Assembly: GCA_028879995.1 (NCBI GenBank)
Contig: GCA_028879995.1_4895.1
Length of the DNA: 52,495 nt
Strand: one strand, 5' to 3'
Source of the DNA: a phage
In this document: piece by piece, positions 1 through 52,495 of the stretch
Layout: the number at the start of each line of letters is the position of its first letter
Numbering within the stretch: the stretch's first letter is position 1
Notes under the pieces: generated by a model
Seen by the model: only the letters and a program-made list of their open reading frames with translations
What the model was told of the DNA's origin: nothing
The model's database searches: none
Program-made: the position numbers and the translations under genes

Positions 1-279
1 AAAAAAACCCGTGAGGCAACAGAAGAGCTGTTGGCCACTATGCGACGTATCCAACTGGACCCGTTGGAAGTTATGCAACGAGCTATCATCCTTGCTGAAC
101 GTGAAGACGACTATAAAGCAATGATGGATGGTGCGCTTGGTGTTATGCCGTACATGTATCCTAAGCTGAAAGAGTCCGTTGTTAAAGCTGACATCGACCA
201 GAACTTGTCTGGCAATGGCGTTAGCCTGAATATTACGATCGGTGACCAGAAAGTGGTAGACGTTACTGAGGAAGAGTAA
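1..279 (+). CDS. Probable terminase small subunit, C-terminal part (ORF open to the window edge)
   Basis: Frame 1 has no stop from nt 1; ends TAA 277-279 just before the terminase large subunit ATG; call is by position only. Confidence 0.3.
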   Translation, partial: KKTREATEELLATMRRIQLDPLEVMQRAIILAEREDDYKAMMDGALGVMPYMYPKLKESVVKADIDQNLSGNGVSLNITIGDQKVVDVTEEE

Positions 280-282
280 TAA

Positions 283-1731
283 ATGAACCTTGACTTTCAC
301 CTGCATGACAGACAAGGTGCCGCTCTACAGTCTCAGGCAACTGAGATTCTGTACGGTGGCGCTGCTGGTGGTGGTAAGTCTCACCTTATGCGTGTAATGT
401 CGATTATCATGTGCTGCATGATACCTGACTTGCAGATTTACCTTTTCCGCCGAAACTATAACGACCTTACGGCTAACCACATGGTTGGTCCCACAAGTTA
501 TCCTGCCTTGCTGGATGGTATGTGCAAAGCTGGCAAGTGCAAGATTAACTACTCGAGCAACACGATTAAATTCTGGAACGGTGCGAACATCAAACTCTGT
601 CACCTCCAGTACGAAAAAGATATTTATACCTACCAGGGTGCGGAGATTCACGTTCTGCTGATGGATGAGCTTACTCACTTCACAGAAACGATGTACCGCT
701 TCTTGCGTAACCGTGTCCGACTCGGTGCTCTCAAAGTACCTGAGAACTTTTTCCGGCCACTGCCACTCATCTTTTGTGGGTCAAACCCTGGTGGTGTTGG
801 TCATAACTGGGTTAAGCGCACTTTCGTAACTGCTGCTCCTCCGATGAAAATCGTTAAGCAGGAAAAACGCGAAGGCGGTATGGCTCGTCAGTACATTCCG
901 GCTAAGATGACTGATAACCCTACGCTGATGGAAAACGACCCTGACTACGGTGACCGTCTTGAAGGTCTTGGTGACCCGGCTCTTGTTGCTGCGATGAAAG
1001 AGGGTGACTGGGATATTGTTGCTGGTGGTGCGCTTGACGACGTATGGTCAACCAAGTGTATTCTGCCGCGTATGCGTATTCCGAAAGGCTGGACTATCGA
1101 ACGTTCTCTTGACTGGGGTTCTACTCACCCGTTCTCTGTTGGTATCTGGGCTATCGCAAATGGTGCCTCGCTTACAGACGACGAAGGCAATGAGTACTTT
1201 ATTCCGCGTGGTTCAATTATACGTATAGCTGAATGGTATGGGTGCTCTGAAAAAGAAGCTAACAGGGGTATTAAGCTATCTGCTGCCGAAGTCGCTCAAG
1301 GTGTTCTTCGCCTACAGGAAAATCTGCAGGCTGGTGGCTGGATTCAAAGTAACGTTAATCCTGGTCCGGCGGATAGTCAGATTTATGCGTGCAAGGAAAA
1401 AGACGTTGAGACTATCGCGAAGAAAATGGAAGACGAAGGCGTAACCTGGGTCAAGGCCGACAAGTCACAAGGTTCGAGAATAAATGGCTTAGAGCTATTC
1501 CGTCAGCTTCTGAAAAATGTTAAGATGGACGAAACGGAAAAGCCGGGCATTTATTTCATGGAAAACTGTCCAGCAGCCATAAACACGTTGCCGGTTCTGC
1601 CGCGTGACAAGAACAACACGGAAGATGTCGACACGAACTCTGAAGACCACGTATACGATGATTGTCGTTACATGGTGTTGCGTGGCATCAACCGTTATAC
1701 TACCAAGCTCAAAATAAATATGGGACGGTAA
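283..1731 (+). CDS. terL: Terminase large subunit
   Basis: Walker A GGAAGGGKSH, Walker B-like HVLLMDELTHF, acidic C-terminal nuclease-like region; 482 aa; directly precedes portal. Confidence 0.9.
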   Translation: MNLDFHLHDRQGAALQSQATEILYGGAAGGGKSHLMRVMSIIMCCMIPDLQIYLFRRNYNDLTANHMVGPTSYPALLDGMCKAGKCKINYSSNTIKFWNGANIKLCHLQYEKDIYTYQGAEIHVLLMDELTHFTETMYRFLRNRVRLGALKVPENFFRPLPLIFCGSNPGGVGHNWVKRTFVTAAPPMKIVKQEKREGGMARQYIPAKMTDNPTLMENDPDYGDRLEGLGDPALVAAMKEGDWDIVAGGALDDVWSTKCILPRMRIPKGWTIERSLDWGSTHPFSVGIWAIANGASLTDDEGNEYFIPRGSIIRIAEWYGCSEKEANRGIKLSAAEVAQGVLRLQENLQAGGWIQSNVNPGPADSQIYACKEKDVETIAKKMEDEGVTWVKADKSQGSRINGLELFRQLLKNVKMDETEKPGIYFMENCPAAINTLPVLPRDKNNTEDVDTNSEDHVYDDCRYMVLRGINRYTTKLKINMGR

Positions 1732-1732
1732 A

Positions 1733-3295
1733 ATGTCGATAACCCCAAGCAGCACGCCGAACGTCGGATACCAGCGTCCTGAGCTGACTAAGAACGCTGG
1801 TAAGTACCGAATGATTAAGGACTGCATCGAGGGTCAGGAAGCTGTTAAAGCACGCGGTGATTTCTACTTGCCCCGTCCTGACCCTACGAACTGCACAGAA
1901 GAAAACATGATGCGGTATAATTCGTACCTGCGTCGCGCTGTGTTCTACAACGTACTGCAGCGAACTCTTTCGGGTATGACTGGCCTGGTATTCCAGCAGC
2001 AGCCTGAGATGCTAATGCCTGACGATATGGAAGTGCTGAAAGTAAATATCGACGGTGCAGGCATTGGTGCTATTCAGCAAATGCGTAAGTGCTTCAAGTC
2101 TGTTCTGGCTTTTGGTCGAGCAGGTCTGTTGACTGACTTCCCTAAAGCACGTATCGGTGAGTTTGGCGAGTCCATTGGCTTTACCCGTAAAGAGCTGATG
2201 GACGGAGATGTACAGCCGACAGTAACGCTGTATATGCCATGGCAGATTATAAACTGGCGAGAAGAGTATCGCAACGGTAAAGTGATGCTCACTCAAGTTG
2301 TCATTTGCGAACAGATACCGGGTGTTACTGATGGCTTTCAGCAAGACTACACACCCGTGTGGCGTCACCTTTACCTGGATGAAGAAGGCAATTGCAACCA
2401 GTCTTTGTGGGTCAATAAGGGCGACAAGAACGCGCAGAACGTCTCCGGTGGTGCGTTGTATGTCACGCAAGAAAATGTTGTCTTACGCGACTCCAATGGC
2501 TTACCGTTGAAGTTTATTCCGTTCCAGTTTATTGGTTCTGAAACAAACAGCGCTGAGATTGACCCTCCGCCGATGTACGACTTAGCTGTGCTTAATATTG
2601 CACACTACCGTAACTCTGCTGACTACGAAGAGTCATGCTTCGTAACAGGTCAACCCACAGTATGGGCGTCTGGTCTTACTGAGGCATGGGTTGAAGATGT
2701 TCTGAAGGGTGAACTGCGACTCGGTTCGTTTGGTGGTATTCCGCTGCCGGCTAACGCCGCTGTAGGTATTATCCAGACCAACCCTAACACCCAGCCGTTT
2801 GAAGCGATGAAGCAAAAAGAAGCACAGATGATTGCAATCGGTGCTCGTCTGATTCGTGAGAATGGTAAGGTAGAACGACGCGAAGTTGAGATTAAGAATG
2901 AAGCTGCATCTGAAGCTTCGCTTATCGTAACTGTTGCGCAGAACGTTGAAGCTGCTTATCGTAAAGCAATCGAATGGTGTGGCCTGTTCTACGGACACCC
3001 TAAAGAAGAAATTACGATTAACCTCAGCTACAACTTCATCTATAGCCAGTTGACTTATCAAGAACGTCAGCAACTGGTTAACGAATGGATTGCCGGTGCT
3101 ATCACGTTTAGTGAGATGCGTAGCAATCTTAAACAGGCTGGCATTGCTAAGCTCACCGACGAAGAAGCCAAGAAGCTAATTGATGAAGAGCTGGCTGAAC
3201 GCGATGCGCGTGAGGTAGCAAAAGAAGCAGAAAAGAACGCTCAAGCAGCTAAGAACAGCGATGGGCAGGAAAATAATCCAGAAAAAACTGAATAA
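1733..3295 (+). CDS. Portal protein
   Basis: 520 aa ORF immediately after terL (2-nt gap), acidic C-terminus; position and size. Confidence 0.7.
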   Translation: MSITPSSTPNVGYQRPELTKNAGKYRMIKDCIEGQEAVKARGDFYLPRPDPTNCTEENMMRYNSYLRRAVFYNVLQRTLSGMTGLVFQQQPEMLMPDDMEVLKVNIDGAGIGAIQQMRKCFKSVLAFGRAGLLTDFPKARIGEFGESIGFTRKELMDGDVQPTVTLYMPWQIINWREEYRNGKVMLTQVVICEQIPGVTDGFQQDYTPVWRHLYLDEEGNCNQSLWVNKGDKNAQNVSGGALYVTQENVVLRDSNGLPLKFIPFQFIGSETNSAEIDPPPMYDLAVLNIAHYRNSADYEESCFVTGQPTVWASGLTEAWVEDVLKGELRLGSFGGIPLPANAAVGIIQTNPNTQPFEAMKQKEAQMIAIGARLIRENGKVERREVEIKNEAASEASLIVTVAQNVEAAYRKAIEWCGLFYGHPKEEITINLSYNFIYSQLTYQERQQLVNEWIAGAITFSEMRSNLKQAGIAKLTDEEAKKLIDEELAERDAREVAKEAEKNAQAAKNSDGQENNPEKTE

Positions 3296-3300
3296 AGCTA

Positions 3301-3329
3301 TTTACTTTCGGTTTACCTGGCTATATAAT
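3301..3329 (+). promoter_or_regulatory. sigma70-like promoter TTTACT-N17-TATAAT (scaffold/capsid operon)
   Basis: Exact -35 TTTACT, 17-nt spacer, -10 TATAAT right after the portal stop. Confidence 0.55.
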
Positions 3330-3337
3330 CCTTCATG

Positions 3338-3410
3338 TCAACCGCGCAACAGCCGGCCACGAGAGTCTGCAGGGCTCAGTGGATTTCGGATGGCTGGCTG
3401 CGCGGTTTGA
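3338..3410 (+). other. Long imperfect hairpin in the 5' leader of the scaffold/capsid transcript
   Basis: Arms tcaaCCGCGCAacagcc (3338-3354) and ggctggctGCGCGGtttga (3392-3410) pair over about 11 bp with bulges around a 35-nt loop. Confidence 0.35.
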
Positions 3411-3472
3411 CCAAAACCTGTTCAGAGCCCACTTGAGTGGATTGAGCCCCTCTCATATAGGATTGTAAAATT

Positions 3473-4186
3473 ATGGCACTTAAAACAGTTGTAACTGACC
3501 TTACCGAAGTTGATGAAGGCTTCCGTGGCCTGTATATCAAAGACGAAGCATCTGGTGCATTCCGTTTGGACGTTGAACCAGACGAAAAAACGCTGAAAGA
3601 ATTAGAAGACCTGCGCAAAGAAAAACAGCGTATGGAACAGCACACCAAAAAGCTTCTCGAAGAAAAGAAAAAAGAAGCTGAACGTGCTCGCCTGGCTGAA
3701 GAAGAACGCGCACGTCGTGAGCGTGATGTTGAATCTCTTGAGCGCTCTATCAAAGAGAAACATCAGGCTGAACTGGAACAGTATACTAATCGTCAGGCCC
3801 AGCTGCAAGCTCAGCTGGAAGCGCAAATGGTTGATAACCTGGCGCTGAACCTGGCTAACCAACTCTCTGACACCCCGGCACTTATTATGCCACACATCAA
3901 GGCCCGACTGCGCGCTCAGGAAATTGATGGTAAGTGGCGTACTACTGTCGTGGATGTTATGGGTAACCCGACTGCTACAACGCCAGATGAACTAGTGGAA
4001 CATATGCGCGCTGATAAGCAGTTTGCACCTCTTGTGCGTGGAACCAAGGCTGGCGGTGGCGGTGCCAACGGCGGCGGAGCTAATCCTGGTGGGAACGGCG
4101 GTGGCGAACAGCACACTTTCGGAGGCGGGGACGACCGCATAGCACGTGCTCGTGCTAAAATCCAAAACACACAATGGGGCAAATAA
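3473..4186 (+). CDS. Scaffolding protein
   Basis: 237 aa, highly charged coiled-coil-like E/K/R/Q-rich body, Gly-rich C-terminus; lies between portal and capsid gene. Confidence 0.6.
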   Translation: MALKTVVTDLTEVDEGFRGLYIKDEASGAFRLDVEPDEKTLKELEDLRKEKQRMEQHTKKLLEEKKKEAERARLAEEERARRERDVESLERSIKEKHQAELEQYTNRQAQLQAQLEAQMVDNLALNLANQLSDTPALIMPHIKARLRAQEIDGKWRTTVVDVMGNPTATTPDELVEHMRADKQFAPLVRGTKAGGGGANGGGANPGGNGGGEQHTFGGGDDRIARARAKIQNTQWGK

Positions 4187-4189
4187 TTT

Positions 4190-5167
4190 ATGTCACTGTA
4201 TATTTTTAACGAACAAGTACGTTCTACCGCCACCGAACTGGTTGACCAGGACGTACAGAAGTTTAACGAAGCTTCTGCAGGTACCCTTATTCTGGGTAAC
4301 CAGTACGTAATCGGTGATTACGTTGAGCAGGCAATGTGGCAGCTGGTTGACGGTATCGCTACCCGCCGTAATGCTTACGCTGGTACCAACAAAGTTGATG
4401 CGCAGACTCTGGGCCAGATTCTGGACCGCTCTGTTAAAATCGACGGCCGTGTTGGTCCTCTGAACATTACCGGTACTATGATGCGTCGCATCGGTGCAGG
4501 TGATACTGAACCAGCAGCTGTTGTTGCTGCACAGGCATCTGCTGCAATGTTCCAGGATTACCTGAACACCACTGCTGCATGTCTGGTAGCTGCTATCGGC
4601 GCAAACGCTGATGTTGTTCTGGACGTAACTTCAGGCTCCGGTGCTGCTGCAAACATCACCATGCAGAACCTGAACAAAGTCAACGCGAAGATGGGTGACC
4701 GTTCTCAGCAGATTCGTGCGTACATCATGCACTCTACTGCGTTCCACTCCCTCATCGACCAGGCTATCAACAACACAGAACACCTGTTCCAGATTGGTGA
4801 CCTGAACGTGTACAAAGACTTCCTGGGTCGTCGTTATGTCGTTTCCGACATCCCGGCTCTGGTTGATGGCGCCGGTGCTTCCGCTAAGTACCGCACTCTT
4901 GGTCTGACCCCGTCTGCTGCAATAGTTCAGGTCGGCGGCCTGTACGACATGGTTACCTCCGAGCAAACCGGTGGTGAAAACATCCTGCGTCAGATGCAGG
5001 GTGAATACGACTTCAACGTGTCGCTGAAAGGCTACAGCTGGGTCGGTCACAAAGCTGGTCAGTCTCCGACTGATGAAGACCTGGCTGCTCAGGCGTCCTG
5101 GTCTAAAGTTGCGACTTCCAACAAAGACACCGCTGGTGTTATGTTGCTGGCTAAGTCTGCAATCTAA
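4190..5167 (+). CDS. Major capsid protein
   Basis: 325 aa ORF directly after scaffold, followed by a strong intrinsic terminator (5190-5217). Confidence 0.7.
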   Translation: MSLYIFNEQVRSTATELVDQDVQKFNEASAGTLILGNQYVIGDYVEQAMWQLVDGIATRRNAYAGTNKVDAQTLGQILDRSVKIDGRVGPLNITGTMMRRIGAGDTEPAAVVAAQASAAMFQDYLNTTAACLVAAIGANADVVLDVTSGSGAAANITMQNLNKVNAKMGDRSQQIRAYIMHSTAFHSLIDQAINNTEHLFQIGDLNVYKDFLGRRYVVSDIPALVDGAGASAKYRTLGLTPSAAIVQVGGLYDMVTSEQTGGENILRQMQGEYDFNVSLKGYSWVGHKAGQSPTDEDLAAQASWSKVATSNKDTAGVMLLAKSAI

Positions 5168-5189
5168 CCCACAAACGGGACTAACAAAA

Positions 5190-5217
5190 GGCGAGCTGAC
5201 GAGCTCGCCTTTTTTTA
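5190..5217 (+). terminator. Intrinsic terminator after major capsid gene
   Basis: 8-bp GC-rich stem GGCGAGCT/AGCTCGCC, 4-nt loop, then T7. Confidence 0.75.
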
Positions 5218-5246
5218 TTTACACGTATAAAGTTCTGGTATATAAT
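5218..5246 (+). promoter_or_regulatory. sigma70-like promoter TTTACA-N17-TATAAT (neck/tail operon)
   Basis: Exact match to the recurring promoter pattern directly after the terminator. Confidence 0.6.
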
Positions 5247-5272
5247 CGGACTAAACTTGCTGGAGGCTTTCT

Positions 5273-5773
5273 ATGGCATACACACTTGTTGTGGAAGACG
5301 GTTCAATTGTTCCGGGTGCTAACTCGTATGTTAGCACTGCAGAAGTTGATGAGTTTATCACTAACGAAGGTATTCTCATTCAACCAGGAACTGACCCGTA
5401 CTACCAAGCTGCCAAAGCAGCTATCCGACTTGATAACCAGTTTAACTGGCTAGGTCGTAAGGTCAGCAAAACACAGAGCATGGCTTGGCCCCGTACTGGC
5501 CTCGGTGCATGTAATGTTGACATCGCGGAGTCTGTAATTCCGCGAGAAGTTAAGCTGGCACAGCTTTATATGATGGCCAGTGTATTGAGCTACGACGGTG
5601 AAGAAGGTGTGCGTAGCGACCAGGCTTTGCGCCGTAAGAAAGTTGGTAACCTGGAGATTGAATACTTCGACTCCAAATCAGGCGTTACCGGTGCAACTGA
5701 CCTTTGGACGTCAGACGTCAGGGCCATGCTCAAGCACCTTGTGGGTGCATCACTGAGAGCGCGGAGAGTATAA
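5273..5773 (+). CDS. Head-tail adaptor/connector-like protein
   Basis: 166 aa, first gene after the capsid terminator/promoter, RBS GGAGG; start of a translationally coupled neck operon. Confidence 0.35.
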   Translation: MAYTLVVEDGSIVPGANSYVSTAEVDEFITNEGILIQPGTDPYYQAAKAAIRLDNQFNWLGRKVSKTQSMAWPRTGLGACNVDIAESVIPREVKLAQLYMMASVLSYDGEEGVRSDQALRRKKVGNLEIEYFDSKSGVTGATDLWTSDVRAMLKHLVGASLRARRV

Positions 5774-6261
5774 TGATTCGTATACGCCTTGAACGTCGCG
5801 ACAAACAAAAGTTCGAGTTCACCTACCGTGCCTTTAAGTCGTTTGAAGGTCAAGGCGTATCAGTAGGTGTTCATCCAGAGCACAACAGACGTATAAATCC
5901 CAGGGACCGTATAACAAACGCCGAGCTAGCAATGGTGCATGAGTACGGTCTTAACGGCCTGCCAGAACGAAGCTTTCTTCGTAGTGCTGTTGGTGGCAGG
6001 GGTAAAGGCCGACAGGCAATAAACAAAGCTTTCCGCGATAATGTACCTGCTGTTCTCAGAGGAAGCATGACTGCGCATGAGCTTAACGACAAAATAGGTC
6101 GTATGCTTGTTGACGCTGTTCACGACAGAATGGACAGTGACGTGCCACCTCCTAACACCGAGCTGACAGAAGAACGCAAACGCGGGCCAGGTACACTTAG
6201 AGAATCTATGCAGTTGTATGATTCGATAGGGTACAAAGTTGGCAGAAACTGGAGGCTATAA
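5773..6261 (+). CDS. Neck/head-completion protein
   Basis: ATG 5773 overlaps upstream stop (TAATG); tool start 5704 is an upstream extension; 162 aa basic protein. Confidence 0.35.
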   Translation: MIRIRLERRDKQKFEFTYRAFKSFEGQGVSVGVHPEHNRRINPRDRITNAELAMVHEYGLNGLPERSFLRSAVGGRGKGRQAINKAFRDNVPAVLRGSMTAHELNDKIGRMLVDAVHDRMDSDVPPPNTELTEERKRGPGTLRESMQLYDSIGYKVGRNWRL

Positions 6262-6638
6262 TGCTCAAGATAACTTCGCTAATGAAGGATAAAACCTTTG
6301 TAGCATTAACAGATGTTCTTCTCCGAAATGATTCACGCTTACCAAACGGCGACTTCGAAGACGAATATACAGCTGCAAAGTATCTGTGTAACATTCAACC
6401 TGGTGCAGCTACTAACCAGCCTAACCTGTTGACTAAAGACGATGGCGAGCATGAGTTCCCACGTATTGCGATATACTGTGGACAAGAACTAAAGCTCGGA
6501 GACTTCGTTATATACGAAGACCAGCCATACCGTGTATTCCGTATCGACCCATGGAGTCGTCATGGCCACTACTACGTTACAGCAATTCTCCATAAAGGAC
6601 CTCAGGGAGCTCGTTCAGAAGCTTTTAACATTACCTGA
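6261..6638 (+). CDS. Hypothetical virion protein
   Basis: TAATG coupling to the upstream gene; 125 aa. Confidence 0.3.
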   Translation: MLKITSLMKDKTFVALTDVLLRNDSRLPNGDFEDEYTAAKYLCNIQPGAATNQPNLLTKDDGEHEFPRIAIYCGQELKLGDFVIYEDQPYRVFRIDPWSRHGHYYVTAILHKGPQGARSEAFNIT

Positions 6639-7089
6639 CGGTGCATGCATTATTGGTGAAGAGTCTGGTACAGTTGATGGTACGCCGTATGTTTATCTGC
6701 GTCCTGGTGATGCTTATGACTTCGGACCTCCTAGAACCAGACAAGGCTCTGACGGCTTTGAGTACGTCAGCAAGCCAATGATGACAGCTGTACGTATTAC
6801 AGCTGTCGGTAAGAATGCTGCTGAGCTAATGCGTAAGCTACACATAGCGCTGGGTAGTTCACCAGCTAAGCAGTTTAACCGTTTACGGCATTATGCAATA
6901 ACCAAAATATCGAAGATTGATAATGTCGGTGGTGCTATTGGTGCAGGCTATGCTCAGAAGTCAATGCTGACTGTTGATATTAGCTATGTGCATAAAGTTA
7001 AAATTGAGCAACCGTACATCTACAAGGTTGACATCACTTGTATGGATGACAACGGTAACAAAGCGACTGGTACAGTAGAGGAACCGTAA
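6562..7089 (+). CDS. Hypothetical virion protein (possible neck/tail terminator)
   Basis: First ATG at 6562; overlaps the previous ORF by 77 nt in another frame; start uncertain. Confidence 0.3.
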   Translation: MATTTLQQFSIKDLRELVQKLLTLPDGACIIGEESGTVDGTPYVYLRPGDAYDFGPPRTRQGSDGFEYVSKPMMTAVRITAVGKNAAELMRKLHIALGSSPAKQFNRLRHYAITKISKIDNVGGAIGAGYAQKSMLTVDISYVHKVKIEQPYIYKVDITCMDDNGNKATGTVEEP

Positions 7090-7712
7090 TGGCAACTGAA
7101 GTAGACCCGGAACTGCAAGCGCAGCTGGATAAGCTAACCACTGCTGTCCAGCTCATTCATGACTTCGGTATGTCAGGCGACCCAAACATCCCTAACCCGG
7201 AAGGCGGTGTCATACGCACGCTCGAAGGCATTAACGCTGCAATCAATGAAGCTATACCAAACTTTGAAAACGCTAACGAAGCTGCTATCCAGGCGCGTGC
7301 TGCTCGTGACGCGGCTATTGCAGCCAAAGAAGCTGCAGAAACGGCAGCTGAACAGGCCACAGTAGCTTCGACGTCAGCAATCTATGAGTACGGCAACGTT
7401 GCAAGTGCAGCTACCGTAACTATACCTGCTGCATCTAAAACAATTGTCAGCCTTACTCTTAACCAGCCAAACACCGTAATTAATATCGGTGGTGTATCTG
7501 ACCCGTCTACTGTTGCGCGTCAGATTACTATTGCTATTAAGCAAGGCACTGGTTCTAACAAGGTGACTTCTTGGGATCCAAGAATAAAATGGGCCAACAA
7601 CAGGAAGCCCGTTCTGTCATTCCTTGTGGGTTACACAGATGTTGTTACGTTGCTGACCTTTGACTCAGGCGCAACTTGGATGGGTTTCTTTAACGGTGGA
7701 TGGATTAAATAA
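7089..7712 (+). CDS. Hypothetical virion protein
   Basis: 207 aa, Ala/Glu-rich helical N-terminal half; TAATG coupling on both sides. Confidence 0.3.
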   Translation: MATEVDPELQAQLDKLTTAVQLIHDFGMSGDPNIPNPEGGVIRTLEGINAAINEAIPNFENANEAAIQARAARDAAIAAKEAAETAAEQATVASTSAIYEYGNVASAATVTIPAASKTIVSLTLNQPNTVINIGGVSDPSTVARQITIAIKQGTGSNKVTSWDPRIKWANNRKPVLSFLVGYTDVVTLLTFDSGATWMGFFNGGWIK

Positions 7713-10669
7713 TGCACACGATGTTGCTTAAAGACGGATCAGACCATCGAGCTAATGTCGAAAGCCTTATCGAAGGTCACCACCATTTTCTTGAGCGCAA
7801 TACTGGCAGAACTGACGACGCTACGCGTCAGCACTATATCTTCAATCCAGAAGGAGTAGTGTCGAACAACCGCCATTTTATTGCACACACCATGATGGAG
7901 TATCAACCTAACGGTGATGCTCCGTCTGAAAGTCAGTCGCTGCTAATACTCGGCGAAATTCACGCGTACCTTGCTACTAAGGAACAGCGGTACCTTGACA
8001 AAGCAATTGAGTACTTCAATGCTTACGTCAAGTACTATTACGAGGGGGACCCAATCCCTGATACTCCTCGTCGCTGGATCGCTAACTGGCTTTGTAATGG
8101 CAAAGAGCCTGTGCTAGCCAGCTTCCCAATCAACCCTGATTCACCAACACAAGGCGGCTATAAAAATGTGCCAGTTAAATTTGTTAACGGCAAAGCACAA
8201 ATCCCTCATGGTTCTCCTTTCTGGGGCGAGTACCTGGATGTTGCTACTTGGGCCCACAGGGGACACATGGCTTGGCCTGCTATTAATGGTGGTGTCCGTG
8301 TTATTAAAAATAAAGTTGACTGGGACGATATTTACAACAATTATCGCATCACTACCATGCCAGCTGACCCGTGGAATCAGTTAGCCTGGATTGACTGGCC
8401 GAGGTATCTGGGTGAACCAAGCTACACTGTGGACTGGTCTGCTGCTGAACCTCCTGTACATCTCATCGAGTATATTGTTGCATGGACCAATAACAAGATT
8501 GGTGTTCTACCTGGCAAAAACGATGAGCTATGGGGAGGTGAGATTCTTGAGACTGGACTGCCTGATTCTCGCAGAGGTGAGATTCAACTCCGTGACCATA
8601 CTATCAACGGTGTGTACCTGCTTAACTATGCTGTTAAGCTTCCTGTTGAACACGGTGGTTATTTGCTTAAGCGAAATGAAGTATGGCACAACAGACCGGT
8701 AAACGTTCCATTGTACGGCGAGCTTCAACGCGGTAATGCTGCTGATGCTGAGTTGTGGTTCTGTGACTGCTGCTATATGCTGTGGCGAATTACTAACGAG
8801 CAAAAGTATTACAACGCTTGGCAAGCTGTCCTGTTTACACTGGAGGAGTATATTGACATCGATAAACAAGACCAGTTCTTCCGACAAGACACTCACGCGT
8901 CGTCTCCGTTTACTGATGGTATCTCTTATGATTGGTCTTATCCTGAACTGGCACAAGCTATATATTCACGTGATGAAAATGGTTATATAGTTCTGCGTCA
9001 GAACGAAAAAGCTCAATCATCTCTGGAGCAACAGGCTGTATGGTTTAAGTGTAAGCCAACAGCTAAGATACGTACAGAGGTCGGTGGCAAAGATGATGCT
9101 GGTCAGAATATCAGTGTCAAGGTGGAAATGTACATGAACCGTGAGAAGGTTGACGTCGAGCAAAACATCTATCGTTTTGTCACACAGCTACCTGCTCTTG
9201 GTGCTTCGCCTGCTAACTACGACATTCCGTTAAGCGATTTTGTCGCAGGTACTAAGCCAGACGGTTCTGAGTATATCTTAGCTGATATTCGTTCATCCAC
9301 TGATTATGGTAATGCCACTATTGCAGTGTCTTACCGTACTGACATACTCGACAACAGACGTGGCAACACTGTTCGTATGACTATACCTGATAGTTCGTCA
9401 GGTGCCATTATAGGCTTTTGGCTACTGGAATCTTCCCAGGCACCTTTAAACTCGCTGACGTATACTTCTACAGGTCCGTTGTGCATCAAAGTAACTGACG
9501 CGCAAGGCTGGAGCTGGGTACGTGATTTACCTGCCGCATCAGGCTGGGTAACTCAGCAGATTCGCACCTGGGAGTTCAGGCTGGCGTCATACCAGGAAAA
9601 CACAGGTACACCACCAGCTAGCCCACAATTCGGCGAGATTAAGCAGTTCTCGTTTGTACTGCCTGACGGCGTTAATACGTCGACAAGTATTAGCTGGTAC
9701 TGTGTGAATGATGTTCCGCCTCGCTATAACTGGCCAATTGGTTATACGATTAAGTATCGTCTTACTTTCTCGGCTGATAACCCGTACACAGCTAAGCTTG
9801 GCGACTGTACTGTGCTGGACTATGAGAATGATAACCTTGCTTACACGCCAGGTGTTATTCCGTTCTCCAACATTTATAACCCTGATTCTAAGCAGTTCGA
9901 TGGTTGGCACGGTATACCTTACCCTGGCTATCAGTATCCGTTTGTCTTTACGCATGACGATACTGCAGCAGGTACAATCAGGCTGAACAACATGGTTAAC
10001 TTTTTGTACGATTCTCAGCAATGGTACTTTAAGAAGTTTGGTCAGCTAGGTCCTGGCGCATCTGCTTTTATCTGGAACCGTTGGGATAACTTTAAATACG
10101 GTGTACCTGATACGTTTACCATGTATCACTGGGGTAATGGTAGTGCATGGTCAGGTTACCAGCCTCGTGCTTATTTCTCCGCAGCACGTGGATGGTATGA
10201 GCTAGTAAACCGTGGTAAGCCAGTTCCGAGTAAGCTTATTGCTTATGTGGATAACTGGTCAAAATGGTTGCTTGACTTCATGGAAAGGTCAGGAGGTGTG
10301 TCGCCTTCTAACTTCCCACAAGAAGGTGTTGCTCTGCCAGTCCCTTCAGACTTCACAGGTCACATGTGCGGACTATGGCTTGCTGGTGCAGCTATGTCAG
10401 CCCTTTGTGGGTCAATGGTATCAGGACTGGATAAGCTGATGGACATGCTTGTTAATGAACTGGAAGACCATTACGACATAACTGGTATTCCGGGGCATGT
10501 AATGGATGGTGGTTGGTCACCAGCGTTACGCCTTGAAACTGGTTCAGGACCTGAAAGCAACGCCATGTACTATGGTTTTTACTCTGGCGAAATATTACGA
10601 GGGTTGGGCTTATACCTGCTGTACAAAAACAAAGGGGCTAAAGCAGATATTTATGATTTAGGCCCGTAA
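7712..10669 (+). CDS. Large virion-associated protein, possible carbohydrate-active/receptor-interacting protein
   Basis: 985 aa, Trp/Tyr/Gly-rich; in the structural operon between neck genes and Ig-like proteins; function inferred from composition and position only. Confidence 0.3.
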   Translation: MHTMLLKDGSDHRANVESLIEGHHHFLERNTGRTDDATRQHYIFNPEGVVSNNRHFIAHTMMEYQPNGDAPSESQSLLILGEIHAYLATKEQRYLDKAIEYFNAYVKYYYEGDPIPDTPRRWIANWLCNGKEPVLASFPINPDSPTQGGYKNVPVKFVNGKAQIPHGSPFWGEYLDVATWAHRGHMAWPAINGGVRVIKNKVDWDDIYNNYRITTMPADPWNQLAWIDWPRYLGEPSYTVDWSAAEPPVHLIEYIVAWTNNKIGVLPGKNDELWGGEILETGLPDSRRGEIQLRDHTINGVYLLNYAVKLPVEHGGYLLKRNEVWHNRPVNVPLYGELQRGNAADAELWFCDCCYMLWRITNEQKYYNAWQAVLFTLEEYIDIDKQDQFFRQDTHASSPFTDGISYDWSYPELAQAIYSRDENGYIVLRQNEKAQSSLEQQAVWFKCKPTAKIRTEVGGKDDAGQNISVKVEMYMNREKVDVEQNIYRFVTQLPALGASPANYDIPLSDFVAGTKPDGSEYILADIRSSTDYGNATIAVSYRTDILDNRRGNTVRMTIPDSSSGAIIGFWLLESSQAPLNSLTYTSTGPLCIKVTDAQGWSWVRDLPAASGWVTQQIRTWEFRLASYQENTGTPPASPQFGEIKQFSFVLPDGVNTSTSISWYCVNDVPPRYNWPIGYTIKYRLTFSADNPYTAKLGDCTVLDYENDNLAYTPGVIPFSNIYNPDSKQFDGWHGIPYPGYQYPFVFTHDDTAAGTIRLNNMVNFLYDSQQWYFKKFGQLGPGASAFIWNRWDNFKYGVPDTFTMYHWGNGSAWSGYQPRAYFSAARGWYELVNRGKPVPSKLIAYVDNWSKWLLDFMERSGGVSPSNFPQEGVALPVPSDFTGHMCGLWLAGAAMSALCGSMVSGLDKLMDMLVNELEDHYDITGIPGHVMDGGWSPALRLETGSGPESNAMYYGFYSGEILRGLGLYLLYKNKGAKADIYDLGP

Positions 10670-10675
10670 CCACTA

Positions 10676-10704
10676 TTTACTTAACTGAGGCGCCAGCCTA
10701 TAAT
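10676..10704 (+). promoter_or_regulatory. sigma70-like promoter TTTACT-N17-TATAAT embedded in palindrome GCGCCAGC-N9-GCTGGCGC
   Basis: -10 TATAAT lies in the loop of an 8-bp inverted repeat (10690-10714). Confidence 0.55.
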
Positions 10705-10736
10705 AAGCTGGCGCACCCAATAAGAGGATTCTCCAG

Positions 10737-11375
10737 ATGGCAAATCGTACTACAGCCAACCGTCCTGTTAAAGACGCAGACCTGCGTCAAGAGTCGGTTA
10801 CTCAGTTCCCGTTATCCAAGCCGACCAAGCTTGACGAGAACGGAAAATTCATTCCAACCCCGGTTACCGGTGTAACTGCTACACCTAAGGCTAAGTCAAT
10901 TGCTGTTGGTGAGTTTACAACTCTGTCAGCAGCAGTAGCCCCGGTAGACGCGGACGACGTTACTGTATTGTGGGAAAGCAATGCACCTGACAAAGCCACT
11001 GTTGATGGTTCAGGTCGTGTTCAGGGTATCAAAGTTGGTTCAGCAACTATTACTGCTAAATCCAAGCTTGACCCTTCCAAAACCGATACTGTAGCAATTA
11101 CGGTAACTGCTCCGCCTGTGGCCGTCACTGGTGTTACGTTAGCGCCTAAGTCGCCAAGTGTTGTAGTAGGCTCTACTGTACAGCTGACTGCAACTGTGCT
11201 GCCTGCTGGCGCTACTAACAAAGCTGTTACCTACGAATCAAACGACCAGGCTAAAGCTACCGTTAGCGCAACTGGTCTGGTGACTGGTAAAGCAGCTGGC
11301 GTCGTCACCATCACTGTCAAAACAGCTGATGGCAGCTTCACTGACACCGCGTCAGTAACTGTTACTGCTGAGTAA
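10737..11375 (+). CDS. Ig-like (Big_2-type) domain protein
   Basis: Two repeats of the bacterial Ig-like pattern (VTGVT...V.VG.T.QL.ATV.P..AT...VT..S...TV...G.VTG...G..TIT). Confidence 0.55.
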   Translation: MANRTTANRPVKDADLRQESVTQFPLSKPTKLDENGKFIPTPVTGVTATPKAKSIAVGEFTTLSAAVAPVDADDVTVLWESNAPDKATVDGSGRVQGIKVGSATITAKSKLDPSKTDTVAITVTAPPVAVTGVTLAPKSPSVVVGSTVQLTATVLPAGATNKAVTYESNDQAKATVSATGLVTGKAAGVVTITVKTADGSFTDTASVTVTAE

Positions 11376-11386
11376 GGAGCTGATTG

Positions 11387-13516
11387 ATGTCGCTTCCACT
11401 TAATGAGGTTGTCGACGTACAGTTCAGTAAGAGCAACGGGGGTAAAGGTTTTACCCCCAATGTTCCGCTGGAAGGTATAATGCTTTCCAACTACGAGTAC
11501 TCAATCGTCGCGGGTGATGACCCTGTTCAGCTAGTTGTGCGTTACATTCCAACCAACGCTACTGAGCGTGGTATGGCATGGAAATCTAGCGACCCGGACG
11601 TTATCACTGTTGATGAGCTCGGATTTGTGAAGCCACTGGCGGAAGGTGTTGCATACGTGACTGGTACGTCTGTTGACGGCGGTTATACAGTACGGGCAAA
11701 GTTTAACATTGCTCGGGCACCTATCCTTGTTGAATCTGTTACAGTGTCTCCCACAAGTGTGACACTTGAAGAGGGCAAGACTCAACGCCTGACATACACC
11801 TATTTACCTGCTAATGCAGACAAACCTGATTTCTACTGGATTTCAGACGATGAGTCTGTTGCTGTCGTTAACGACAGCGGGCTTGTCACTGCCATTGGAG
11901 ATGGCGAAACAACTGTAAACGTACAGTACGGTGTTGACAGCTCTATATTCGATAGCTGTACTGTAACTGTTATTCCGCCTGTTGTACACGTTACAGGAGT
12001 TGAGTTTCTTACTCAGTCGCCTCTTAACGTTAATATCGGAAGCACAGCTGGGACTAGTATTCGTATATCGCCAGAAGACGCCACTGACAAAACAGTGACG
12101 TATGAAAGCAGTGTACCTGATGTAGCAACTGTGGATACTGACGGAAATGTTACTGGTATTACAGCTGGTAATGCCACTGTTACTGTTAAGACGAATGACG
12201 GTGATAAGACTGACACTCTTGACATTATAGTCAGGGTGCCTGCTGTAAATGTTACCGGCGTAAGTATTGACGAAGGCGATACAGCTTCCATGGAAGTTGG
12301 GGACACTCTTCAGCTACATGCCACTGTGACTCCTGAAAATGCTACTGACCCATCTGTTGTATGGAGTGCTCCTGTATCAGAAGTTGCGTCTGTGACTGAA
12401 GCTGGTTTGGTAACTGCTAACGCTGCAGGCTTAATTGATGTTACTGTTATCACTAATGACGGGAACTTTACTGACAGAATCGAGGTTAAAGTTACAGACC
12501 CTAGCATCGCAGTTACGGATGTTGCATGGGCTCCTGACTCTCCGACTAAAGTAAGTGCCGGCCATCAGGTGCAGACTAAAATTGTTATAACACCTAACAA
12601 CGCAACCAACAAAAAAGTTAGCTACAATAGCTCAAACCCAGACGCTGTTACTGTTGACACTAACGGAGTTATATACGGTCAATCACCTGGAACTTCGACT
12701 ATTACAGTTACAACAGACGACGGTGGACTTGTTGCTTCATTTGTAGCGACTTGCACAGAGGTGGCTGTTATTACACCAGATGGTCTTGGTGGTATTCCAG
12801 TCGGTGGTACTCAGCAGTTCACTTACACTGTTAGCCCGTCTGATGCTGACCTGACTAATATTCGTTATGAGTCTGCTAACCCAGATATTGCAACTGTTGA
12901 TTCATCAGGCGTTGTAACTGGTGTTGCTAGCGGCGGATGTAACATCTGGATTTACGCAACTAGCAATGGTGCTGACATTAGCGCAGCTACTTGGGCACAA
13001 ATTTCTGAGAAGGTACAGGTATACCCTCAGTATGCCGAATGGCTTGTGGGTAACACCAAACAGCTTGATGTTGAGATTTACCCGTCGGACTCTAAGAGCG
13101 TTACCGTTACTTATGAATCGTCAAATGACGCTATCATTAGTATAGATGCAAATGGCTTGATGACTGCTAAGTCTGAAGGTTCAGCAACTATTACTGCTAA
13201 CGTTGTGATGAACGGTGTTGCTGCTTCTGGTACAACATCTCCTTACGTGTCTGAGCTTTCTGTTGCTACTGATTCGCTGCCTGCACTTACTGTTGGCAAC
13301 ACGCAGCAGCTGGTTATAACTGTTAGACCTGAATACGCTAAGACAGACCCAGGCTATAACATTCAGTATACAACTACAGACGATACTGTCGCTACTGTAA
13401 GTAATACCGGTGTTATTACTGGCGTTGGTAACGGTGGATGTCGTATTGGTGCCACAGTAACTGTGAGAAATGCTACAGCGTCGGACAGCTCTTATCAGTC
13501 CGTCGATGCAGCATAA
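11387..13516 (+). CDS. Multi-domain Ig-like (Big_2-type) virion protein
   Basis: About seven tandem Ig-like repeats; ATG 11387 has RBS AAGGAG 7 nt upstream (tool start 11384 is TTG). Confidence 0.55.
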   Translation: MSLPLNEVVDVQFSKSNGGKGFTPNVPLEGIMLSNYEYSIVAGDDPVQLVVRYIPTNATERGMAWKSSDPDVITVDELGFVKPLAEGVAYVTGTSVDGGYTVRAKFNIARAPILVESVTVSPTSVTLEEGKTQRLTYTYLPANADKPDFYWISDDESVAVVNDSGLVTAIGDGETTVNVQYGVDSSIFDSCTVTVIPPVVHVTGVEFLTQSPLNVNIGSTAGTSIRISPEDATDKTVTYESSVPDVATVDTDGNVTGITAGNATVTVKTNDGDKTDTLDIIVRVPAVNVTGVSIDEGDTASMEVGDTLQLHATVTPENATDPSVVWSAPVSEVASVTEAGLVTANAAGLIDVTVITNDGNFTDRIEVKVTDPSIAVTDVAWAPDSPTKVSAGHQVQTKIVITPNNATNKKVSYNSSNPDAVTVDTNGVIYGQSPGTSTITVTTDDGGLVASFVATCTEVAVITPDGLGGIPVGGTQQFTYTVSPSDADLTNIRYESANPDIATVDSSGVVTGVASGGCNIWIYATSNGADISAATWAQISEKVQVYPQYAEWLVGNTKQLDVEIYPSDSKSVTVTYESSNDAIISIDANGLMTAKSEGSATITANVVMNGVAASGTTSPYVSELSVATDSLPALTVGNTQQLVITVRPEYAKTDPGYNIQYTTTDDTVATVSNTGVITGVGNGGCRIGATVTVRNATASDSSYQSVDAA

Positions 13517-13541
13517 AAATTAATTAACTTTGCACTGGCCA

Positions 13542-13570
13542 TTTACTTGGTTAAACTTACTGAGTATAAT
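13542..13570 (+). promoter_or_regulatory. sigma70-like promoter TTTACT-N17-TATAAT flanked by inverted repeat GGCCATT/AATGGCC
   Basis: Promoter elements between 7-bp inverted repeats at 13537-13543 and 13568-13574. Confidence 0.55.
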
Positions 13571-13602
13571 GGCCGGAAAGTCCACCCAAGAGGTAAACAA
13601 AA

Positions 13603-14742
13603 ATGCCGTTGAATGTAAACCAGATTGTAAACGTTCAACTGAACAACACTCCAACTGGTATCAGCAAAGGTGACTTCGGTAAGCTGGCTCTTTTAACTCA
13701 GGACCCTGGCACTGCTTTTCCTGACAGCGACAACGGACACTATGTTGAAATCGGCAGCTACTCTGAAGCCGAGTCTTATTGGGGTACTGGTTCAGTTGTA
13801 CTTGGCGCGCTGAAGATTTTCTTTGCACAATCTCCGCGTCCTCGTTCAGTAGTTATCGCCTCATGGAGCAACACCTCTACTCTGGATGCGGCTATTAAAG
13901 CATTCAACGATGTGTATCCTGACTGGTATGTTCTGCGTCCGCTTCCGCCTACTGGCGAGCTGTCTGACGATGACATCAGTTTGCTGGCGTCAACTGTTGC
14001 TGCTTACGATAAAAAACGTTGCAGCTACACTACCACTAAAGCAACTCATATTGAAAACAGCGACTCCAACCCGATTAAAGTTCTGGCTGGTAAAGGCTAC
14101 AACAATATGTGGCTTCAGTACGATAAGAACAACCAACACTATGCAGACATTTCTGCTATGGCGCGTGCTCTGTCTGTTAACTTCTCAGGTAACCGCACTA
14201 CGATTACCATGAAGTTCAAACAAGAGCCTGGTATTACACCGAACAACACTTTAACGCTCACTGAAGCTAACAAGTGTAAAGCGCTGGGTATTAACTGGTA
14301 CACCTACTACAGCACCTTTGCTATGCTTGCAGAAGGTACTGTCCTCGGTACGTCCAAGCCGCCGCGCTTCTGGGATGAAGTACATGGTCTCGACTGGTTC
14401 TGTAATGCTGTCCAGACTTACGTCTTCAACTCAATCGCTACGTCACCCACGAAGGTGCCGCAGACTAACAAAGGTCACGAGCGCCTTACCGGTGCTGCAG
14501 CTGTTGCTTGTCAGCAGGCTGTCGACAACGGCTTGGTTGCACCTGGTATCTGGTACGGTGATGAGTTTGGTACACTGTCTTATGGTGACCGACTCGAGAC
14601 AGGTTTCTACATCTACATCCCTGACGTAGATGACCAGCCTCTGGATGAGCGTGAAGCTCGTCAGGCCGTTGTAATGCAAATCGCGATTAAGCTGGCTGGT
14701 GCAATCCACTCCAGTGACATCCTGATTAACTTCACTCGCTAA
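13603..14742 (+). CDS. Putative tail sheath protein (alternatively a large major tail protein)
   Basis: 379 aa first gene after promoter 13542-13570; followed by a 143-aa tube-sized protein, chaperone, tape measure and Mu/P2-like baseplate genes. Confidence 0.4.
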   Translation: MPLNVNQIVNVQLNNTPTGISKGDFGKLALLTQDPGTAFPDSDNGHYVEIGSYSEAESYWGTGSVVLGALKIFFAQSPRPRSVVIASWSNTSTLDAAIKAFNDVYPDWYVLRPLPPTGELSDDDISLLASTVAAYDKKRCSYTTTKATHIENSDSNPIKVLAGKGYNNMWLQYDKNNQHYADISAMARALSVNFSGNRTTITMKFKQEPGITPNNTLTLTEANKCKALGINWYTYYSTFAMLAEGTVLGTSKPPRFWDEVHGLDWFCNAVQTYVFNSIATSPTKVPQTNKGHERLTGAAAVACQQAVDNGLVAPGIWYGDEFGTLSYGDRLETGFYIYIPDVDDQPLDEREARQAVVMQIAIKLAGAIHSSDILINFTR

Positions 14743-14753
14743 GGAGCAGATCA

Positions 14754-15185
14754 ATGATCATCGATTCTTCTGAATGCGTGTTGAGCCTGAATGGTGTTCA
14801 GCTGTCCGACTGGGCAGACGGTGCCGATGTCATTGACGTGCAATGGGTGGACCCAGCTTCCACCTATCTTGCAGGTGCAGATGGCAATGGCATTCAGATT
14901 ATGAACCCGTCCAAAGCCATTAAGCTAACTATCAAGGTTAAGCAAAATGGTCCGGATGCCAAATGGCTTAACGACCAGTACAACCTGCAGCGTAACAACA
15001 TTCGTGGATTTGTCCCGTTTGTGCTGCAAGCCAAAGACCTGCTAAACCAGGATTTGGCATGGGGCAAAAAAGGTTACTTTACCGATGGTTCCCCGTGGAC
15101 TCGTGGTAACGGCCATAACCCGACTACCTTCGCTATTGTGTTCCACCAAGGTGGTATGCAGTTGACTGAAGGCTTTGACCAGTAA
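14754..15185 (+). CDS. Putative tail tube protein
   Basis: 143 aa, between putative sheath and tail assembly chaperone. Confidence 0.4.
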   Translation: MIIDSSECVLSLNGVQLSDWADGADVIDVQWVDPASTYLAGADGNGIQIMNPSKAIKLTIKVKQNGPDAKWLNDQYNLQRNNIRGFVPFVLQAKDLLNQDLAWGKKGYFTDGSPWTRGNGHNPTTFAIVFHQGGMQLTEGFDQ

Positions 15186-15203
15186 CAATAGAGGAAAGCA
15201 CAA

Positions 15204-15632
15204 ATGACTGAGCCCAAATCATTTGACATCGACGACGTAACGTACAACATGACACTCGCAAACGCGCTACAAGCCTGGACAGTCCTGAAAAAAGCAGGTA
15301 AGCTGTTCAAAGGCATTGGTAACGCGGACATTGTGGGTAAAGATGGCAAAGTGGACGGTAAGAAAGCAATGCTGGTCCTGTTGGACGCTGTTCTGGAGAA
15401 CGCAGGTTCTGACGAGATGACAGCTATTGAGGAACTAATCTTCCGCAATACTGTTGTTGTAGTTGATGGCAAACCGCGTAAGCTGTCTGACTGTAAAGAC
15501 CAACACTTCAACGCACATCGTAGCCACATCTTCGGTGTGCTTAAGGAGGGATTGGTATATCAGTTCGCGGATTTTTTCAAAGGGAATGGCCTGTCAGGTC
15601 TAGCGGGTCTAGCCACGCCCTTGACGAAATAA
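15204..15632 (+). CDS. Tail assembly chaperone (short form)
   Basis: 142 aa directly upstream of tape measure; contains slippery heptamer T_TTT_TTC at 15572-15578. Confidence 0.55.
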   Translation: MTEPKSFDIDDVTYNMTLANALQAWTVLKKAGKLFKGIGNADIVGKDGKVDGKKAMLVLLDAVLENAGSDEMTAIEELIFRNTVVVVDGKPRKLSDCKDQHFNAHRSHIFGVLKEGLVYQFADFFKGNGLSGLAGLATPLTK

Positions 15633-15814
15633 AACGCAAGCAACAGTCAGGGACGCAAGAAACTGACTGGTTCGTTTGGCTTCCTATTCTCAAGGGTCAT
15701 GTGACCCTTGCAGAATTAAAGTCGTCTTACAGCTTGTGTGATTTGTGTGACCTGCATATTGCTATTCTGGACTATGCTGAGTTAGAGGAAATCCATGGCG
15801 ACCATAATCGATAG
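15204..15814 (+). CDS. Tail assembly chaperone, predicted -1 frameshift fusion form
   Basis: After T_TTT_TTC (15572-15578) the -1 frame stays open for 80 codons to TAG 15812-15814, overlapping the tape measure start. Confidence 0.45.
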
Positions 15815-17477
15815 CTTTCTGGTAACGCTTGAGAGTAGAGCTGATAGTTCTGGCTTTGACCTCTTCGACCAGCTGTCCCGCCGTTTTGTGATTACCCTCG
15901 GCGATGTAATCAATCTTGCTGAGCGTGCCGCTGGTGCGCTCGGCAGGATGTTTGCGCCTGCGTTAGAGGCTGACGTACTCGCCGCCAAGATTAAAGGCTT
16001 CGGCTACGACGTCGAATCGACGTGGAAAACGCTGATGGATATGTCTTTACAAATGGGCACACCATTTCAAGAGGCACTCGACGGCTTTACTAAACTTAAA
16101 TCGTATGGCGTTGACCCGTTAAACGGTTCGCTACAAATGCTCAAAACAATCACTGCTGCAACAGGCGGTGATTTGGCACGTACCATTGTTGCGTATGGCC
16201 AGGCGTCTGCTATGGGTTCATTGCAGGGCCAGGAAAAGAACCAGTTCATTAACGCCGGTGTTGACATCTGGGGCGCATTGTCCCGCTACACTGGTAAGAA
16301 GCTTGGCGAGCTTCAGGATATGATGCGGCAGAAGCAAATCACTGCCGACATACTGACTAGCGCGCTCAAACAAGAAGCCGAACGTTTAAAACCAATTGCC
16401 CACGAAGTGTCACAGACACTCAAAGCGCAGTTAACTAACCTGGGCACAATTTGGTATGCTGCTCGTTCTAAGATTGCCCAGACCAGAATATGGGATGAGA
16501 TAACTAAAGGCGCGATAGGTATGGTTAAGTCACTCACAGCAGTGCTTAACGATACCACACTTACTGCGGCGTTTAAAAAGTTCGACGAAATTGTATTCAA
16601 TACAATTGAAAACGTAAAACGACTTATCTACGTTATCGGGGATAACTTCCCGTTAATGGTTGCAATAACATCATACGCACTGCTGTCACTTATTCCCGTG
16701 CTGGCGGCACTTATTCCCTGGCTAGCTAAGGTCGGCAACGCCTTTGTGGGTTTAGCTACCAAAATGCTTATGAATCCGCTCACGTGGTTTGCACTGGCTA
16801 TCGGCACAGTTGTTGCTGTACTCACTGACCTCGACGACGCTCTGGCAGGACGTGAGACAGTTGTTAAGTGGTCAAAAGATGTTGTAGCCGCATGGGGAAT
16901 TGTCAAGCAGTATATCGTAGTTATTGCAGACTTTATTCTGTCAATATTTGACGGTCGCTTATGGAACAAACTCGGTAACTGGTGGCAAGGTTTCCTTGTT
17001 GAAGTTAAGCAAGGCATAGAGCAAATAAAGCTGTGGTTGTCTGAAGCGCTTTACCAGCTGCCTGGTGGTAAGTTCCTGATGGCGTTGTTTGGTAAGCTCG
17101 ATTCTACACTGGGCTTTGCTGGCAACAAACTTGTGGCAGGCGCTGAAGCTACTGCTAATGCTGTATCACCTACAACTGAACGGGGCGGAAGCTTCTGGAG
17201 TAGGGCACTCAACTGGTCTATGCGTAACTTCAACCCTATTACAGGGGAGATGACAGCTGGGGGTCAGGCTATGCAGTCGGCGATAAATACTGCTAAGCAA
17301 AACCAGCAGCAGAACGCGACTGTTATCCACCAGGATAATAGCGTTAAAGTTGACGCTACTATTACCGGTGTACAGAACCCACAAGAAGTAGGCCGTGAGG
17401 TCAATGACCAGGTCAAACAGGCGCAGAAAGAGAATGCTACTGTAATGGCCAACAACAAAACGGCGGTAACACAATGA
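15795..17477 (+). CDS. Tail tape measure protein
   Basis: 560 aa, helical with hydrophobic segments, downstream of chaperone/frameshift pair. Confidence 0.65.
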   Translation: MATIIDSFLVTLESRADSSGFDLFDQLSRRFVITLGDVINLAERAAGALGRMFAPALEADVLAAKIKGFGYDVESTWKTLMDMSLQMGTPFQEALDGFTKLKSYGVDPLNGSLQMLKTITAATGGDLARTIVAYGQASAMGSLQGQEKNQFINAGVDIWGALSRYTGKKLGELQDMMRQKQITADILTSALKQEAERLKPIAHEVSQTLKAQLTNLGTIWYAARSKIAQTRIWDEITKGAIGMVKSLTAVLNDTTLTAAFKKFDEIVFNTIENVKRLIYVIGDNFPLMVAITSYALLSLIPVLAALIPWLAKVGNAFVGLATKMLMNPLTWFALAIGTVVAVLTDLDDALAGRETVVKWSKDVVAAWGIVKQYIVVIADFILSIFDGRLWNKLGNWWQGFLVEVKQGIEQIKLWLSEALYQLPGGKFLMALFGKLDSTLGFAGNKLVAGAEATANAVSPTTERGGSFWSRALNWSMRNFNPITGEMTAGGQAMQSAINTAKQNQQQNATVIHQDNSVKVDATITGVQNPQEVGREVNDQVKQAQKENATVMANNKTAVTQ

Positions 17478-18370
17478 GTGACATCTTTGCTGGAATTACT
17501 GATGCTGCCAACGACTTGTACCAAGATGCCCGTGACAGACTCATGGGCGACGGTACAACCACCTTACGCTTCCGCAACTGCGGAGGCATTAAGATGGATG
17601 CTGTCACTAACGAAGAACATCAGTCTGACCTTGACATCGCTGACAACGAACTTGAGTCCGGGGCTAAGGCTTCGGACCATGCTGCAGTACAACCAAAAGT
17701 TATTACTGTAACTGGTGTGGTAGTTGGCTATATTGACGAGTCGATTCAAGAGTCAACAGTTAACGACGTAACCGGCTTACGGTCTATGGATTTCTTGGAT
17801 GATATTCAGCTTCCACAGGTAGTGTCTACTGTCCTCGAAGGAACAAGGGACTTTGCTGTTAACAAGCTAGTCTCATTCATAGACTGGGGCGGTTTAGACG
17901 CCACCATTTCACGCTCTTTAGTTCCATGGCTTCCTGACTTTAGTATAGCTGAACAACTTAAGTCTTCGGACAACATGAGGATTGAACAGGTATACCGTAC
18001 ACTGCTGGATTTACAGAAAAACGTTATTTACTGTGACGTTGATACTGGTATCTTTAAGTATACGAATATGCTTTTGAAGTCTGTTCGTGTTGTGCAGGAG
18101 AAAGATGGTTCAGCTACGTTTACCCTTACGTTCCGTGAAGTCATTGAAGTACCGATTGTAGTTACAAACGCTGTAGCCGCTAAGTCGACAGGTCGCCCTG
18201 CTAATAACGGCACTAAGAAAAGCGGACGTGCTCAAGGTCAGGGTGATGCCACCAGTAAGAAGGACATAAACACAACTACACCGATTAGCGAGAAACGTGT
18301 AAACGATAACCGCGGTTTTGGTGTAACACTCGGTGACATGTTTGGCTTTAACTTACGAGGCATATTCTGA
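17474..18370 (+). CDS. Tail/baseplate assembly protein
   Basis: ATGA overlap with tape measure stop; 298 aa; position. Confidence 0.35.
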   Translation: MSDIFAGITDAANDLYQDARDRLMGDGTTTLRFRNCGGIKMDAVTNEEHQSDLDIADNELESGAKASDHAAVQPKVITVTGVVVGYIDESIQESTVNDVTGLRSMDFLDDIQLPQVVSTVLEGTRDFAVNKLVSFIDWGGLDATISRSLVPWLPDFSIAEQLKSSDNMRIEQVYRTLLDLQKNVIYCDVDTGIFKYTNMLLKSVRVVQEKDGSATFTLTFREVIEVPIVVTNAVAAKSTGRPANNGTKKSGRAQGQGDATSKKDINTTTPISEKRVNDNRGFGVTLGDMFGFNLRGIF

Positions 18371-18762
18371 TGATATTTACCACAACTGCTTTCCTTGACA
18401 TTATAGGTAATGATGGTTCTGGTATTTACGACTTGGAACCTACCTCCGAAGGTAAGCAATCAATATCTATTTCTATCGCTGGATATACGTATAACATTGA
18501 GTTGTACTATAACACGGTAGGTCAGCTCTGGCAGGCTACAGTGACTGACATATCAAGTAATGCTGTACTTTGTTCCAGTTATGCTTTACAATATGGGCGT
18601 ATTGCTTTTGGTAACTGGGACACGCGTATAGCGTTGCTGGTAAGTGACAAATCCTCCAGCCGCATCGGTCCTATGACTACAGATGACATGGGAGGACGTT
18701 GCAGTGTCTACATCGTCGACAAAACAGCCTACCCGTCAGTTTGGCCGCGCGTTAAAGCTTGA
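18370..18762 (+). CDS. Small tail/baseplate protein
   Basis: 130 aa; TGATG coupling. Confidence 0.3.
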   Translation: MIFTTTAFLDIIGNDGSGIYDLEPTSEGKQSISISIAGYTYNIELYYNTVGQLWQATVTDISSNAVLCSSYALQYGRIAFGNWDTRIALLVSDKSSSRIGPMTTDDMGGRCSVYIVDKTAYPSVWPRVKA

Positions 18763-19663
18763 GGTCAGCAACGGTAAAGATGAAGGCATAATCATCTCAA
18801 ATCTTCGTGTTACCTTTGACATTCAAAAGGGTAACACGAAGCATCCAAATAAAGCGACAATCACAGTGTTCAACTTGACTGAATCCAACCGTTATAAGTT
18901 GGCGTCAGGCACCTGGGATTACGTCCGTCTCTCTGTGGGTTACGGTCTTGACAACATAGTTTATCGCTTGATATTCGAAGGCGATATTACTCGCGCTAAT
19001 GACCAACGAAACGGCCTTGATATTCAGACTGTTCTCGAATGTGGCGATGCCCGTAAGTCTTACAACGATGGCTTTGTTAATACGACGCTGGCCGCTGGCT
19101 CTACGTATGACAGTGTTGTTGACGTTTGCCTGGCTAGTATGCCAAACGTTGAAGAAGGGTACGTCTGCCTTGACAGCAACAAACCAGCTTTCCTGAGAGC
19201 ACGTACTCTGTTCGGACAAACGCACAGCATACTCGACCAGGTTGCTGCTGCCAACAAGGCTACCTGGTCTATACAAGACAATAAACTCAATATCATTCCT
19301 AATGACTCTGTTACTGACTACGACGTTGTTGTGCTGTCAGAATCATCTGGTATGATTGGTGCTCCTCGCGGCACAGACAAAGGTCTTGAGGTTACTTGCA
19401 ACCTGAATCCTACTCTGGCCATTGGTGGTCTCGTACAAGTAAATTCTATGTTTACACAGTACAACGGACAGTATAAAATCGACACTATAAGATTTCGGGG
19501 TGACAATAAACCGAAAGGACCGTGGCGTGCTGACTTGACGGTTCTCGGTGGACAGTTCGCGAAGAAAGTTCGTCGACTCAAGAAGCCACGCAAACTGTCG
19601 AAGATTGAGTATGACTATGTTACTGAACCCGGTGTTGACCATACAGTAGGCGGAGGTAGCTGA
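18704..19663 (+). CDS. Baseplate hub-like tail protein
   Basis: GTG 18704 has RBS GGGAGGA 7 nt upstream; tool ATG 18683 lacks an RBS; about 320 aa. Confidence 0.4.
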   Translation: MSTSSTKQPTRQFGRALKLEVSNGKDEGIIISNLRVTFDIQKGNTKHPNKATITVFNLTESNRYKLASGTWDYVRLSVGYGLDNIVYRLIFEGDITRANDQRNGLDIQTVLECGDARKSYNDGFVNTTLAAGSTYDSVVDVCLASMPNVEEGYVCLDSNKPAFLRARTLFGQTHSILDQVAAANKATWSIQDNKLNIIPNDSVTDYDVVVLSESSGMIGAPRGTDKGLEVTCNLNPTLAIGGLVQVNSMFTQYNGQYKIDTIRFRGDNKPKGPWRADLTVLGGQFAKKVRRLKKPRKLSKIEYDYVTEPGVDHTVGGGS

Positions 19664-20310
19664 TGTCAGCTATTGATTATAATACAGCAACACTTGATGA
19701 GGCAATTGAGGCTGCACTGTTTGCTGCAATGATTGGTAAGCGCCACTGTTTACCTGGCCGCATAGTATCGTTTAACAGCAACCTACAGACTGTTGTTGTT
19801 GAACCTATGGTCAGTGCTGAAAACGAAGATGGTTCAATGAGACCGCTACCACCAGCAGCTGATGTTCCTTTGTTCCAGCTAGGCGGTGGTGATTTTGTTA
19901 TAACGCTTGAACCAAAGAAAGGCGACCCGTGCTTACTTCTTGTTGCTGACAGATGTATTGACGTATGGTATGAGCTGGCTGAAAACGCTATACCAGGTGA
20001 CTTCCGACAGAACGACCTGTCAGACTGCTTCTGTCTTGTGGGCTTCAGACCTAAGCCTCTGAAGATAACAAACTGGATGGAAGGCGTAACTATACGTAAG
20101 GTTGACGGAAGTCACTATATCAATATTAATAATGCTGGCAAGGTATCAATAAAGGCCACAGCAGTAGACTTGCTTGATACGCCAACACTTAATGCACCAA
20201 ACACAGAAGCCAAGTTTAAAGAAGTTGACATTGGCGGCGTTAAGATGTCCAAACACAGACACCAAGAAAACGGTGACGGTGGCGGTATTACTAATGGCCC
20301 GCAAAACTAG
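19663..20310 (+). CDS. Baseplate central spike protein (gpV-like)
   Basis: 215 aa, size and position match P2 gpV / Mu gp45-type spikes; Gly-rich C-terminus. Confidence 0.45.
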   Translation: MSAIDYNTATLDEAIEAALFAAMIGKRHCLPGRIVSFNSNLQTVVVEPMVSAENEDGSMRPLPPAADVPLFQLGGGDFVITLEPKKGDPCLLLVADRCIDVWYELAENAIPGDFRQNDLSDCFCLVGFRPKPLKITNWMEGVTIRKVDGSHYININNAGKVSIKATAVDLLDTPTLNAPNTEAKFKEVDIGGVKMSKHRHQENGDGGGITNGPQN

Positions 20311-20320
20311 GTAACCCACA

Positions 20321-20692
20321 ATGCGAACAAGACGACTCGATTCAAACTGGGACTGGAATTTTGGGCGTGGCCGACTTGACTACGCCGATACGTCTGAGTC
20401 CATTGAACAACGCATCGTGCAGATACTCCGCTGCTATACTATGGACTGGGTACATGACCTGGACTATGGCATTGACTGGTTCGGACTAATGGAGAAGCCT
20501 GTTCGATGGGCTGACCTTGAGGCTGCAATCAAAACAGCAATACTTGCGGAGTATGGAGTTAGTTCTATCGAGAGCTTTACCCTAAGCTTCGACCCTGACT
20601 CACGTCACGCTGTTTATTCGGTTGAGGTTAATGATATTTACCACAACACAACCTCTATTAACAGAAGTATTAATTTAACCGGAGAAAACTGA
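20321..20692 (+). CDS. Baseplate wedge protein (gpW/gp25-like)
   Basis: 123 aa, size and position between spike and J-like protein. Confidence 0.4.
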   Translation: MRTRRLDSNWDWNFGRGRLDYADTSESIEQRIVQILRCYTMDWVHDLDYGIDWFGLMEKPVRWADLEAAIKTAILAEYGVSSIESFTLSFDPDSRHAVYSVEVNDIYHNTTSINRSINLTGEN

Positions 20693-21864
20693 TGGGCTCT
20701 GTAACTAGCACAGGCTATGTTCCCGTCAAGCTCGACGACTGGATCAGCAGATTCGAAACGCTCTTCCGTCGTGTGTATGGCGCGGATATTGATTTGTCAG
20801 CTAAGTCTGCTGACGGACAAATGGTTGGTATTCTGGCGCAGATGTTTGCAGACCAGGACGAGCAAGTTGCAATTCTGTTTTCTATGCTTGACCCTAACCA
20901 GGCATCTGGTGTATACGTAGACCAGTTCCTTGCCTACGTAGCGCTTCAGCGTAAAGGCGAGATGTCAACGCTGTTGACCAGGGTTAAGATTGAAGGTGAC
21001 CGTAACACTATTATACGTACTCCTTACTATGTAACTGACAGCTCGAATAACGTGTACCAGCTTAACTCCACTGTTGCGCTGGATGATAACGGTGTAGTCG
21101 AAACAAGCTTCAGTTCTGTTAAGACTGGCCGCTTTGTCGTACTTGCAAACGATGAGCTTAAACCACAGACCATCGTTTCTGGTGTGCGTAAAGTTACCAA
21201 CATGCAAGTGTCGTCTGGCGGTGCGTCCACTGAGCTCGACTCTGAGGCAATAGACCGTGCGTATAACTCTTACGGCAAACCTGGCACGAACAGCTTAGAC
21301 GGTATTGTTGCTGAGATTCGTCAGATGACTGATGTTATCGCGTGTAACGGTTACGAGAACGAAGAAGATACTCGGGACCCGTTAACTGGCTTACCTCCTC
21401 ACAGTATGCAGATTGTTGTGGATGGTGGTTCGCCTGCTGCTATTGCTGACTGTATCTTCCGTCGTAAGACTAATGGCTGTAAGCAGATTGGCACTGTGTC
21501 TTATCAGATTACGGATAAGTCAGGTACACAGCGCACAATGAAATGGAGTCAGCCTACTTATGTTGAGGCTTATGCTTCACTTGTTGTAGCCCGTAAGGAA
21601 CTGTTTACCGACGTTTCCGAGGAACTTATTAAGAATGCTATTCTGTCCAAGGTATACAATATCGGTGAAGAGGTATCAACCTATGAACTTGGCCAGCTGA
21701 TTCAAGAAGCGAATGGCGTAAGCCCCAACTTCTACATCAAAACTTTCTTTGTGGGTAAATCAGCTAATCCGTCGACAGATACGATTCTGCGTATCACTGC
21801 TCTTGAGCGTGCAATATTCACTGCAGACCGTATCACTATTGCAGTGGTGAATGCTGATGGCTGA
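20692..21864 (+). CDS. Baseplate J-like protein
   Basis: 390 aa, ATGA coupling to upstream gene; position. Confidence 0.45.
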   Translation: MGSVTSTGYVPVKLDDWISRFETLFRRVYGADIDLSAKSADGQMVGILAQMFADQDEQVAILFSMLDPNQASGVYVDQFLAYVALQRKGEMSTLLTRVKIEGDRNTIIRTPYYVTDSSNNVYQLNSTVALDDNGVVETSFSSVKTGRFVVLANDELKPQTIVSGVRKVTNMQVSSGGASTELDSEAIDRAYNSYGKPGTNSLDGIVAEIRQMTDVIACNGYENEEDTRDPLTGLPPHSMQIVVDGGSPAAIADCIFRRKTNGCKQIGTVSYQITDKSGTQRTMKWSQPTYVEAYASLVVARKELFTDVSEELIKNAILSKVYNIGEEVSTYELGQLIQEANGVSPNFYIKTFFVGKSANPSTDTILRITALERAIFTADRITIAVVNADG

Positions 21865-22510
21865 ATATCATAAACTACTTATTCAACAGTACGCTGATAA
21901 GCCAAAAGCTGTTGCAACTATTAAGGGCTTCGATGATGCAATTCAGGGTATCTGGGACGGCGCCCAACAAGTTGTTGATAGCCTTAATATCGATAAAGCT
22001 TTCGGTAAAGGTCTTGATAATGTTGCAGCCCGCGTCGGCGCATCTCGTGTTCTCAAGAAAGGCGTAGACCGTAAGTTCTTCGGCTTTACCAACAAAGTAC
22101 CAGATGTGCTTGGCTTCGGTGGTTCGTCTGGTAATAAAGGTGGCCCGTTCTATCGCTACGGTGCATCAGTATGGGACCCGGTAATTCTTGACGACATTGA
22201 CCTGCGTACTTACATCAAGATGAAAATCTGGAAGAACATGCAAGACGGTACTATGCCGTATCTAATTGACTTCCTGATTGAATTCTTCGGAATGAATAAC
22301 TTCGTTATAACTGACAACGAAGATATGACAATGACTCTGGAGATATACAGTACTCTGACACCACTTAAGCAAGTGCTGATTCAGAACTACGATATACTTC
22401 CGCGCCCCACAGGGGTAAAGATTGAACTTAACACGAGCGTTGACGTTACGGATAGTCTGTATCGTTATGCTACTGTAAACTTACCAGCACAGGTGAATGT
22501 ATATGGCTGA
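21851..22510 (+). CDS. Baseplate/tail-fiber-attachment protein (gpI-like)
   Basis: 219 aa, overlaps J-like gene end; position. Confidence 0.4.
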   Translation: MLMAEYHKLLIQQYADKPKAVATIKGFDDAIQGIWDGAQQVVDSLNIDKAFGKGLDNVAARVGASRVLKKGVDRKFFGFTNKVPDVLGFGGSSGNKGGPFYRYGASVWDPVILDDIDLRTYIKMKIWKNMQDGTMPYLIDFLIEFFGMNNFVITDNEDMTMTLEIYSTLTPLKQVLIQNYDILPRPTGVKIELNTSVDVTDSLYRYATVNLPAQVNVYG

Positions 22511-23837
22511 TGTACAAACAAGACCCGATAACGACATCTTCGCCAGCTCCGCGGGTACTGGTGAACTGCTGCCGTTCGGTGACCTTGCTCGTGGCTGGGG
22601 TGCAACCCTTGGCTACTCTGAAGGTATTCCTCCGATGGAGTGGTTTAACTTTATCGGTAACCGTACTGACAAAGGTATCCACTACATCCTTCAGCAGGGT
22701 GTTGATGTATGGGTAGAAACTGAGACCTACCCGGTTGGTGCACTGGTTAAAGTTAACGCCGACAATATGCTGTACCGTTGTCTGGTGCAGAACATTAATA
22801 TGCCACCGTCTGCTAACCCTACGCAGTGGCGCCCTGTACTCGACCTGACTGCAGCAACTGCTGCAGCACGACAGGTTGGTAAGGCCTCTGGTAACGTAAT
22901 CCAGGTCGGTGCATTTGGTTTAGGTGGCAACGCTGAGGTAGTTACTAATGCTAACAGCATTGTAAACGACGGTATCTACCAGCTTCCAGCGTCAGGTACT
23001 GGCGGACCTACTAACGGCGTTGAGACTGAGATTCTGCATATCAACTGGGATGAGAAAAACGCTTCACAGTGGGGACGCACCAAGGGTAAGCGCGTAATAG
23101 CCATGCGCGAGAAGGTTAACAATACCTGGGGCGGATGGTCATACTCTTACGGGCCTGATAATAAACCTACTGCATCTGAGCTGGGCATTAACCAGGACTT
23201 CATCCCTATGGATGGTTCTGACTCAATCCGCGGCAACTTAGGTACTGTAGGCTGGTTACATATTGCACGTACTACTTCCGACTTGCTACGTGCTGCTAAC
23301 TCCGCCGGTGTAGGTACTGTTGAGTATTCTGGTAACATCGCAGGCGGTACTGCTGTTCAGGAGTTGCTGACTTCAGTTTCTGTAGCGGCTAACAGTAATG
23401 TTGTCACTGCTGCTCGCTGGGGATCTGTGCCTATGTCGCACATCCAGCACATCCTTGTGGCTGGCGGTGCTACACAGATTAACATGGCAGTATGTCGCCC
23501 TGGTGGTATTGCCGACCGCCGTACAGTAGCTTTGCAGGTGGATGGCCTTAACAGCCGAGTAACTACCACAAATAGCTTTATTTTATGTGAGAATGGTGTT
23601 AGAGTATATTCACCTAACAACCCGCAGCCTATCGATACTTCAGCCGGTAACGTTCGGGGTATTCGACTCGGCGCTCGTATTGCTGCTGGTGTATCCGAGT
23701 CAACGTTCTACCCTGGGCATGTAATGACTGGCTGGCGCTTCGGCAATAAGAAAGAGCTGCGTGGTGGTACATACTGGTCAGCGCCGTTACAGTATTATAT
23801 CAACGGCACTTGGATTAACGTAAGCAACGTATCGTAA
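22497..23837 (+). CDS. Tail fiber protein
   Basis: 446 aa, Gly/Thr/Asn/Val-rich; last structural gene before two chaperone-like paralogs. Confidence 0.5.
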   Translation: MYMADVQTRPDNDIFASSAGTGELLPFGDLARGWGATLGYSEGIPPMEWFNFIGNRTDKGIHYILQQGVDVWVETETYPVGALVKVNADNMLYRCLVQNINMPPSANPTQWRPVLDLTAATAAARQVGKASGNVIQVGAFGLGGNAEVVTNANSIVNDGIYQLPASGTGGPTNGVETEILHINWDEKNASQWGRTKGKRVIAMREKVNNTWGGWSYSYGPDNKPTASELGINQDFIPMDGSDSIRGNLGTVGWLHIARTTSDLLRAANSAGVGTVEYSGNIAGGTAVQELLTSVSVAANSNVVTAARWGSVPMSHIQHILVAGGATQINMAVCRPGGIADRRTVALQVDGLNSRVTTTNSFILCENGVRVYSPNNPQPIDTSAGNVRGIRLGARIAAGVSESTFYPGHVMTGWRFGNKKELRGGTYWSAPLQYYINGTWINVSNVS

Positions 23838-23846
23838 AGGTTTATT

Positions 23847-24389
23847 ATGACTAAGCATAAGGTGTTCCGTAACTTTACCATGTACCATCCTGAGGTAACA
23901 GAAGAGAACGAGAACATTGTAAATGCTGGTGCAATCTTCCTCAAGGATGAGGAAGGTCGCGACTGGTATAATCTCGCAAAAGAGTTCGCTGTCAAATACG
24001 AAGGTGCAACGTTCTTGCAGGTAGATAAGAACGGAGTTGTAATTGCTGCACATACCGACCCAACTATGTTCCATCCTGTGGGTTGCGATATGGTTGTAAC
24101 GTACGACCCGCCTTTCAACATCTTCGAGACTGTTGGCGAATGGCTGTTCGACGGTAAAGAGTTTACGCTTAACGCACCAATGATGAAGGAGATTGCTCGT
24201 GAGCGTAAAGAACAAGCTCTGTCCATCGCTTCGACCAAGGTAAGTGTTTTACGCGACACAGTTGATAGTGGCAATGCTACCGATGAAGAAAAAGAGCTAT
24301 TTGCTAAATGGCGTGATTACAGGATTGCTGTCAATCGTCTTGACATTAACCTTGGTTCCGCTATGGTTGTTCCACCTATGCCGGAGTAA
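23847..24389 (+). CDS. Putative tail fiber assembly chaperone, paralog 1
   Basis: 180 aa; clear similarity to the next ORF (N-terminal F.NFT.Y.P, W..LAKE, FPV.CD motifs). Confidence 0.4.
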   Translation: MTKHKVFRNFTMYHPEVTEENENIVNAGAIFLKDEEGRDWYNLAKEFAVKYEGATFLQVDKNGVVIAAHTDPTMFHPVGCDMVVTYDPPFNIFETVGEWLFDGKEFTLNAPMMKEIARERKEQALSIASTKVSVLRDTVDSGNATDEEKELFAKWRDYRIAVNRLDINLGSAMVVPPMPE

Positions 24390-24392
24390 ACC

Positions 24393-24896
24393 ATGCAACT
24401 GTCATTTTTCAACTTTACAGAATACAACCCACAAAGGACGGCGGAGACACTTCCGCTGATTAAGCAAGGCGTTGTATTCATCAAGGATAACAATGGTAAT
24501 GACTGGCGCAAGCTGGCTAAAGAGCTGGCTAAGAATAAAGAGCTGGTTCATTATATTGTTGTGGACAAGTACAATGCTGTTGCCGCGTATGCTAACGATC
24601 CTACACTACTGTTTCCTGTTAATTGCGATTTGCATATTGTTGAGTCTGTCCCTGCTGCTAAGTTTGCGGATTGCTATTACGAATGGTCGTACGTTAATGG
24701 CAAGTTTGTTAAGCACTCTGAACTGCAGAAGGTGATTGCAGAAGAACGCCTGCAGGAAGAACAGGCTTGGGTTGAAGGACAACTCGACACTGAAGAAGAT
24801 GAGGAACGTATTATCGCTCTCCATAAATTCCGTGCCGATTTGTTGCTGCTTGTTATGTCAGATGCGCCGCATATCGACTGGCCTGTACGACCGTAA
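24393..24896 (+). CDS. Putative tail fiber assembly chaperone, paralog 2
   Basis: 167 aa; paralog of 23847-24389; followed by terminator 24904-24944. Confidence 0.4.
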   Translation: MQLSFFNFTEYNPQRTAETLPLIKQGVVFIKDNNGNDWRKLAKELAKNKELVHYIVVDKYNAVAAYANDPTLLFPVNCDLHIVESVPAAKFADCYYEWSYVNGKFVKHSELQKVIAEERLQEEQAWVEGQLDTEEDEERIIALHKFRADLLLLVMSDAPHIDWPVRP

Positions 24897-24903
24897 CTAA
24901 TTG

Positions 24904-24944
24904 CTACCAGCAAGCTTGTGCAGTTGCTGGTAGTGTTTCTTTTA
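24904..24944 (+). terminator. Intrinsic terminator after tail-fiber chaperone genes
   Basis: 10-bp stem CTACCAGCAA/TTGCTGGTAG, 10-nt loop, then T-rich tgtttctttt. Confidence 0.7.
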
Positions 24945-24964
24945 CGCTTGAGTCGTGCTATAAT
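24936..24964 (+). promoter_or_regulatory. Promoter-like site for the lysis cassette (good -10 TATAAT, weak -35)
   Basis: TATAAT at 24959-24964; -35 region TTTCTT; overlaps the terminator tail. Confidence 0.35.
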
Positions 24965-24998
24965 CCACTCTGGGTATACAATAAACCGGAGATATGGG

Positions 24999-25259
24999 AT
25001 GTTTGACTACAACGACAAGTCTTCCCTTATTGGCCAGTTTGTGGCTTGGGTAACAATAACAGTAAGTACTTTATCACTAAGTGATTGGGGTACTCTTATC
25101 GGTATACTAAGTTCCTTGGTGATGCTGATTGTTGTTACGTATAACCAAACACGGCGAACCAAAATTATGTCGGATTATTACAATCGTAAGAAGCCGATAG
25201 AGGATGAAGTCGCATCGAAAGAAGAGGTGTTGCGTGAGTCTGAAATCAGCAGCGACTAA
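24999..25259 (+). CDS. Holin (two TM segments, pinholin-like)
   Basis: In-frame ATG 24999 with RBS GGAG; 87 aa with two hydrophobic segments and a charged C-terminus; directly upstream of the endolysin. Confidence 0.5.
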   Translation: MFDYNDKSSLIGQFVAWVTITVSTLSLSDWGTLIGILSSLVMLIVVTYNQTRRTKIMSDYYNRKKPIEDEVASKEEVLRESEISSD

Positions 25260-25779
25260 AGGAGGTTGTAGCGTGCTCGCTATCATCGGGCTTGTATTGT
25301 CGATGACAAGTACGCATGTACGTACTAATAAAGAAGGTCTTGAAATAATCGGTAATGCAGAAGGTTGTATGCGCAACCCGTATGTATGCCCTACTGGTTA
25401 TTTAACAGTTGGCATTGGTAGCCGCATCTACAGCGATGAGCCCGCTGTACGGCGCGAAGGCCTGACAGACCAGGAGATTGCTGACCGCTGGGTCAAGAAT
25501 ATTCAAGAGGCCGAAAAATGTGTTAATGACTGGTTCCACGGTAAAGATATGAACACGAACCAGTTCAGCGCCATGACCTCTATGGTATTTAACCATGGTT
25601 GCACTAGACTCCGTAAGAACAAGGATGGTTCACCTACCAAAATATATACTGCTGCTCGTAAACAAAACTGGACTGAAATGTGTAACCGCATAACTGACTG
25701 GGATATGGGTGGTAAGTACAGGGGCTTGACAATACGTAAGCAAAAGGAAAAAGCGCTATGTCTAAAACCGGTGCAATAA
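25204..25779 (+). CDS. SAR endolysin, P1 Lyz-like lysozyme
   Basis: N-terminal Gly/Ala/Ser-rich hydrophobic segment with Cys, then VRTNKEGLEIIGNAEGC...PYVCPTGY as in P1 Lyz; possible starts ATG 25204, GTG 25234, GTG 25273. Confidence 0.8.
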   Translation: MKSHRKKRCCVSLKSAATKGGCSVLAIIGLVLSMTSTHVRTNKEGLEIIGNAEGCMRNPYVCPTGYLTVGIGSRIYSDEPAVRREGLTDQEIADRWVKNIQEAEKCVNDWFHGKDMNTNQFSAMTSMVFNHGCTRLRKNKDGSPTKIYTAARKQNWTEMCNRITDWDMGGKYRGLTIRKQKEKALCLKPVQ

Positions 25780-26087
25780 TTGCAGTTATTCTCGGCCTCG
25801 CCATTGTGTTCCTGTCTTTGTGGGTACGTGAGCTGAAAGGTGATATTATCGACCGCGACGGTATAATCAAACAGCTTAACAAGACTAATGGCGAGTTGTC
25901 TGCTGCTAATCAAACGCTGATTAATTCTGTAAAGGATGAACGTGAGGCCTCAGCCAAACGCGCCAGTAAGATAGCTGAACTTGAACAACAACTGCGTGAT
26001 AAGAAGGGTAAATATGACGAAGCGACAAAATATGATTCGTGCGCTAATACCGTTGCTCCTTCTGCCGTTATTGAACTCATGCGCTGA
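25758..26087 (+). CDS. i-spanin (Rz-like)
   Basis: 109 aa, N-terminal TM segment then coiled-coil; contains the start of the o-spanin in another frame. Confidence 0.6.
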   Translation: MSKTGAIIAVILGLAIVFLSLWVRELKGDIIDRDGIIKQLNKTNGELSAANQTLINSVKDEREASAKRASKIAELEQQLRDKKGKYDEATKYDSCANTVAPSAVIELMR

Positions 26088-26289
26088 TAAGCCTGAAGTT
26101 GTTTATGTTGACAGGGTAGTCAAGGTTTATCCGCCTGGTGCGTACCTGGTTAAATGCCATAAGCCTGAATTAACAGGTAACACCTGGAAGGCAATAGGTC
26201 AGTTAGCTATTGAACGTGGAACAGCTCTTGATGATTGTGCAGACAAGATGGACAGCATAATTAACTGGAGTAACAAAGGGGCCGAGTGA
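26014..26289 (+). CDS. o-spanin (Rz1-like lipoprotein)
   Basis: ATG 26014 with RBS AAGAAGGG; signal peptide ending in lipobox-like LLNSC; overlaps the Rz 3' end. Confidence 0.55.
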   Translation: MTKRQNMIRALIPLLLLPLLNSCADKPEVVYVDRVVKVYPPGAYLVKCHKPELTGNTWKAIGQLAIERGTALDDCADKMDSIINWSNKGAE

Positions 26290-26305
26290 TGGCCCCTTTA
26301 TTTAT
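26277..26305. terminator. Bidirectional intrinsic terminator between lysis cassette and minus-strand replication block
   Basis: Stem GGGGCC/GGCCCC with 7-nt loop, T-rich on both strands; sits between convergent Rz1 and TraR-like genes. Confidence 0.65.
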
Positions 26306-26529
26306 TAGCGTTTTCCTTTCAGCTCGTTATACTGCGCACATGCAGCACACAGCACTGTACCGGGTAAAAGCTGACGTCGTTTTTCTTCAATGTCTTCCCC
26401 ACACTGGTAGCACGTCAGCGGGCTTACTCCGGTGTATCTTACTCGGTTCGATAGTGCTGCGTCCCGGGCAACTTGTTCAGCTTCAGAAGCCATATCAGTA
26501 ATGTCCGATGTGCGCATAGTCTCAATCAT
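26305..26529 (-). CDS. TraR/DksA-family C4 zinc-finger protein
   Basis: 74 aa with CYQCGEDIEEKRRQLLPGTVLCAACAQ, matching the TraR C-x2-C...PG.TLC..C fold signature. Confidence 0.7.
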   Translation of the reverse strand: MIETMRTSDITDMASEAEQVARDAALSNRVRYTGVSPLTCYQCGEDIEEKRRQLLPGTVLCAACAQYNELKGKR

Positions 26530-26804
26530 TATTTTCCCTCTTCTTCACAATACAGGGTTTCTAATTCATCGCATAGCTGTTGCGTCCAGTAATCATCCTC
26601 GCCACGTATCTGGAAGCACAGCACAGGAATATCCTGTCGTAAAATATCGCTCTTGTAAATCTTTTTGGCAACAGCTTCTGGTTCTTCCTGGAATATCTTC
26701 ATAAACCAGTCCAGGCCTGACGTACAGCCTGAGGCGTCTAGTATCTCCTTCGCCCTTAATTTAAGCGTTTCATCTACCTCATACTCTAAACCTATATTAG
26801 ACAT
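26529..26804 (-). CDS. Hypothetical protein
   Basis: 91 aa acidic ORF, TAATG coupling to TraR-like gene. Confidence 0.4.
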   Translation of the reverse strand: MSNIGLEYEVDETLKLRAKEILDASGCTSGLDWFMKIFQEEPEAVAKKIYKSDILRQDIPVLCFQIRGEDDYWTQQLCDELETLYCEEEGK

Positions 26805-26819
26805 ATTATAGACCTTTAA

Positions 26820-28787
26820 TTAGTGTGCCTCTGCCCAGTTACTTTCTATCTTAGCATCAGTAAGAACAGGAACACGAAGCGGTAACACAGTTTCCATGAC
26901 CCGTACGAAATCATAGAATCCATCTTCTGCTTGCTTACCAGACGGTAGAGAGAAGTTAAGCTCATCGTGTACTGTCAGGCGAGGTACGCCAATCACGTCA
27001 AAGTAACCGTCTTCATACCCTTTCAGCATTGCAGACTTCATCTGGTCCGCTGACGACCCTTGCAGCACCCGGTTGATTGCTTTGTGGGTGTCTGCCAGTT
27101 TAATGTTCGGACCGTACTCCTGACGTGCTTCTTCAAATGGCAAAGGCATCTTACCAAATCCACCACGCTTTGGAACCCATTTGTTGAACCATGTCTTCCG
27201 GCCCATAAAGGTTTCTACGTACCCCTGGCTATAACATAAATCTTCATAATGCTTCATGGTAGCACCAATGAAAGGTGCACCCTGATGATACGCCTTCAGA
27301 ACAGGTTCAGCTTCTTCAGGCGTCATTGCTAACTTACGGGCAAGAGCATTAAGCATCATGCCATACAACAAACCAAAGTTAATGGTCTTAGCCGGTTTAC
27401 GCTCTATAATGTGACCTGAGGCTTCCTTGATAATATCGACCATAACATTGTGGTAATCTGCTTCCGGGTTAGCCGCGAAAATTGCTCGTAACTCATCAGC
27501 GCCCGGGCCGACTGCAAAATGCGCCATGAATCGATATTCAATTTGGGCGTAGTCTGCTGATCCCCATCTGTGTCCGACATCCGGTACGAAACAAGCACGA
27601 AGGAGTGGTCCCAGTATTTTGTGTCGAGACGGTATATTCTGCAGATTAGGGTCAGATGAGCTAAACCGACCACTAACGGTTCCACCGTCATCACCGCGCA
27701 TTTGATGGAATTGACCGTGAAGGAAGCCATTTGTATTCATCCCCAATATATAGCCACGAATAAACGTGGACTGGATTTTCTCATAAGACTTAATCTCAGA
27801 CACCAGTTCCGCAAACGGATGGTGCAAGCCTGCTAAGAAGTCTGCCGTAAACGACGGATTGCCCGCCGCTGTTCTGAAGTACTCCAGACCTAAATGGTCA
27901 AATGCAAGAGCTAAGTCCGGACCGGAGTTAACGTTAATGTTAAAGCCAATCTGGTCTTTAATCTGCTGGTGCATTTTCCTTATTTCAGCGCTAAGCGTAT
28001 CATCCGCCTCTTTGGCTTTGTCAAGGTCAACACGCACACCTGCAAAACGCATCTTAAGCATTAATGGAATGAGCTTGCACTCCATATAGAATACGTCTGT
28101 TAAACACCAGCGACTTAACAAAGGCCACTGGGCTTTGATAATGTGTATTGGTAAGTCGGCGTCAGATTCAGCATAGTAACCCACAAGACGAGGAGGCGTT
28201 TTGTAGATGTACTTTCTGGCTTCACCTGTTGGCTTACAGCCATAAGCGTCTGAAATCCATTGGTACATCTCGGCTGAGTCTTTACCTTCGCCTACATACT
28301 TTCGTCCAAGTCCTTCAAGTGCAACACGCGCGCCTGGGTCAAGTAATGCTTCCGCGAATTGTACATCCATGCACAATCCTTTAACTTCCACGCCTTCTGC
28401 TGCAAGCCAGCCCAAGTCATATGTGATGTTAGCACCGACTTTAACTTGGTTAGGTCGCGAGAGTTCGAGCCGAAGCCAACCAAGTACTTCCTCAGCTGGA
28501 AGGTTATCCTCTTCGCCGAGCTCGTGTCTGATTGGGTAGTAAGCTTTGAAGCCGTTGTCCGTAGCGATACTAACTCCAACGATATGACCCTCCCTCCTGG
28601 CCCAACCACTACCATTTGTATCCATCCCTGGGTCGTATGTTTCACAGTCAAGACCGATAATCTTCGCAGTAGACAAATCCGGGTAATGCGCGCGCGGCCG
28701 CCATCCAGTATCCCTGACGTATGGTATAGGACGGTTGATAGGTTTAACATTCTTTGCACCTTCGAAGCTATCGAATAAAAAGCTCAT
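26820..28787 (-). CDS. DNA polymerase, family A, with 3'-5' exonuclease domain
   Basis: Exo motif LDCETYD; pol motif A DYAQIEYR, motif B KTINFGLLYGM, motif C VHDELNF; ATG 28787 (tool start 28790 is TTG). Confidence 0.9.
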   Translation of the reverse strand: MSFLFDSFEGAKNVKPINRPIPYVRDTGWRPRAHYPDLSTAKIIGLDCETYDPGMDTNGSGWARREGHIVGVSIATDNGFKAYYPIRHELGEEDNLPAEEVLGWLRLELSRPNQVKVGANITYDLGWLAAEGVEVKGLCMDVQFAEALLDPGARVALEGLGRKYVGEGKDSAEMYQWISDAYGCKPTGEARKYIYKTPPRLVGYYAESDADLPIHIIKAQWPLLSRWCLTDVFYMECKLIPLMLKMRFAGVRVDLDKAKEADDTLSAEIRKMHQQIKDQIGFNINVNSGPDLALAFDHLGLEYFRTAAGNPSFTADFLAGLHHPFAELVSEIKSYEKIQSTFIRGYILGMNTNGFLHGQFHQMRGDDGGTVSGRFSSSDPNLQNIPSRHKILGPLLRACFVPDVGHRWGSADYAQIEYRFMAHFAVGPGADELRAIFAANPEADYHNVMVDIIKEASGHIIERKPAKTINFGLLYGMMLNALARKLAMTPEEAEPVLKAYHQGAPFIGATMKHYEDLCYSQGYVETFMGRKTWFNKWVPKRGGFGKMPLPFEEARQEYGPNIKLADTHKAINRVLQGSSADQMKSAMLKGYEDGYFDVIGVPRLTVHDELNFSLPSGKQAEDGFYDFVRVMETVLPLRVPVLTDAKIESNWAEAH

Positions 28788-29782
28788 CAATCCCCTCTCA
28801 CATACGCAATTACAACTGTACGAGTTGAGTTTTCCATTTTGAGCGCCTGACTACCCAGGCCTATTCTTTCCATGCCTTTAGCCAGTTTACTCATCTGACT
28901 AATAACACAGTTGAACGGTTTACTAAACTTAGTCGACTGGAACTTAATGTCGACGGACATCTTTGGAATAATCTTATCTGGTAAGTCTGCCTTTGCAGTT
29001 GACTCGCCTGTTATCTCCAGAATAGCCTGACCTTCGTCGTACCCAGTAAGCTGGTCCATGACTTCCAGGAACTCAGGAGTGATGGCCTGCATATCCATTT
29101 CCATATTGAAGAACTTCGATACGTCTGGCCATTTGGCTGCTAGTACCGGAGCATCCATCTGTACACCATCCGCAAAGCCGAAGAACATCTGGCCGCGGGC
29201 GTAACCTACACTTGTGGGTTCCATCTTCAGCTTAACCAGAGCCTCAAGCATTGGTTTGGCTATGGCACATTCAAATTCAAAATCTACGTTCAGCTTCTCG
29301 CGTATCATATACTTACCGTTAGTTGCGTAAGCATAACCATCGCGCAGAAGTAAAGATGTTGCCCATACCTGCGGTGCTTCGTTAGGTACCCATTTGGCTA
29401 AGGCAGTTAATACCGGGAGTAATTCGCCATGCGCTGAATACCAGTTGTTAACTGTAGCAAGTGGTGGTATTGGTTCATTAAGCGCTTGCATTCTTGTTTT
29501 AAGTACGCCTGCTGTGACTGTGAGGTTTCCAGCGGCTGTAATGTTAAAAGTAATCTGTTCAGTTCTTGCCGCATTAACGGCCTTACGAAATGATTCAGCA
29601 TCCACTTGCAGGTCTGGAAATCCTTTACATGGCGCTCGTAGTAATACGTTCTTGTAGTATGAATGGATTGTTTCGTTTGCAATCCATATTTTGCCCATAA
29701 GACCGCTATCAGTATACTTGATGGGACGAGCTTGTTGAACGGCAGTCTGTATTTGTTTGGTGTCATAGTTAAACTTGCTCAT
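28787..29782 (-). CDS. Hypothetical replication protein, possibly a sliding-clamp-like protein
   Basis: 331 aa immediately upstream of and coupled to the polymerase; weak by-eye resemblance to beta-clamp repeats. Confidence 0.3.
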   Translation of the reverse strand: MSKFNYDTKQIQTAVQQARPIKYTDSGLMGKIWIANETIHSYYKNVLLRAPCKGFPDLQVDAESFRKAVNAARTEQITFNITAAGNLTVTAGVLKTRMQALNEPIPPLATVNNWYSAHGELLPVLTALAKWVPNEAPQVWATSLLLRDGYAYATNGKYMIREKLNVDFEFECAIAKPMLEALVKLKMEPTSVGYARGQMFFGFADGVQMDAPVLAAKWPDVSKFFNMEMDMQAITPEFLEVMDQLTGYDEGQAILEITGESTAKADLPDKIIPKMSVDIKFQSTKFSKPFNCVISQMSKLAKGMERIGLGSQALKMENSTRTVVIAYVRGD

Positions 29783-29790
29783 AGTATAAC

Positions 29791-29804
29791 GGGGCCGAAG
29801 CCCC
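29791..29804 (-). other. GC hairpin GGGGCCGAAGCCCC (copy 1)
   Basis: Perfect 5-bp GC stem with CGAA loop between the ThyA-family gene stop and clamp-like gene start; identical 14-mer at 36236-36249. Confidence 0.5.
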
Positions 29805-29812
29805 GCTCCATC

Positions 29813-30697
29813 TTATACGGCCATTTGGAGTTTGATGTTTGGCATTGGTTTGTACTTCTCAACCATTGGCGTAACATCGGCAGGAGTGAAGTCAAACACT
29901 GACACGTCGTAAATTGCGTTAATGTCAGGACGACGTTCAAAGTTAGTGTCCAGTGTAGTATCAGAATTGCTTACGATACGTTGCAGGAAAATCTTTGCCG
30001 CATCGATATGATTCTGATAGATATGATAATCACCCAGCGTAACAGTCATGTCGCCAACACCAGTACCCAGCTCAGCAGCAATGGTAATCTGCAGCATTTG
30101 ATGCAACAGAATATCGTGAGGCAGACCAAGAATAACATCCGCGCTACGCATGTGGAACATCAGCTCTAATTCATTACGGTTGTTAATGAACAGCTGAAAA
30201 CCATGGTAACAAGGCGGAAGGGCCATGGCGTCCATCTCTTGTGGGTTCCACGCCGTAATGTACGCCCGGCGGTCAGTAGGCTTAACCTTCAGCGTTTCAA
30301 TAACGTCTTTAAGCTGGTTAGTAAGAACACCATTCTTATAGAAAGGCTTAATCCATTGTACGCCGTACACAGGACCTAAGTCACGATTGTCTGGCGTACC
30401 CCAACGTTTGTTTGCGTCCTGCAGGTTACCTTCCCACCAGTTGCAGCCAAAGCCTTTTAGCGTGTCGACGTTTGAAATGCCGTTGATAAAGCAGTAAAGC
30501 TCAGCAGCAACAGCTTTGATGTTAACAGGTTTAAACACCGGCACCATCAGTTTGTTATCGTTGAAAGCCAGCTTAAACGCTGTACCAAAACAACGGCGTG
30601 TACCAACACCTGTACGGTCTACAACATCCTCGCCTTTACGCAGGATAAAAGAAATGATGTCGCTGTAAAGAGAATCGACAGTGCTGTATGTTTTCAT
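29813..30697 (-). CDS. Thymidylate synthase-family pyrimidine C5 transferase, predicted dCMP-specific (hydroxymethylase or methylase)
   Basis: ThyA motifs DRTGVGT, DLGPVYGVQW, DRRAYITAWNP, MALPPCY, RSADVILGLPHDILL, GDYHIYQNH; the Asn of E. coli ThyA PFNIAS is Asp here (LPHDIL). Confidence 0.7.
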   Translation of the reverse strand: MKTYSTVDSLYSDIISFILRKGEDVVDRTGVGTRRCFGTAFKLAFNDNKLMVPVFKPVNIKAVAAELYCFINGISNVDTLKGFGCNWWEGNLQDANKRWGTPDNRDLGPVYGVQWIKPFYKNGVLTNQLKDVIETLKVKPTDRRAYITAWNPQEMDAMALPPCYHGFQLFINNRNELELMFHMRSADVILGLPHDILLHQMLQITIAAELGTGVGDMTVTLGDYHIYQNHIDAAKIFLQRIVSNSDTTLDTNFERRPDINAIYDVSVFDFTPADVTPMVEKYKPMPNIKLQMAV

Positions 30698-31290
30698 TAA
30701 AACAGTTCCTTTTGAGCCGGGTTAACGTGTGCGTCGATGATGGCCTGGATGTCAGGTGCTTTCCATCCTTCAGGTTTAACAATGTCCTGGCCAGACTTAT
30801 GCTTACTGTTGCTTGCATCAGGCTTAGCACGTTCTTTCGCCATGTTAGCAGCTTGTACCGCATCCCATGCAGCGTCAAGTGGCCAGTTGTTGTTTGCGCA
30901 CCAGGTAATCAGGTGGATAATTAACTGGGCCAGACGGTCGCAATGAGTGTCTTCAGTATCCTTAACGTATACAATAAGGCCATCAGCATCGAAACGGTCC
31001 ATAAATCCGCATGGCGTAGTTAACAGAATCGGATACTCAAATTCGTTGGTGAACCATGCAGTCTGGTCATACAGGTATAACGTACCTGCAGCAATGTAAA
31101 TTAAATCTACAATACCGTCTAAGAAGCCAGCTTTGTCGCCGTCTTTCTTAGCTTGTTTAATTTCTTCCATCTCCTCAATAAGACGGTCGTAACGAAGCTT
31201 GAACTCAGGTTTACCGCCTTGACTAACAGGCTTGAGGTCAAACTTCTCATGAAAAGCGGTAACGCCTGCAGCAATTTTACTGAATCGCAT
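30697..31290 (-). CDS. MazG-like all-alpha NTP pyrophosphohydrolase (candidate dCTPase/dUTPase)
   Basis: 197 aa, N-terminal EExxE-type helical motifs (HEKF...RLIEEMEEI...DLIYIA); TAATG-coupled to the ThyA-family gene; RBS AAGGAG. Confidence 0.45.
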   Translation of the reverse strand: MRFSKIAAGVTAFHEKFDLKPVSQGGKPEFKLRYDRLIEEMEEIKQAKKDGDKAGFLDGIVDLIYIAAGTLYLYDQTAWFTNEFEYPILLTTPCGFMDRFDADGLIVYVKDTEDTHCDRLAQLIIHLITWCANNNWPLDAAWDAVQAANMAKERAKPDASNSKHKSGQDIVKPEGWKAPDIQAIIDAHVNPAQKELF

Positions 31291-31675
31291 TTCGTAACTC
31301 CTTACAAACAGTTTCGATAAACTTACGTTTAATTTCTGTAGACCAGATAATATGACGAGCCTGTTCTAAAGTGTCCCAACGTTCTTTACCCACAGGAAAG
31401 GGAACAATGAAAAGGCCGGTACGGGATATGCGCTTGATAAACGGGAATTTACAGCGCATGGTTGTTTCAAACTTGATAAAGTTTGTTTGCACATCGCGTG
31501 TAAACTTGACCTTATCAAATTCATGTTCAAGAGTTTGAGCAATGTTGCATACTTCCTGGAAAGAAGATGCAGGCAAGTAATCTTCGCGGCCGACGGTGTT
31601 CACGTAGTCGATTTGGCCCTCTAGCCGAAGTATCCAAATCCTGTAATAAGCTTCAGCAACACGTTGTAGGTTCAT
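31277..31675 (-). CDS. Hypothetical protein
   Basis: 132 aa; first gene after minus promoter 31702-31730. Confidence 0.4.
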   Translation of the reverse strand: MNLQRVAEAYYRIWILRLEGQIDYVNTVGREDYLPASSFQEVCNIAQTLEHEFDKVKFTRDVQTNFIKFETTMRCKFPFIKRISRTGLFIVPFPVGKERWDTLEQARHIIWSTEIKRKFIETVCKELRNAIQ

Positions 31676-31701
31676 TGTATCTCTCCTCTAAAAGATAACT
31701 T

Positions 31702-31730
31702 ATTATACCACATCACTCTCTAGTGGTAAA
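31702..31730 (-). promoter_or_regulatory. sigma70-like promoter (minus) TTTACC-N17-TATAAT
   Basis: Plus-strand attata at 31702-31707 and ggtaaa at 31725-31730; spacer contains CCAC...GTGG inverted repeat. Confidence 0.55.
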
Positions 31731-31749
31731 GCACTTTTTACGCTTCTGG

Positions 31750-31783
31750 TAAAAATAAAAAGGACCAGCGTTAACTGGTCCTT
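31750..31783 (-). terminator. Intrinsic terminator (minus strand) ending the transcript from the 32870 promoter
   Basis: 8-bp stem AGGACCAG/CTGGTCCT followed on the minus strand by TTTTATTTTT. Confidence 0.65.
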
Positions 31784-32353
31784 TTGGCAGGGTGGCGTAA
31801 GGAGATACAAGGCATCGTAACTATGCAACCAGGCAGCGCATATGAGATTGGCCAAAAGACTTACCATTTTAATCCCCGCGACGAGACGAAAAAGGAGGTG
31901 TCATCGAGTAGCCAATCACATATGCGTTACTTGCTGTGTGCTCTCACCGCGGAAAGCATAGAGCGTTGCACTTATCACACCGATGGAGTGGCAAAAGCAC
32001 ACAGCAAGTACAACCTTAGTTGTGGTGTCTTAGCACCTGAGTTATTGTGGATAACCTGCACCCGACGGGTGTCAAAAAGATACGCCAAAACACCACAACT
32101 AAAATTATGACCGCCGTCTACACCAGGCGCCTGGGGTCAAGGTAGCGAGCCAATACCCTTTTCAGCGTCGGAGGAATCGAACCTCACACATCACGGCTTT
32201 TACCAAATCTCGGTCAGCGAGCAGAATTGAACTGCATTCACTGGACACCCTCACTGTTTCAACACACCAGGCTTAATTGATTGTTGATAAGAAGAGAGAT
32301 GTAAGGATGTCCATTGAATGCACCTCCGTAGAGGTGCGTTCAGATCAGCGCTA

Positions 32354-32821
32354 TTATTCAGCAACTTCTTCGTTGTCGCCTTCGATCGCGCCAGCCAGTT
32401 TAGCAGCTTCAGCTTTAGCAGCTTCTGCTTTCTGGCGAGCTTTTTCAGCTTTCTCTTCAGCTTTGCGGATCTGCTCAGCAGCTTTCGCTTCGGCTTTTTC
32501 AGCTTTGATGCGAGCACGCTCTTCAGCTTTACGCTGTTTTTCAGCGGCTTTAGCAGCATCGCGTTCTGCTTTAGCGGTATCAACACGCTTAGCCAGAACT
32601 TTACCAGTGGCTTTACGCCAGTAGGTCAGCTGGGAAGAAACAGTACCACGGGACATTTCGGTAGTGGCAACAACTTCGTCCATAACGTCAGAGCTGGACT
32701 TGCCTTCTTCATGGGCTTTATCAGCCAGGTCCCATACGTAACGTGCGCCAGTACCAGCTGCCGGATACAGTACGCCGTTAACTTCTTCTTTACCAGTTAC
32801 AAAAGTCAGTTTCTCGCTCAT
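32354..32821 (-). CDS. Lys/Ala/Glu-repeat protein, possible histone-like DNA-binding protein
   Basis: ATG 32821 with RBS GAGGA; C-terminal 80 aa are AKAAEK/KAEE repeats; promoter 32870-32898 upstream. Confidence 0.4.
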   Translation of the reverse strand: MSEKLTFVTGKEEVNGVLYPAAGTGARYVWDLADKAHEEGKSSSDVMDEVVATTEMSRGTVSSQLTYWRKATGKVLAKRVDTAKAERDAAKAAEKQRKAEERARIKAEKAEAKAAEQIRKAEEKAEKARQKAEAAKAEAAKLAGAIEGDNEEVAE

Positions 32822-32869
32822 AATTTTTTCCTCGTCTACAGGGCTTAATGTTTGTTCGTTACGTGAGTT

Positions 32870-32898
32870 AATATACGTCATTTAAAAGAGTGTGTAAA
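32870..32898 (-). promoter_or_regulatory. sigma70-like promoter (minus) TTTACA-N17-TATATT
   Basis: Upstream of the Lys/Ala/Glu-repeat protein gene. Confidence 0.45.
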
Positions 32899-32927
32899 CA
32901 CCTTTTTTAAACTTTTTTCATTAGTGT

Positions 32928-33155
32928 CTAGAAAGGCACATCATAGTCAAAAAGTTTACATCCGGAAGACAGAACTGCCGGCGGTGGTGTTTTGCCTCCG
33001 GATAATAGACAACCTCCTGCCTGAAAGCTACGGCAGTTTGCACAGCTCATATCCTGCAGGTATATAATAAGCTGTCGGCGAACATGCCGTGGTAAAGCTT
33101 TAGCCTGGGTTGCTACCCGTTCAAATAGTTCTCTGTCATCGAGCGCCATAGCCAT
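32928..33155 (-). CDS. Small Cys-containing protein
   Basis: 75 aa with CANC...GGC...GC; overlaps the helicase stop. Confidence 0.3.
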   Translation of the reverse strand: MAMALDDRELFERVATQAKALPRHVRRQLIIYLQDMSCANCRSFQAGGCLLSGGKTPPPAVLSSGCKLFDYDVPF

Positions 33156-34806
33156 TTCCCCAGTCGTAGTTCATGATTTGTGGGTAGGGTCGTTTAATCC
33201 ATACCTTGATGCGCTTAGGAATAGCTAGCTCACCCTTACGGCGAATAAACTCATCGCATGTTTCAGGCGGTTCTGTTCCTGCAGCATTACGCCACCAGGC
33301 GTCTGCCATTTGCTTAGCATTACCATGGGCCTCTATATTTACCCATGTTGTATACACTTCCAGGTTTGAGTAGTACACAACCTTTATACTGTCAGGTCGT
33401 CCCTGCTTCTGGAATAAAGAATAGTTTACCAGCGTAACATCTTTATCCACAACACGAAGCTGACCGTTAGTCATTACCTCTTCTTCTGATGAAGTGAAGG
33501 CAATAGCAGGTCCGTTAACTGTAAACTCAAACTCATGCCCGCACATCGGATATACTCCATTCTCGTCTGGCGTACTTCCTTTAGCCGGATGCTTACACGT
33601 ACGAGCAGCATAGCCGCTTACCTGGTGGCAGATAGGACACTCTTTACCGCCAGGTGTTTTCTCTGACCGTTTCTTTTTCTTCTTACCAAGACGTGGCGGA
33701 ACAGCCGGGTCGTCAATAGGTCCAAGGTCAATGGTGTTAGACGTAAAGTCCATAACAAGACAGTCATGCTTGCCAGGCGCTGTACGTAATCCTCGACCGA
33801 GTATCTGCACCCACAAAGCAACAGACTTGGACGGGCGCAAGATGCCGAGCATATCAATCTCAGGATAGTCAAATCCTGTCGTCAATACGTTTACGTTTAC
33901 ACAGACCCGTGCTCGTCCGCTTGTAAACTCTTCCAGTGCGGCTTCACGTTCTTTCTTTGTAAGACCGCCATGCACAACTACAGTCTGCCAACCTCGCAGA
34001 TTAAACTCGTCTGCTATGTTGTGGGCGTGCTCAACACTTGTGGCAAATACAAGAACGTGGTTCCTGTCTTTACCGTAGTGCATCATCTCACGAATAGCCG
34101 CGACTGTTATACTATGTTGGTTGGCTACCTTCTCAAGCTCTGACGGGATGTAGTCACCCATCCTTTCACCAACATTACTGGTGTCAATCTTGGTTAACAC
34201 TTTCTTGTTGACCAGGCGTGACAGGAAGCCTTCATTTACCAACCTGGTGAATGCGTCAGGTGTTGTAAGGTCATAGCAGATGTCGGTAAATATACCACAG
34301 TCCAGCAAGTGGCCACCTGCAAGGCGATATGGAGTTGCTGTGAGTCCTGTTACCTTTACCTTAGGATTAAGCTCTTTGAAGTGAGCAATAACCTTACGGT
34401 ATGTTGTTTCAGACTTCTCAGGAACAAGATGGGCTTCGTCAATGAATATAAGATTAAACTTACCTGCTTCTTCCAGGTTCTTAATAATTGACTGTACCGA
34501 TGCTACAACGATACGGCCTGAAAAGTCTTTATGTCCTGCACCTGAAGAGTATATTGATACTGGTGCTTGTGGCCAGTGACGAACAATCGCTTTGGCGTCT
34601 TGTTCAACCAGCTCCTTGACGTGAGTCAGTATAAGAATACGCTGACGTGGATAGCTGGTAAGAATATCCTTCATCAGCATACCAAGCACAGGTGATTTGC
34701 CTGAACCTGTTGGCATGACAATAAGTGGGTTACCACTATAAGAATTGAAGTACGACCACCAAGCTGTGACCGCTTCTTGTTGATACCAGCGAGCTTCAAA
34801 AGCCAT
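33136..34806 (-). CDS. SF2 DEAD/DEAH-box helicase with C-terminal Cys-rich domain
   Basis: Walker A MPTGSGKS, DEAH (FIDEAHL), LTATPYR, TTGFDYPE, QILGRGLR; C-terminal CPICH...C...C cluster. Confidence 0.8.
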   Translation of the reverse strand: MAFEARWYQQEAVTAWWSYFNSYSGNPLIVMPTGSGKSPVLGMLMKDILTSYPRQRILILTHVKELVEQDAKAIVRHWPQAPVSIYSSGAGHKDFSGRIVVASVQSIIKNLEEAGKFNLIFIDEAHLVPEKSETTYRKVIAHFKELNPKVKVTGLTATPYRLAGGHLLDCGIFTDICYDLTTPDAFTRLVNEGFLSRLVNKKVLTKIDTSNVGERMGDYIPSELEKVANQHSITVAAIREMMHYGKDRNHVLVFATSVEHAHNIADEFNLRGWQTVVVHGGLTKKEREAALEEFTSGRARVCVNVNVLTTGFDYPEIDMLGILRPSKSVALWVQILGRGLRTAPGKHDCLVMDFTSNTIDLGPIDDPAVPPRLGKKKKKRSEKTPGGKECPICHQVSGYAARTCKHPAKGSTPDENGVYPMCGHEFEFTVNGPAIAFTSSEEEVMTNGQLRVVDKDVTLVNYSLFQKQGRPDSIKVVYYSNLEVYTTWVNIEAHGNAKQMADAWWRNAAGTEPPETCDEFIRRKGELAIPKRIKVWIKRPYPQIMNYDWGNGYGAR

Positions 34807-34832
34807 TTAACGTCTCCTCATTAACTACATAT

Positions 34833-34861
34833 ATTATACCACTTCCTTGTGGTGATGTATA
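34833..34861 (-). promoter_or_regulatory. sigma70-like promoter (minus), -10 TATAAT with upstream TGG, -35 TATACA
   Basis: Immediately upstream of the helicase ATG; spacer holds CCAC...GTGG inverted repeat. Confidence 0.45.
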
Positions 34862-34864
34862 CTT

Positions 34865-35743
34865 TTATTTTAAGGAAAGTTTAACGGGCTTCTCATCCTG
34901 TGGGAAGACATCAGCAGGGCGATACTCATCGCAAGCCGCTAATTGCTCTTCGATTGTTTCGAGCTCTTTCTGGTGCTTGTTGCAGTACCACACTTTGCCC
35001 TGAAGCGGTTTACTGTAATGGCAGGTTCTGCAGTTCCTGTCTGGCATTGCTCCTTTGTGGCACAGGTGATGGTATTCGCACATCCCTGGCTTGCACTCCC
35101 ACCAGATAGGTGATTCAGAAATCTTCGGCATATCCAAACCAGATTCCGCATATACAACAGCCTCCGCTTTACTCAGCTGTATGTCGCTTTCCAGTAAGTC
35201 AATCTCGACCACCTCAAAATACATCTCATCAGTGTTCTTGTTGATTGCAATATACACAGCTTGATTCAGCTTAAGCTTCCGCATGTATACCTGCATCTGG
35301 GCGTAGTGTACCGGCTTACTTGCTTTAACAGACTTGAGCTTGACTAACTCTTTAAACGACTTATCGCCATGCGTCTTGAATTCAGCAAGTGCCCATACGC
35401 CTTTGTATTTGATCACACAGTCACAAGACCCAGAGAATATGCCATTGAATTCATGTATGCGCCATTGCTTACCAGTCTTAGGATTGACGTCCAGCACTTC
35501 GTCACATACGGAACGAAGCCACTTTACAATTCTGCTTTCTTCAAGGTTACCGCGTTCAAACAGACGAAGTTGCTTAGCCGTAAACTTCTCCTTGAACGAC
35601 CAGTGCAGTACATGCCAAAGATAGCGATAGCAGTTGTGCCCTATCTGCGATGCTCCAAGATGCCCGCGTCGTTCTTCTCTTTCGTGGGCTTCGACTATCT
35701 TGATGTCAATACGTTTCTGCAGGTCGTCAAACGGACTGGACAT
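34865..35743 (-). CDS. PD-(D/E)xK nuclease, Cas4/RecB-like with Cys cluster
   Basis: ATG 35743 with RBS GAGGAG; D...EFK core, QxxxY motif (HYAQMQVY), N-terminal Cys plus C-terminal C...C...C cluster. Confidence 0.6.
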   Translation of the reverse strand: MSSPFDDLQKRIDIKIVEAHEREERRGHLGASQIGHNCYRYLWHVLHWSFKEKFTAKQLRLFERGNLEESRIVKWLRSVCDEVLDVNPKTGKQWRIHEFNGIFSGSCDCVIKYKGVWALAEFKTHGDKSFKELVKLKSVKASKPVHYAQMQVYMRKLKLNQAVYIAINKNTDEMYFEVVEIDLLESDIQLSKAEAVVYAESGLDMPKISESPIWWECKPGMCEYHHLCHKGAMPDRNCRTCHYSKPLQGKVWYCNKHQKELETIEEQLAACDEYRPADVFPQDEKPVKLSLK

Positions 35744-36212
35744 TGTTAAACTCCTCAACACTGAATTCATCGTACACAATATTATGTGCCCACAAATGAG
35801 CGACGGCATTTGCCATGCTATCTTTCCATTTGGATTGTGAAGCTGTATGTGCCAATGCAACTACACGTACCAGGTTAAGGTTGGCTATCAGCATGTCAGC
35901 GCAATGTTCGCACGGCGGGTAGGTTATGTAGATGGTAACCGGGCCTAAAGAAGGAGTGTCTAACTCGCTCCTTATATTAGCTAAGGTGTTTATCTCGCTA
36001 TGAATAGTTAGAGCGTTCTTGAGGCTATTAGGCACTATTCTTATAGAGTCTAACTGCGTAGGCAGACCGTTATATCCAGTGGAAATAATACGCTTGTTCT
36101 GGTCCACAAGAACGCTACCGACTTGACGTTTCGGGTCCTTCGACCAGCTTGCAACTTCACAAGCTATACGCATAAACCGCCTGTCCCACTTGTCCATCTT
36201 CTTCTTTTGCAT
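35727..36212 (-). CDS. dCMP deaminase
   Basis: Zinc-binding HSE...PCEHC motifs and a dCMP-deaminase-like N-terminus (WDRRFMRIA.EVA.WS). Confidence 0.8.
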   Translation of the reverse strand: MQKKKMDKWDRRFMRIACEVASWSKDPKRQVGSVLVDQNKRIISTGYNGLPTQLDSIRIVPNSLKNALTIHSEINTLANIRSELDTPSLGPVTIYITYPPCEHCADMLIANLNLVRVVALAHTASQSKWKDSMANAVAHLWAHNIVYDEFSVEEFNNVQSV

Positions 36213-36235
36213 GGTAGTCTCCGTATACGAAAATA

Positions 36236-36249
36236 GGGGCCGAAGCCCC
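36236..36249 (-). other. GC hairpin GGGGCCGAAGCCCC (copy 2)
   Basis: Identical 14-mer to 29791-29804; between SSB-like gene stop and dCMP deaminase start. Confidence 0.5.
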
Positions 36250-36273
36250 TATTGAATATCTACTCGGCAGGGA

Positions 36274-36819
36274 TTATTCTTCCCAAGGAGCTGCTGCACC
36301 GTCGTCAGCACCAGGTGCCGTTGCAGTAGCACTCGCCTTCGTTGAAGTACCCGCACCTACACCTACTTTCTTCGTCGTCGATGCAGTTGCTTGAGAATGA
36401 CCGCCTACTGCAGTAGTTGCTTCAGTTGACGCTTTGTATTCGCGAATATCGTTTTGTGGGTCGTACTCACCGGTCTTGTCGATACGAACACCAACTTTAC
36501 CAGCTACAATACGGTTTTCTAGTAAGTCGGTAGAAGTCAGTTCAACAATACCCAGCGCACGACACAGCGCAGACAGTTTGCGATGACCGATTTCAACAGC
36601 TTGTGCATTAGGGTTGGAGTAGGTAATCATGTCAAATACAACACGGTTAGCGAACTCACCTTCTTGCACTTTCAGACGCAGGGACAGGTAAGAACCAGTG
36701 CCTGCTTTAGTCGGCTTCAGCTCAACCTCTTCAATCATGAAGTTGTACCAGCCTTTCTGGATAGGGTCAAAAGACTGTTGCGGTTCGACGGTAGAGCTGT
36801 TGAAGTTTAATTCAGCCAT
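36274..36819 (-). CDS. Putative single-stranded DNA-binding protein
   Basis: Structured N-terminal domain, then a low-complexity Gly/Ala/Thr/Ser linker and acidic tip DDGAAAPWEE (SSB-like architecture). Confidence 0.4.
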   Translation of the reverse strand: MAELNFNSSTVEPQQSFDPIQKGWYNFMIEEVELKPTKAGTGSYLSLRLKVQEGEFANRVVFDMITYSNPNAQAVEIGHRKLSALCRALGIVELTSTDLLENRIVAGKVGVRIDKTGEYDPQNDIREYKASTEATTAVGGHSQATASTTKKVGVGAGTSTKASATATAPGADDGAAAPWEE

Positions 36820-36891
36820 TGTTTGGTATCCTGTTTAAGTTTAATTTAATTTCGTTTAACGCTTTACCGGCAGCGTTCGGCCGTGATGCTT

Positions 36892-36921
36892 ATTATACGC
36901 CACTTTTTATCATGGCGTAAA
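36892..36921 (-). promoter_or_regulatory. sigma70-like promoter (minus) TTTACG-N18-TATAAT
   Basis: Upstream of the SSB-like gene; spacer holds CGCCA...TGGCG inverted repeat. Confidence 0.5.
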
Positions 36922-36926
36922 CACTT

Positions 36927-37811
36927 TTATTCGCCGGTTCCTTTCTCAGCTTGAGCGGCTTTCTTCGCCATCCAGGCTTGGTGCTTCTCTTTCGATTCGT
37001 CTGAACCGATTTTAGTAAGCTGCACGTTCGGGTCTTCGTCCTGCATCTGTTCTGCAGCTCGACCTGTCAGAAGCAGGTAACTGTCTGACTCCGGATGGTA
37101 GTACCACAGCTGGTAAGGATGATAGCCTTGTAGCTTATCATAAATCCAACCAAGATCTGCAGGTTCACGTGCGTCCAGCTCACGACCTGGTGCGTTACGG
37201 CACTTAGCTTCCCATTGGTAGTCAGGCTGGGTCTGGATGTAGCGCTCGCTGTTACCGTTGGCGTCAGGCGCAGTCATACGTAAAGCAAGCACCGCATCCA
37301 TCAGGTACGGCAACTGCTTAGGTAGCTGTTGGCCAGGCATAAGAGGTGAGTACAGCATTGCACCAGTAACCTCGTCCTTGTTCTTCTCAAGCTTGCACAA
37401 GTATGCAACGCTGAAAGGCAAGTCACGGAACTGACGCATGATGTACATCATCTTGTCGTTGGTGTTACCATACGCCTGTCGTTTGTCATTAACCTGTGAC
37501 TTCTCGTAGTCCAGACAAACTTCAGCCACATCTGACAGCGAATCAAAAATCAGATGCTCATACTTCTGCGCATCCTTACTTTCGGTAAGCCATTTGTACA
37601 AAGCCAGAATGTCGTTGAACGTATTGATTGGTGTAGAGTCGATGTCAGCGTCTGCAATCGACATCAAACCACCTTCAGCGTTAATAACCAGAACCTTGTC
37701 GTGAGGCAAGGTCTTAGCCAGGGTGGTTTTACCAACACCTGACGCGCCGTAAATAGCGACCTTAGGTCGCTTATTTTCTACGGCTTGTTTAGTAGATACA
37801 ATCTGAACCAT
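36927..37811 (-). CDS. P-loop ATPase, RecA-like (Sak4-type recombination/annealing protein candidate)
   Basis: Walker A IYGASGVGKTT near the N-terminus followed by a hydrophobic strand (VLVINAEGG); 294 aa. Confidence 0.45.
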   Translation of the reverse strand: MVQIVSTKQAVENKRPKVAIYGASGVGKTTLAKTLPHDKVLVINAEGGLMSIADADIDSTPINTFNDILALYKWLTESKDAQKYEHLIFDSLSDVAEVCLDYEKSQVNDKRQAYGNTNDKMMYIMRQFRDLPFSVAYLCKLEKNKDEVTGAMLYSPLMPGQQLPKQLPYLMDAVLALRMTAPDANGNSERYIQTQPDYQWEAKCRNAPGRELDAREPADLGWIYDKLQGYHPYQLWYYHPESDSYLLLTGRAAEQMQDEDPNVQLTKIGSDESKEKHQAWMAKKAAQAEKGTGE

Positions 37812-38041
37812 TAATGATAGTCCTCGTAAAGTGATTCTTCATCGCAGTACATACGATAAAGAGCTTCTTCGGCTTCTTCCAGGGTGTCAAACTCCTCGCC
37901 ACAGACGGAGTATTTTGTGGGTTCATCGAATGACTCGACGATGTGCCAGTCATGATGAATACCGTATGTCCACAAGTCGCAGTCGTCTTTTACAACAAGC
38001 TTACGTGTGGAACGAAATTGTGCTAGAGTATTGATGCTCAT
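37811..38041 (-). CDS. Hypothetical protein
   Basis: ATG 38041 with RBS GAGGAGAGAG; 76 aa; promoter 38069-38098 upstream. Confidence 0.35.
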   Translation of the reverse strand: MSINTLAQFRSTRKLVVKDDCDLWTYGIHHDWHIVESFDEPTKYSVCGEEFDTLEEAEEALYRMYCDEESLYEDYH

Positions 38042-38068
38042 ATTCTCTCTCCTCATGTGTATAGAGGT

Positions 38069-38098
38069 ATTATACACCACTTACATGGGGTAAGTACA
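38069..38098 (-). promoter_or_regulatory. sigma70-like promoter (minus) TGTACT-N18-TATAAT
   Basis: TGTACT-type -35 variant. Confidence 0.4.
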
Positions 38099-38101
38099 CT
38101 A

Positions 38102-38548
38102 CTATTTTACACTAACAGCTTGACACGATAGCCGTGACAAACCGAGGTTGGCTATGACGCCATCGAGCAATACTCCTGCATGTTCTTCGTTGTATGCTTC
38201 TACCCACAAGGGGATGGTGACGCCCTTCAGATGGTCGCTGTACACGTTGAACCTATATACCTGTTTGTGTGCTTTGTCAACACGTACAACAGTAAGGTTG
38301 CCATCCTCGTAAGGAGGAAGCTCAACGCCTTTCTTACTCCAGAAGTTACGGAACTCAGCACTATTAACAATGCCATGTACAACACGTTCTGTAAGCTCTG
38401 TTTTGAGGTCAGCACGTGCCTTTGTACTGATAAAGAAACGACAAGAGAAGAAAGCATTGACGTTTAGCACATCAACCGCGTACACAACGTTATGCTCTTC
38501 AGCAGTTGGTGCTTTATAAACAATATATTTAGTTTTGAACAGGTCCAT
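38102..38548 (-). CDS. Hypothetical protein
   Basis: ATG 38548 with RBS GGAGAG (tool start 38584 is GTG); 148 aa. Confidence 0.4.
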   Translation of the reverse strand: MDLFKTKYIVYKAPTAEEHNVVYAVDVLNVNAFFSCRFFISTKARADLKTELTERVVHGIVNSAEFRNFWSKKGVELPPYEDGNLTVVRVDKAHKQVYRFNVYSDHLKGVTIPLWVEAYNEEHAGVLLDGVIANLGLSRLSCQAVSVK

Positions 38549-38596
38549 AGTACTCTCCAGGGAGGAAGACTGGCGGGCTTGCACCCGCCTAAGTTA

Positions 38597-39502
38597 TTAC
38601 AGCAGTTCTGCTTTCAGTGCAGCGATACCATCCAGCAATGCTTTGATGTCCGGGTTAGATGCCGCCAGGTCTGCAACAACTGACTGACGACGACGTTCCA
38701 GCTCTTTCTCAACTTCCAGGTCGAGGCGTGCTGACGCTTCACGCAGTAAGTCTTCAACCTGCTGACGGCGCTGATACTTGTTAAAGTCAGGTACATCAAC
38801 CAGCCATTTGAGAGTTGCAGTGTTGTAGCCAGAAGTATTGGCTGCACTTACAGACACAACATCAACAAGCTTGGTACCGTTAAGCTCCGGATAGTTAACA
38901 TTGCGAACGTCAACAACCGCTTTGTCACCTACACTTACTTTGCCGATGTACTTGTAAGTGTACACACGACCATTCGGTTCAAACTTAACACCAACAAACT
39001 TCAGTTTGTCGTCTGCAATAACTTCTTCCTCAACTTTGAAGTTGATTGCAGTATTCTTGACAGGTGCAGCCGCTTTGAGCTTAGCGACCATGTACTGTTC
39101 GGAATGAGACGGACGGCACAGACGGAAGACGTCTTCATTGTAGGTCAGCCAGTTACCGGTCTCATCCACGCATGCAATCTGATTAGTGCCATCCAGCGAA
39201 CGAACGCCCGGACGATTCTTCTCAACACGATACAGCTTACCTTCTTTCAGGTTAGCGTAAGAACGGCGGGCGATACCCCAGTTGTGTTTTTCAGATTCAT
39301 ACTTAGCGAAACGGTCAACACTGAAGTTCTGCTTCAGACCACGGTCGTCGATTACCCATAAGTTATCGTAAGCCCCGCCGAAAGAACCCAGGTTGGCATA
39401 CACTTTGCCCTGCGTCAACAGGGAAGTGTTTCCCTCGTCGACACAGATAACAAAACCCAGAGCTTCGTGTGCTTTACCGCTGCGGTCAAATACTGTAGTC
39501 AT
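38597..39502 (-). CDS. Hypothetical protein
   Basis: 301 aa; first gene after minus promoter 39585-39613. Confidence 0.45.
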   Translation of the reverse strand: MTTVFDRSGKAHEALGFVICVDEGNTSLLTQGKVYANLGSFGGAYDNLWVIDDRGLKQNFSVDRFAKYESEKHNWGIARRSYANLKEGKLYRVEKNRPGVRSLDGTNQIACVDETGNWLTYNEDVFRLCRPSHSEQYMVAKLKAAAPVKNTAINFKVEEEVIADDKLKFVGVKFEPNGRVYTYKYIGKVSVGDKAVVDVRNVNYPELNGTKLVDVVSVSAANTSGYNTATLKWLVDVPDFNKYQRRQQVEDLLREASARLDLEVEKELERRRQSVVADLAASNPDIKALLDGIAALKAELL

Positions 39503-39584
39503 TTCTTGTTTCCTTGTATACCAGTTTAATTGTATGCCAGAGTTATTCCCTGCGCATGTGCTTTATTGCTTAACCGTTAAAGAC

Positions 39585-39613
39585 ATTATAGCACTAGTGA
39601 GTGGTGAAGTACA
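39585..39613 (-). promoter_or_regulatory. sigma70-like promoter (minus) TGTACT-N17-TATAAT
   Basis: Upstream of gene 38597-39502; spacer contains perfect palindrome CACTAGTG. Confidence 0.45.
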
Positions 39614-39616
39614 CAT

Positions 39617-39907
39617 TTATTTTAAGGCAGAAGTGCAAATAGCATCACACAAACAATAATGAGCACGGTCGTAGTCTTCAAACAAGAACACTTCGCCATT
39701 GGCGACAACTTCATTACTGTTGACCTGCAGGCTAATACCTGAATGCAGAAGCACATCCATAGCCTGGTCCTTGTTCTTGTACGGGTCCCAAATAAGCTGG
39801 AAGCCTGACCCACAAAGGAGACATCCCTTGAGCTCCGGAAGAGTTGACTCCTTCACAGTCACATTACAAATCTTAGCCAGTTTAGCACGAGAATCTAGAG
39901 TACTCAT
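39617..39907 (-). CDS. Hypothetical protein
   Basis: 96 aa, ATGA coupling with upstream gene. Confidence 0.35.
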   Translation of the reverse strand: MSTLDSRAKLAKICNVTVKESTLPELKGCLLCGSGFQLIWDPYKNKDQAMDVLLHSGISLQVNSNEVVANGEVFLFEDYDRAHYCLCDAICTSALK

Positions 39908-40194
39908 TTACGTTTACCTTTACGTTTGTGTAGCGGAGTATATGTTTTCTTCGGTACGCCGAACATGGCCGCATATGTACCGACTTCTTTCTTTGTTGGC
40001 TTATCCACAATCTCGTCAATCACGATTAAGTCATGGTTGATATTGCGAAAGACTTCAGCTGCTCTTTTCTCAACAGGAGTAAAGTCAATAACCAGCTCTT
40101 TGCCTATCAGGCTTTCTTTGAACTTGTCAAATAGCCATTTGTCACGCGGACCAGGATTGCCAATAAACATAACACGCACCTGCTTATTGTCCAT
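39904..40194 (-). CDS. Hypothetical protein
   Basis: 96 aa, basic C-terminus (KRKGKRK). Confidence 0.4.
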   Translation of the reverse strand: MDNKQVRVMFIGNPGPRDKWLFDKFKESLIGKELVIDFTPVEKRAAEVFRNINHDLIVIDEIVDKPTKKEVGTYAAMFGVPKKTYTPLHKRKGKRK

Positions 40195-40262
40195 GGATGA
40201 TATACCCCGTTATTTGTGTTGCCAGGTATAAACCGTATACCACACACCCAACTAGTATGGCA

Positions 40263-40601
40263 TCAAGAATCAGATGAGCCATCTTCACGCTTGACCTCCG
40301 GAAGAAATGAGTTATCAGCCTTGATCAGTAAGTTACGGCTGTTAACCACTTCCAGGCTGATACCATCATTTTTGTGGGTTACACGAATAAATGCAACACC
40401 ATCAGCCTGTGCCTGCTCAATAGCTTTATTCAGCACAACATTATCCTGTACCATATGACGTACACGAGGAAGGATATTGCAAAGAGGTTCCATCTCATCC
40501 ATTCCTGCAGTACGCATGACTGACTTGAGAATGCCAAGATGATGTTTATAACGGTCTTCAAGATTATACTTCTTGCTGTTATGCTTTAGTTCTGATGCCA
40601 T
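40263..40601 (-). CDS. Hypothetical protein
   Basis: ATG 40601 with RBS GGAGA (tool start 40613 is TTG); 112 aa. Confidence 0.4.
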   Translation of the reverse strand: MASELKHNSKKYNLEDRYKHHLGILKSVMRTAGMDEMEPLCNILPRVRHMVQDNVVLNKAIEQAQADGVAFIRVTHKNDGISLEVVNSRNLLIKADNSFLPEVKREDGSSDS

Positions 40602-40620
40602 GTAAGTCTCCAAAAGTTAA

Positions 40621-40639
40621 GGGGCTTGAGCTAAGCCCC
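40621..40639 (-). other. GC hairpin GGGGCTT-gagct-AAGCCCC
   Basis: 7-bp stem between two minus-strand genes. Confidence 0.45.
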
Positions 40640-40645
40640 GTTTAA

Positions 40646-41095
40646 TTACTCGGCTTCTTCCGTAGCTGCCGGGGTGAATGTTACAGTCGGAATACCAGGT
40701 GAGGTCTTCACAACAGGGTCGACGATAGCCAGTTGTTCTGGTGTCAGGTTACGGTATGCAGTAACTGACATTTCATATTTGGTTTTAAACAGCTTGGCAA
40801 CAACAGTCTTCGGTAACTTCTTCATTACGTCAGGCACAAGCTTCTGGTCTAGCGAGCGGTTAACCTTCTGCTCAACCTTGAGTTTACCAGGTACGCCATG
40901 CATGCTGAACTCAACCGTTTGTGTACCTTCTTTACCACGATTGATAATCATGTCGCGTTCAAGACGTGCTTTAATGGTCCGGCGTAACGTCTCCTGGTCA
41001 GCTTTCGCTTGTGCCATCCAGCGGTTCAGATTCGCCAGCTTGTCGTACAGCTGTTCCGTGTCCATCGATTCCAGTTCTTGTGGGTTCAATGCCAT
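40646..41095 (-). CDS. Hypothetical protein
   Basis: ATG 41095 with RBS GAGGAA; 149 aa; GC hairpin 40621-40639 downstream. Confidence 0.4.
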   Translation of the reverse strand: MALNPQELESMDTEQLYDKLANLNRWMAQAKADQETLRRTIKARLERDMIINRGKEGTQTVEFSMHGVPGKLKVEQKVNRSLDQKLVPDVMKKLPKTVVAKLFKTKYEMSVTAYRNLTPEQLAIVDPVVKTSPGIPTVTFTPAATEEAE

Positions 41096-41366
41096 CAGTT
41101 GTTTCCTCAGGTTGCATGTGCATAGTTGCACCAATTAGTAGACAATAATTATTGAACATTGTACGTAGTGCCTGGCCCGCAACAATATCCGTTACGTCTA
41201 TTATACCACTTTTAGTGGTGACGCGTAAAGCTTTTTCTTTCTTTGTTTTCTCCACAAATGCAATGCTGATGATTTCTTCCGCATGAATTACGTGGATGGT
41301 ACCTGCAAACTCACCAGCCTTAGCTGGTGCCTGGTACACTAACGACATAGACGGTTGGTTACTCAC
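40998..41366 (-). CDS. Hypothetical protein (overlaps next gene by about 98 nt; contains a promoter-like site)
   Basis: GTG 41366 with RBS AGGAGT; 122 aa; C-terminal part overlaps 40646-41095 out of frame. Confidence 0.3.
   Translation of the reverse strand: MSNQPSMSLVYQAPAKAGEFAGTIHVIHAEEIISIAFVEKTKKEKALRVTTKSGIIDVTDIVAGQALRTMFNNYCLLIGATMHMQPEETTDGIEPTRTGIDGHGTAVRQAGESEPLDGTSES
41200..41229 (-). promoter_or_regulatory. sigma70-like promoter (minus) TTTACG-N18-TATAAT located inside ORF 40998-41366
   Basis: Internal promoter-like site. Confidence 0.4.
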
Positions 41367-41376
41367 TTAATTACTC

Positions 41377-41814
41377 CTATTTATATAAGTCCATCCAGTT
41401 ACGATACTCGTCATAAAACCTGTCAAACTCGTTTTTGGTGAGTGCAATAGCAACACCATTTACCAGATGCATGGTTCTTGTTTTGATGTTGACATACATG
41501 ACGTTGCTGTACGGGAACAAGCTACCGTCATTGTCAGTGAAGTAAGTCGGTGTAATATGAAGCGCATCGCGCAATGCAACCAGCGCTTCAACAGCTTCTG
41601 CATGACCTTCGCGGCGGAACGTCATGCAAGGCGGTGCACCGTCTTCGTCCTGGGTACCGCGCAAAGTAAGGTACACAGTTTCAGCAACATCATTGTGTAC
41701 GACTACGCTGATGTCAACGATGTCACTGGTACGGAAAGTAACAAAGTGCTGTACAATTACCTGTTCGTCGGTATTAGGACTGACGCCCTGAAAGGTCTTG
41801 AGTGTGTGAAACAT
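41377..41814 (-). CDS. Hypothetical protein
   Basis: ATG 41814 with RBS AAGGAG; 145 aa; first minus gene at the divergent promoter region. Confidence 0.4.
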   Translation of the reverse strand: MFHTLKTFQGVSPNTDEQVIVQHFVTFRTSDIVDISVVVHNDVAETVYLTLRGTQDEDGAPPCMTFRREGHAEAVEALVALRDALHITPTYFTDNDGSLFPYSNVMYVNIKTRTMHLVNGVAIALTKNEFDRFYDEYRNWMDLYK

Positions 41815-41845
41815 TGGTTGTATCTCCTTAACAGAATGTAAGTCT

Positions 41846-41874
41846 ATTATGTATATAAAGGAGGGGAAAGTAAA
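41846..41874 (-). promoter_or_regulatory. sigma70-like promoter (minus) TTTACT-N17-CATAAT, leftward arm of divergent pair
   Basis: Upstream of gene 41377-41814; overlaps direct repeat AAGTCTATT. Confidence 0.45.
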
Positions 41875-41907
41875 TAGATATAAATGTATAAAATACATAA
41901 AAGTCTA

Positions 41908-41937
41908 TTTACTCTGGTTTAATAACGTGTATATAAT
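41908..41937 (+). promoter_or_regulatory. sigma70-like promoter TTTACT-N18-TATAAT, rightward arm of divergent pair
   Basis: Upstream of 41968 gene and primase; -35 overlaps second copy of AAGTCTATT. Confidence 0.5.
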
Positions 41938-41967
41938 GAGAGCCTCACAAACAAGAGGAGAGACTCA

Positions 41968-42300
41968 ATGATAAAGCCAAAACTGTTGCGGCACATTCGC
42001 AACGGTATTAAGCTACTAGCTGAAGGTAATGAATACGCCTGCAAGCAACGCGGTATTACAAAAGTCGGCCTGTTCAATAAAGAGCTACCAACTCGATACT
42101 TTACCAAATCACCCTTAACACTCGTACCTGCAGCGGAGTACTATAAAGACCCCGAAGCAGCTCGGGCTAAAATCAAGGAAGGTCTTGACCGACTTGTAGA
42201 GGAAGGCTATTTGACAGTACGTCAACACACTGAATCATCTTATTACTACAAGCCAACTTCTAAGGTAACCAGCAATGACAATGACGAGTCAGCCGAGTGA
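41968..42300 (+). CDS. Hypothetical small protein, possible DNA-binding/replication accessory protein
   Basis: 110 aa; RBS AGAGGAG; first plus gene after the divergent promoter; overlaps primase start. Confidence 0.4.
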   Translation: MIKPKLLRHIRNGIKLLAEGNEYACKQRGITKVGLFNKELPTRYFTKSPLTLVPAAEYYKDPEAARAKIKEGLDRLVEEGYLTVRQHTESSYYYKPTSKVTSNDNDESAE

Positions 42301-44809
42301 TATTCTCGGTCTGAAATACTTTAAGCCAGAAGGGATTCCCCAAGTCTTCAAAGATATGAAGCGCTGGGCTATCTTTGAGCTGACGTACGAAGACGAGACC
42401 CTCGAAGTTCAATCCAAACCTAAGAAACCTGCAAGAGCGCCATCAGGCCGTTCCTTCAGCACAACTGTGCCTGAAGAGTGGATGACTTTCGACGACGCCC
42501 TGACACGTTGTATCCGCAATCGTGAAATGAAGATTAAAGCTGTACAGGGTAACATCACCTTTGTGCCGGCTTTGATTGTTCCTCGCCAGTGGTACTTTGT
42601 TGACCTGGACAACCATGAAGATAATCCAGACATTGAAGCTACCCACAAAGCGATAATTGAGGGGACTCGTGGCGCTTATGCCGAGACGTCAATCTCTGGC
42701 AAAGGTCAACACATCGCAATCCCTTTACCATGGACTGCAGCAACATCTAAAGAGAAAGACGACCAGCTGGACATCAAAATCCAGAAGGCTGAGATGTTCC
42801 TGGTAATGACAGGCAATGTATTGAGTGAGTTCAATGCTAATCCTGTTTCAGCCCGTGAATGGCATGCAGCAATTGAGAAGTTCTTTCTTGAATCAAGCGC
42901 ACCTGACATTGATGTTGAGTTTGAGCAAGACGAAGACTGTGGCGAAGAGTACGACAAAGAGCTGTACGAACAGTTAGCCGACAATACTCGCTGGGCGCTT
43001 GAACATTATCTTAGCGACTATGCACCTGACGGTGTTGGTGTTAGTAACGACGGTTCCGAACGTTTAAGCCGCATACTCAAAGACTTGCTTCGTGTAACCC
43101 GTAACTACGAAGTTACACAACGCATCTTCATGGCCAGCAAAGCTGCAGCATATGAAGGTCGCAGACCAAGCCGACACAACTTGTCTGTTGACAAGTACCA
43201 TCAGTGGTTCAGCCGTGTAGGTAAGACTGTGCTGAAAGAGATGCAACGTGACGGCTTATTCGTTAAGACCAAGTTTGCTCTTGACATCAACAAAGAGTTA
43301 GCCAAGAATTCAGGTGTCTCCCTGGCTGAGAACGTTGAGTTCAAGGTCAACGACGATATTCTACCTTCTGATGTATTCGTCAGGACGGCACCGTCCGGGT
43401 TTAAACGGCTTATTGCTGAGATACAGGATAACATATCTCCTGCTAACAGGGTTAACGACTATGCCATCGGCACAGCTCTTAACATCCTGAGCAACTGCGC
43501 CGGTCGCAAGTATGTTTGTCCAGTAGGCGGTCATGCTAACTTCCTGGTAACCAACATCATTCTTGTGGGTGGTTCATCTATCGGTAAATCGCTGTATACC
43601 GAGTTGTTCCCACAAATCCAGGCAAGCGTACCAGACACATCGCCTATCAGCCTTAACCGTATCCCAAGGGAACAGACTTTTGCAACCAGGACGTTTGCTG
43701 AACTGATGTCCAACCCGTCATACCATTCAGTCCAGTTGTTCTATCCTGAATTTGGTCTGGCTTTAGGTTCAGGCTTACGCATGAATCCTAACAACCCGGA
43801 CAACTTTCAGAAAGCTCTGATGGACGCTTCAACCAAGCGTAAGGTTGGCGGTATTCTGACAGGTATCAAACGTGCTAATGCTGATAATGATGTCAAGACA
43901 GTAAGCGAACCATGTTACTCTATCCTGGGCGACTCCACTCAAGAGCTTATCCTTGACAACACCCGTAAGCAAGACTTCTCAAGTGGCTTTTTGCCCCGCT
44001 TCCTGTTCATCCCGAACTACGAACGAGCGGAGTTTGCAAAACCTGAGAAGGTAGGACGTCGCCAGCAGATTCGCCGTACTCAATTCTCCAAAGAACTGAT
44101 TGAGAAGCTGGAAGCAATCGCTTATGTGAATGCTATCCCGCCTAACGGTAAACTAAGGCACGACCCGATTCCTATTTACGACGAGTCGGACGATGATGAC
44201 TTCCTGTACGAGTACCAGTGCAATATTAATGACATGCGCCAGTATTACAGGGACAACGAAGTAGCATCTGCCTTTGTGGGCCGAATGGGTGAGTATGTTT
44301 TCAATATAGCAGCACTGATCGGGTTACTCGACAACTGGGATGCTCCTGTAATGACCAGGGACAACATCGAATGGGCTTACAAATACGTTCTTCGTTGTAT
44401 AACCGCCTGGGTCAATAACACAAGCAGAATAGTCGCACCTCCGACTACTAACGCCGAAGTAGTGGACGGCTTCCTCAAAGTCTACAGGGATATTTTGGCC
44501 CTTTACGCCAAAAGCGGATGGAACGGTATTGTTAAGCATTATCCTGAAGGTGTTGTGAGAAGTATCCGAGAAGAACACCTCCAGATGAATGGTTTAAGCA
44601 TATATGCTATTCGTCAATCTTTAAGCTGGTTTAAATCAAATTATGGTTTTAATATCACAGCTAATAATAAAGTCATTGACGGAATGCTACAGGACATGAT
44701 TGACCAGGACTATTTAGCGGTTCAAATATATAAGCCCACAAGAGGCCGAACTGCTAACATTTACTGCCTGACAGAGCGAGGATATGACACTGCTAAGAAA
44801 CTAAAATAA
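42275..44809 (+). CDS. Primase-polymerase / SF3-type helicase fusion protein
   Basis: N-terminal prim-pol-like motifs (FVDLDNHE, ETSISGKGQHI), later P-loop VGGSSIGKS; 844 aa. Confidence 0.6.
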   Translation: MTMTSQPSDILGLKYFKPEGIPQVFKDMKRWAIFELTYEDETLEVQSKPKKPARAPSGRSFSTTVPEEWMTFDDALTRCIRNREMKIKAVQGNITFVPALIVPRQWYFVDLDNHEDNPDIEATHKAIIEGTRGAYAETSISGKGQHIAIPLPWTAATSKEKDDQLDIKIQKAEMFLVMTGNVLSEFNANPVSAREWHAAIEKFFLESSAPDIDVEFEQDEDCGEEYDKELYEQLADNTRWALEHYLSDYAPDGVGVSNDGSERLSRILKDLLRVTRNYEVTQRIFMASKAAAYEGRRPSRHNLSVDKYHQWFSRVGKTVLKEMQRDGLFVKTKFALDINKELAKNSGVSLAENVEFKVNDDILPSDVFVRTAPSGFKRLIAEIQDNISPANRVNDYAIGTALNILSNCAGRKYVCPVGGHANFLVTNIILVGGSSIGKSLYTELFPQIQASVPDTSPISLNRIPREQTFATRTFAELMSNPSYHSVQLFYPEFGLALGSGLRMNPNNPDNFQKALMDASTKRKVGGILTGIKRANADNDVKTVSEPCYSILGDSTQELILDNTRKQDFSSGFLPRFLFIPNYERAEFAKPEKVGRRQQIRRTQFSKELIEKLEAIAYVNAIPPNGKLRHDPIPIYDESDDDDFLYEYQCNINDMRQYYRDNEVASAFVGRMGEYVFNIAALIGLLDNWDAPVMTRDNIEWAYKYVLRCITAWVNNTSRIVAPPTTNAEVVDGFLKVYRDILALYAKSGWNGIVKHYPEGVVRSIREEHLQMNGLSIYAIRQSLSWFKSNYGFNITANNKVIDGMLQDMIDQDYLAVQIYKPTRGRTANIYCLTERGYDTAKKLK

Positions 44810-44820
44810 GTAAGTAAATC

Positions 44821-44861
44821 AAGGGCTTGGGTAATTGTAAAAATCCTAAGCCCTTATTTTT
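44821..44861 (+). terminator. Intrinsic terminator after primase-helicase gene
   Basis: Stem AAGGGCTT...AAGCCCTT followed by ATTTTTT. Confidence 0.65.
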
Positions 44862-45209
44862 TAAGCTTATTTTACAAACTGATTAATATTTAAACTATAA
44901 TTAAATATATGGGCTATAAGAGTATGATTTTATTACTCTTTTACTAACCATAATATATGGGCTCCTTATAAAAGATTAAGGGGGTAAAAAAGGGGGTACA
45001 AGTACCGGATAAAAGGGGGGATATATTTATTTATTATTATTATTATTATTATATATTATTAATTATATTAGAAGTAATAAAAACAGCTACTTAGAGGCGT
45101 CTATATGTATGATCCGGTTTATCTCTTTATTAATATCAGAACCGGATGAAAAAAATTTACGCCGGCGAAAAATAATAAAAAACCGGACTGATAAATAAAT
45201 CTGTAGACG
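44862..45209. repeat. AT-rich repeat-dense noncoding region (candidate replication origin)
   Basis: Two ATATATGGGCT copies, purine-rich AAGGGGGTA repeats (44977-45021), (TTA)n microsatellite near 45027-45051, inverted repeat ATCCGGTT/AACCGGAT (45112-45148); no ORF. Confidence 0.45.
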
Positions 45210-45238
45210 TTTACACTATAAAAAAGATGTGTTACAAT
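45210..45238 (+). promoter_or_regulatory. sigma70-like promoter TTTACA-N17-TACAAT
   Basis: Upstream of the Hjc-like resolvase gene. Confidence 0.5.
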
Positions 45239-45292
45239 ATTTATCAATGTTGCTGATTACCAAAACTTTGAATTGTATACGAGGCTGAATAA

Positions 45293-45724
45293 ATGGTTAA
45301 TATAAGACAGAAAGGACAGAACTTTGAGCGCAAAATGGCTAAGAAGTTCAATAGCTCGTTCGGATTAACTGTTGAGCGCAATCTTCAACAGTCTATTAAT
45401 GGCGGGGATGACTTGCTGGGTGTACCGTTTTTCAGTGTTGAACTGAAGAAGCACAACACCAAGTCTATCGGAACATGGTGGAGACAGTGTGCGGCGTCGG
45501 CAAAGGCTCAGAACAAGATGCCAGTGCTTATATACGAACTACCAAGAAAACAGCCTACCGTGGTGATGAATAAGGCTGATGTGATTGACTGTTTTCCAAG
45601 TGGCACGACTTTTAACGAGGCATCGAACCGCCTCTTTGTGGGTTTAGTAGAATTAACATGGGAACAATTTTGCCGGGTCTACAACTATTACGTTGCGCCC
45701 GGCACTCAATATCACGTCAATTAA
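45293..45724 (+). CDS. Hjc-like Holliday junction resolvase (PD-(D/E)xK)
   Basis: N-terminal KGQNFERKMAKKF then GGDDLLG...FSVELKK, matching archaeal Hjc-type motif order; RBS GAGG; promoter 45210-45238. Confidence 0.5.
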   Translation: MVNIRQKGQNFERKMAKKFNSSFGLTVERNLQQSINGGDDLLGVPFFSVELKKHNTKSIGTWWRQCAASAKAQNKMPVLIYELPRKQPTVVMNKADVIDCFPSGTTFNEASNRLFVGLVELTWEQFCRVYNYYVAPGTQYHVN

Positions 45725-45906
45725 TCTTGTTTCAGCTCGTCACAAATGACACGCTGATTTTTGGCAGGTATAATACCAAGATTTAGTAAGGTGTATGGAC
45801 TATCGGCGACGCATTGTTCAACGGTAGTCCATTCAGGTTTGGATTCAACAATTTCGTAATTACAGTCGTGAGCTGCAATACATGTTGACAGTATTAAGCC
45901 AATCAC
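45721..45906 (-). CDS. Hypothetical small protein
   Basis: 61 aa; GTG start overlapping upstream stop (GTGA); convergent with resolvase gene. Confidence 0.3.
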   Translation of the reverse strand: MIGLILSTCIAAHDCNYEIVESKPEWTTVEQCVADSPYTLLNLGIIPAKNQRVICDELKQD

Positions 45907-46082
45907 AAGTAATCTCCATCAACCAGAAACTCAAACAATTGGTTGTAAACGTTGCAACCTTTAGCGAAAGAGCTTTCAGCAGGTTTACCGTCGCGGACAA
46001 TCATCATATACTCACCGCCATGGATGTCCACCCAGTATTGCATGCCACCTTTGACCGGATTACGTTGCAGAAATTTAAACAT
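45903..46082 (-). CDS. Hypothetical small protein (59 aa, below the ORF-track cutoff)
   Basis: ATG 46082 with RBS AGGAGT, TAATG coupling; read by eye as MFKFLQRNPVKGG...FLVDGDYL. Confidence 0.3.
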   Translation of the reverse strand: MFKFLQRNPVKGGMQYWVDIHGGEYMMIVRDGKPAESSFAKGCNVYNQLFEFLVDGDYL

Positions 46083-46327
46083 TATTTACTCCTGATTCCA
46101 AGTTTATTCAATAACCAAATTGTCATGTCAACCCATGTTAACGGTACAGTTTTCGGGGGTTGATAATCCCAGCAGCTTGCAGTTCTTTGTATTTCTGCTT
46201 GGCGCCGCTCCGCTTCGCGTAATACCGCATCGTCAGAAGTGCCGGCAGAAAAAAGATCGGTAACACCAGATAAATCGCGTTGATTAACACGTCGAGCAAT
46301 GTCATATAAATCATCCTTAGAAAACAT
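46082..46327 (-). CDS. Hypothetical small protein
   Basis: 81 aa; ATG 46327. Confidence 0.35.
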   Translation of the reverse strand: MFSKDDLYDIARRVNQRDLSGVTDLFSAGTSDDAVLREAERRQAEIQRTASCWDYQPPKTVPLTWVDMTIWLLNKLGIRSK

Positions 46328-46503
46328 AAGCCAATACCATAAAAATTATCAGAAAGATCCCAACCAGCTTCCTCATAGCCCGACCTTCAGCATATGCAGG
46401 ATTCACAACAGAATACTCAACAACATGTTTACAGCGGACCATAAGGCCTCCACTTGTGGGTTAATTCAATCATGAGGACTTTTGGCAAATCCTCATTGTT
46501 GAA

Positions 46504-46704
46504 TCACTCCATCATTACCTGAACTATTATTATACACTCTTTATTGAAGCGGGTAAACACCTTTCCTCCATTTGTGCGTTTAGCCCCAGATTTTAGAGCT
46601 GACTGGCACCAGACATGCCACTCCTCAACTGTCAAGAATTTTTGTTCAGCTTTGGGTGGCAATCCATTGGCAAGGTCTACCGTAGTAAATTTGACTAGTG
46701 GCAT
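46504..46704 (-). CDS. Hypothetical small protein
   Basis: 66 aa; ATG 46704 overlapping upstream stop; contains a promoter-like site 46529-46557. Confidence 0.3.
   Translation of the reverse strand: MPLVKFTTVDLANGLPPKAEQKFLTVEEWHVWCQSALKSGAKRTNGGKVFTRFNKECIIIVQVMME
46529..46557 (-). promoter_or_regulatory. sigma70-like promoter (minus) TTTACC-N17-TATAAT inside small ORF 46504-46704
   Basis: Internal promoter-like site. Confidence 0.4.
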
Positions 46705-47093
46705 CACTTGACCTCAAATTTTGACTCGTCATATTCCGGATCAGTCACGTCCCGGGTAGCACAATTTTTGATTGCCTCCCAGTAACGTTGGGCATCATCA
46801 CCATCGACATAAACTGTCCAGTGGCCGTAACCACCTTCAAATCTGTCCCAGGCTTGTTCCCAGACTTTGCCATCTTCCAGCTTGTACCAAGTTGGACGAC
46901 TGTCAAACTCGCGGATTGGATGGTACCCCATCAAAGGATTCATCAGGTCAATAATGTCTTCCCGACTAATCTCCTGGTTCTCCCACAACACCGTCATGAA
47001 TTGCTCAAACTTGAAGGCGTTTGGCAGAACTTTGATGACTTCACCATCACGATATACGGTATAGGTGCCATCTTCGCATTTTGCACTGTACAT
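46704..47093 (-). CDS. Hypothetical acidic Trp-rich protein
   Basis: ATG 47093 preceded by conserved leader and hairpin cassette; 129 aa. Confidence 0.4.
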   Translation of the reverse strand: MYSAKCEDGTYTVYRDGEVIKVLPNAFKFEQFMTVLWENQEISREDIIDLMNPLMGYHPIREFDSRPTWYKLEDGKVWEQAWDRFEGGYGHWTVYVDGDDAQRYWEAIKNCATRDVTDPEYDESKFEVK

Positions 47094-47162
47094 GTTTCTC
47101 TCTCTTGTTGTGAATAATTTCAATCATGAACTATCACAATTTTGGATAGTTCATTGTTGAAA
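47094..47162 (-). promoter_or_regulatory. Conserved leader plus upstream hairpin cassette, copy A
   Basis: Perfect 8-bp hairpin GAACTATC/GATAGTTC (47128-47152) abutting a leader whose 16-nt core is identical at 47109-47124 and 47773-47788. Confidence 0.5.
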
Positions 47163-47336
47163 CTATGCTAACTTTGTTGCGATCTGAATTGTCAGCCTGA
47201 AATCTTCCATCAAGTTATCAAACTCTTTGGAACCACCAACAGCATCAGATATTTGATCTTTCACAATTTGGGCATTTGATTCCAGTAATTCAATCAGGTG
47301 CGCCAATTCGTCTTCAGTCAATTTCAGATCTTTCAT
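47163..47336 (-). CDS. Small acidic helical protein, paralog family member 3 (MKDLKLT...)
   Basis: ATG 47336 (ATGA overlap with upstream stop); 57 aa; N-terminus MKDLKLTEDE shared with two other small ORFs. Confidence 0.4.
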   Translation of the reverse strand: MKDLKLTEDELAHLIELLESNAQIVKDQISDAVGGSKEFDNLMEDFRLTIQIATKLA

Positions 47337-47591
47337 AATGCATCCACCCAAGCCATAACTTTTGCCAGTCTTACAACGTCTTCATGGTCTCGCTCGCCAT
47401 CAGAAAATTCGCTGGCGATGATACCCATAATTGACGCCAGATTCATGTTGATGATGTATGAGTGTTCCCGCACTTCATCAATTCCTGAATCTATCACCAA
47501 TTCCGCAAATTCCTGCGAACCTTCATCCCATTCAGCCCAATACTGCTCAGCATAAAAGTCCAGTTCTTTTTTTCATCTCAATATCAGTCAT
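47333..47591 (-). pseudogene. Small acidic protein gene interrupted at an A7 homopolymer (frameshift)
   Basis: ATG 47591 with RBS GAGGAG gives MTDIEMKK then stop; with A6 instead of A7 (plus 47567-47573) the frame stays open to TGA 47333-47335. Confidence 0.35.
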
Positions 47592-47596
47592 TTTGA

Positions 47597-47755
47597 TTAC
47601 TCCTCAGAACCTGAAAATTTGTCGTCAATGGCTTCAACAATATAATCAAGAGTTGAAGTGTGAGAACTATCAGAAAAAGTGCCCATCTTCTCTAACTCAA
47701 TCATCATATCCCGCAAGGCCATCGCCTGGTCTTTGGTCAGTTTGATTTTAAGCAT
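47597..47755 (-). CDS. Small acidic helical protein, paralog family member 2 (MLKIKLT...)
   Basis: ATG 47755 preceded by conserved leader/hairpin cassette; 52 aa. Confidence 0.4.
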   Translation of the reverse strand: MLKIKLTKDQAMALRDMMIELEKMGTFSDSSHTSTLDYIVEAIDDKFSGSEE

Positions 47756-47819
47756 GTTTCTCTCCTGTTGATTGTGAATAATTTCAATTGATGGCACTAC
47801 TTGAGTGCCATCTCAAAAA
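47756..47819 (-). promoter_or_regulatory. Conserved leader plus upstream hairpin cassette, copy B
   Basis: Perfect 9-bp hairpin GATGGCACT/AGTGCCATC (47790-47812) abutting the same conserved leader. Confidence 0.5.
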
Positions 47820-48386
47820 TTACTCAGTTTCTTGTTCTTCAATTTCAGGTTTTTCTTCAGTCTTAGGTTTTTCGCCTGTTACTGATTTGCCCTCAGTCAC
47901 TTTACCAGATTTTACATCATTACGGTAATAGGACATATAGGATTGGACAACACGTTTTGCCCTAATATCATCCGCTTCCATCCCACAGGCTTTCATGGCA
48001 TCAGCCAGCGCCAATTTGGAATCTTCTTTGTCCATCAAATTGTAATCCTTGAATACTGCATAGCAGGTATCTTTGGTTGACGGACCGGATGAAGTTTTGC
48101 GGGTGCCACCTGCAGATGCACGTGATGCCGCAACTTTGACCTCTTCAACTTCCAGTTGGTTAAGCTCATCAAACAAGGCTTTCACCAGCACTTCTTTTGA
48201 GTCTTTGACACTTACAGAACTTTCATCATTAAGGGACTTGATCATCTTAATGATTTGGTTATTGGCAAAGTACTGCAGGCTATCCATCTGCACTACAATA
48301 GTCCCAAGACTTTCAGTAGTCAGACCAGATTTTACAGACTCGACAGAAAAGGCGGAAGTCAGGTAAACGTAGTTAGTAGCAGTCAT
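47820..48386 (-). CDS. Hypothetical protein
   Basis: 188 aa, Lys/Glu-rich C-terminal tail; ATG 48386. Confidence 0.45.
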   Translation of the reverse strand: MTATNYVYLTSAFSVESVKSGLTTESLGTIVVQMDSLQYFANNQIIKMIKSLNDESSVSVKDSKEVLVKALFDELNQLEVEEVKVAASRASAGGTRKTSSGPSTKDTCYAVFKDYNLMDKEDSKLALADAMKACGMEADDIRAKRVVQSYMSYYRNDVKSGKVTEGKSVTGEKPKTEEKPEIEEQETE

Positions 48387-48481
48387 TTTGATGTATCCTC
48401 GTCAATAGAATTTTGGTAAGCGCCAATCCCTGGCAAGTAAGTCCAAACATGACAACTTTTGTCAAGCTGTCATGATTGAAA

Positions 48482-48661
48482 TCACTTCAATTTGTTAAGT
48501 ATTTTGGTCAATAGCTCAACTCTTTCTTCCTGGTCAGTAGGGTCAAAGTTTTCAATTGACTCCTTCCAGTCCTCCAGCAGTTCCTTTTCATTAAATATTG
48601 AAATGTCAAGAAATTCAACCAATAACTCAACTTCTTTTTTAGTCAATTTCAAATCTTTCAT
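48482..48661 (-). CDS. Small acidic helical protein, paralog family member 1 (MKDLKLT..., 59 aa, below the ORF-track cutoff)
   Basis: ATG 48661 with RBS AGAGGG; read by eye as MKDLKLTKKEVELLVEFLDISIFNEKELLEDWKESIENFDPTDQEERVELLTKILNKLK. Confidence 0.4.
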   Translation of the reverse strand: MKDLKLTKKEVELLVEFLDISIFNEKELLEDWKESIENFDPTDQEERVELLTKILNKLK

Positions 48662-48675
48662 CTTGTATGACCCTC

Positions 48676-48825
48676 TTACCCTTGATATTTGACTACTTGC
48701 GACTGGATGAAATCAACACAATCTTCCACGTCCATTGATTCAAAATCTGGAACTGGTCCATTATTAATGTTGACACACCATAGCCCTTCATTACAATCAT
48801 ACCAAAGCGTATAGTTGTCTTTCAT
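48676..48825 (-). CDS. Hypothetical small protein (MKDNYTLWYDCNEG...)
   Basis: ATG 48825 with RBS AGGAGT; 49 aa with four Cys; first gene of the leftward small-gene cluster. Confidence 0.3.
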   Translation of the reverse strand: MKDNYTLWYDCNEGLWCVNINNGPVPDFESMDVEDCVDFIQSQVVKYQG

Positions 48826-49042
48826 AATAGTTACTCCTGCTATTAGTTTCCAGGCGTGGCTACTGCTTCCAATAGCCACTAGTTGAAACTATTACCAGCG
48901 TTACTATCAACAAGAAACATGTTACCAAATTGTTAAAGAGCGGTCTGGTACTATTCGACCAGGTAAAGTTGATGTTTGCGCATCTTGACGACACGCGCCA
49001 GACAAGACGCTTGACACATTCATCATTCGTCTTGATGTAATA

Positions 49043-49071
49043 ATTATAGGCCAGTCAATCAATGTTGTACA
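49043..49071 (-). promoter_or_regulatory. sigma70-like promoter (minus) TGTACA-N17-TATAAT for the leftward small-gene cluster
   Basis: Plus-strand attata 49043-49048 and tgtaca 49066-49071. Confidence 0.45.
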
Positions 49072-49182
49072 TAAAAGAATTGCAAGTTTATGCAAGTTTT
49101 TAGAAATGATAATCACTTGCGATTGAGAGTGGTTCTCGTATGCAATTGATATAGTTTCGCATGTAATTACTCACTTCAAAAT

Positions 49183-49240
49183 GGTCGGCAGGGGTTATAA
49201 TCACATAGGGGTGCCACTTAAAGGAGCCGGCGAAATTATT
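49183..49240. repeat. Approx. 58-nt GC-rich repeat unit R1
   Basis: Shares with R2 the pattern GGT.CGGC.GGGG-TAAT-C.CA-GGGGTGC.AC.T-AGGAGCC.GC.AAATT.TTTAT. Confidence 0.5.
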
Positions 49241-49358
49241 TATAAAAATATAATTTCAATCTGAATTATAGACGCTTTGTGTTATAACGGCCGAAGTAGT
49301 TCATACGGTAATTGTATCAATCGCAATAGTTACCAAAGTAATCATTTCAATTGAAATA

Positions 49359-49416
49359 GGTGCGGCGGGGGGTAATTTCGCAGGGGTGCTACCTGCCAGG
49401 AGCCAGCAAAATTTTT
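49359..49416. repeat. Approx. 58-nt GC-rich repeat unit R2
   Basis: Second copy about 176 bp downstream of R1, same orientation. Confidence 0.5.
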
Positions 49417-49566
49417 TATTTTTTGGTATTTTCTCCTTATCAGGACCAATCATCATCAGAGTAATACGGCAGGAGCTAACCTTTTGCTTAACACAATAAT
49501 AAGTGAAGCCCCTCTAAAAATTTTTTATATTTTTCGGAAATTGTGTAGACACTCACTAAAAAGTGG

Positions 49567-49595
49567 TGTACTTTCTCTCCTCCACGCGCTATCAT
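49567..49595 (+). promoter_or_regulatory. sigma70-like promoter TGTACT-N17-TATCAT for the rightward DHFR/kinase operon
   Basis: About 40 nt upstream of the first plus-strand gene. Confidence 0.4.
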
Positions 49596-49645
49596 TAATG
49601 TGAATCATCAAACGGCCTCACGGTCTCCTACTTGTGGGTAACATT

Positions 49646-50122
49646 ATGAAAATTGTTCAATTAGAGCCATATCCGCCTCAATTGGCTATCGTTTGTAGCG
49701 AAAAAGAGCACGAAGAGCTCCAAAAACTGATGGATTTGCCTGATTTTGGCAACTGGAATGACCGGGAAACGCGTAATGCATCTACTTTTACGTTCACTCG
49801 CGTTAACTATCCGTACCTGTTAATTGTCGTCGAACTGTATCACCCGGACGACCTGAAGTACAACACCATTTCCCACGAAGGCATTCACGTAATGTCATCG
49901 CTGATGAACTATGTAGGGCTTAAATACGACCCAGAAAACGATGAATGGTACGCATATCAGCATGATTTCATCGTAAATGCCATTTGTAAGGCCCATGACG
50001 AGTATATAGAGCGTCAAAAAACGCCAAAAACTAAGCCAAAAATCGAAACAGGTAACCATCCTGCAATACTGCCACAAGACGTAATGAACTCGCTTTTGAC
50101 TGACACTACTGGGGACTTTTAG
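49646..50122 (+). CDS. Hypothetical protein with HExxH motif (possible small zinc metallopeptidase-like protein)
   Basis: ATG 49646 (tool start GTG 49634); single HEGIH motif; first gene after plus promoter 49567-49595. Confidence 0.3.
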   Translation: MKIVQLEPYPPQLAIVCSEKEHEELQKLMDLPDFGNWNDRETRNASTFTFTRVNYPYLLIVVELYHPDDLKYNTISHEGIHVMSSLMNYVGLKYDPENDEWYAYQHDFIVNAICKAHDEYIERQKTPKTKPKIETGNHPAILPQDVMNSLLTDTTGDF

Positions 50123-50797
50123 GTGATTAATATAATCTTCGCAATGGGCCAAAATGGGGAATTCGGGTTATCTCCGGAGTTTATGAAGCATCAGGTTGAC
50201 TCGTGTAAGACCATGGATGAGGTTCGTGCGCTTCCTAAATCGGGTCTCCCTTGGAAATGTCCGTCAGATATGCTCTTTTTCAGGACTATGACTAATTCAA
50301 TTGCGTCAGAACCAGGCTATAATGCGTATCAGCAACTACGTGGACAGTTCCCAAATGACCAGTTGCGAAACATGATAGCAGATGTAACTGTAAAAATGGT
50401 CGGGCATAGTGTATTGTTAGCCGGTCGTAATACGTATATGACTATGAGTCTGCCTATGTCAGCCCACAGAATACTGCTGCCTGTATCTCGTCAGATTATG
50501 GCTTCAGAAGGCTACAATAATTTGGGTGAGATGGCAGCAGACCTTGAATCCAGAGGTACTGACGTCTGGATTGTAGGCGGTGCCGAGTTGATACTTTCGG
50601 CCCTTGAAGAGCATGCAAAAGACTTACTCCGTATCGACAACATGTTTATCAGTACAATCAAGCAATCAGGTCCAAGTGATATTTTAATGGATTGTAGCAA
50701 ATTAATGATGTACATTGATAGCGACTTCACTTATAATGATGAATATGTTGATAACAAACAAGTTCTGATACAACGGTACAGGAGTTTACACAAATGA
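50123..50797 (+). CDS. Dihydrofolate reductase-like protein
   Basis: GTG 50123; DHFR-like N-terminus MINIIFAMGQNGEFG, LPWKCPSDMLFFRTMT (compare E. coli MPWNLPADLAWFKRNT), IVGGAELILSAL; contains a long insertion. Confidence 0.55.
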   Translation: MINIIFAMGQNGEFGLSPEFMKHQVDSCKTMDEVRALPKSGLPWKCPSDMLFFRTMTNSIASEPGYNAYQQLRGQFPNDQLRNMIADVTVKMVGHSVLLAGRNTYMTMSLPMSAHRILLPVSRQIMASEGYNNLGEMAADLESRGTDVWIVGGAELILSALEEHAKDLLRIDNMFISTIKQSGPSDILMDCSKLMMYIDSDFTYNDEYVDNKQVLIQRYRSLHK

Positions 50798-51300
50798 ACA
50801 TCATAATCGAGGGGCCCGACAATGCTGGTAAAAGTACACTTATTGAGTTCCTTAAATCTCATACTGGCCGCAGTGTTATTCATAATACTGTTGATAAAGA
50901 CCCCGAATCGGTCATGGCTAAACAGGCCAAAGAAAACGCGTTGGAGGGCGATTGCATTTATGACCGTAGCGCTGTTATATCTGAGTATATCTATTGCCTG
51001 GTTCTTCAACGTACGCCTGTCATCAATATTAATGTATCACATGTAGCAGATATGTGTGACAACGCCATCGTTATCTTTTGTATGCCGCCTGTTGAAAAGG
51101 TACTGGCAACTACAAAAGACGAGATGCCTGGCGTTGTGGAAAATCTTGAGGCGTTATACAATCAGTATGACAACCTCATTGACGAGCTGGTTATGATGAG
51201 TAAGCAGTTCTTCATTTACGACTGGACTGTTGAAGAAGATGGTCCTGAAGCAGCTCTCGAATACATCAACGAACGTATTAATAAGGAGTGGAACAAATGA
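50794..51300 (+). CDS. Deoxynucleoside monophosphate kinase (thymidylate-kinase-like P-loop kinase)
   Basis: N-terminal P-loop IIIEGPDNAGKSTL; 168 aa; ATGA coupling to the DHFR-like gene. Confidence 0.55.
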   Translation: MNIIIEGPDNAGKSTLIEFLKSHTGRSVIHNTVDKDPESVMAKQAKENALEGDCIYDRSAVISEYIYCLVLQRTPVININVSHVADMCDNAIVIFCMPPVEKVLATTKDEMPGVVENLEALYNQYDNLIDELVMMSKQFFIYDWTVEEDGPEAALEYINERINKEWNK

Positions 51301-52016
51301 GCCCAGTATACAATACCTCAGTCACGCTGTCCGCAACCGTAAGCGGCGTCAACAAGACAGTTACTGTGGGTTCAACTAACCCAAACCTGACAGGCGAAGA
51401 CCTGCTGCGCCTGGCCAAACGTGCACTTGAAGATAACGAAGTAACTGGTACTGAAGGCGTTAACATTGAAATTAACGTCGAAGGATGTCCGCACAGCATC
51501 AGTATTGCTACCTCTTCATTGCCTGAAGACGAGACTCGTGAACAGCTGGAAATTAAAAAGTTCAACGATGAGCTGGAATATCGCACAGGTGAGATGTTCA
51601 GCAGTGCACTAAACTGGTACTTGTGCAAGGCTTCAAACTACGCTGGCGCTCCTATGTCAGACCGTATGTTAGCTGATATGTCAGCACGTGAAATTGCTAA
51701 AGGCTGGGCGCATGTACAGATGCTGCAAGAGCATATCTGCAAGCTGGAAAGCTGCAATAAAGACGCGTCTGAGCTTATTACTGCCTATAAGCGACAGATT
51801 AACGACCTGCAGCAACTGATGGGTAAACGCGCTGAAGAATATGAGGCTGAGATTCGCAGTCTTAATGGTACAGCTGTTGCTAACAACCGTGCTTTCAGCG
51901 AAGAGCGTAAAGCGCTTATCGCCCAGCGTGACGCTGAAAAACGTCGTGCAGACGACCTGGCAGACCGTCTTAACTTTATCCGTAAGCACATGGATGCTAT
52001 GGAAGGGGTAATCTGA
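51297..52016 (+). CDS. Hypothetical protein
   Basis: ATG 51297 with RBS AAGGAG (tool start 51288 is GTG); 239 aa, coiled-coil-like C-terminal half. Confidence 0.4.
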   Translation: MSPVYNTSVTLSATVSGVNKTVTVGSTNPNLTGEDLLRLAKRALEDNEVTGTEGVNIEINVEGCPHSISIATSSLPEDETREQLEIKKFNDELEYRTGEMFSSALNWYLCKASNYAGAPMSDRMLADMSAREIAKGWAHVQMLQEHICKLESCNKDASELITAYKRQINDLQQLMGKRAEEYEAEIRSLNGTAVANNRAFSEERKALIAQRDAEKRRADDLADRLNFIRKHMDAMEGVI

Positions 52017-52306
52017 TGGACCTGTTCGATATGGTCGAACATCCTGAAGTAAACGGCTTGGCGGAAGCTAAGCCTTTTAACTGGGATGAATTCGTAGCAG
52101 GCAAACCTGCTGTAACCCACAACGGGCAGATTGCATATTACGGAGGCCATAGCGAACATCCGATGTGCACTCACCTGTACAACGCTATCACAACCATATC
52201 CGACGAAAACGTTATTAAGTACGGAAAAGAGGTAATGCCTTTTCTTGTAGATGAACGCGGTTACTTCGAAGGTAAATGGTTCCCGTTTCTGGTAGAAATG
52301 GCCTAA
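52016..52306 (+). CDS. Hypothetical protein
   Basis: 96 aa; ATG overlaps upstream stop. Confidence 0.35.
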   Translation: MDLFDMVEHPEVNGLAEAKPFNWDEFVAGKPAVTHNGQIAYYGGHSEHPMCTHLYNAITTISDENVIKYGKEVMPFLVDERGYFEGKWFPFLVEMA

Positions 52307-52422
52307 AAACCGGATAAATATAAAGGCGTCTAAGCTAGTTCTTCATCTGTATAAGCTACTTATTCGCCTTTCTACTGTAGACTTTCTCATCATCTCTCTA
52401 GACACTTCATTTTTATATTCTG

Positions 52423-52451
52423 TTTACTTACTTCGCGTAACTCGTTATAAT
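52423..52451 (+). promoter_or_regulatory. sigma70-like promoter TTTACT-N17-TATAAT
   Basis: Exact consensus upstream of the gene starting at 52484. Confidence 0.55.
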
Positions 52452-52483
52452 CCCGACTATCCGGATTAACGAGGACGATACCA

Positions 52484-52495
52484 ATGGCAAAACCG
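52484..52495 (+). CDS. Start of a gene truncated by the window edge
   Basis: ATG 52484 with RBS GAGGA, downstream of promoter 52423-52451. Confidence 0.3.

Follow-up and report, generated by a model that had tools for sequence, protein, structure and literature searches.

A leftward small-gene operon within the predicted direct terminal repeat of Salmonella phage BP63

Introduction

What role might a phage assign to a packed row of small minus-strand genes, set between a resolvase gene and a divergent non-coding region? The question arises from a window of 52,495 nt (the whole stretch of DNA analysed), which we identified as Salmonella phage BP63 (Rosemountvirus). A first-pass annotation, made from the sequence alone, had read the cluster as an early host-takeover or anti-defence array. 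Our own reading, to which we give a probability of roughly 0.6, is that a Rosemountvirus here carries, in its long direct terminal repeat (DTR), a leftward accessory operon that operates by the mechanism set out in the Discussion.

Results

The flagged minus-strand ORFs match BP63 gp02 to gp13 and lie where they had been placed, each at its original coordinates, with a RusA-like resolvase gene (45293–45724, plus strand) on one side and the divergent non-coding region on the other. Their number and size had to be revised, from about ten ORFs of 49–188 aa to 13 of 41–188 aa: the 12 annotated genes and an unannotated ORF of 81 aa (ORF81). The former outer limit, 48879, belongs to the longest GTG-started ORF; the likelier start of gp13 is the ATG at 48825, with AGGAG 8 nt upstream, and the extra 54 nt of the GTG-started version fall within a conserved leader hairpin. 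Acidity, claimed for most of the products, was found in nine of 13 (pI 4.0–5.6); gp04, gp05 and gp06 are basic (pI 9.1–10.2) and ORF81 is near neutral. Overlapping start and stop codons chain the genes at five of 11 junctions (ATGA, TGATG, an 11-nt overlap, TAATG and GTGA), the other six being two gaps (5 and 14 nt) and four spacers (61–95 nt). The operon is a tightly packed set of small phage genes of no known function.

Comparison with related phages, proposed earlier as a check, located direct orthologs at the same locus: g03–g11 of fHy-Eco03 (PMC8145870) and ORF71–80, "cluster E", of S144 (PMC7432712). Gene content and order in BP63 differ from those in both relatives. The two papers describe small genes whose function is not known; that on fHy-Eco03 also places g03–g11 in a 3699-bp terminal repeat and screens them for toxicity (PMC8145870). 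Four features described below appear in neither paper: the hairpins, the paralogous pair, the conserved promoter with its leader, and the second reading frame that overlaps at the toxic locus. The BP63 record annotates neither the repeat nor ORF81.

Small ORFs in an AT-rich, non-coding terminal region could be chance reading frames, and alternative ORFs of like size are numerous on both strands. However, dN/dS against ZCSE2, SOI901 and birk was 0.04–0.25 for most of the ORFs, comparable with 0.14 for RusA, and 0.53 for gp05 (gp10 is too conserved for a judgement, and gp03 and gp09 against ZCSE2 are too diverged, their synonymous sites being saturated). Coupled start/stop overlaps and ribosome-binding sequences are also present, and orthologs persist down to 33–70% identity. 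The chance-frame explanation is already contradicted by these observations, and we give it almost no credence; the ORFs are real genes under purifying selection. Searches of Pfam, NCBIfam, PADLOC and solved folds returned no match for any operon protein, in keeping with the earlier remark that none resembles a recognised protein. None matched a known defence or anti-defence family, no operon gene could be connected to a defence system, and a check for DNA-mimic folds revealed no resemblance to a known mimic of the Ocr or ArdA anti-restriction type.

The first gene, gp13 (48676–48825, minus strand, as are all that follow; 49 aa, pI 4.05), matches phrog_5461 (E = 1.4e-10) and has a dN/dS of 0.06 against ZCSE2; its ortholog in fHy-Eco03, g11, was non-toxic in a published screen (PMC8145870). 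Next is gp12 (48482–48661; 59 aa, pI 4.6), a paralog of gp08 (47163–47336; 57 aa, pI 4.4), which is kept across the phage group (dN/dS 0.22 against ZCSE2) and for whose ortholog g10 the screen recorded an NGS ratio of 1.5, with 0.46 as the plating fraction (PMC8145870). The two proteins align with a z of 7.2 (0 of 300 shuffles as good) and by hhalign over the N-terminal 30 columns (E = 1e-5, probability 82%), and their DNA shares a 63-nt repeat at 73% identity. In birk and Sz the gp12 slot is occupied by a variant of 53–54% identity; KE24 carries an identical gp12 copy in tandem with gp08. The three-member family first proposed shrinks to this pair: gp10 (47597–47755; 52 aa, pI 4.6) scored z of 1.3–1.9 and hhalign probabilities of 0.8% and 0.3%, and its paralogy to gp08 or gp12 is not demonstrable. 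Between gp10 and gp08 lies gp09 (47333–47591), to which the BP63 record gives 85 aa and which in the window is frameshifted by a one-base homopolymer insertion (an A7 run, against A6 in the BP63 record); all other matching records listed have one base fewer in this stretch. Downstream of gp08 are gp07 (46704–47093; 129 aa, pI 4.5, net charge −12) and gp06 (46504–46704; 66 aa, pI 9.1, dN/dS 0.14).

The largest product, gp11 (47820–48386; 188 aa, pI 5.0), consists of two folded domains followed by an acidic tail. Its AlphaFold2 model (pLDDT 72.8) found no match in the PDB (best E above 1); its 26 homologs all come from its own phage group, and a set of 1.84 billion proteins yields just 7 cluster representatives. 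Because the ortholog, fHy-Eco03 gp07, carries an annotation of LC-MS/MS detection in virion preparations, gp11 could be a particle or injected protein and not purely an early cytoplasmic one. A broader version of this idea, that some operon products and gp11 above all are virion-associated or injected and not newly made early in infection, must be set against the 48 of 81 predicted fHy-Eco03 proteins called particle-associated, among them the RusA resolvase and nucleotide-metabolism neighbours; so long a list suggests carry-over of abundant non-structural proteins, and we consider the broader version improbable.

The distal part of the operon holds its toxic locus. Upstream is gp05 (46317–46442; 41 aa), which has a hydrophobic segment at its C-terminus and matches phrog_10979, "membrane protein". 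ORF81 (46082–46327), absent from the BP63 annotation, is the ortholog of the toxic fHy-Eco03 Gp05 (67.9% identity) and has full-length tblastn matches in 62 records. Wholly within it, in the +1 frame, lies gp04 (46138–46305; 55 aa, pI 10.2), with a hydrophobic helix, a basic tail and a separate ribosome-binding sequence (AAGGA or GAGGAG); the gp04 frame is open in all seven lineages compared, with an own-frame dN/dS of 0.16–0.86. Past the overlap, ORF81 codons vary mostly at third positions, and its stop overlaps the start of gp03 as TAATG or ATGA. The last two genes are gp03 (45903–46082; 59 aa), whose ortholog is g04, and gp02 (45721–45906; 61 aa, dN/dS 0.06), ortholog of g03 and convergent with RusA; both orthologs were non-toxic in the published screen. 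Screening for toxicity had been suggested for each ORF, and the fHy-Eco03 study supplies it for eight orthologous clones in E. coli: only g05 was toxic, and strongly so, with an NGS ratio of 0.003, a plating fraction of 0.164 and arrested growth when induced from pBAD, while g03, g04, g06, g08, g09, g10 and g11 were not clearly so (PMC8145870). The g05 clone corresponds to 46082–46327 here and spans two overlapping frames, both seemingly constrained; since it holds two conserved genes, the toxic product could be either, ORF81 or gp04. With seven of the eight clones not clearly toxic, general host shut-off by most of the operon genes is unlikely.

The position of the cluster within the genome was approached through two relatives. 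The DTR of fHy-Eco03, determined by PhageTerm, is annotated in MW602648; for vB_SalM_Sz we calculated a terminal redundancy of 4263 bp from its record. Both pairs of boundaries align to bases 45164 and 49404 of the window, where one motif occurs in inverted orientation at the two ends, and restriction mapping of S144 placed a physical genome terminus in that same gap (PMC7432712). By homology to these two relatives, a DTR of 4241 bp is predicted at 45164–49404, enclosing RusA, every small gene of the operon and the control region for leftward transcription. The operon would thus lie wholly inside a 4.24-kb direct terminal repeat. Such repeats are where phages commonly keep the host-manipulation genes that they express first.

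Within that control region is a candidate leftward early promoter (49043–49071, minus strand; TGTACA, 17 nt, TATAAT), scoring 10 of 12 in a consensus scan and having no mapped start site. Both hexamers and the 17-nt spacing are kept in six phages and the spacer sequence varies; the sigma-70 scan as a whole gave 20 sites against 14.1 ± 3.9 expected, not a clear enrichment. An RNA polymerase gene is reportedly missing from related phages. We found no transcriptome paper for a Rosemountvirus or Loughboroughvirus in the literature. Ahead of gp13, a predicted leader hairpin (48826–48909, minus strand; −37.6 kcal/mol, z −6.4) pairs the gp13 Shine-Dalgarno sequence; the same fold is predicted in SE13, ZCSE2, fHy-Eco03 and SOI901, with base changes that preserve the pairs.

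Each of the four 61–95-nt spacers contains one bipartite hairpin, also on the minus strand: H1 (48434–48488; −25.2 kcal/mol, z −4.4; covariance model 48.7 bits), H2 (47775–47826; −23.6 kcal/mol, z −5.8; 38.9 bits), H3 (47111–47169; −22.7 kcal/mol, z −5.6; 57.2 bits) and H4 (46457–46511; −25.2 kcal/mol, z −4.4; 51.4 bits). Such hairpins occupy all 16 operon spacers of four phages, and changes on both sides were seen in 14 of 16 pairs. In the alignment 89.3% of cells are paired, compared with 66.4% in shuffles (0 of 500 as high) and 29–52% with partners slid; an excess of G-U over A-C cells (26 vs 5) favours RNA of the sense strand. In the whole window the covariance model has exactly four hits, all within the operon, and it has four or five in genomes outside its training. 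Every hairpin starts within the final codons of the gene before it, and an A/U-rich flank follows; the lower (second) stem, the conserved part, gives a helix of 20–22 bp with an internal loop. The hairpins mark modules that are permuted among BP63, SE13, ZCSE2, fHy-Eco03, SOI901 and KE24.

By analogy, these elements are most likely processing or stabilising sites. The early operon of T7 is read by the host polymerase and encodes small acidic proteins. Dunn and Studier reportedly described RNase III sites between its cistrons as hairpins in which an internal loop separates an upper from a lower stem. The BP63 hairpins have that structure (an imperfect RNA duplex of about 20 bp in the sense transcript, with both stems and the loop), although their stems are shorter and their internal loops mostly small and symmetric, and cleavage by host RNase III is a prediction. 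They might instead be attenuators or weak terminators that grade expression or protect 3' ends without endonucleolytic processing, as their start in the last codons of a gene and their A/U-rich 3' flank could suggest, and as would suit the promoter-early stem-loops (PeSLs) of T4-like phages, described as composite terminator/promoter elements (PMC2839356, PMC4122927). This alternative is rather doubtful: no U-tract follows any of the four (their 3' flanks resemble AUUGAAAUUAUU), a terminator scan flagged 0 of 4, and the helix exceeds the typical length of an intrinsic terminator. The likeness to PeSLs is one of arrangement, in that both are repeated cassettes set among small variable genes, at the places where modules are exchanged (PMC2839356, PMC4122927). 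Unlike PeSLs, the BP63 hairpins are not joined to a sigma-70 promoter: a TTGAAA −35-like hexamer occurs, but no −10 lies between it and the ATG, and the promoter scan yielded no usable site there. Conservation extends to the structure and to a downstream ribosome-binding leader.

Variable gene content and shuffled module order, together with a GC of 41% in the operon region and 46% elsewhere in the genome, would also suit horizontally acquired "moron" cargo, its genes expressed at various times and having no concerted early role; the S144 paper remarked on the low GC of cluster E and raised horizontal transfer (PMC7432712). Yet position, promoter, leader and hairpins are kept across two genera and an Erwinia phage, a core of gp13, gp11, gp06, gp05 and ORF81 is conserved, and low GC with a uniform strand skew is consistent with a co-transcribed unit, so that unconcerted cargo seems an unlikely description.

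Discussion

For the accessory operon that we favour, the mechanism would run as follows. Host sigma-70 RNA polymerase would initiate at the conserved promoter near 49071–49043 and transcribe a structured leader of roughly 210 nt, in which a hairpin would mask the first ribosome-binding site. The transcript would continue as a single polycistronic mRNA carrying 13 small ORFs in five translationally coupled modules, divided by the four bipartite hairpins and most likely processed or stabilised there, in the manner of the T7 sites. The products, small, mostly acidic and apparently non-enzymatic, would most likely bind host components soon after DNA entry, in takeover or counter-defence, with the ORF81/gp04 locus encoding a growth-inhibitory product. 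Over time, the operon would have evolved as whole modules changed places at the hairpins and as gp08 and gp12 recombined with each other. The early takeover or anti-defence role first proposed draws support from the predicted repeat, the conserved sigma-70-type promoter, the AT-rich composition, the small genes without families and one toxic orthologous clone; it is weakened by the seven other clones, by the want of any link to a defence system and by the reduction of the family to a pair.

As a system the operon is of an ordinary kind, a presumably early accessory operon within a terminal repeat, of the sort that T5 and phage K have; it is the genes that are new. The first-step-transfer pre-early region of T5 and BF23 likewise consists of small, mostly unknown genes in a long direct terminal repeat, with two opposed transcription units and a long non-coding stretch at the inner repeat border; its units are read by the host polymerase, as is predicted for BP63. 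The T5 repeat is however about 10 kb rather than 4.2 kb, T5 is a siphovirus and BP63 a myovirus, and we could find no homolog of A1, A2 or dmp. The host-takeover module of SPO1, reportedly described by Stewart et al. in 1998, is said to be a small-gene array in the terminal redundancy. Phage K has such an array too, with transcripts within 2 min (PMC9241854); both phages differ from BP63 in their Gram-positive hosts, far larger repeats and absence of sequence relationship. Where the operon might depart from precedent, we suggest tentatively, and as possible more than probable, that the hairpins are undescribed portable RNA processing cassettes and recombination joints, that ORF81/gp04 is dual-coding, and that the acidic products include inhibitors with new folds, gp07 for example.

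Rosemountviruses and Loughboroughviruses are under development for biocontrol of Salmonella and E. coli with about a dozen of their genes unexplained. The reference annotation can now be corrected, the BP63 record omitting ORF81, whose fHy-Eco03 ortholog is proven to be toxic, and the hairpin family offers a compact, testable case of how phage accessory genes are organised and reshuffled. Given their placement in the predicted DTR behind a candidate host-type promoter, the operon genes are the best candidates for the first actions of the phage on the cell, and as such may include new inhibitors directed at host targets or defences.

Gene content of the cluster

Region 45089-49700 is essentially 100% identical to Salmonella phage BP63 (KM366099 / NC_031250, Rosemountvirus), and about 60 related Salmonella/Escherichia phage records match it at 60-97%. 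The cluster corresponds to BP63 gp02-gp13, 12 minus-strand genes listed as 'hypothetical' throughout but for gp05 ('membrane protein'). It is flanked on one side by a RusA-like resolvase gene and on the other by a non-coding gap of ~800 bp, followed by rightward genes. The first-pass annotation had described about ten small, mostly acidic ORFs, chained by overlapping start and stop codons, with an outer limit at 48879. Their positions were confirmed in the ORF listing. The outer limit was not: it belongs to a long, GTG-started ORF, and the ATG at 48825 is preceded by a proper AGGAG. Acidity held for nine of 13 products (pI 4.0-5.6), but gp04, gp05 and gp06 are basic and the product of ORF81, an unannotated 81-aa ORF, is near neutral. 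Chaining was likewise true of part of the operon: five junctions overlap (gp09/gp08, ATGA; gp07/gp06, TGATG; gp05/ORF81, 11 nt; ORF81/gp03, TAATG; gp03/gp02, GTGA), whereas two are gaps of 5 and 14 nt and four are spacers of 61-95 nt.

Judged from substitution patterns, the operon ORFs are genes. Against the relatives ZCSE2 (Loughboroughvirus), SOI901 (an Erwinia phage) and birk (Rosemountvirus), dN/dS was 0.04-0.25, with gp05 at 0.53, as compared to 0.14 for the adjoining resolvase; gp10 proved too conserved for a verdict, and gp03 and gp09 against ZCSE2 had diverged too far, with synonymous sites saturated. At 47569-47575 (minus-strand GATGAAAAAAAGAAC) an A-run is one base longer in the window than in the BP63 record (seven versus six), and the other matching phage records, among the matches listed, also have one base fewer than the window. 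The extra A frameshifts gp09, reducing the 85 aa of the record to a 55-aa remnant; it probably arose by an error in sequencing or assembly, or else by a mutation private to this sequence.

A predicted terminal repeat

In the close relative fHy-Eco03, PhageTerm determined a direct terminal repeat of 3699 bp, which holds the resolvase and nine leftward small genes (PMC8145870). In the record of vB_SalM_Sz (57,020 bp) these genes occur at either end, and a terminal redundancy of 4263 bp was calculated from their offsets. Left and right repeat boundaries of these two phages align to identical window bases, 45164 (GGCGAAAAA...) and 49404 (...CCAGGAGCC). Independent restriction mapping of S144 located a physical end of the genome within the gap that separates its small-gene 'cluster E', the same locus, from the rightward genes (PMC7432712). 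A motif composed of an A-run, TTT and (C)GCY|GGC lies at both boundaries in inverted orientation, at 45149-45167 (+) and 49401-49417 (-), as would be expected of two ends cut on opposite strands. The boundary alignments, the S144 end mapping and the inverted motif lead us to predict a terminal repeat of 4241 bp, 45164-49404, which would hold the whole cluster. The motif copies may be terminase cutting signals. A third, similar copy at about 49223-49240 (-) opens a direct repeat unit of ~50 nt in the control region.

The BP63 sequence is without the repeat, as the fHy-Eco03 paper itself remarks (PMC8145870). A circular assembly with identical ends was considered and rejected; the window ends were checked and are not identical. 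G+C content is 40.9% in the predicted repeat versus 46.4% elsewhere in the genome, a contrast also reported for S144 (PMC7432712). In KE24 and birk, the equivalent of the predicted repeat includes an Ant-like anti-repressor gene upstream of RusA (birk 1813-2319) that is absent from the window.

Candidate promoters and a predicted leader hairpin

Across six aligned phages, the stretch ahead of gp13, the first gene, retains TGTACA, 17 nt and (T/C)AT(A/T)AT, while the sequence of the spacer varies freely. This candidate leftward promoter (49071-49043, minus) scored 10/12 in a sigma-70 consensus scan. Overall, the scan returned 20 sites versus 14.1 +/- 3.9 expected and was not clearly enriched, so the argument for a promoter rests on conservation. 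A 64-aa ORF at 48922-49116 (minus), annotated in KE24, overlaps this conserved candidate promoter and was rejected as a gene; conservation between phages ends just past the -35 hexamer, and the ORF is therefore probably regulatory DNA. Just inside the left repeat boundary, a promoter-like TTTACA-N17-TACAAT at 45210-45238 (plus) faces the RusA gene and is kept in vB_SalM_Sz and fHy-Eco03. With this site, the predicted repeat would carry two transcription units of opposite orientation, like the repeat of T5/BF23.

The 84 nt directly preceding gp13 (48826-48909, minus) are predicted to fold into a leader hairpin (-37.6 kcal/mol, z -6.4) that pairs the Shine-Dalgarno of that gene. The fold is also predicted in SE13, ZCSE2, fHy-Eco03 and SOI901, with pair-preserving base changes, and suggests translational control or processing.

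A hairpin family and its modules

Each of the four long spacers holds a bipartite hairpin, in which a small internal loop separates an A/U-rich lower stem (8-11 bp) from an upper one (9-11 bp) (-22.7 to -25.2 kcal/mol; z -4.4 to -5.8). The same fold was found in 12 of 12 spacers of the ZCSE2, SOI901 and fHy-Eco03 operons, with unrelated upper-stem sequences. When the 16 copies were aligned, RNAalifold gave 16 pairs, 14 of them with pair-preserving changes on both sides. Paired cells on the consensus structure made up 89.3%, versus 66.4% under shuffling (none of 500 shuffles reached as much), and fell to 29-52% when the partners were slid; the covariation score was 0.631 versus 0.226 in shuffles. 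The alignment has 26 G-U as against 5 A-C cells, an excess that favours sense-strand RNA over a palindrome in DNA; since cells are not independent, the p-value can be taken as indicative at most. A covariance model built from the 16 copies matched the 52.5-kb window exactly four times, always on the minus strand and within the operon, and in four genomes outside its building set it found 4-5 copies apiece.

No U-tract accompanies the hairpins and none was flagged by a terminator scan; in Rfam no family was found in the region, the best matches being at chance level. As putative processing sites, the hairpins are nearest in shape and position to the RNase III sites that lie between the early genes of T7.

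The hairpins bound five modules: gp13-gp12; gp11; gp10-gp09-gp08; gp07-gp06; and gp05-ORF81/gp04-gp03-gp02. In relatives these modules are permuted, replaced or dropped. The order in fHy-Eco03 is 13, 08, 07 (C-terminal half only), 06, 11, 05, ORF81, 03, 02. SOI901 has an unrelated gene of ~100 aa ahead of the gp07 module and gp11 behind it; in SE13 and ZCSE2 that same gene is added ahead of gp05. KE24 has gp13-gp12 replaced by a different, unrelated 100-aa gene (4737-5039). One and the same leader, ATTGAAATTATTCACAA...GAGAGAAAC-ATG, stands before different genes in different phages. The promoter-early stem-loop (PeSL) cassettes of T4-like phages behave in a similar way (PMC2839356, PMC4122927), but the early promoter that defines a PeSL is missing here: no -10 element was found after the hairpins, and a model with a sigma-70 promoter following each one was rejected.

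Paralogs

Three of the small proteins had been proposed as a paralog family on the basis of a common N-terminus and a helical acidic body. The relationship of gp08 and gp12 stands. Their local alignment reached z 7.2, a score that none of 300 shuffles equalled; a DNA repeat of 63 nt at 73% identity links their 5' ends; and profile-profile comparison matched the first 30 columns (E 1e-5, probability 82%). The proposed third member, gp10, was rejected (pairwise z 1.3-1.9; hhalign probability <1% against either profile). KE24 has an identical gp12 copy (3408-3587) in tandem, directly upstream of gp08, while birk and vB_SalM_Sz carry a 53-54% identical variant in the gp12 position. Because that variant starts MKVLELS, the MKDLKLT common to BP63 gp08 and gp12 may partly reflect recent recombination.

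The toxic locus

Among the fHy-Eco03 repeat genes, g05 was strongly toxic in E. coli (NGS ratio 0.003; plating fraction 0.164; growth arrest upon pBAD induction), while g03, g04, g06, g08, g09, g10 and g11 were not clearly so (PMC8145870). The ortholog of g05 is ORF81 (46082-46327, minus). BP63 annotates instead gp04 (55 aa; 46138-46305, minus), in the +1 frame inside ORF81; only the 81-aa frame is annotated in fHy-Eco03, ZCSE2 and SE13, and only gp04 in the BP63 RefSeq. Neither frame is interrupted in any of the seven lineages compared. Within the overlap, dN/dS against the window was 0.16-0.55 for the 55-aa frame, which looks selected, versus 1.2-2.2 for the 81-aa frame, which gives no such sign. 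Past the overlap, over 18 codons, variable columns in the 81-aa frame number 5, 2 and 12 at positions 1, 2 and 3, and dN is far below dS; synonymous divergence is several-fold lower inside the overlap than outside. Moreover, gp04 has its own ribosome-binding sequence, and the ORF81 stop overlaps the gp03 start (TAATG or ATGA) in all lineages. Open frames, signs of constraint in each and these translational signals together argue that both ORF81 and gp04 are probably translated. As the published g05 clone contains both frames, its toxicity may be attributed to either product. The gp04 peptide comprises a hydrophobic helix and a basic tail, and peptides of this kind would often be toxic when over-expressed.

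Function and comparison with other phages

The first-pass annotation had recognised none of the proteins, and indeed no product matched Pfam, NCBIfam or PADLOC. PHROGs returned only families of unknown function, save for gp05 ('membrane protein'), most of them apparently confined to this phage group. Homolog searches with gp11, gp08 and gp07 retrieved relatives within the group only; an exhaustive HMMER search with a gp11 profile yielded seven cluster representatives among 1.84 billion proteins, with no informative domains. The gp11 model has two predicted folded domains with no PDB neighbour, and fold searches with gp11 and gp07 gave no significant neighbour. PDB sequence searches with gp11, ORF81 and gp08 were empty and did not reproduce the resemblance of fHy-Eco03 Gp05 to RecG reported via Phyre2 (PMC8145870).

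First-expressed small genes are arranged within terminal repeats in SPO1. The same arrangement is established for T5/BF23 and phage K, whose long terminal repeats hold first-expressed, mostly unknown small genes. T5/BF23 has its pre-early genes in a duplicated first-step-transfer region, which is transcribed as two units of opposite orientation and bordered by a long non-coding stretch; phage K has terminal-repeat transcripts at 2 min (PMC9241854). No transcriptome study of the present phage group was found in the literature. The BP63 operon would fit this pattern in its predicted position, the type of its candidate promoter and the style of its genes.

The original observation was thus largely right, with corrections. 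A role in host takeover or anti-defence, as first proposed, would be plausible and is only partly supported: g05 of fHy-Eco03 is toxic, but the seven other clones screened are not clearly so. The locus itself is already in the literature, as 'cluster E' of S144 (PMC7432712) and the repeat genes of fHy-Eco03 (PMC8145870). To this the analysis adds a predicted position inside a terminal repeat of BP63, a conserved candidate promoter with its leader, a paralog family cut from three members to two, a family of covarying hairpins that is restricted to the operon, and the two overlapping frames at the toxic locus.

What the first reader, a model, noticed from the sequence alone, without database searches (positions are those of the whole stretch)
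47094..47819. Duplicated hairpin-plus-conserved-leader cassette in front of two small genes
Upstream of the ATG at 47093 and the ATG at 47755 the minus strand carries the same arrangement: a perfect 8-9 bp hairpin (GAACTATC/GATAGTTC and GATGGCACT/AGTGCCATC, different sequences), then a near-identical leader (core TGATTGAAATTATTCACAA with RBS GAGAGAAAC) and the start codon. Conservation of the leader but not the stem suggests selection for structure plus a fixed site, such as an RNA processing/stability element, regulator binding site or non-canonical promoter.
Basis: seen in the sequence. Interest (0 to 1): 0.55.

Follow-up and report, generated by a model that had tools for sequence, protein, structure and literature searches.

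The report
Processing hairpins between phage early genes
The repeated "hairpin plus leader" belongs to five conserved two-tier RNA stem-loops between the small early genes of Salmonella phage BP63; they closely resemble the RNase III cutting sites of phage T7 early mRNA, a familiar kind of element not yet described in this phage group.

Summary
The window is Salmonella phage BP63 (Rosemountvirus). The two hairpins and the near-identical leader exist where reported, and the repeat exceeds chance. The "conserved leader" core (GAUUGAAAUUAU) is the 3' arm of a lower stem that pairs with the end of the upstream gene, stop codon included. Each element has a lower stem of 7-11 bp, a small internal loop (usually CA/GA), an upper stem of 9-11 bp and a 4-9 nt loop. 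The minus-strand early operon holds five such elements, not two, and the rest of the genome holds none. Orthologues and further copies occur in Rosemountvirus, Loughboroughvirus, fHy-Eco03 and Erwinia phage SOI901. These show compensatory changes in both stems, and single-sided changes go to G.U, so the constraint acts on the sense RNA. No sigma-70 promoter, intrinsic terminator or Rfam family matches. The architecture, the intercistronic placement, the spacing to the next start codon and the base pairs at the E. coli RNase III proximal and distal boxes all match the five early RNase III sites of T7. Best reading: host RNase III processing signals (confidence about 0.55; cleavage is untested). 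The repeated leaders also mark gene-module deletion and insertion boundaries. This is a new member of a known kind, of moderate interest.

The parts
48840..48894 (-). Element E, in the 5' leader before gp13. Lower stem UAGUUUC/GAAACUA, 5x5 internal loop, 10-bp upper stem GUGGCUAUUG/CAGUAGCCAC, loop GAAG.
   Evidence: RNAfold -30.6 kcal/mol. Found by model R1, which was trained only on C and D (E=0.011). In relatives the upper stem shows G-C to A-U compensation. Base pairs 2-3 from the loop are U-A and U.G.
48435..48487 (-). Element D, between gp12 and gp11. Outer stem of 6 bp, then 5 bp, then an 11-bp upper stem, loop GACAA. The gp12 stop codon (48482-48484) lies in the 5' arm.
   Evidence: 65.3 bits. 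RNAalifold gives 21 pairs, 2 of them with compensatory changes.
48422..48434 (-). Small second hairpin (GCCA-GGGAU-UGGC) in the long leader between D and the gp11 start.
   Evidence: fold. Relatives carry a C-G to U-A compensatory change (alignment).
47775..47826 (-). 11-bp lower stem UGAGUAAUUUU/GAAAUUAUUCA, 3x4 internal loop, 9-bp upper stem, loop CAAGU. The gp11 stop codon (47820-47822) lies in the 5' arm.
   Evidence: -23.6 kcal/mol, z -4.7. RNAalifold gives 18 pairs, 5 with compensatory changes, including lower-stem pair 21-56. In Loughboroughviruses the upper stem is wholly replaced by CAGACCUCU/AGAGGUCUG.
47756..47789 (-). Leader of gp10: 3' arm of the lower stem, spacer, and Shine-Dalgarno GGAGAGAAAC before the ATG at 47755. 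This would be the 5' end of the downstream mRNA if cleavage occurs near 47787/47788.
   Evidence: Sequence. 36 nt at 92% identity to the gp07 leader. The cut position is inferred from T7 R1.1 geometry.
47597..47755 (-). gp10, 52 aa, unknown function (first gene of the gp10-gp09-gp08 module).
   Evidence: phrog_35350, unknown function.
47114..47166 (-). 10-bp lower stem AUAGUUUCAA/UUGAAAUUAU, 2x2 internal loop CA/GA, 10-bp upper stem AUGAACUAUC/GAUAGUUCAU. The gp08 stop codon (47163-47165) lies in the 5' arm.
   Evidence: -22.7 kcal/mol, z -4.9. (37 bits, E=7e-7, not in the training set). RNAalifold gives 22 pairs, 5 with compensatory changes.
47094..47125 (-). Leader of gp07: internal-loop GA, 3' arm of the lower stem, spacer, and GAGAGAGAAAC before the ATG at 47093. 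Predicted cut near 47122/47123, giving a 29-nt leader.
   Evidence: The cut position is inferred.
46704..47093 (-). gp07, 129 aa, unknown function.
   Evidence: phrog_37772.
46462..46506 (-). Element C, between gp06 and gp05. 8-bp lower stem UGAUUCAA/UUGAAUUA, CA/GA internal loop, 10-bp upper stem AUGAGGAUUU/AAGUCCUCAU, loop GCCAA. The gp06 stop codon (46504-46506) lies in the 5' arm.
   Evidence: -25.2 kcal/mol. (75.5 bits). Its base pairs match the canonical RNase III distal and proximal boxes in register (with PMC1540722).
45721..49071 (-). Minus-strand operon of small early ORFan genes (gp13 to gp02) that carries all five elements. A candidate sigma-70 promoter lies at 49071-49043.
   Evidence: The homologous operon lies inside the 3.7-kb terminal repeat of fHy-Eco03.

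Best explanation
The two cassettes are members of a family of five structured RNA elements in the polycistronic early transcript of phage BP63. That transcript runs on the minus strand from gp13 to gp02 and is presumably made by the host RNA polymerase. Each element is a quasi-continuous helix of about 20-22 bp, interrupted by a small internal loop, and it sits in an intercistronic gap or, for E, in the 5' leader. I propose that host RNase III recognises the upper stem and cuts on the 3' side at the internal loop, as at the T7 early sites R0.3 to R1.3. This would divide the transcript into five messages: gp13-gp12, gp11, gp10-gp09-gp08, gp07-gp06 and gp05-gp02. Each upstream message would keep a protective 3' hairpin. 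Each downstream message would start with the freed, unstructured AU-rich leader (UGAAAUUAUUCACAA...GGAGAGAAAC-AUG). Shown here: the structure, its conservation, covariation, strand specificity, placement, and agreement with RNase III sequence determinants. Inferred: transcription as one unit, cleavage itself, the exact cut positions, and any effect on stability or translation.
For: 1. Structure. All five elements fold into a lower stem, internal loop and upper stem. The sense strand folds 2.4-6 kcal/mol better than the antisense strand at A, B and C, and the antisense of D and E did not pass the -17 kcal/mol threshold of that scan.

2. Family. A covariance model built only from C and D finds B (E=7e-7) and E (E=0.011). 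It finds nothing else significant in 52.5 kb, even with filters off. It also finds non-orthologous copies in Erwinia phage SOI901 (E=3e-9) and in locus L007 (E=7e-8). More cassette types with the same CA/GA internal loop occur in relatives.

3. Covariation. Compensatory changes occur at 5, 5 and 2 pairs at sites A, B and D, including the lower stem that contains the "leader". On the C+D alignment 96.7% of cells are paired, against 27-56% when partners are slid, and 0 of 500 shuffles reach the observed value. One-sided changes go almost only to G.U, which fits a sense-strand RNA.

4. Nothing else fits. No sigma-70 promoter, no intrinsic terminator and no Rfam family match at these sites.

5. 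T7 comparison. The five T7 early RNase III sites fold into the same two-tier form: upper stem 9-13 bp, internal loop, lower stem 4-9 bp. Both operons have one site in the 5' leader and four between cistrons. The distance from the predicted cut to the next AUG is 26-32 nt at 4 of 5 BP63 sites. In T7 it is 27-35 nt at 4 of 5 sites, using recalled site positions and the CDS starts. In T7 R0.5, as in BP63 A-D, the upstream stop codon lies in the 5' arm of the lower stem.

6. RNase III determinants (PMC1540722, PMC3867540): an 11-bp target helix; distal box UA/UG; proximal box positions pb1 G-C, pb2 AU/UA (G-C there blocks binding), pb3 AU, pb4 weak or mismatched. Element C matches every one in register. 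Counting base pairs from the loop, these are bp2 U-A, bp3 U.G, bp8 G-C, bp9 U-A, bp10 A-U and bp11 A.G. B and D match the proximal box. E matches the distal box plus pb1 and pb2. No BP63 element, and almost no relative's copy, has G-C at pb2; exceptions are listed under evidence against.

7. Polymerase. The relative S144 encodes no RNA polymerase (PMC7432712).
Against: There are no transcript or cleavage data for this phage group; I found no paper combining these genera with RNA-seq or RNase III.

Element A fits least well. Its upper stem is 9 bp, its base pair next to the internal loop is G-C (a catalytic antideterminant if that position is pb4), it has no distal-box match, and model R1 did not find it.

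D in BP63 has C-G at the presumed pb4, and pb3 of E is G-C. The register assignment rests on analogy with one substrate, T7 R1.1. Natural RNase III sites are degenerate, so matching them is weak evidence.

A few relatives' variants (E_L016, B_L007, C_L016, C_L015) put G-C at the second pair from the base in the RNAfold parse, either because the stem gains an extra basal pair or because the first A-U pair is lost.

The internal loops are 2x2 here and about 4x5 in T7 (centroid folds). There is no sequence homology to the T7 sites. The T7 cleavage coordinates were recalled from Dunn & Studier 1983. I checked them only for consistency with the intergenic gaps, the folds, and the 28-nt product described in PMC1540722.
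Confidence: 0.55

Rival explanations
1. The elements are passive intercistronic RNA hairpins that RNase III does not cut. They would act as barriers to 3'-5' exonucleases or as insulators between translation units, setting different stabilities and expression levels for segments of the operon. REP or malE-malF type stabiliser hairpins work this way.
For: The same structural and covariation evidence applies. Stable hairpins sit directly after stop codons. G-C or C-G at the presumed pb4 of A and D could allow binding without cleavage (PMC1540722).
Against: This does not explain three things: the conserved internal loop placed 9-11 bp below the terminal loop, the conserved G-C / A-U-type pairs at proximal-box positions across cassettes whose stems otherwise differ completely, or element E in the 5' leader, where no upstream cistron needs protection.
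Confidence: 0.15
2. The elements are binding sites for a dedicated phage or host RNA-binding protein, such as a translational repressor, an antitermination factor or a phage endoribonuclease. Such a protein would read the conserved CA/GA internal loop and the lower stem.
For: The internal loop and the lower-stem sequence are more conserved than pairing alone requires (consensus). The CA/GA loop recurs in cassettes with unrelated stems. The operon encodes about a dozen small proteins of unknown function.
Against: No RNA-binding or nuclease domain was detected in the operon proteins. A and E lack the CA/GA loop yet keep the same architecture. The terminal loops are not conserved, unlike boxB-type sites.
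Confidence: 0.12
3. The elements are PeSL-like transcriptional cassettes. The hairpin would attenuate or terminate upstream transcription, and the conserved downstream sequence would be a promoter, possibly non-canonical, for the next gene.
For: The cassette layout resembles T4-type PeSLs: stop codon, hairpin, conserved stretch, Shine-Dalgarno, ATG. The cassettes lie at gene-module boundaries (PMC2839356).
Against: The scan found no sigma-70 promoter conserved between the copies and no U-tract terminator at the elements. The conserved core is only about 25-30 nt from the ATG, which leaves no room for a promoter plus a leader carrying the Shine-Dalgarno sequence. The core co-varies with its pairing partner, which indicates pairing rather than a DNA recognition sequence. 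S144 encodes no phage RNA polymerase (PMC7432712).
Confidence: 0.06
4. The elements act at the DNA level, as cruciforms or single-strand hairpins that serve as recombination or replication signals. The RNA structure would then be incidental.
For: Copies coincide with deletion and insertion junctions. AV127 lacks gp10-gp08 with the crossover in the shared leader. KE24 has a half hairpin at a junction. The region lies in a terminal repeat in fHy-Eco03.
Against: Single-sided substitutions go to G.U on the sense strand, which would be A.C mismatches on the other strand. The sense strand folds better. Recombination between any 36-nt repeat is an expected by-product and needs no dedicated signal.
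Confidence: 0.04

Closest known systems
RNase III processing signals of the phage T7 early region (R0.3, R0.5, R1, R1.1, R1.3)
   Same: Both sets have five sites in an early polycistronic operon read by the host polymerase, one in the 5' leader and four between cistrons. Both are two-tier hairpins of about 20 bp with an internal loop below a 9-11 bp upper stem. Within each phage the lower stem and internal loop are conserved and the top is variable. Both have G-C then A-U/U-A pairs at the proximal box and UA/UG at the distal box. The next AUG lies about 26-35 nt past the cut. The upstream stop codon can lie in the lower stem (PMC1540722, PMC3867540).
   Different: There is no sequence homology, and the host phage is an unrelated myovirus. 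The internal loop is usually a 2x2 CA/GA rather than about 4x5 (centroid folds). Lower stems are longer and AU-rich. Cleavage is not demonstrated. Element A departs from the optimal box pattern.
PeSL (promoter-early stem-loop) cassettes of T4-type phages (PMC2839356, PMC4122927)
   Same: Both are repeated intergenic cassettes consisting of a stop codon, stem-loop, conserved stretch, Shine-Dalgarno and ATG. Both flank small ORFan early genes in a variable region. Recombination between copies deletes or inserts gene modules, as in AV127, SenM-1 and KE24.
   Different: PeSLs contain a strong sigma-70 promoter and a G/C-rich terminator hairpin. Here no promoter or terminator is detectable, and the conserved stretch is part of the RNA helix.
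Intercistronic stabiliser hairpins in bacterial operons (REP-type, malE-malF) — comparison from general knowledge, not tested here
   Same: Both are stable stem-loops just after a stop codon within a polycistronic mRNA.
   Different: Those are simple GC-rich palindromes. They lack both a conserved internal loop at a fixed depth and a conserved paired leader. They are not placed in 5' leaders.

Membership tests
E. coli-type RNase III processing signal (T7 R-site class) | Hairpin helix of about two A-form turns (about 20-22 bp including non-canonical pairs) | tested here: met
   Per RNAfold the two main helices hold 17 bp (E), 18 (C) and 20 (A, B); D has three helices totalling 22 bp. Counting the opposed internal-loop positions, the quasi-continuous helix is 20-24 positions long.
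E. coli-type RNase III processing signal (T7 R-site class) | Internal loop or mismatches at the target site, separating an upper stem of about 11 bp from a lower stem (this gives single-strand cleavage) | tested here: met
   Upper stems are 9-11 bp. Internal loops are 2x2 (B, C), 1x1 in BP63 and 2x2 in most relatives (D), 3x4 (A) and 5x5 (E). T7 sites folded the same way give 9-13 bp upper stems above an internal loop.
E. coli-type RNase III processing signal (T7 R-site class) | Proximal box without antideterminants: pb2 A-U/U-A (never G-C/C-G), pb1 G-C, pb3 A-U, pb4 weak or mismatched (PMC1540722) | tested here: met
   B and C: pb1 G-C, pb2 U-A, pb3 A-U, pb4 A.G mismatch. D: the same pb1-3, but in BP63 pb4 is C-G, a catalytic antideterminant (A.G in most relatives). 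E: G-C, U-A, then G-C at pb3. F-type copies in relatives have A-U, A-U, G-C as in T7 R1.1. A is off by one: G-C, A-U, U-A, G-C from the base. No BP63 element and no T7-like F copy has G-C at pb2; four relatives' variants do in the RNAfold parse. The register is assigned by analogy with R1.1.
E. coli-type RNase III processing signal (T7 R-site class) | Distal box UA/UG near the top of the upper stem | tested here: inconclusive
   The match is exact and in register in C and E (bp2 U-A, bp3 U.G, as in T7 R1.1). D has U-A/C-G, like T7 R0.5. B has U-A/A-U. A has no match.
E. coli-type RNase III processing signal (T7 R-site class) | Location in non-coding gaps of a polycistronic transcript | tested here: met
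   All five elements lie in gaps between ORFs of one co-oriented gene string, and the genes between elements overlap or abut. That the string is a single transcript is inferred, not shown.
E. coli-type RNase III processing signal (T7 R-site class) | rnc-dependent cleavage in vivo or in vitro | not testable with these tools
   I found no transcriptome or end-mapping data for Rosemountvirus or Loughboroughvirus.
PeSL cassette (T4-type phages) | Sigma-70-like early promoter (-35/-10) inside the cassette | tested here: not met
   The only promoter-like match is a 9/12 hit with its -10 hexamer after the ATG of copy B. It is absent from copy A.
PeSL cassette (T4-type phages) | Stem-loop that acts as a transcription terminator or attenuator | tested here: not met
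   None of the four terminator-like sites in the scanned region 44800-50200 coincides with an element. The stems are AU-rich and no U-tract follows them.
PeSL cassette (T4-type phages) | Copies flank ORFans in a variable region, and recombination between copies shuffles modules | tested here: met
   AV127 lacks gp10-gp08, with the junction inside the shared A/B leader. Relatives carry an extra gene flanked by an F-type and a C-type element. D-type upper stems are replaced by C-like ones in several phages.
Rho-independent terminator | G+C-rich stem followed directly by a U-tract | tested here: not met
   The 3' flanks are GAUUGAAA... after the upper stem and CACAA after the full helix.
Any Rfam family | Covariance-model match | tested here: not met
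   Over 44800-50200 the best hits have E of 0.45 or more and lie far below gathering scores. None lies on the elements.

The most novel reading that the evidence does not exclude
The hairpin-plus-Shine-Dalgarno unit may be a portable linker cassette. It would supply an RNA-processing and translation-start signal to whatever ORFan follows it. Because it is repeated, it would also be the preferred crossover point for inserting, deleting and swapping early host-takeover genes among Rosemount- and Loughborough-type phages. That would be an RNA-processing-based analogue of the T4 PeSL system. A second possibility is that the conserved CA/GA internal loop is read by a dedicated phage protein rather than by RNase III.
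Probability: 0.2. Interest if true: 0.6.

Novelty: new member of a known kind. Interest (0 to 1): 0.35.

Why it matters
If these are RNase III sites, a myovirus group unrelated to T7 has arrived at the same way of organising its first-expressed genes. A single host-made transcript would be cut into stable, separately translated messages. That would give clear predictions for early gene expression in Rosemountvirus and Loughboroughvirus, which are widely proposed for Salmonella and E. coli biocontrol. It would also predict dependence on host rnc. The family supplies a natural set of compact processing and insulator cassettes with built-in sequence variation. It also explains where early-gene modules are gained and lost in these genomes. 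It does not open a new category of mechanism.

Tried and rejected
- **Rfam:** an E-value scan of the region gave nothing relevant.
- **Promoter and terminator scans:** nothing at the elements.
- **Generic hairpin scans of the whole window:** RNALfold and a sliding RNAfold gave 582 and 326 hits, so they do not discriminate. Free energy alone does not single out the family.
- **Two-tier descriptor scan:** 17 hits, against 3-9 in 10 first-order Markov random sequences. A, B, C and E were among the strongest. D was missed because its lower stem is bulged.
- **MAFFT alignments of all five site types together:** these put the upper stems out of register, so RNAalifold recovered only the lower stem. 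I switched to per-site alignments and a model built from C and D.
- **Model R1:** it does not detect element A, even with filters off. A is assigned to the family by architecture, by the lower-stem sequence it shares with B, and by its position.
- **IMG/VR searches:** searching with the gp11 protein and with the flank pattern TTCAACAATGA-N-TCATGATTGAA recovered only the same phage group.
- **Pfam and PHROGs on ten operon proteins:** only unknown-function families.
- **Literature:** no transcript mapping for these genera. The S144 paper reports only machine-predicted promoters, two of which fall on these hairpins.
- **Ideas considered and dropped:** N4-type hairpin promoters and a phage RNA polymerase promoter (the relative S144 encodes no RNA polymerase; in N4 only three hairpin promoters, near the genome end, are known — the latter from memory). 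RegA-type AU-rich operators (similarity to the SELEX consensus recalled from memory was only about 8 of 15).
Full report
**Identity and context.** The window is the genome of Salmonella phage BP63 (Rosemountvirus; KM366099 / NC_031250), circularly permuted and 100% identical over the stretches compared. The finding lies in a string of about a dozen small genes on the minus strand, gp13 to gp02 of the RefSeq annotation, roughly 48825 down to 45721. All have unknown function. Upstream lies a non-coding stretch of about 750 bp with a candidate sigma-70 promoter at 49071-49043. In the related phage fHy-Eco03 the homologous operon lies inside the 3.7-kb terminal direct repeat. The S144 authors found no phage RNA polymerase in that relative (PMC7432712). 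This looks like an early operon read by the host polymerase, but that is an inference.

**Checking the observation.**
- The 19-mer TGATTGAAATTATTCACAA occurs at 47108-47126, with a 2-mismatch copy at 47772-47790. Chance expectation is 0.05 copies, and 0 of 100 shuffles gave two.
- An exact 17-mer repeat is reported independently (D10).
- The similarity spans 36 nt at 92% identity, from just after the upper stem to the ATG, and then stops.
- The downstream proteins, gp10 (52 aa) and gp07 (129 aa), are unrelated. This is therefore not a gene duplication.

**Revised anatomy.** The conserved "leader" core GAUUGAAAUUAU is the 3' arm of a second, lower stem. It pairs with the last bases of the upstream gene: AUAGUUUCAA at copy B and UGAGUAAUUUU at copy A. 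Each element has four parts:
- a lower stem of 7-11 bp;
- a small internal loop (2x2 CA/GA in B and C, 3x4 in A);
- an upper stem of 9-11 bp;
- a terminal loop of 4-9 nt.

Stretches of 81-110 nt centred on elements A-D fold at -22.7 to -31.3 kcal/mol, with z-scores of -3.7 to -4.9 against shuffles. There are five such elements in the operon, not two:

| Element | Window coordinates (minus strand) | Position |
|---|---|---|
| E | 48840-48894 | 5' leader, before gp13 |
| D | 48435-48487 | gp12 \| gp11 |
| A | 47775-47826 | gp11 \| gp10 |
| B | 47114-47166 | gp08 \| gp07 |
| C | 46462-46506 | gp06 \| gp05 |

At all four intercistronic sites the stop codon of the upstream gene lies inside the 5' arm of the lower stem. 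Genes between elements overlap or abut. The elements therefore divide the operon into gp13-gp12, gp11, gp10-gp09-gp08, gp07-gp06 and gp05-gp02.

**Is it a real family?** A covariance model built only from sites C and D and their orthologues finds B (37 bits, E=7e-7) and E (20 bits, E=0.011). It finds nothing else significant in the 52.5-kb genome, with default filters or with filters off. Element A is not detected by this narrow model. It shares the lower-stem sequence with B, the overall architecture and the type of position.

A simple two-tier descriptor scan gives 17 hits genome-wide, against 3-9 in random sequences. A, B, C and E are among the strongest, and all lie on the minus strand of this 2.4-kb stretch. 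Generic free-energy scans do not discriminate.

**Comparative evidence.** Sixty-two phage records carry homologous sequence. I fetched 22 loci spanning Rosemountvirus, Loughboroughvirus, fHy-Eco03, Erwinia phage SOI901 and IMG/VR contigs. Every orthologue folds into the same two-tier form.

- **Site A:** 5 of 18 pairs show compensatory double changes. One is in the lower stem, where AAUUUU/GAAAUU becomes AAUAUC/GAUAUU, that is, inside the "leader". The whole upper stem is replaced by an unrelated complementary pair in Loughboroughviruses.
- **Site B:** 5 of 22 pairs show compensatory changes.
- **Site D:** 2 of 21 pairs show compensatory changes.
- **C+D alignment:** 96.7% of cells are paired, against 27-56% when partners are slid by 1-3 columns. 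No shuffle out of 500 reaches the observed pairing or covariation score.
- **Strand:** single-sided changes go almost exclusively to G.U. The sense strand folds better than the antisense. The constraint therefore acts on the transcript.
- **Further copies:** relatives carry more cassette types at other gaps. They have unrelated stems but the same CA/GA internal loop, and often the same GGAGAGAAAC-AUG start region.

**What it is not.** There is no sigma-70 promoter in the cassette, no U-tract terminator and no Rfam match. The conserved core is 25-30 nt from the ATG and co-varies with its partner. That argues against a DNA recognition sequence.

**Comparison with T7.** I fetched T7 and folded the five early intergenic regions that hold R0.3, R0.5, R1, R1.1 and R1.3. 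The site positions 890, 1468, 3138, 5887 and 6448 are recalled from Dunn & Studier 1983. Each falls in an intergenic gap and on a hairpin.

The T7 sites have the same architecture: upper stem 9-13 bp, internal loop, lower stem 4-9 bp. Both operons have one site in the 5' leader and four between cistrons. In R0.5 the stop codon of gene 0.4 lies in the lower stem, as in BP63 A-D.

Nicholson's work defines the E. coli RNase III target as an 11-bp helix with these determinants (PMC3867540, PMC1540722):
- a distal box of UA/UG;
- proximal box position pb1 = G-C;
- pb2 = A-U or U-A (G-C there blocks binding);
- pb3 = A-U;
- pb4 = weak or mismatched (G-C there blocks catalysis).

Reading T7 R1.1 from the loop, these are bp2 U-A, bp3 U.G, bp8 G-C, bp9 A-U, bp10 A-U and bp11 C.U, with the cut 2 nt 3' of pb4. 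The BP63 elements compare as follows:

| Element | Agreement with the determinants |
|---|---|
| C | Full match in register: bp2 U-A, bp3 U.G, bp8 G-C, bp9 U-A, bp10 A-U, bp11 A.G |
| B | Same proximal box as C; distal box U-A/A-U |
| D | Same pb1-3 as C; pb4 is C-G in BP63 (A.G in most relatives); distal box U-A/C-G, as in T7 R0.5 |
| E | Canonical distal box plus pb1 and pb2; pb3 is G-C |
| F-type (relatives) | A-U, A-U, G-C, as in T7 |
| A | Poorest fit: 9-bp upper stem, G-C at the base, no distal-box match |

No BP63 element has G-C at pb2. By the same geometry the cuts would fall near 48852, 48445, 47787, 47122 and 46468. That leaves leaders of 27, 59, 32, 29 and 26 nt. In T7 the corresponding distances are 35, 28, 33, 120 and 27 nt.

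**Mechanism proposed.** Host RNase III cuts the early polycistronic RNA on the 3' side of each internal loop. Upstream messages keep a 3' hairpin. Downstream messages begin with the freed AU-rich leader and a strong Shine-Dalgarno sequence. Structure, conservation, strand and placement are shown here. Cleavage and its consequences are inferred. I put this at about 0.55. The rivals are uncleaved stabiliser or insulator hairpins (0.15), a site for a dedicated RNA-binding protein that reads the CA/GA loop (0.12), a PeSL-like promoter/terminator cassette (0.06), and a DNA-level signal (0.04).

**Recombination side-effect.** The repeated leaders coincide with module boundaries.
- Phage AV127 lacks gp10-gp08. 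Its A-type hairpin is joined to the gp07 start, with the crossover inside GGAGAGA(G)AAAC.
- SenM-1, SE13 and the Loughboroughviruses carry an extra gene flanked by an F-type and a C-type element.
- Several phages carry a C-like upper stem at site D.
- KE24 has half a D hairpin at a junction.

This resembles the role of PeSL cassettes in T4-type phages (PMC2839356). However, the defining PeSL promoter and terminator are absent here.

**Novelty.** I found no description of these elements. There is no Rfam family. The S144 paper lists only machine-predicted promoters, two of which fall on these hairpins. No transcript mapping exists for these genera in the library searched. The kind of element is well known from T7, so I file it as a new member of a known kind. 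It is of moderate interest and needs end mapping in rnc+ and rnc- hosts.

Noticed in passing
window 47567-47573: The minus strand has a run of 7 A inside gp09. The GenBank BP63 record and 12 relatives have 6 A. In the window gp09 is therefore frameshifted: it stops after 14 codons, and its tail is the 55-aa ORF at 47333-47500. This was the only difference in 6.3 kb compared with NC_031250. It may be a sequencing variant or a slippery homopolymer.
   Followed up: partly
window about 44960-45090: The window is 58 nt longer than the 52,437-nt GenBank record. The record's ends map to an AT-rich stretch with ATT repeats and G5/C5 runs, which may be a terminal or poorly assembled region.
   Followed up: no
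window 48482-48661, 47597-47755, 47163-47336: gp12 and gp08 (MKDLKLTK.../MKDLKLTE...) look like paralogues: a 63-nt DNA repeat at 73% identity links their 5' ends (D1). gp10 (MLKIKLTK...) looks similar at its N-terminus by eye only. KE24 carries a gp12-like copy at the gp08 position.
   Followed up: partly
L018 (phage AV127) 2150-2265; L009 (KE24) 2625-2695; L017 (vB_SenM-1) 3281-3328: Natural variants have breakpoints at the elements. AV127 lacks gp10-gp08 through a crossover in the shared A/B leader. KE24 has a half D-type hairpin fused at CAAAAGTT to the gp09 tail. SenM-1, SE13 and the Loughboroughviruses have an extra gene preceded by a sixth cassette type (F) with a CA/GA loop and GGAGAGAAACATG.
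   Followed up: partly
window 49257-49272, minus strand: A third copy of the 12-mer GATTGAAATTAT sits 3 nt after a TATAAT hexamer in the upstream non-coding region. The repeat overlaps the 5' arm of an AT-rich inverted repeat (GAAATTAT-N10-ATAATTTC). Its relation to the hairpin family is unknown.
   Followed up: no
window 44811-44863: A GC-stem hairpin (AAGGGCTTGGG...CCTAAGCCCTT) has a T-run on its 3' side and an AT-rich flank on the other side. It lies just after the primase gene and looks like a terminator, possibly working on both strands. It is the weak R1 hit at E=0.12.
   Followed up: no
window 48422-48434, minus strand: A small hairpin (GCCA-GGGAU-UGGC) lies in the long leader between element D and the gp11 start. 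Relatives carry a compensatory C-G to U-A change.
   Followed up: partly
window 46529-46557, minus strand: A good sigma-70-like match (TTTACC-17-TATAAT, 10/12) lies inside the end of gp06, just upstream of element C. It is not conserved in relatives that have a different upstream gene.
   Followed up: partly
L023 (fHy-Eco03) 1232-4930; L022 (S144) 1508-1548 and 3164-3182: fHy-Eco03 annotates the whole homologous operon as part of a 3.7-kb terminal direct repeat. In S144, two machine-predicted "promoters" coincide with D-type and F-type hairpins.
   Followed up: partly
L025 (T7) 1030-1080 and 5485-5500 compared with window 47114-47135: T7 sites and BP63 elements share short strings on the 3' side (AUGAUUGA in R1.1; AUUCAC in R0.3) and AGUGAU around the upstream stop codon (R0.5). 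This could be convergence on the same constraints or chance in AU-rich sequence.
   Followed up: no

Follow-up and report, generated by a model that had tools for sequence, protein, structure and literature searches.

The window, by which we mean the whole stretch of 52,495 nucleotides that was analysed, carries a series of small genes on its minus strand, one of which is interrupted. Genes are named after their counterparts in Salmonella phage BP63. The features of the locus are as follows.

47333–47591, minus strand: frameshifted copy of BP63_09; the intact gene encodes an 85-aa acidic helical protein of family phrog_35114, function unknown
47567–47573, minus strand: the lesion, where the sense strand has an A7 run (T7 on the plus strand), from the alignment and the comparison with BP63
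47547–47591, minus strand: residual open reading frame MTDIEMKKRTGLLC, followed by TGA at 47549–47547, from the translation
47600–47605, minus strand: Shine-Dalgarno sequence GAGGAG, 8 nt before the ATG at 47591–47589, read from the sequence
47163–47336, minus strand: downstream gene BP63_08, 57 aa, phrog_29626, from annotation and profile match
47597–47755, minus strand: upstream gene BP63_10, 52 aa, phrog_35350, from annotation and profile match

As written, the codons are ATG ACT GAT ATT GAG ATG AAA AAA AGA ACT GGA CTT TTA TGC TGA, and the interrupted product comprises 14 codons. An earlier note on this DNA had let the frame read MTDIEMKK and then stop; the actual reading is MTDIEMKKRTGLLC, and its stop codon sits 210 nt upstream of the start of BP63_08. 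The start signals proposed in that note, the ATG at 47591 served by GAGGAG, were found as described; they lie on the minus strand, with a spacer of 8 nt. The GAGGAG extends into the upstream gene BP63_10 (which ends in GSEE), sharing bases with its last codons and its TAA, and among the 11 Rosemountvirus relatives in the alignment it is unchanged in 10.

The additional A falls in codons 7–9 of BP63_09. With one A removed from the run, the frame stays open for 85 codons and ends at TGA 47335–47333, and the ATG of BP63_08 (47336–47334) shares the sequence ATGA with this stop codon. Both the reopening of the frame at the T7 run and the ATGA overlap had been claimed from the letters alone, and both hold. 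The same is true for the acidic character of the product. The repaired protein has 85 residues with a pI of 4.08 and 21 D/E versus 6 K/R; an example peptide from downstream of codon 9 is ELDFYAEQYWAEWDEGSQEFAELVIDSGIDEVR.

Megablast of the region retrieved Salmonella phage BP63 (KM366099 / NC_031250, Rosemountvirus) with 99.9% identity, and a whole-genome comparison showed that the window is a circularly permuted BP63. Positions 1–45031 of the window correspond to BP63 7407–52437 and positions 45089–52495 to BP63 1–7406. Since the window starts inside a gene, the equivalent of BP63_19, the linearisation point looks arbitrary and not like a physical end; window positions 1–7 (BP63 position 7407) are themselves an A7 run within this gene. 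The full list of differences from KM366099 consists of two substitutions, 57 extra AT-rich bases and one indel. The sole indel is the run at 47567–47573, which is T7 in the window and T6 in BP63. In the BP63 record the gene is uninterrupted and carries the annotation BP63_09 with 85 aa (AIT13830.1, UniProt A0A140XG40).

The substitution at 36758 (T for G) turns CCG into CAG and gives P21Q in the SSB-like BP63_64. It is the only coding substitution relative to BP63; the protein has 181 aa, an SSB-like look and an acidic tail with PWEE. The substitution at 45020 (G for T) extends a G5 run to G6 and adjoins low-complexity sequence. The 57 extra bases lie at 45032–45088, precisely where the BP63 record would be joined end to end, and the window is the fuller assembly of the two by this number of bases. 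This low-complexity stretch (TATTATTATT...) is preceded by G-rich repeats (AAGGGGGTAAAAAAGGGGGTAC...AAAAGGGGGG). Homopolymers of at least 6 occur 27 times in the window, and 26 of these match BP63 in length. Only the A7 site differs, which is one of only four runs of at least 7.

The repaired protein is 100% identical to BP63_09 and matches phrog_35114 over positions 1–85 of 85 (E = 1.3e-59). The full-length match and the identity both argue that the frame downstream of the lesion is not open by chance. Judged as a member of phrog_35114, the copy in the window has the full-length match and the conserved position, and its frame is interrupted by a stop after 14 codons. A tblastn search matched 55 phage records, and 53 of them encode the protein in a single piece without interruption, namely 42 Rosemountvirus-like records (94–100% identity), vB_SE1_KM (54%) and ten Loughboroughvirus-like records (about 42%). 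Aligned at the nucleotide level, all 15 sampled relatives keep the frame. Wherever the run exists among the sampled relatives it is A6 (11 of 11), in the context ATG AAA AAA GA(A/G); phage birk reads AAA TTA GAA at the site of the run, and vB_SE1_KM, SE4, S144 and AEV23 have no run there. The gene order BP63_10-like, BP63_09, BP63_08-like together with the ATGA overlap is common to nine phages (BP63, BEC1-17, rivia, birk, JEP7, PA13076, KE24, SenM-1 and brorfarstad).

Across 11 Rosemountvirus sequences pN/pS versus BP63 ranges from 0.00 to 0.21, and the variable columns are distributed 8/4/21 over the first, second and third codon position. By these substitution patterns the gene is under purifying selection, and strongly so across the relatives. 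The view of the earlier note that this gene works, or did so until recently, is well supported by its intact state in BP63 and in the 53 records and by this selection. The A7 allele, on the other hand, is a singleton among all collections searched. The exact 28-nt pattern gave 0 matches in IMG/VR, in metagenome contigs and in genome contigs, and the truncated products that a gene caller would report for the A7 allele (55 aa from a TTG start, 54 aa from a GTG start) are nowhere on record.

AlphaFold2, run with a six-sequence alignment, predicts a compact five-helix bundle (pLDDT 96, pTM 0.86). A Pfam search with BP63_09 gave no match, a PDB sequence search gave none under E = 0.1, and in a structure search of BFVD the sole significant match was the protein of BP63 itself. 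BP63_09 is thus confidently modelled as a small acidic helical bundle, and these searches gave no informative relative in sequence or fold.

The gene belongs to a block of small leftward genes from BP63_02 to BP63_13. In the record of vB_SalM_Sz, 4,263 identical bases stand at both ends and span the equivalents of BP63_01 to BP63_13, so that the gene is present twice in that record. The related phage fHy-Eco03 has a repeat of 3,699 bp which was defined by PhageTerm and restriction digests (PMC8145870). In relatives with represented ends, the small-gene block is part of a long direct terminal repeat. Window positions of about 45164–49404 correspond to the repeat of relatives (PP236111.1 and MW602648.1). 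As the BP63 record and the window hold a single copy of the block, the repeat was probably collapsed in both assemblies. Judging from its position, the block could be expressed early.

At 46082–46327 (minus strand) we observed an 81-aa open reading frame which shares 68% identity (E = 3e-45) with Gp05 of fHy-Eco03. The BP63 record annotates BP63_04 there in another frame (window 46138–46305), probably a misannotation. Of the proteins screened in the fHy-Eco03 study (PMC8145870), Gp05 showed the clearest toxicity to E. coli in both assays. Neither Gp05 nor g09 of fHy-Eco03 qualifies as the orthologue of BP63_09: the profile finds nothing in the terminal repeat of fHy-Eco03, and Gp05 matches this other open reading frame of the window. 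The location of BP63_09 in a terminal-repeat block of small genes together with the adjoining homologue of a host-toxic protein makes an early role in host interaction a reasonable guess from position.

Near the locus we further noticed an exact 17-nt repeat, ATTGAAATTATTCACAA, at 47108–47124 and 47772–47788 (minus strand). After the two copies, at distances of 3 and 7 bases, comes GAGAGAAAC-ATG, at the start of BP63_07 and of BP63_10, respectively. Two matches were found where 0.23 would be expected by chance, and the repeat could be a leader, promoter or operator in duplicate, bracketing the segment from BP63_08 to BP63_10. Consensus scans around the locus were uninformative, with 20 promoter-like sites (13.6 expected) and 3 terminator-like sites (3.4 expected).

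Several observations suggest that phages of this kind can do without the gene. The repeat of fHy-Eco03 aligns to window positions 45292–49257 and has no counterpart of 47340–47772, that is, of BP63_09 and BP63_10. A search with the family profile found no BP63_09 homologue among the proteins encoded in this repeat, and the flanking genes are kept; BP63_10 and BP63_09 form a cassette of two genes which is missing from fHy-Eco03. A Logan contig (SRR11397567_472) agrees with phage JEP7 at 99.7–100% identity on both flanks of a deletion of 150 bp, by which gene 10 has lost its end and gene 09 its start. At positions 330–350 of this contig the deletion lies at a short microhomology, and the start of the BP63_10-like gene there runs on, in the wrong frame, into the middle of the BP63_09-like gene. 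The deletion is probably carried by a subpopulation in that sample. Finally, among 1.84 billion representatives searched exhaustively with HMMER, only about six small-protein clusters were found. On the basis of the absence from fHy-Eco03, the deletion in the contig and the narrow distribution of the family, BP63_09 is an accessory gene with a narrow distribution whose loss is tolerated at least sometimes.

How then did the window come to have seven A residues? We give a probability of about 0.5 to a real and very recent +1 insertion in this dispensable accessory gene. The additional A would have to be present in the phage DNA itself, beyond the consensus. It could have arisen from A6 by slipped-strand mispairing in DNA replication at the short homopolymer; short A/T runs have been described as probably hypermutable through replication slippage (PMC1088944). 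The A7 allele would make the 14-residue peptide in place of the 85-residue protein and would be null or, at best, very leaky, which may be tolerated because the gene is a non-essential accessory gene. Within this explanation the window would be a re-sequenced or sibling stock of phage BP63.

The competing explanation is an artefact of sequencing or assembly, in which case the phage DNA has A6 and the gene is intact and normally expressed. We regard this as quite plausible, at odds somewhat short of even. It would readily account for a single-base change in length in a homopolymer that is among the four longest of the genome, for the A6 that the same genome shows as KM366099/NC_031250, and for an allele that turned up in no other collection searched. 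Indeed a singleton at a homopolymer, the classic site of sequencing errors, speaks against a real mutation, as does the second difference from BP63 at 45020, which likewise extends a homopolymer (G5 to G6) and lies at the edge of the G run next to low-complexity sequence. The gene is, moreover, strongly constrained in all relatives, and such strong purifying selection suggests that in nature phages would pay for losing it, even where the laboratory tolerates the loss.

We note, however, that the assembly is not generally prone to homopolymer errors. The other 26 runs of at least 6 have the same lengths as in BP63, and one deviating run out of 27 argues against a platform with systematic errors of this type. 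The non-synonymous P21Q is plausibly real and, being present, argues that the window is a genuinely different clone with real mutations. Together with the 57 additional AT-rich bases which were resolved, it makes the window look like a careful and independent assembly of a slightly diverged clone. The apparent dispensability of the gene likewise counts in favour of a real mutation.

A third explanation, also raised in the earlier note, is that expression depends on slippage, the A7 run yielding full-length protein by design or as a phase-variable switch. We consider this very improbable. The full-length product could be reached by two routes. RNA polymerase could slip and deliver a transcript one A short. 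Alternatively, the ribosome could shift by +1 at AAA-AAA-AGA, with tRNA-Lys re-pairing one base forward and AGA, a rare arginine codon in enterobacteria, in the A site. The geometry would allow such an event: the target frame is open from a TGA overlapping codon 6 (the ATG just ahead of the run), and in the zero frame a stop (codon 15) is reached 6 codons past the run. The run therefore lies within the interval in which a shift could restore the frame. Shine-Dalgarno sequence and start codon are intact as well, and low-level compensatory frameshifting is on record for a G7 run of herpesvirus thymidine kinase (PMC5009743).

The comparative data nevertheless tell against it. A programmed site would stay out of frame in the relatives, so that the missing conservation of an out-of-frame arrangement argues against programming: the 15 sampled relatives in the alignment and the 53 records found by tblastn all have a single frame, the sequence in birk is AAATTAG, and the run is missing altogether from the distant relatives. 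The annotation of BP63 contains no phage RNA polymerase, and for detectable indel bypass the E. coli enzyme is reported to need at least 7 T and still more A (PMC6260861). Programmed slippage sites have runs of 8–9 nt or more and are conserved as interrupted or overlapping open reading frames (PMC1088944). The present run has 7 nt compared with the 8–9 nt or more for bacterial RNA polymerase, and the arrangement of two open reading frames is not conserved. Any rescue would be incidental and probably amount to a few percent at most. With all sampled relatives in a single frame, with A6 or without the run, and with A7 found nowhere else in the searches, slippage-dependent expression is left unsupported. 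Comparison of the sequences excludes slippage as a feature of the gene family; traces of full-length protein may still be made from the A7 allele. The lesion is no programmed frameshift but either an ordinary mutation of recent date or an error in sequencing.

A related thought is that the A6/A7 run is a contingency switch by which replication slippage toggles an accessory gene of the terminal repeat off and on. This we hold to be exceedingly improbable, and so is its corollary that the off allele is slightly leaky through the +1 shift at AAA-AAA-AGA. If there were such a switch, the phage would gain by bet-hedging on hosts whose defence system recognises the protein.

Returning to a real insertion as the preferred reading, we would expect an effect on the neighbouring gene. 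Ribosomes would terminate 210 nt before the start of BP63_08, so that the coupling of termination and reinitiation at the ATGA is lost, and BP63_08 would presumably have to rely on its own weak Shine-Dalgarno-like sequence GGTGGA. A real A7 would also show that BP63_09 is dispensable for the propagation of the phage. The significance is nevertheless small. The gene is already known and annotated in the reference record, and the lesion, an ordinary homopolymer indel that occurs as a singleton, is not a recoding signal; at most it marks a position that should be checked at read level before the genome is annotated or deposited. Whether BP63_09 is a candidate for host interaction is a question apart from the frameshift.

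Compared with known systems, the run resembles the A9 run of Thermus dnaX, the site in Shigella mxiE and the A9 runs of IS elements (PMC1088944) in that a run of A stands at a frame junction. Those sites are, however, 8–9 nt or longer and conserved, whereas the run here has 7 nt and the interruption is not conserved. With the "savior" indels of herpes simplex thymidine kinase (PMC5009743) the lesion shares the indel within a coding homopolymer of 7 nt, and as in that gene low-level frameshifting could give a trace of full-length product. It differs in that the run consists of A instead of G and that any selection for the indel, like any rescue, would be hypothetical here. The closest likeness is to the homopolymer frameshift pseudogenes and sequencing errors of phage and bacterial assemblies. 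There, too, a change of one base in an A/T run breaks a conserved open reading frame and is a singleton among close relatives, and no feature sets the A7 lesion apart from them. With the BP63_09 orthologues of Rosemountvirus and Loughboroughvirus, the window has the locus, the neighbours, the Shine-Dalgarno sequence and the ATGA overlap in common, and it differs from them by one additional A, which cuts the product to 14 residues.

Follow-up and report, generated by a model that had tools for sequence, protein, structure and literature searches.

A conserved intergenic gap of Salmonella phage BP63 as the likely boundary of a long direct terminal repeat and its packaging cut site

The intergenic gap and its repeated units

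The region described here lies in a stretch of phage DNA of 52,495 nucleotides (the window, by which we mean the whole stretch analyzed) and matches Salmonella phage BP63 (Rosemountvirus) at 100% identity; the GenBank record of BP63 lacks 58 nt that are present in the window (45032-45088), inside a run of TTA repeats. The gap under study separates gp13, the final gene of a leftward small-gene cluster, from gp14, the opening gene of a rightward operon that contains a DHFR-like gene, a thymidylate kinase gene and, about 3 kb further on, the gene for the terminase large subunit, whose product gives a weak match to the N-terminal models of T4-type terminases. No CDS is annotated between 48826 and 49645 in BP63, and no tRNAs were found. 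The gap and the features around it are the following.

48826-49645: intergenic gap of 820 bp between gp13 and gp14 of BP63
283-1731: terminase large subunit gene
49043-49071, minus strand: promoter-like site TGTACA-17-TATAAT (promoter scan, 10/12 matches)
49065-49160: block of highest conservation within the gap (column identity of about 95% by sliding identity in alignment A1)
49546-49574, plus strand: promoter-like site TAGACA-17-TACTTT, outside the predicted direct terminal repeat (DTR)
45210-45238, plus strand: sigma-70-like promoter sequence TTTACA, 17 nt, TACAAT, just within the predicted left end

The leftward site (49071..49043) faces the small-gene cluster inside the predicted DTR, and its TTGTACA is invariant in 10 phages; the rightward site faces gp14 together with the operon for nucleotide metabolism and packaging, and its TAAAAAGTGGTGTACTTT is likewise invariant in 10 phages, with the site as a whole scoring below the threshold of the consensus scan. 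The first-pass annotation had called the gap a divergent control region, a label that is reasonable given these conserved outward-facing sigma-70-like promoters on both flanks. The promoter-like sequence at 45210..45238 is conserved in five phages; promoter function is putative both for this sequence and for that at 49546..49574. The most conserved block (49065..49160) holds, according to a motif scan, a tandem pair of TGCAAGTTT and an inverted ACTTGCGA. Recurring AATCACTTCAAT-like motifs had also been remarked upon, but these are not distinctive, since with up to three mismatches there are 75 matches genome-wide against an expectation of 57 ± 7; the words GTAGAC, TGCAAGT and TTGTACA show no genome-wide enrichment either.

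Between the two flanking promoter-like sites lie the units that concern us most, two of them well formed and a third degenerate.

49183-49243, plus strand: unit R1 (block A 49186-49197, block B 49207-49214, block C 49222-49243)
49359-49419, plus strand: unit R2 (block A 49363-49374, block B 49382-49389, block C 49398-49419)
49467-49535, plus strand: degenerate unit R3, the third copy in repeat family D1, downstream of R2

That R1 and R2 are similar units, as the annotation had proposed by inspection, is borne out by their alignment, which gives 46 identical positions in 63 aligned columns and a score of 26, as compared with -10.8 ± 4.2 for shuffled sequences, none of which (0/2000) scored as high. 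The two units share three blocks, A (CGGCRGGGGKTA), B (AGGGGTGC) and C (AGGAGCCRGCRAAATTWTTTAT), separated by segments that differ by indels of 1-2 nt, and the 16-mer of block C occurs twice in the 52.5-kb window, at R1 and R2 only. R1 contains a palindromic core GCC/GGC at 49226-49231 (a slash marks a cut or boundary throughout), which would place a putative cut at 49228/49229, whereas the end block of R2 reads GGAGCC/AGCAAAATTTTTT. R3 retains a block A' (CGGCAGGAGCTA, 49467-49478) and a block C' (GAAGCCCCTCTAAAAATTTTTTAT), the latter conserved in 10/10 phages, and has no block B.

R1 and R2 are conserved in 10 phages spanning several lineages. Throughout the alignment of these phages the distance from the last G of the G-run to the core is 34 nt in R1, and that from the G-run to the cut is 32-33 nt in R2 (10/10 phages in each case), while between genera only about half of the filler is conserved. 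The G-run with the TA that follows it, GTG in block B, CC/nnC at the cut and the T-tract are invariant; in R1, moreover, CCGGCG, GGGGT and GGTG are invariant in all 10 phages, and R1 is altogether better conserved than R2, its flanks included (0.9 column identity). Fixed geometry combined with variable filler looks like a bipartite protein-binding site, and the distance between G-run and cut, of about three helical turns, would place the two parts on the same face of the helix. Searches of IMG/VR contributed no further diversity on the basis of gp14 (four relatives only, all of them matching isolate genomes), and a 15-mer pattern scan of the same collection returned 118 stretches, with at least three of the BP63 family among the matches listed.

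Ends mapped in relatives and a core common to both boundaries

Chromosome ends of relatives fall in the homologous gap. The DTR of Escherichia phage vB_EcoM_fHy-Eco03 (MW602648) was found by PhageTerm, whose positions carry no information on overhangs, and a ScaI digest fits the resulting linear map (PMC8145870); the record annotates a left terminal repeat region at 1-3699, the same 3,699 bp recur at 53313-57011, and the right end of the annotated repeat lies within the gap homologous to that of BP63. The authors of that work also remark that the BP63 record has no terminal repeat (Viruses 2021, PMC8145870). In the record of vB_SalM_Sz (57,020 bp), bases 1-4263 are duplicated at the far end, amounting to a repeat of 4,263 bp. 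The right boundaries of the two repeats, ...TAAGCCCC/GGCAAATTTTTT in fHy-Eco03 and ...CAGGAGCC/AGCGGAATTTTTTT in Sz, share a single column of the 10-phage alignment, which lies in block C of R2 and corresponds to 49404/49405 in BP63. On the left, the boundaries read ...ACGCT/GGCGAAAAA in Sz and ...TTGCC/GGCGCAAAA in fHy-Eco03, and the homologous position in BP63 reads ...ACGCC/GGCGAAAAA at 45163/45164; both records begin at the homologous /GGCG, which is invariant at the left terminus in five phages.

A third relative, Klebsiella phage AEV23 (Loughboroughvirus), has a published DTR length of 3,915 bp, the paper giving the length only. From its left /GGCG to the GCGCC/ of its R2-type site the distance is exactly 3,915 bp, and to the R1 core it is 3,740 bp, in a check that was made with the published value already known. 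In the AEV23 record the family homology ends exactly at the left terminus, upstream of which lies DNA with an IS5 transposase and a methyltransferase; this break, together with the DNA beyond it, suggests that the assembly was joined at a physical end. For S144, restriction mapping places a physical end in the homologous gap, and since heating followed by fast or slow cooling left the restriction pattern unchanged, the authors of the S144 paper excluded cohesive ends.

Other records speak to the termini to a variable extent. That of LPSEYT starts 7 nt from the R2 cut. The PEA2-3, SD350, swi3 and BP63 records start near the left terminus, 12 to about 75 nt away from it, and were not counted as evidence, and Kpn_R1 (3,661 bp), considered as a DTR assembled as its own contig, turned out to be a partial genome with arbitrary ends. 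A PhageTerm "COS" call for vB_SenM-1 concerns a record that does not start in the gap region.

Transferring the boundaries from Sz, fHy-Eco03 and AEV23 to BP63 gives the following features.

45164-49404, no strand assigned: predicted BP63 DTR of 4,241 bp
45148-45179, minus strand: left-terminus site AAAAAAATTTACGCC/GGCGAAAAATAATAAA, cut at 45163/45164 (CGCC/GGCG)

The predicted position of both BP63 ends thus rests on homology to the three mapped relatives, and the predicted site is, as judged by alignment, homologous to the mapped virion termini of the Rosemountvirus-Loughboroughvirus lineage. The predicted right end of the DTR follows C49404, within R2, which would be the module for the right-end cut, and R1 sits 176 bp inside the predicted repeat, which is present as a single copy in the collapsed BP63 assembly.

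Both boundaries of the repeat carry one and the same sequence motif. A position weight matrix for which the R1 and R2 sites of the 10 phages were the sole training set, covering -8 to +16 around the cut, was used to scan both strands; R1 is the top match in BP63 and the trained R1/R2 sites lead, as expected, while the left terminus comes 3rd among 104,944 positions, its cut in register, on the minus strand (TTTTCGCC/GGCGTAAATTTTTTTC). The core of the left terminus (CGCCGGCG) is palindromic, and in BP63 it matches the matrix best in inverted orientation, its direct orientation ranking 21st. In the SOI901, ZCSE2 and Sz loci, too, the left end scores within the top 3-5 matches; Sz prefers the inverted orientation, as BP63 does, ZCSE2 prefers the direct one, and in SOI901 the two score equally. 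Since its core is palindromic, the left site is ambiguous in orientation, and a strict arrangement of inverted sites flanking the repeat had to be softened, the direct orientation scoring equally well or better in ZCSE2 and SOI901. This variability indicates that what the two ends have in common is a near-palindromic GCC/GGC core with A/T-rich flanks. The hexamer GCCGGC occurs eight times in the window; GCCGGCGAAA with AT-rich flanks occurs only at the left end and at R1. R3 ranks 9th in the scan of BP63, third in fHy-Eco03, ZCSE2 and AEV23 and fifth in SOI901. A G-run module is absent from the left site, so that the two ends are not equivalent.

Taken together, statistics on the sequences establish one core motif at both ends and a fixed distance between G-run and cut, and R1 and R2 lie at the right-hand edge of the predicted DTR, where the packaging enzyme most likely cuts. 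We therefore regard it as probable that the gap is the junction of a long DTR and unique DNA, with R1, R2 and the degenerate R3 as copies of a packaging-site module.

Alternative readings of R1 and R2

The first-pass annotation had offered three interpretations of R1 and R2, i.e. an origin with iterons, a pair of small RNAs or a regulatory hub, none of which finds support. What could not be seen from the letters alone is that block C of R2 coincides, to the base, with the right DTR end mapped in three relatives. A regulatory role in the form of promoters nonetheless deserves the most serious consideration among the alternatives, even though we hold it to be rather doubtful as an explanation of the units. 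R1 and R2 would then be duplicated sigma-70 promoters directed rightward, in tandem with the promoter-like site at 49546-49574, in the manner of the early promoters A1-A3 close to the left end of T7, with block A providing a G-rich spacer and a -10 element and blocks B and C forming the initial transcribed region. R1 reads TTCAAA, 15 nt, TATAAT, the hexamer at 49196-49201 being a perfect -10; R2 reads TTGAAA, 16 nt, TAATTT, and carries GGGGGGTATAAT in the Loughboroughvirus phages. That block A is promoter-like, and that PhagePromoter predictions in the S144 record (L008 1821-1845 and 1990-2020) overlap the block A of either unit, counts against the cut-site interpretation. Both putative promoters, however, fall below the threshold of the consensus scan, the -35 is poor in the R2 of Loughboroughvirus, and the -10 is lost in the R1 of fHy-Eco03 (GTAAACGT) and SOI901 (GTAATCGT), where the G-run and the spacing are kept; moreover, neither the mapped DNA end in block C nor the core common to the left terminus would be explained. 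The promoter interpretation is compatible with a cut site, and the two could even be coupled.

The remaining alternatives are progressively harder to sustain. An origin of replication, with R1 and R2 or the TGCAAGT repeats (49081-49121) acting as iterons beside AT-rich unwinding DNA, is in our view improbable. The gap is AT-rich and includes the highly conserved 96-bp block, the cumulative GC skew has its minimum at 48-50 kb, and T7-like phages likewise have their origin close to early promoters; yet the skew minimum cannot discriminate because gene orientation switches at the same place, the repeats amount to two good copies and a degenerate third at irregular spacings of 176 and about 104 bp, DnaA boxes do not cluster at the gap, and no initiator gene adjoins it. 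Iteron-type origins are characterized by at least three direct repeats at regular spacing beside an initiator gene and an unwinding element, a combination that the gap does not show, and the coincidence with mapped DNA ends would be left unexplained. Even less credence can be given to the idea that R1 and R2 encode two small structured RNAs, or cis-acting regulatory elements in RNA, with their ends at the T-runs. In its favor, T-rich tracts follow R2 and R3 and the blocks are conserved across genera. Rfam, on the other hand, returned no family match at the gathering score or at permissive E-values, the folding energies of R1, R2 and R3 equal those of shuffled sequences on both strands (z from -0.33 to +0.33), and no hairpin abuts the T-runs. 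Among eight representative relatives no covariation is seen in the consensus stem of R1, which is disrupted in two lineages, the consensus fold of R2 reaches only -2.7 kcal/mol, and R1 and R2 have no fold in common. Neither unit displays the features of a small RNA gene, a riboswitch or an intrinsic terminator.

That the units are small protein genes, finally, is scarcely tenable. An ORF of 27 aa from the ATG at 49181 and another of 34 aa at 49360-49464 do give partly similar peptides in one register, and automated annotations call short CDSs here in KE24 and vB_SenM-1. Neither ORF, however, is preceded by a Shine-Dalgarno sequence, R1 and R2 differ by inter-block indels of 1-2 nt, and the 10-phage alignment contains no conserved ORF in the gap because the indels among relatives are not multiples of three and fHy-Eco03 and SOI901 have lost the ATG at 49181; the earlier judgment that no convincing ORF lies here thus holds.

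Within the packaging-site interpretation, R1 is the element that fits least comfortably: no terminus has been reported there although R1 is conserved above R2, so that cutting alone is insufficient to account for it. According to the S144 paper, which proposes short terminal repeats, a 12.6-kb fragment gives way to two new SspI bands of 5-7 kb. Mapping the SspI sites of S144, we find that an end at R2 yields a right-terminal fragment of 5,662 bp, which fits the published bands, that the long repeat yields a left-terminal fragment of 11,050 bp, unlike the second 5-7 kb band, and that ends at R1 or R2 yield about 7.0 kb, or 5,487 bp. The conservation of R1 in spite of its having no reported terminus, together with these bands, suggests that R1 may serve for auxiliary binding, as an alternative cut site or in both roles. 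In the stronger version of this idea, which we judge unlikely, the R units would be bipartite terminase modules (G-run, three helical turns, GCC/GGC) and R1 would be a second working cut site. The chromosomes would then fall into two classes, one having the 4.2-kb repeat from the left site to R2 and one using R1; the latter would have a right end shorter by 176 bp or a 176-bp repeat between R1 and R2, and the S144 SspI bands would be explained. In a variant of this idea, short transcripts started by weak block A promoters would run into the T-tract and mark the cut site, by analogy with the transcription-dependent packaging that has been proposed for T3 and T7.

A proposed packaging scheme, its relation to known systems and its implications

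We propose the following scheme for the interpretation that we prefer, namely that of a DTR boundary with a packaging cut site. A good copy of the module consists of a G-run followed by TAWWWT and, 32-34 bp downstream, a near-palindromic GCC/RGC followed by an A/T tract. The packaging nuclease, most likely the terminase large subunit guided by a small subunit that is possibly encoded by gp19, the gene just upstream, would cut the concatemer in the R2 core after C49404 and generate the right virion end, and would cut the related core CGCC/GGCG at 45163/45164 to generate the left one. Given cuts at both cores, every virion would carry 45164-49404 at both ends, with 45164 as the first base of the chromosome and the unique DNA between the two copies. 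The G-run, as a putative terminase recognition element in the R1 and R2 modules, would probably position the enzyme, perhaps via the small protein encoded upstream of the terminase large subunit. The predicted sigma-70-like promoters at 49071..49043, inside the repeat, and at 49546-49574, outside it, would drive the two flanking gene sets. As to the mode by which the repeat is duplicated, the standard model comes from T7, where staggered nicks at both boundaries are followed by strand-displacement synthesis, and the repeat of BP63 would presumably be duplicated in a similar way. The assignment of the gene upstream of the terminase large subunit as a small subunit was proposed in the S144 paper on the grounds of its position.

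The direct homologue of the BP63 feature is the annotated DTR of fHy-Eco03, along with those of Sz and AEV23: the gene order is the same, the repeat spans a RusA-like gene and the leftward small-gene cluster, and the lengths are 3,699 bp in fHy-Eco03, 4,263 bp in Sz, 3,915 bp in AEV23 and a predicted 4,241 bp in BP63. The reports on these three phages provide DTR coordinates only, and we found no description of the R1/R2/R3 units, their common GCC/RGC core or the fixed G-run spacing in searchable papers. The present observations are hence better read as a new description of the anatomy of a site, of a known kind of packaging signal, at the edge of a long repeat already published for the lineage. 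The terminase of phage 9g (Nonagvirus) has been reported as the closest outside the BP63 lineage, and read starts placed the physical end of 9g in an untranslated region of 473 bp with two divergent promoters (PMC7432712, PMC4276943). The RefSeq record of 9g is rearranged and begins inside the DNA polymerase gene.

Among more distant systems, the likeness to T7 and T3 extends to non-permuted genomes with exact direct terminal repeats, to sequence-specific cuts at both boundaries and to a cut region located among early promoters and short repeated elements. The concatemer junction of those phages comprises a pacB binding site and pacC cleavage sites, and the terminal repeat is duplicated in the manner proposed by Watson. 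Their repeats, however, measure 160-230 bp as opposed to about 4.2 kb in BP63, the sequences show no similarity, and their processing needs the phage RNA polymerase, which is absent from the BP63 lineage according to the S144 paper. The cut site of lambda is comparable in its partial two-fold symmetry, in having repeated recognition elements on one side and in their defined spacing; but lambda has 12-nt cohesive ends and no terminal repeat, it shares no sequence similarity with the BP63 site, and a role for a small subunit at R1 and R2 is putative here. In lambda cos, the nicking site cosN is accompanied by cosB, which contains three binding repeats (R3-R2-R1) for the small terminase. Phages of the T5/SPO1 type also carry a multi-kilobase exact terminal repeat with small early (host-takeover-like) genes at both chromosome ends, although they are unrelated and their repeats are far larger (10-13 kb).

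These results do not only bear on BP63 but would also give most deposited genomes of Rosemountvirus and Loughboroughvirus their probable true chromosome ends. Most records of both genera are collapsed, arbitrarily rotated or labeled circular, the terminus of one is chimeric, and several such phages are under development against Salmonella, E. coli and Klebsiella. The ends can be predicted by a rule that needs no reads, i.e. /GGCG on the left and, on the right, a G-run, 32-34 bp, GCC/RGC and a T-tract, which reproduces the 3,915 bp of AEV23. Placement of the small early genes and their promoter within the 4,241-bp repeat would provide two copies of them per virion. More generally, since the cutting and duplication of long exact terminal repeats are poorly understood outside T7, the core, the G-run and the spacing between them would constitute a compact, testable substrate for studying how such repeats are cut and duplicated.

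Conserved repeats and cut-site matrix matches

Within the gap between gp13 and gp14, conservation is highest at 49065-49160, where column identity reaches about 95% across 10 phages, the distant fHy-Eco03 and SOI901 included. The block carries repeats that are placed between the leftward promoter and R1, the first of two related GC-rich units read as packaging cut-site modules, and could represent an operator, an UP-like element or a piece of the packaging or replication signal.

Repeats within block 49065-49160
49081 and 49091: tandem TGCAAGTTT, two copies
49114: inverted ACTTGCGA

The weight matrix trained on the R1 and R2 cut sites also returned two matches inside the predicted terminal repeat, both retained in Sz at homologous positions; these may be chance occurrences within coding sequence or, alternatively, weak additional sites.

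Matrix matches inside the predicted terminal repeat
45682, minus strand: fourth-ranked match, GTAGACCC|GGCAAAATTG
47421, minus strand: fifth-ranked match, TCATCGCC|AGCGAATTTTC

Sequence and gene content around the left terminus

Three features lie immediately outside the left terminus, of which the G-runs are partially conserved in fHy-Eco03 and absent from SOI901.

Features outside the left terminus
44980-45021: G-run cluster, GGGGGTA twice plus GGGGGG
About 45026-45060: run of TTA repeats, annotated as a repeat_region in phage birk and others
45111-45147: 8-bp inverted repeat, ATCCGGTT...AACCGGAT

The GenBank record of BP63 (NC_031250) is 58 nt shorter than the window: positions 45032-45088, within the AT-rich region of TTA repeats, are missing at the end-to-start junction of that record, which further reads GGGGGT at about 45020, where the window has GGGGGG. 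The record of Klebsiella phage AEV23 (OR810919; L012, positions 1-1744) has an IS5-family transposase and a methyltransferase labelled "similar to Escherichia coli" fused precisely at the phage left terminus. The segment has the look of an assembly chimera and not of DNA belonging to the phage.

In some Rosemountviruses an extra gene, annotated "anti-repressor Ant", separates the RusA-like gene from the left terminus (661-1167 in phage birk, L138, and likewise in several other relatives), and in KE24 and LPSEYT homing or HNH endonuclease insertions occur near this same stretch; the gene content of the terminal-repeat region therefore varies among relatives.

DNA modification and the genes right of the gap

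Nearly all restriction enzymes tested fail to cut the DNA of S144, which is cleaved by SspI and PacI only, and that of fHy-Eco03, which is cleaved by ScaI only (PMC8145870), and this resistance indicates that the lineage carries a DNA modification.

Just to the right of the gap (50123-51300) are genes for a DHFR-like protein and for thymidylate kinase.

The gp14 product (49646-50122) has no Pfam match, its sole match being phrog_1365, a PHROG of unknown function; in S144 the gp14 homologue bears the annotation putative Ku/Gam-like DNA-end-binding protein. Judged from this annotation, DNA-end binding of the putative Ku/Gam type would make sense for gp14, given its position beside a predicted chromosome end.

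Follow-up and report, generated by a model that had tools for sequence, protein, structure and literature searches.

A dihydrofolate reductase and a divergent P-loop kinase as probable auxiliaries of an Xp12-like 5-methylcytosine pathway in Salmonella phage BP63

What is the role of a phage operon which joins a dihydrofolate reductase (DHFR)-like protein and a P-loop kinase with three other proteins? The window, i.e. the whole stretch of 52,495 nucleotides analysed here, is the rotated genome of Salmonella phage BP63 (Rosemountvirus), and the five operon ORFs are 100% identical to its gp14-gp18. The original prediction had proposed a translationally coupled rightward operon behind a TGTACT-type promoter and a folate-dependent modified-nucleotide pathway, with either 5-methyl- or 5-hydroxymethyl-dCMP as the product. 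The ORFs are located on the plus strand: gp14 (49646-50122, 158 aa, HEGIH at residues 77-81), gp15 (50123-50797, 224 aa, GTG start), gp16 (50794-51300, 168 aa, GPDNAGKST), gp17 (51297-52016, 239 aa) and gp18 (52016-52306, 96 aa). The junctions are, in order, TAG directly followed by GTG (0 nt), ATGA, ATGA and TGATG. Four such tight junctions make translational coupling of gp14-gp18 plausible, as had been predicted. Loughboroughvirus S144, fHy-Eco03, KE25 and Erwinia phage SOI901 have the corresponding genes in the same order, i.e. the operon is syntenic across the clade.

The promoter-like element (49546-49595, plus strand) consists of TGTACT (49567-49572) and TATCAT (49590-49595) separated by 17 nt. 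An alternative pair, TAGACA (49546-51)-N17-TACTTT, overlaps it, and an A/T tract at about 49517-49535 precedes it. The element is not a strong sigma-70 match and was not called by a generic sigma-70 scan; the predicted TGTACT type was nevertheless borne out in two ways. TGTACT-N16-18-TATNAT occurs three times in the window compared to 0.10 expected (0 of 100 shuffles reached three), and the promoter blocks CTAAAAAGTGGTGTACTTT and GCTATCATTA are unchanged across five diverged relatives. The other two copies are on the minus strand, upstream of the gp66-Sak4-SSB-deaminase unit (38069-38098) and of gp68 (39585-39613). The arrangement AAAA..GTGTACTT..TATAAT is common to the operon promoter and two replication-module promoters. 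A TGTACT-N17-TATCAT promoter just inside the terminal repeat, from which we infer the transcription start, appears to drive the operon, and its type recurs before two replication-module operons. At the right-hand operon end a promoter-like site, TTTACT-N17-TATAAT (52423-52451, plus strand), is situated before gp19 and the terminase gene. A 5'-UTR hairpin was unsupported (z-scores -0.3 to -0.7) and TGTAGAC was not enriched (10 observed, 7.7 expected); scans of the upstream gap gave neither a tRNA nor an Rfam match.

The identity of gp15 was examined by profile and structure searches. It scored 29.2 bits against Pfam DHFR_1 (PF00186, FolA type; cut-off 25) and matched the DHFR family phrog_316 at 1.8e-26 and the PDB DHFR 1zdr at 4.4e-5. 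In E. coli numbering W22, D27, F31, G43/R44/T46, R57, G95/G96 and D122 are conserved; T113 is replaced by Ser and Y100 by Ile. D27, W22, F31 and R57 are conserved in five clade members, with a shift of one residue needed to align R57. BP63 carries the NADPH motifs GRNT and GG; S144 has Val in place of R44. The predicted long insertion was correct, though insertions number two, one of 22 aa in the Met20 loop and one of about 35 aa that separates helix B from strand B, both clade-specific. By these matches gp15 is a dihydrofolate reductase of the FolA type which has kept its catalytic residues. Because of Ile at Tyr100 and the 22-aa insertion in the Met20 loop its activity is not certain.

The kinase gp16 is more divergent. 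It matched phrog_761 at 1.8e-26, and PHROG and GenBank label it 'thymidylate kinase'. The proposed P-loop dNMP kinase was upheld at the level of the superfamily; the curated thresholds for thymidylate kinases (TMKs) were missed (PF02223, 16.3 of 27 bits; TIGR00041, 20.4 of 83.25 bits). The best Pfam match, dNK, was also below cut-off (19.4 of 27). Among solved structures SPbeta YorR (PDB 2axp) was best at 3.4e-8 over residues 3-133, followed by TMKs, dGK and GMK. YorR matched far better than vaccinia TMK (2v54; E 0.0016 over residues 3-156) or M. tuberculosis TMK, where the P-loop alone aligned. The same was true when the gp16 family was compared with E. coli Tmk and Cmk by hhalign, which did not discriminate between the two. 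The P-loop EGxDxxGK(S/T)T and DR(Y/H/F) motifs are present (IIIEGPDNAGKST), 12 family members share D57 and R58 without exception, and LID arginines as in TMKs are not apparent in gp16. gp16 resembles YorR (2axp/3kb2), itself uncharacterised, in its EGPD..K(S/T) P-loop, its DR motif and its length of about 170 aa. Judged by motifs and profiles, gp16 is a divergent P-loop NMP/dN-kinase-like protein of the YorR/TMK/dNK type; with dNK as its best Pfam match, it might even act on deoxynucleosides. It is the sole small N-terminal Walker-A protein and NMP-kinase-like gene in the BP63 genome.

Which nucleotide might such an enzyme pair serve? About 20 kb away from the DHFR/kinase operon, on the minus strand, BP63 encodes a thymidylate synthase (TS) homologue, gp55 (29813-30697; Pfam 1e-62), a predicted dCMP 5-methyltransferase. 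Adjacent is gp56 (30697-31290, minus strand), a PRA-PH/MazG-like nucleotide pyrophosphohydrolase (PPase; Pfam PRA-PH 1.9e-7) and predicted dCTPase. The dCMP-deaminase-family protein gp63 (35727-36212, minus strand; Pfam 3.3e-21) is a candidate 5-methyl-dC nucleotide deaminase. In the published residue code N177D specifies dCMP, a hydrophobic residue at 143 (Leu) methyl transfer and D169N 5-hydroxylation (PMC13326640, PMC8670742); the Leu143 rule is correlative, and the alignment of Xp12 itself is ambiguous at this position. In gp55 Asp is located at the position of E. coli N177 (GLPHDILL), Leu at 143 (MALPPC) and Asp at 169 (RSAD), the C-terminus is ...KLQMAV, and the remaining catalytic residues are present. 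This is the published 5-methyl-dCMP signature. Asp177 is common to the TS homologues of BP63, fHy-Eco03, S144, PaMx74 and Xp12. Those of Xp12 and PaMx74 were shown to make 5mdCMP, with deaminase, PRA-PH and PolA genes linked, and the function of gp63-class deaminases has been described (bioRxiv 10.1101/2024.12.05.627091). BP63 PPase, TS and deaminase matched their Xp12 counterparts at 3e-9, 1.5e-23 and 9e-19, respectively; gp56 is homologous to the PPases of Xp12 and PaMx74, and gp63 is 34% identical to the deaminases of both. A point against this parallel is a 2025 paper, which states that these genera do not have the large set of nucleotide-modifying genes seen in the Xp12 family.

The kinase is tied to such TS homologues by gene neighborhood. 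In all unrelated phage lineages sampled (10/10) a gp16-type kinase is located at most three genes from an Asp177 TS homologue; this link is new here. Because of it gp16 is a strong candidate for a modified-dCMP kinase, with 5-methyl-dCMP as the candidate substrate. In Vibrio phage VAP7 a TS homologue with Asp177 and Leu143, the kinase and a DHFR are clustered. Some gp16-like kinases have a neighbouring TS homologue in which position 143 is Asp or Arg, and the Asp-type TS homologues beside those of actinophages are very divergent. A gp16-like kinase is missing from the known 5mC phages Xp12 and PaMx74; hence the kinase is not universal to the 5mC pathway. Published in vivo assays of 5mdC or 5hodC incorporation co-express a phage dNMP kinase (PMC13326640; bioRxiv 10.1101/2024.12.05.627091). 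A wider reading may be ventured, to which we give somewhat less than an even chance: PHROG 761, invisible to Pfam, would be a widespread, previously unrecognised phage kinase family for C5-modified dCMP and the partner of dCMP-directed TS homologues, in BP63 and VAP7 a 5-methyl-dCMP kinase activity would for the first time have a gene, and the whole Rosemountvirus/Loughboroughvirus group would be fully 5mC-substituted.

Taken as a whole, the best explanation, and in our judgment a probable one, is an Xp12-like pre-replicative replacement of cytosine by 5-methylcytosine in BP63 DNA, aided by gp15 and gp16; the operon would then comprise two auxiliary enzymes of a modification pathway and three non-metabolic proteins. 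In this scheme gp56 would convert dCTP to dCMP, thus excluding dC, and gp55 would reductively methylate dCMP with methylene-THF to 5-methyl-dCMP and dihydrofolate (DHF). gp15 would regenerate tetrahydrofolate with NADPH, gp16 would add a phosphate to 5-methyl-dCMP, and from the resulting diphosphate host NDP kinase would make 5-methyl-dCTP for the phage polymerase. As in Xp12, gp63 may turn part of the 5-methyl-dC nucleotide pool into thymidine nucleotide. Each C and possibly each T would cost one DHF, which would explain why the phage retains a DHFR. The predicted assignment of DHFR and kinase to a folate-dependent modified-nucleotide pathway gained from the TS signature, the 10/10 kinase linkage and the DHFR present in every Xp12-family 5mC phage: all eight Pamexvirus-group phages (8/8) encode one next to the deaminase-TS-PPase genes, and that of AXL1 is functional.

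The product could instead be 5-hydroxymethyl-C or a different derivative at C5, perhaps with further decoration as in T4 or RB69-like systems. The DHFR would then merely serve host ThyA and gp16 would act on that derivative. Asp177 is common to hydroxymethylases and 5-hydroxylases as well (PMC13326640), His147 is Tyr in the TS homologues of this clade, and such a substrate would agree with the gp16-like kinases whose TS neighbours have Asp or Arg at 143. Restriction data are available from relatives, with few enzymes; from these and the gene set we infer the base in BP63. Of the enzymes tried on S144 DNA only SspI and PacI, whose sites consist of A and T, cut it; this published panel does not separate 5mC from 5hmC. 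fHy-Eco03 DNA was cut by ScaI and blocked 9 of 10 enzymes. ScaI partially cleaves the 5mC DNA of Xp12, yet not the 5hmC DNA of T4gt; Xp12 DNA blocks NcoI, NotI, SphI, AflII, Sau3AI, SmaI, XhoI and SacII. Thus, the data from relatives fit 5mC better than 5hmC. Furthermore, gp55 keeps Leu143, where a T4-type 5hmC enzyme has an acidic residue, as well as Asp169 and the TS-like C-terminus for the reductive step. Hydroxymethylation yields THF and makes a DHFR needless, yet the whole clade keeps one. No glycosyltransferase or tailoring domain was detected in the ORFs scanned. On the question which the original prediction had posed, these points favour 5-methyl-dCMP; a hydroxymethyl or related product is unlikely.

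The original prediction had also considered the remaining ORFs as candidates for further modification steps. This found no support. gp14 is a small gluzincin-like putative metallopeptidase: H77, E78, H81 and E100, together with Y104, are invariant in 61 homologues, Glu100 fits the pattern of the third zinc ligand, and the C-terminal tail is conserved. The label 'Ku protein' on the S144 homologue was unsupported. Two remote gp14 homologues were located on short contigs with uninformative genomic context. The AF2 model of gp17 (pLDDT 79) has a beta-beta-alpha-beta domain (residues 1-71), an acidic variable linker, a helix (77-112) and a helix of 117 residues (122-238, coiled coil). Its homologues are restricted to this phage clade, and Foldseek searches of the model against BFVD and PDB gave no match beyond the clade except coiled-coil noise; as modelled, gp17 is a long coiled coil with no enzyme-like fold, i.e. 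non-enzymatic. gp18 matched phrog_29999 alone and nothing in Pfam, NCBIfam or PDB, and tblastn matches were confined to the clade; by these searches it is a clade-specific orphan. Its homologue in fHy-Eco03, g17, was non-toxic in E. coli. The gp17 homologue of fHy-Eco03 was seen by MS. The 'structural protein' labels on the gp14, gp15 and gp17 homologues of this phage were rejected as evidence for a structural role: DNA polymerase, TS, helicase, SSB, primase and terminase carry this MS label too, and it shows expression only. Ten other hypothetical BP63 ORFs were scanned and had no glycosyltransferase, TET or methyltransferase domain. Most likely, gp14, gp17 and gp18 stand outside the chemistry.

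Could the operon then be a transcription unit without common function, with DHFR and kinase as general nucleotide boosters and the modification in relatives on guanine or post-replicative, by unidentified genes? Such a view agrees with three proteins unconnected to nucleotide chemistry and with the 20 kb to the TS-PPase pair, and restriction data of S144 and fHy-Eco03 alone cannot tell C from G modification. However, annotation and Pfam scans contained no DpdA/Que-type or methyltransferase genes, PPase, Asp-type TS, deaminase and DHFR mirror the Xp12 set gene for gene, and the VAP7 cluster unites TS, kinase and DHFR. We consider a lack of common function quite improbable. A plain dTTP supply module (dCMP deaminase to dUMP, TS to dTMP and DHF, recycling by DHFR, gp16 as TMK) which leaves the DNA unmodified by this route, as published for S144 and ZCSE2 and as the 'thymidylate kinase' labels and the same four activities in T4 cd/td/frd would suggest, is very improbable, because Asp instead of Asn at 177 switches the TS of the clade to dCMP, DNA of relatives resists nearly all enzymes with G/C in their sites, and gp16 misses the TMK thresholds in a family which tracks Asp-type TS homologues.

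How does the proposed 5-methylcytosine pathway compare with known systems? With that of Xp12 and the Pamexvirus group (Mesyanzhinovviridae) BP63 shares the PRA-PH, TS, deaminase and DHFR families, TS with Asp at N177, a DHFR that is always present, resistance at G/C sites (known from relatives of BP63), and a family-A polymerase, a helicase and a Cas4-like nuclease in the same module. In contrast to Xp12 the genes are dispersed: TS and PPase are together, the deaminase is 5 kb off and the DHFR about 20 kb off in its own operon. Its DHFR is of the classical FolA type with two insertions whereas that of Xp12 is of a short type (the alignment is marginal, E 0.005), and the gp16-type kinase is an addition to the sets of Xp12 and PaMx74. 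Further, BP63 is a myovirus of Enterobacteria, and in its clade 5mC is predicted from genes and restriction data.

The T4 dNTP set consists of cd, td, frd, gp42 dCMP hydroxymethylase, gp56 dCTPase and gp1 dNMP kinase. The order of events would be alike, from a dCTPase to a C5-modifying TS homologue to a phage dNMP kinase and host NDK, with phage DHFR and deaminase. BP63 differs by having one TS homologue only, which by L143 (instead of D/E) is of the methylase type, by a kinase which, placed with YorR/TMK/dNK, had no match to the T4 gp1-type family in library scans, and by the glucosyltransferases, of which none were found in BP63; DNA of its relative is cut by ScaI.

Phages of the genera Rosemountvirus and Loughboroughvirus have been widely put forward for biocontrol of Salmonella and E. 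coli. For S144 and fHy-Eco03 two papers reported an 'unknown modification'; the present analysis assigns a probable Xp12-like 5mC pathway and names candidate genes. If true, full 5mC substitution affects host range via restriction evasion and McrBC/Mrr-type sensitivity as well as sequencing and cloning of these phages. The phages would then also supply enzymes for producing modified DNA in E. coli: a dCMP methyltransferase, a compact kinase for 5-methyl-dCMP and possibly a deaminase of 5mC nucleotides.

Through its linkage to Asp177 TS homologues the kinase also offers a way into a large cassette of actinophages and the product of its TS homologue. This cassette, also present in Serratia phage Serbin and Clostridium phage CPD4 among others, runs kinase, MazG/dUTPase-like PPase, X, TS (Asp177), deaminase and PolA. 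It has the same kinase family, PPase, Asp-type TS, deaminase and family-A polymerase as BP63. It differs by contiguous genes, a very divergent TS with Arg or Asp at 143, an extra protein of 270-350 aa and a DHFR that is usually absent. Among these lineages solely VAP7 has the trio of BP63, a TS homologue with Asp177 and Leu143, the kinase and a DHFR.

The region matched Salmonella phage BP63 (Rosemountvirus, NC_031250/KM366099) at 100% identity and ~45 further myoviruses of Salmonella and E. coli at 95-97%. Coordinates convert to the BP63 record as x+7406 up to ~45031 and as x-45089 from 45089 onwards. The window has an extra 57-nt AT-rich segment (TATTATTATTATTATTATTATATATT...) at 45032-45088, at the joined ends of the linear GenBank record, and differs by one additional T near 47567. 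Thus, the window is a rotated, slightly fuller assembly of BP63. The predicted five-ORF rightward operon was confirmed. It consists of gp14 (49646-50122, the HExxH ORF), gp15 (50123-50797, GTG start), gp16 (50794-51300, the sole operon gene named in GenBank, as 'thymidylate kinase'), gp17 (51297-52016) and gp18 (52016-52306), all on the plus strand. The junctions, in order, are TAG directly followed by GTG, ATGA, ATGA and TGATG; therefore the five ORFs are tightly coupled. The order is kept in Loughboroughvirus S144, fHy-Eco03, KE25 and Erwinia phage SOI901, whose proteins are as little as 36-60% identical: HExxH gene, zero to two small extra ORFs, DHFR, kinase, gp17-like, gp18-like, a promoter-bearing gap, a putative small terminase and the large terminase. 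All four relatives have one or two such small ORFs separating the HExxH gene from DHFR; BP63 has none. In KE24 and JEP7 an HNH or homing endonuclease is inserted beside the operon. GenBank entry PP583539 ('Listeria phage 220426122051') is 95% identical to the Salmonella/E. coli phages over the operon, which makes its Listeria host label doubtful.

gp15 scored 29.2 against the Pfam DHFR profile, above the gathering score of 25, and matched the phage DHFR family PHROG 316 as well as solved DHFRs. It was aligned with the E. coli, L. casei and human enzymes. In this alignment W22, D27, F31, G43-R44-x-T46, R57, G95-G96 and D122 were retained, T113 was replaced by Ser and Y100 by Ile. The 'long insertion' of the original prediction was correctly seen and turned out to be two clade-specific ones, 22 aa in the Met20 loop and ~35 aa between helix B and strand B. 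Judged by these matches and residues, gp15 is a dihydrofolate reductase and likely to be enzymatically active. The S144 DHFR (3501-4172) differs from other clade members by a Val at R44, the NADPH 2'-phosphate site (AGVKTY).

A source of dihydrofolate is suggested by gp55 (29813-30697, minus strand), a full-length thymidylate synthase (TS) homologue (Pfam 1e-62). It shares ~40% identity with genuine TS enzymes and has a TS-like C-terminus (...KLQMAV). Asp replaces Asn177 of E. coli TS (GLPHDILL), and the remaining catalytic residues are kept except for H147, which is Tyr. The N177D exchange turns TS specificity from dUMP to dCMP (PMC8670742), and Asp177 is conserved in the TS homologues of fHy-Eco03 and S144. 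Methylating enzymes tend to have a hydrophobic residue at position 143, hydroxymethylating ones Asp or Glu; D169N is the mark of 5-hydroxy-dCMP synthases (PMC13326640). D177, L143 and D169 of gp55 are, from sequence, a 5-methyl-dCMP signature. The exchange of the conserved His147, beside the catalytic Cys, for Tyr occurs across the BP63 clade; PaMx74 has Pro. A PRA-PH/MazG-like pyrophosphatase gene adjoins gp55, and a dCMP-deaminase homologue is located 5 kb away.

These genes were compared with those of the classic 5mC phage Xp12, in which every C is replaced and whose TS homologue makes 5mdCMP in vivo (bioRxiv 10.1101/2024.12.05.627091). Xp12 and PaMx74 are described as having C wholly replaced by 5mC, and in both the TS gene is linked to those for a deaminase-family enzyme, PRA-PH and PolA (bioRxiv 10.1101/2024.12.05.627091). 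The one deaminase of this class to have been characterised, mSCD-B5 from a metagenomic contig, has 5mdCTP as substrate (bioRxiv 10.1101/2024.12.05.627091). A 5-methyl-dCTP deaminase activity is induced on Xp12 infection (Wang and Ehrlich 1982). In the Xp12 and PaMx74 genomes we found pyrophosphatase, TS (Asp177), deaminase and DHFR in a single block. DHFR is encoded by all eight phages of the Xp12/PaMx74 group, and that of AXL1 confers trimethoprim resistance (PMC9206674). The BP63 proteins are homologous to those of Xp12 (pyrophosphatase 3e-9, TS 1.5e-23, deaminase 9e-19); the two DHFRs aligned only marginally. With gp15 as DHFR the complete Xp12 set is thus present in BP63, yet it is dispersed whereas that of Xp12 and PaMx74 is contiguous.

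The alternative product, 5hmC, was weighed against published digests of relatives. S144 DNA was cut by SspI and PacI only, both with AT-only sites, and was labelled 'modified on cytosine', with the responsible genes not named there (PMC7432712). With fHy-Eco03 DNA nine of ten enzymes were blocked; ScaI alone cut, with fragments as predicted, and the modification was labelled 'unknown' (PMC8145870). In the NEB survey ScaI cleaved the 5mC-containing Xp12 DNA partially and the 5hmC-containing T4gt DNA not at all, and NcoI, NotI, SphI, AflII, Sau3AI, SmaI, XhoI and SacII were blocked on Xp12 DNA (PMC7653180 and supplement). Overall the pattern agrees more closely with 5mC than with 5hmC. In ten further hypothetical ORFs, Pfam scans detected no domain of a glycosyltransferase, dioxygenase or methyltransferase.

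The kinase gp16 matched PHROG 761 ('thymidylate kinase') at 1.8e-26 and remained below every curated threshold (dNK 19.4, TMK 16.3, TIGR00041 20.4 bits). Among solved structures it is closest to YorR, an uncharacterised SPbeta protein (2axp, 3.4e-8), followed by thymidylate, deoxyguanosine and guanylate kinases, and alignment of its profile with E. coli Tmk and Cmk was limited to the P-loop. The family conserves EGPDNAGKS, D57-R58 and a few further positions; among the small proteins of the BP63 genome gp16 alone has an N-terminal Walker A motif. From these motifs gp16 is a divergent P-loop kinase. What it may act upon was approached via its neighbours. From a longer match list ten matches in phages of different host genera were sampled and their surroundings inspected: Gordonia Pons, Serratia Serbin, Mycobacterium NoShow, Clostridium CPD4, Pseudomonas STP12, Microbacterium Triscuit, Pelagibacter HTVC200P, Streptomyces KimJongPhill, Mycobacteroides Maco6 and Vibrio VAP7. 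A TS homologue was located at most three genes from the kinase in 10/10 (a raw count), and all nine that were aligned carry Asp177. The STP12 homologue, unannotated and placed by tblastn, is 50% identical to the Asp-type enzyme of Serbin; Triscuit has a canonical Asn-type ThyA in addition to its Asp-type TS. The association of gp16-type kinases with Asp177 TS homologues, as read from gene order, is new here. When modified dC was assayed in vivo in published work, a phage dNMP kinase was co-expressed (bioRxiv 10.1101/2024.12.05.627091; PMC13326640). From this and the gene association we infer that gp16 phosphorylates the gp55 product. BP63 differs in this respect from Xp12 and PaMx74, the genomes of which have no gp16-type kinase.

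The usual cassette comprises helicase, kinase, a MazG/dUTPase-like pyrophosphatase, a 270-350-aa protein of no assigned function, TS (Asp), deaminase and PolA. It was seen in Pons, Serbin, NoShow, CPD4, Triscuit, KimJongPhill and Maco6, where the TS homologue is very divergent, with Asp177 and Arg at position 143; a cytosine modification not yet described may be present in such phages. VAP7 (Ackermannviridae) has the order phosphatase, TS, HAD, gp16-like kinase, hypothetical, DHFR at 5598-9865. Its TS is canonical apart from Asp177 and Leu143. The predicted 5-methyl-dCMP trio of TS (Asp177, Leu143), kinase and DHFR is the one seen in BP63, and in VAP7 it is clustered.

Most likely, then, BP63 has an Xp12-like 5-methylcytosine substitution pathway of which gp15 and gp16 are members. 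A gp55-type dCMP methyltransferase would yield dihydrofolate, gp15 would recycle it, and 5-methyl-dCMP would be phosphorylated by gp16. The gp55 signature, the Xp12 gene set and the kinase-TS association bear out the original prediction that DHFR and kinase serve a modified-nucleotide pathway. The 'unknown modification' of the BP63 phage group thereby gains an explanation that is named and testable, and the pathway makes the gp16 family a candidate family of modified-dCMP kinases.

Of the other three operon proteins, the two unknown ones (gp17 and gp18) had been proposed as candidates for further modification steps. An exhaustive search identified 128 homologues of gp14, small proteins of ~115-175 aa. 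Across 61 of these, H77, E78, H81, E100 and Y104 do not vary and, from their pattern, are a gluzincin-type motif. Only a few members weakly match SprT-like, M78, DUF5700 or DUF6782, and a C-terminal tail, IETGNHP...DFL(D/N)D, is common to the clade. In the predicted model of gp17 (pLDDT 79) a beta-beta-alpha-beta domain of 70 residues is joined by an acidic linker, variable in sequence, to a helix of 117 residues. Its homologues were restricted to the BP63 clade, and structure searches (BFVD, PDB) gave no neighbours outside it. Among phages >90% identical its length varies from 225 to 242 aa by indels in the acidic linker (residues ~64-85). gp18 is a clade-specific orphan in Pfam, NCBIfam, PDB and tblastn searches; its fHy-Eco03 homologue is non-toxic in E. 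coli. None of the three resembles an enzyme that modifies nucleotides or DNA, and the proposal is wrong or at least unsupported. The 'virion-associated' mass spectrometry labels of fHy-Eco03 also extend to polymerase, TS, helicase, primase and terminase and so demonstrate expression, nothing more. Virion proteomics of fHy-Eco03 and of S144 detected DHFR and TS. T4 DHFR was once claimed to be a baseplate component; contamination is the simpler reading because most fHy-Eco03 replication proteins were detected, too.

The promoter proposed for the operon is a TGTACT element (49567-72), 17 nt and TATCAT (49590-95) on the plus strand, which would put the transcription start near 49602. A generic sigma-70 scan did not call it. 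The window contains three copies of TGTACT-N16-18-TATNAT where 0.10 would be expected, a number that 0 of 100 shuffles attained. Five diverged relatives have unchanged core blocks within drifting flanks. The overlapping TAGACA-N17-TACTTT is an alternative reading. The other two copies (TGTACT-N16-17-TATAAT, minus strand) are at 38069-38098, ahead of the gp66-Sak4-SSB-deaminase unit, and at 39585-39613, ahead of gp68. Each precedes a replication-module operon and both have the same upstream box, AAAA..GTGTACTT. This suggests a phage-specific promoter class common to the DHFR-kinase operon and replication-module units. The sigma-70 scan did identify TTTACT-N17-TATAAT at 52423-52451 (plus strand), ahead of gp19 at the right end of the operon.

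A non-coding gap of 750 nt (48895-49645) separates the operon from a leftward small-gene cluster; Rfam and tRNA searches of it gave no match. It contains two imperfect ~90-nt direct repeats at 49176-49270 and 49352-49446 (GGGGTGCyAC..AGGAGCCrGCrAAATTwTTTAT). fHy-Eco03 has a 3699-bp terminal repeat which ends 268 nt before the HExxH gene. By analogy, the terminal-repeat boundary of BP63 should be near 49380, within this gap.
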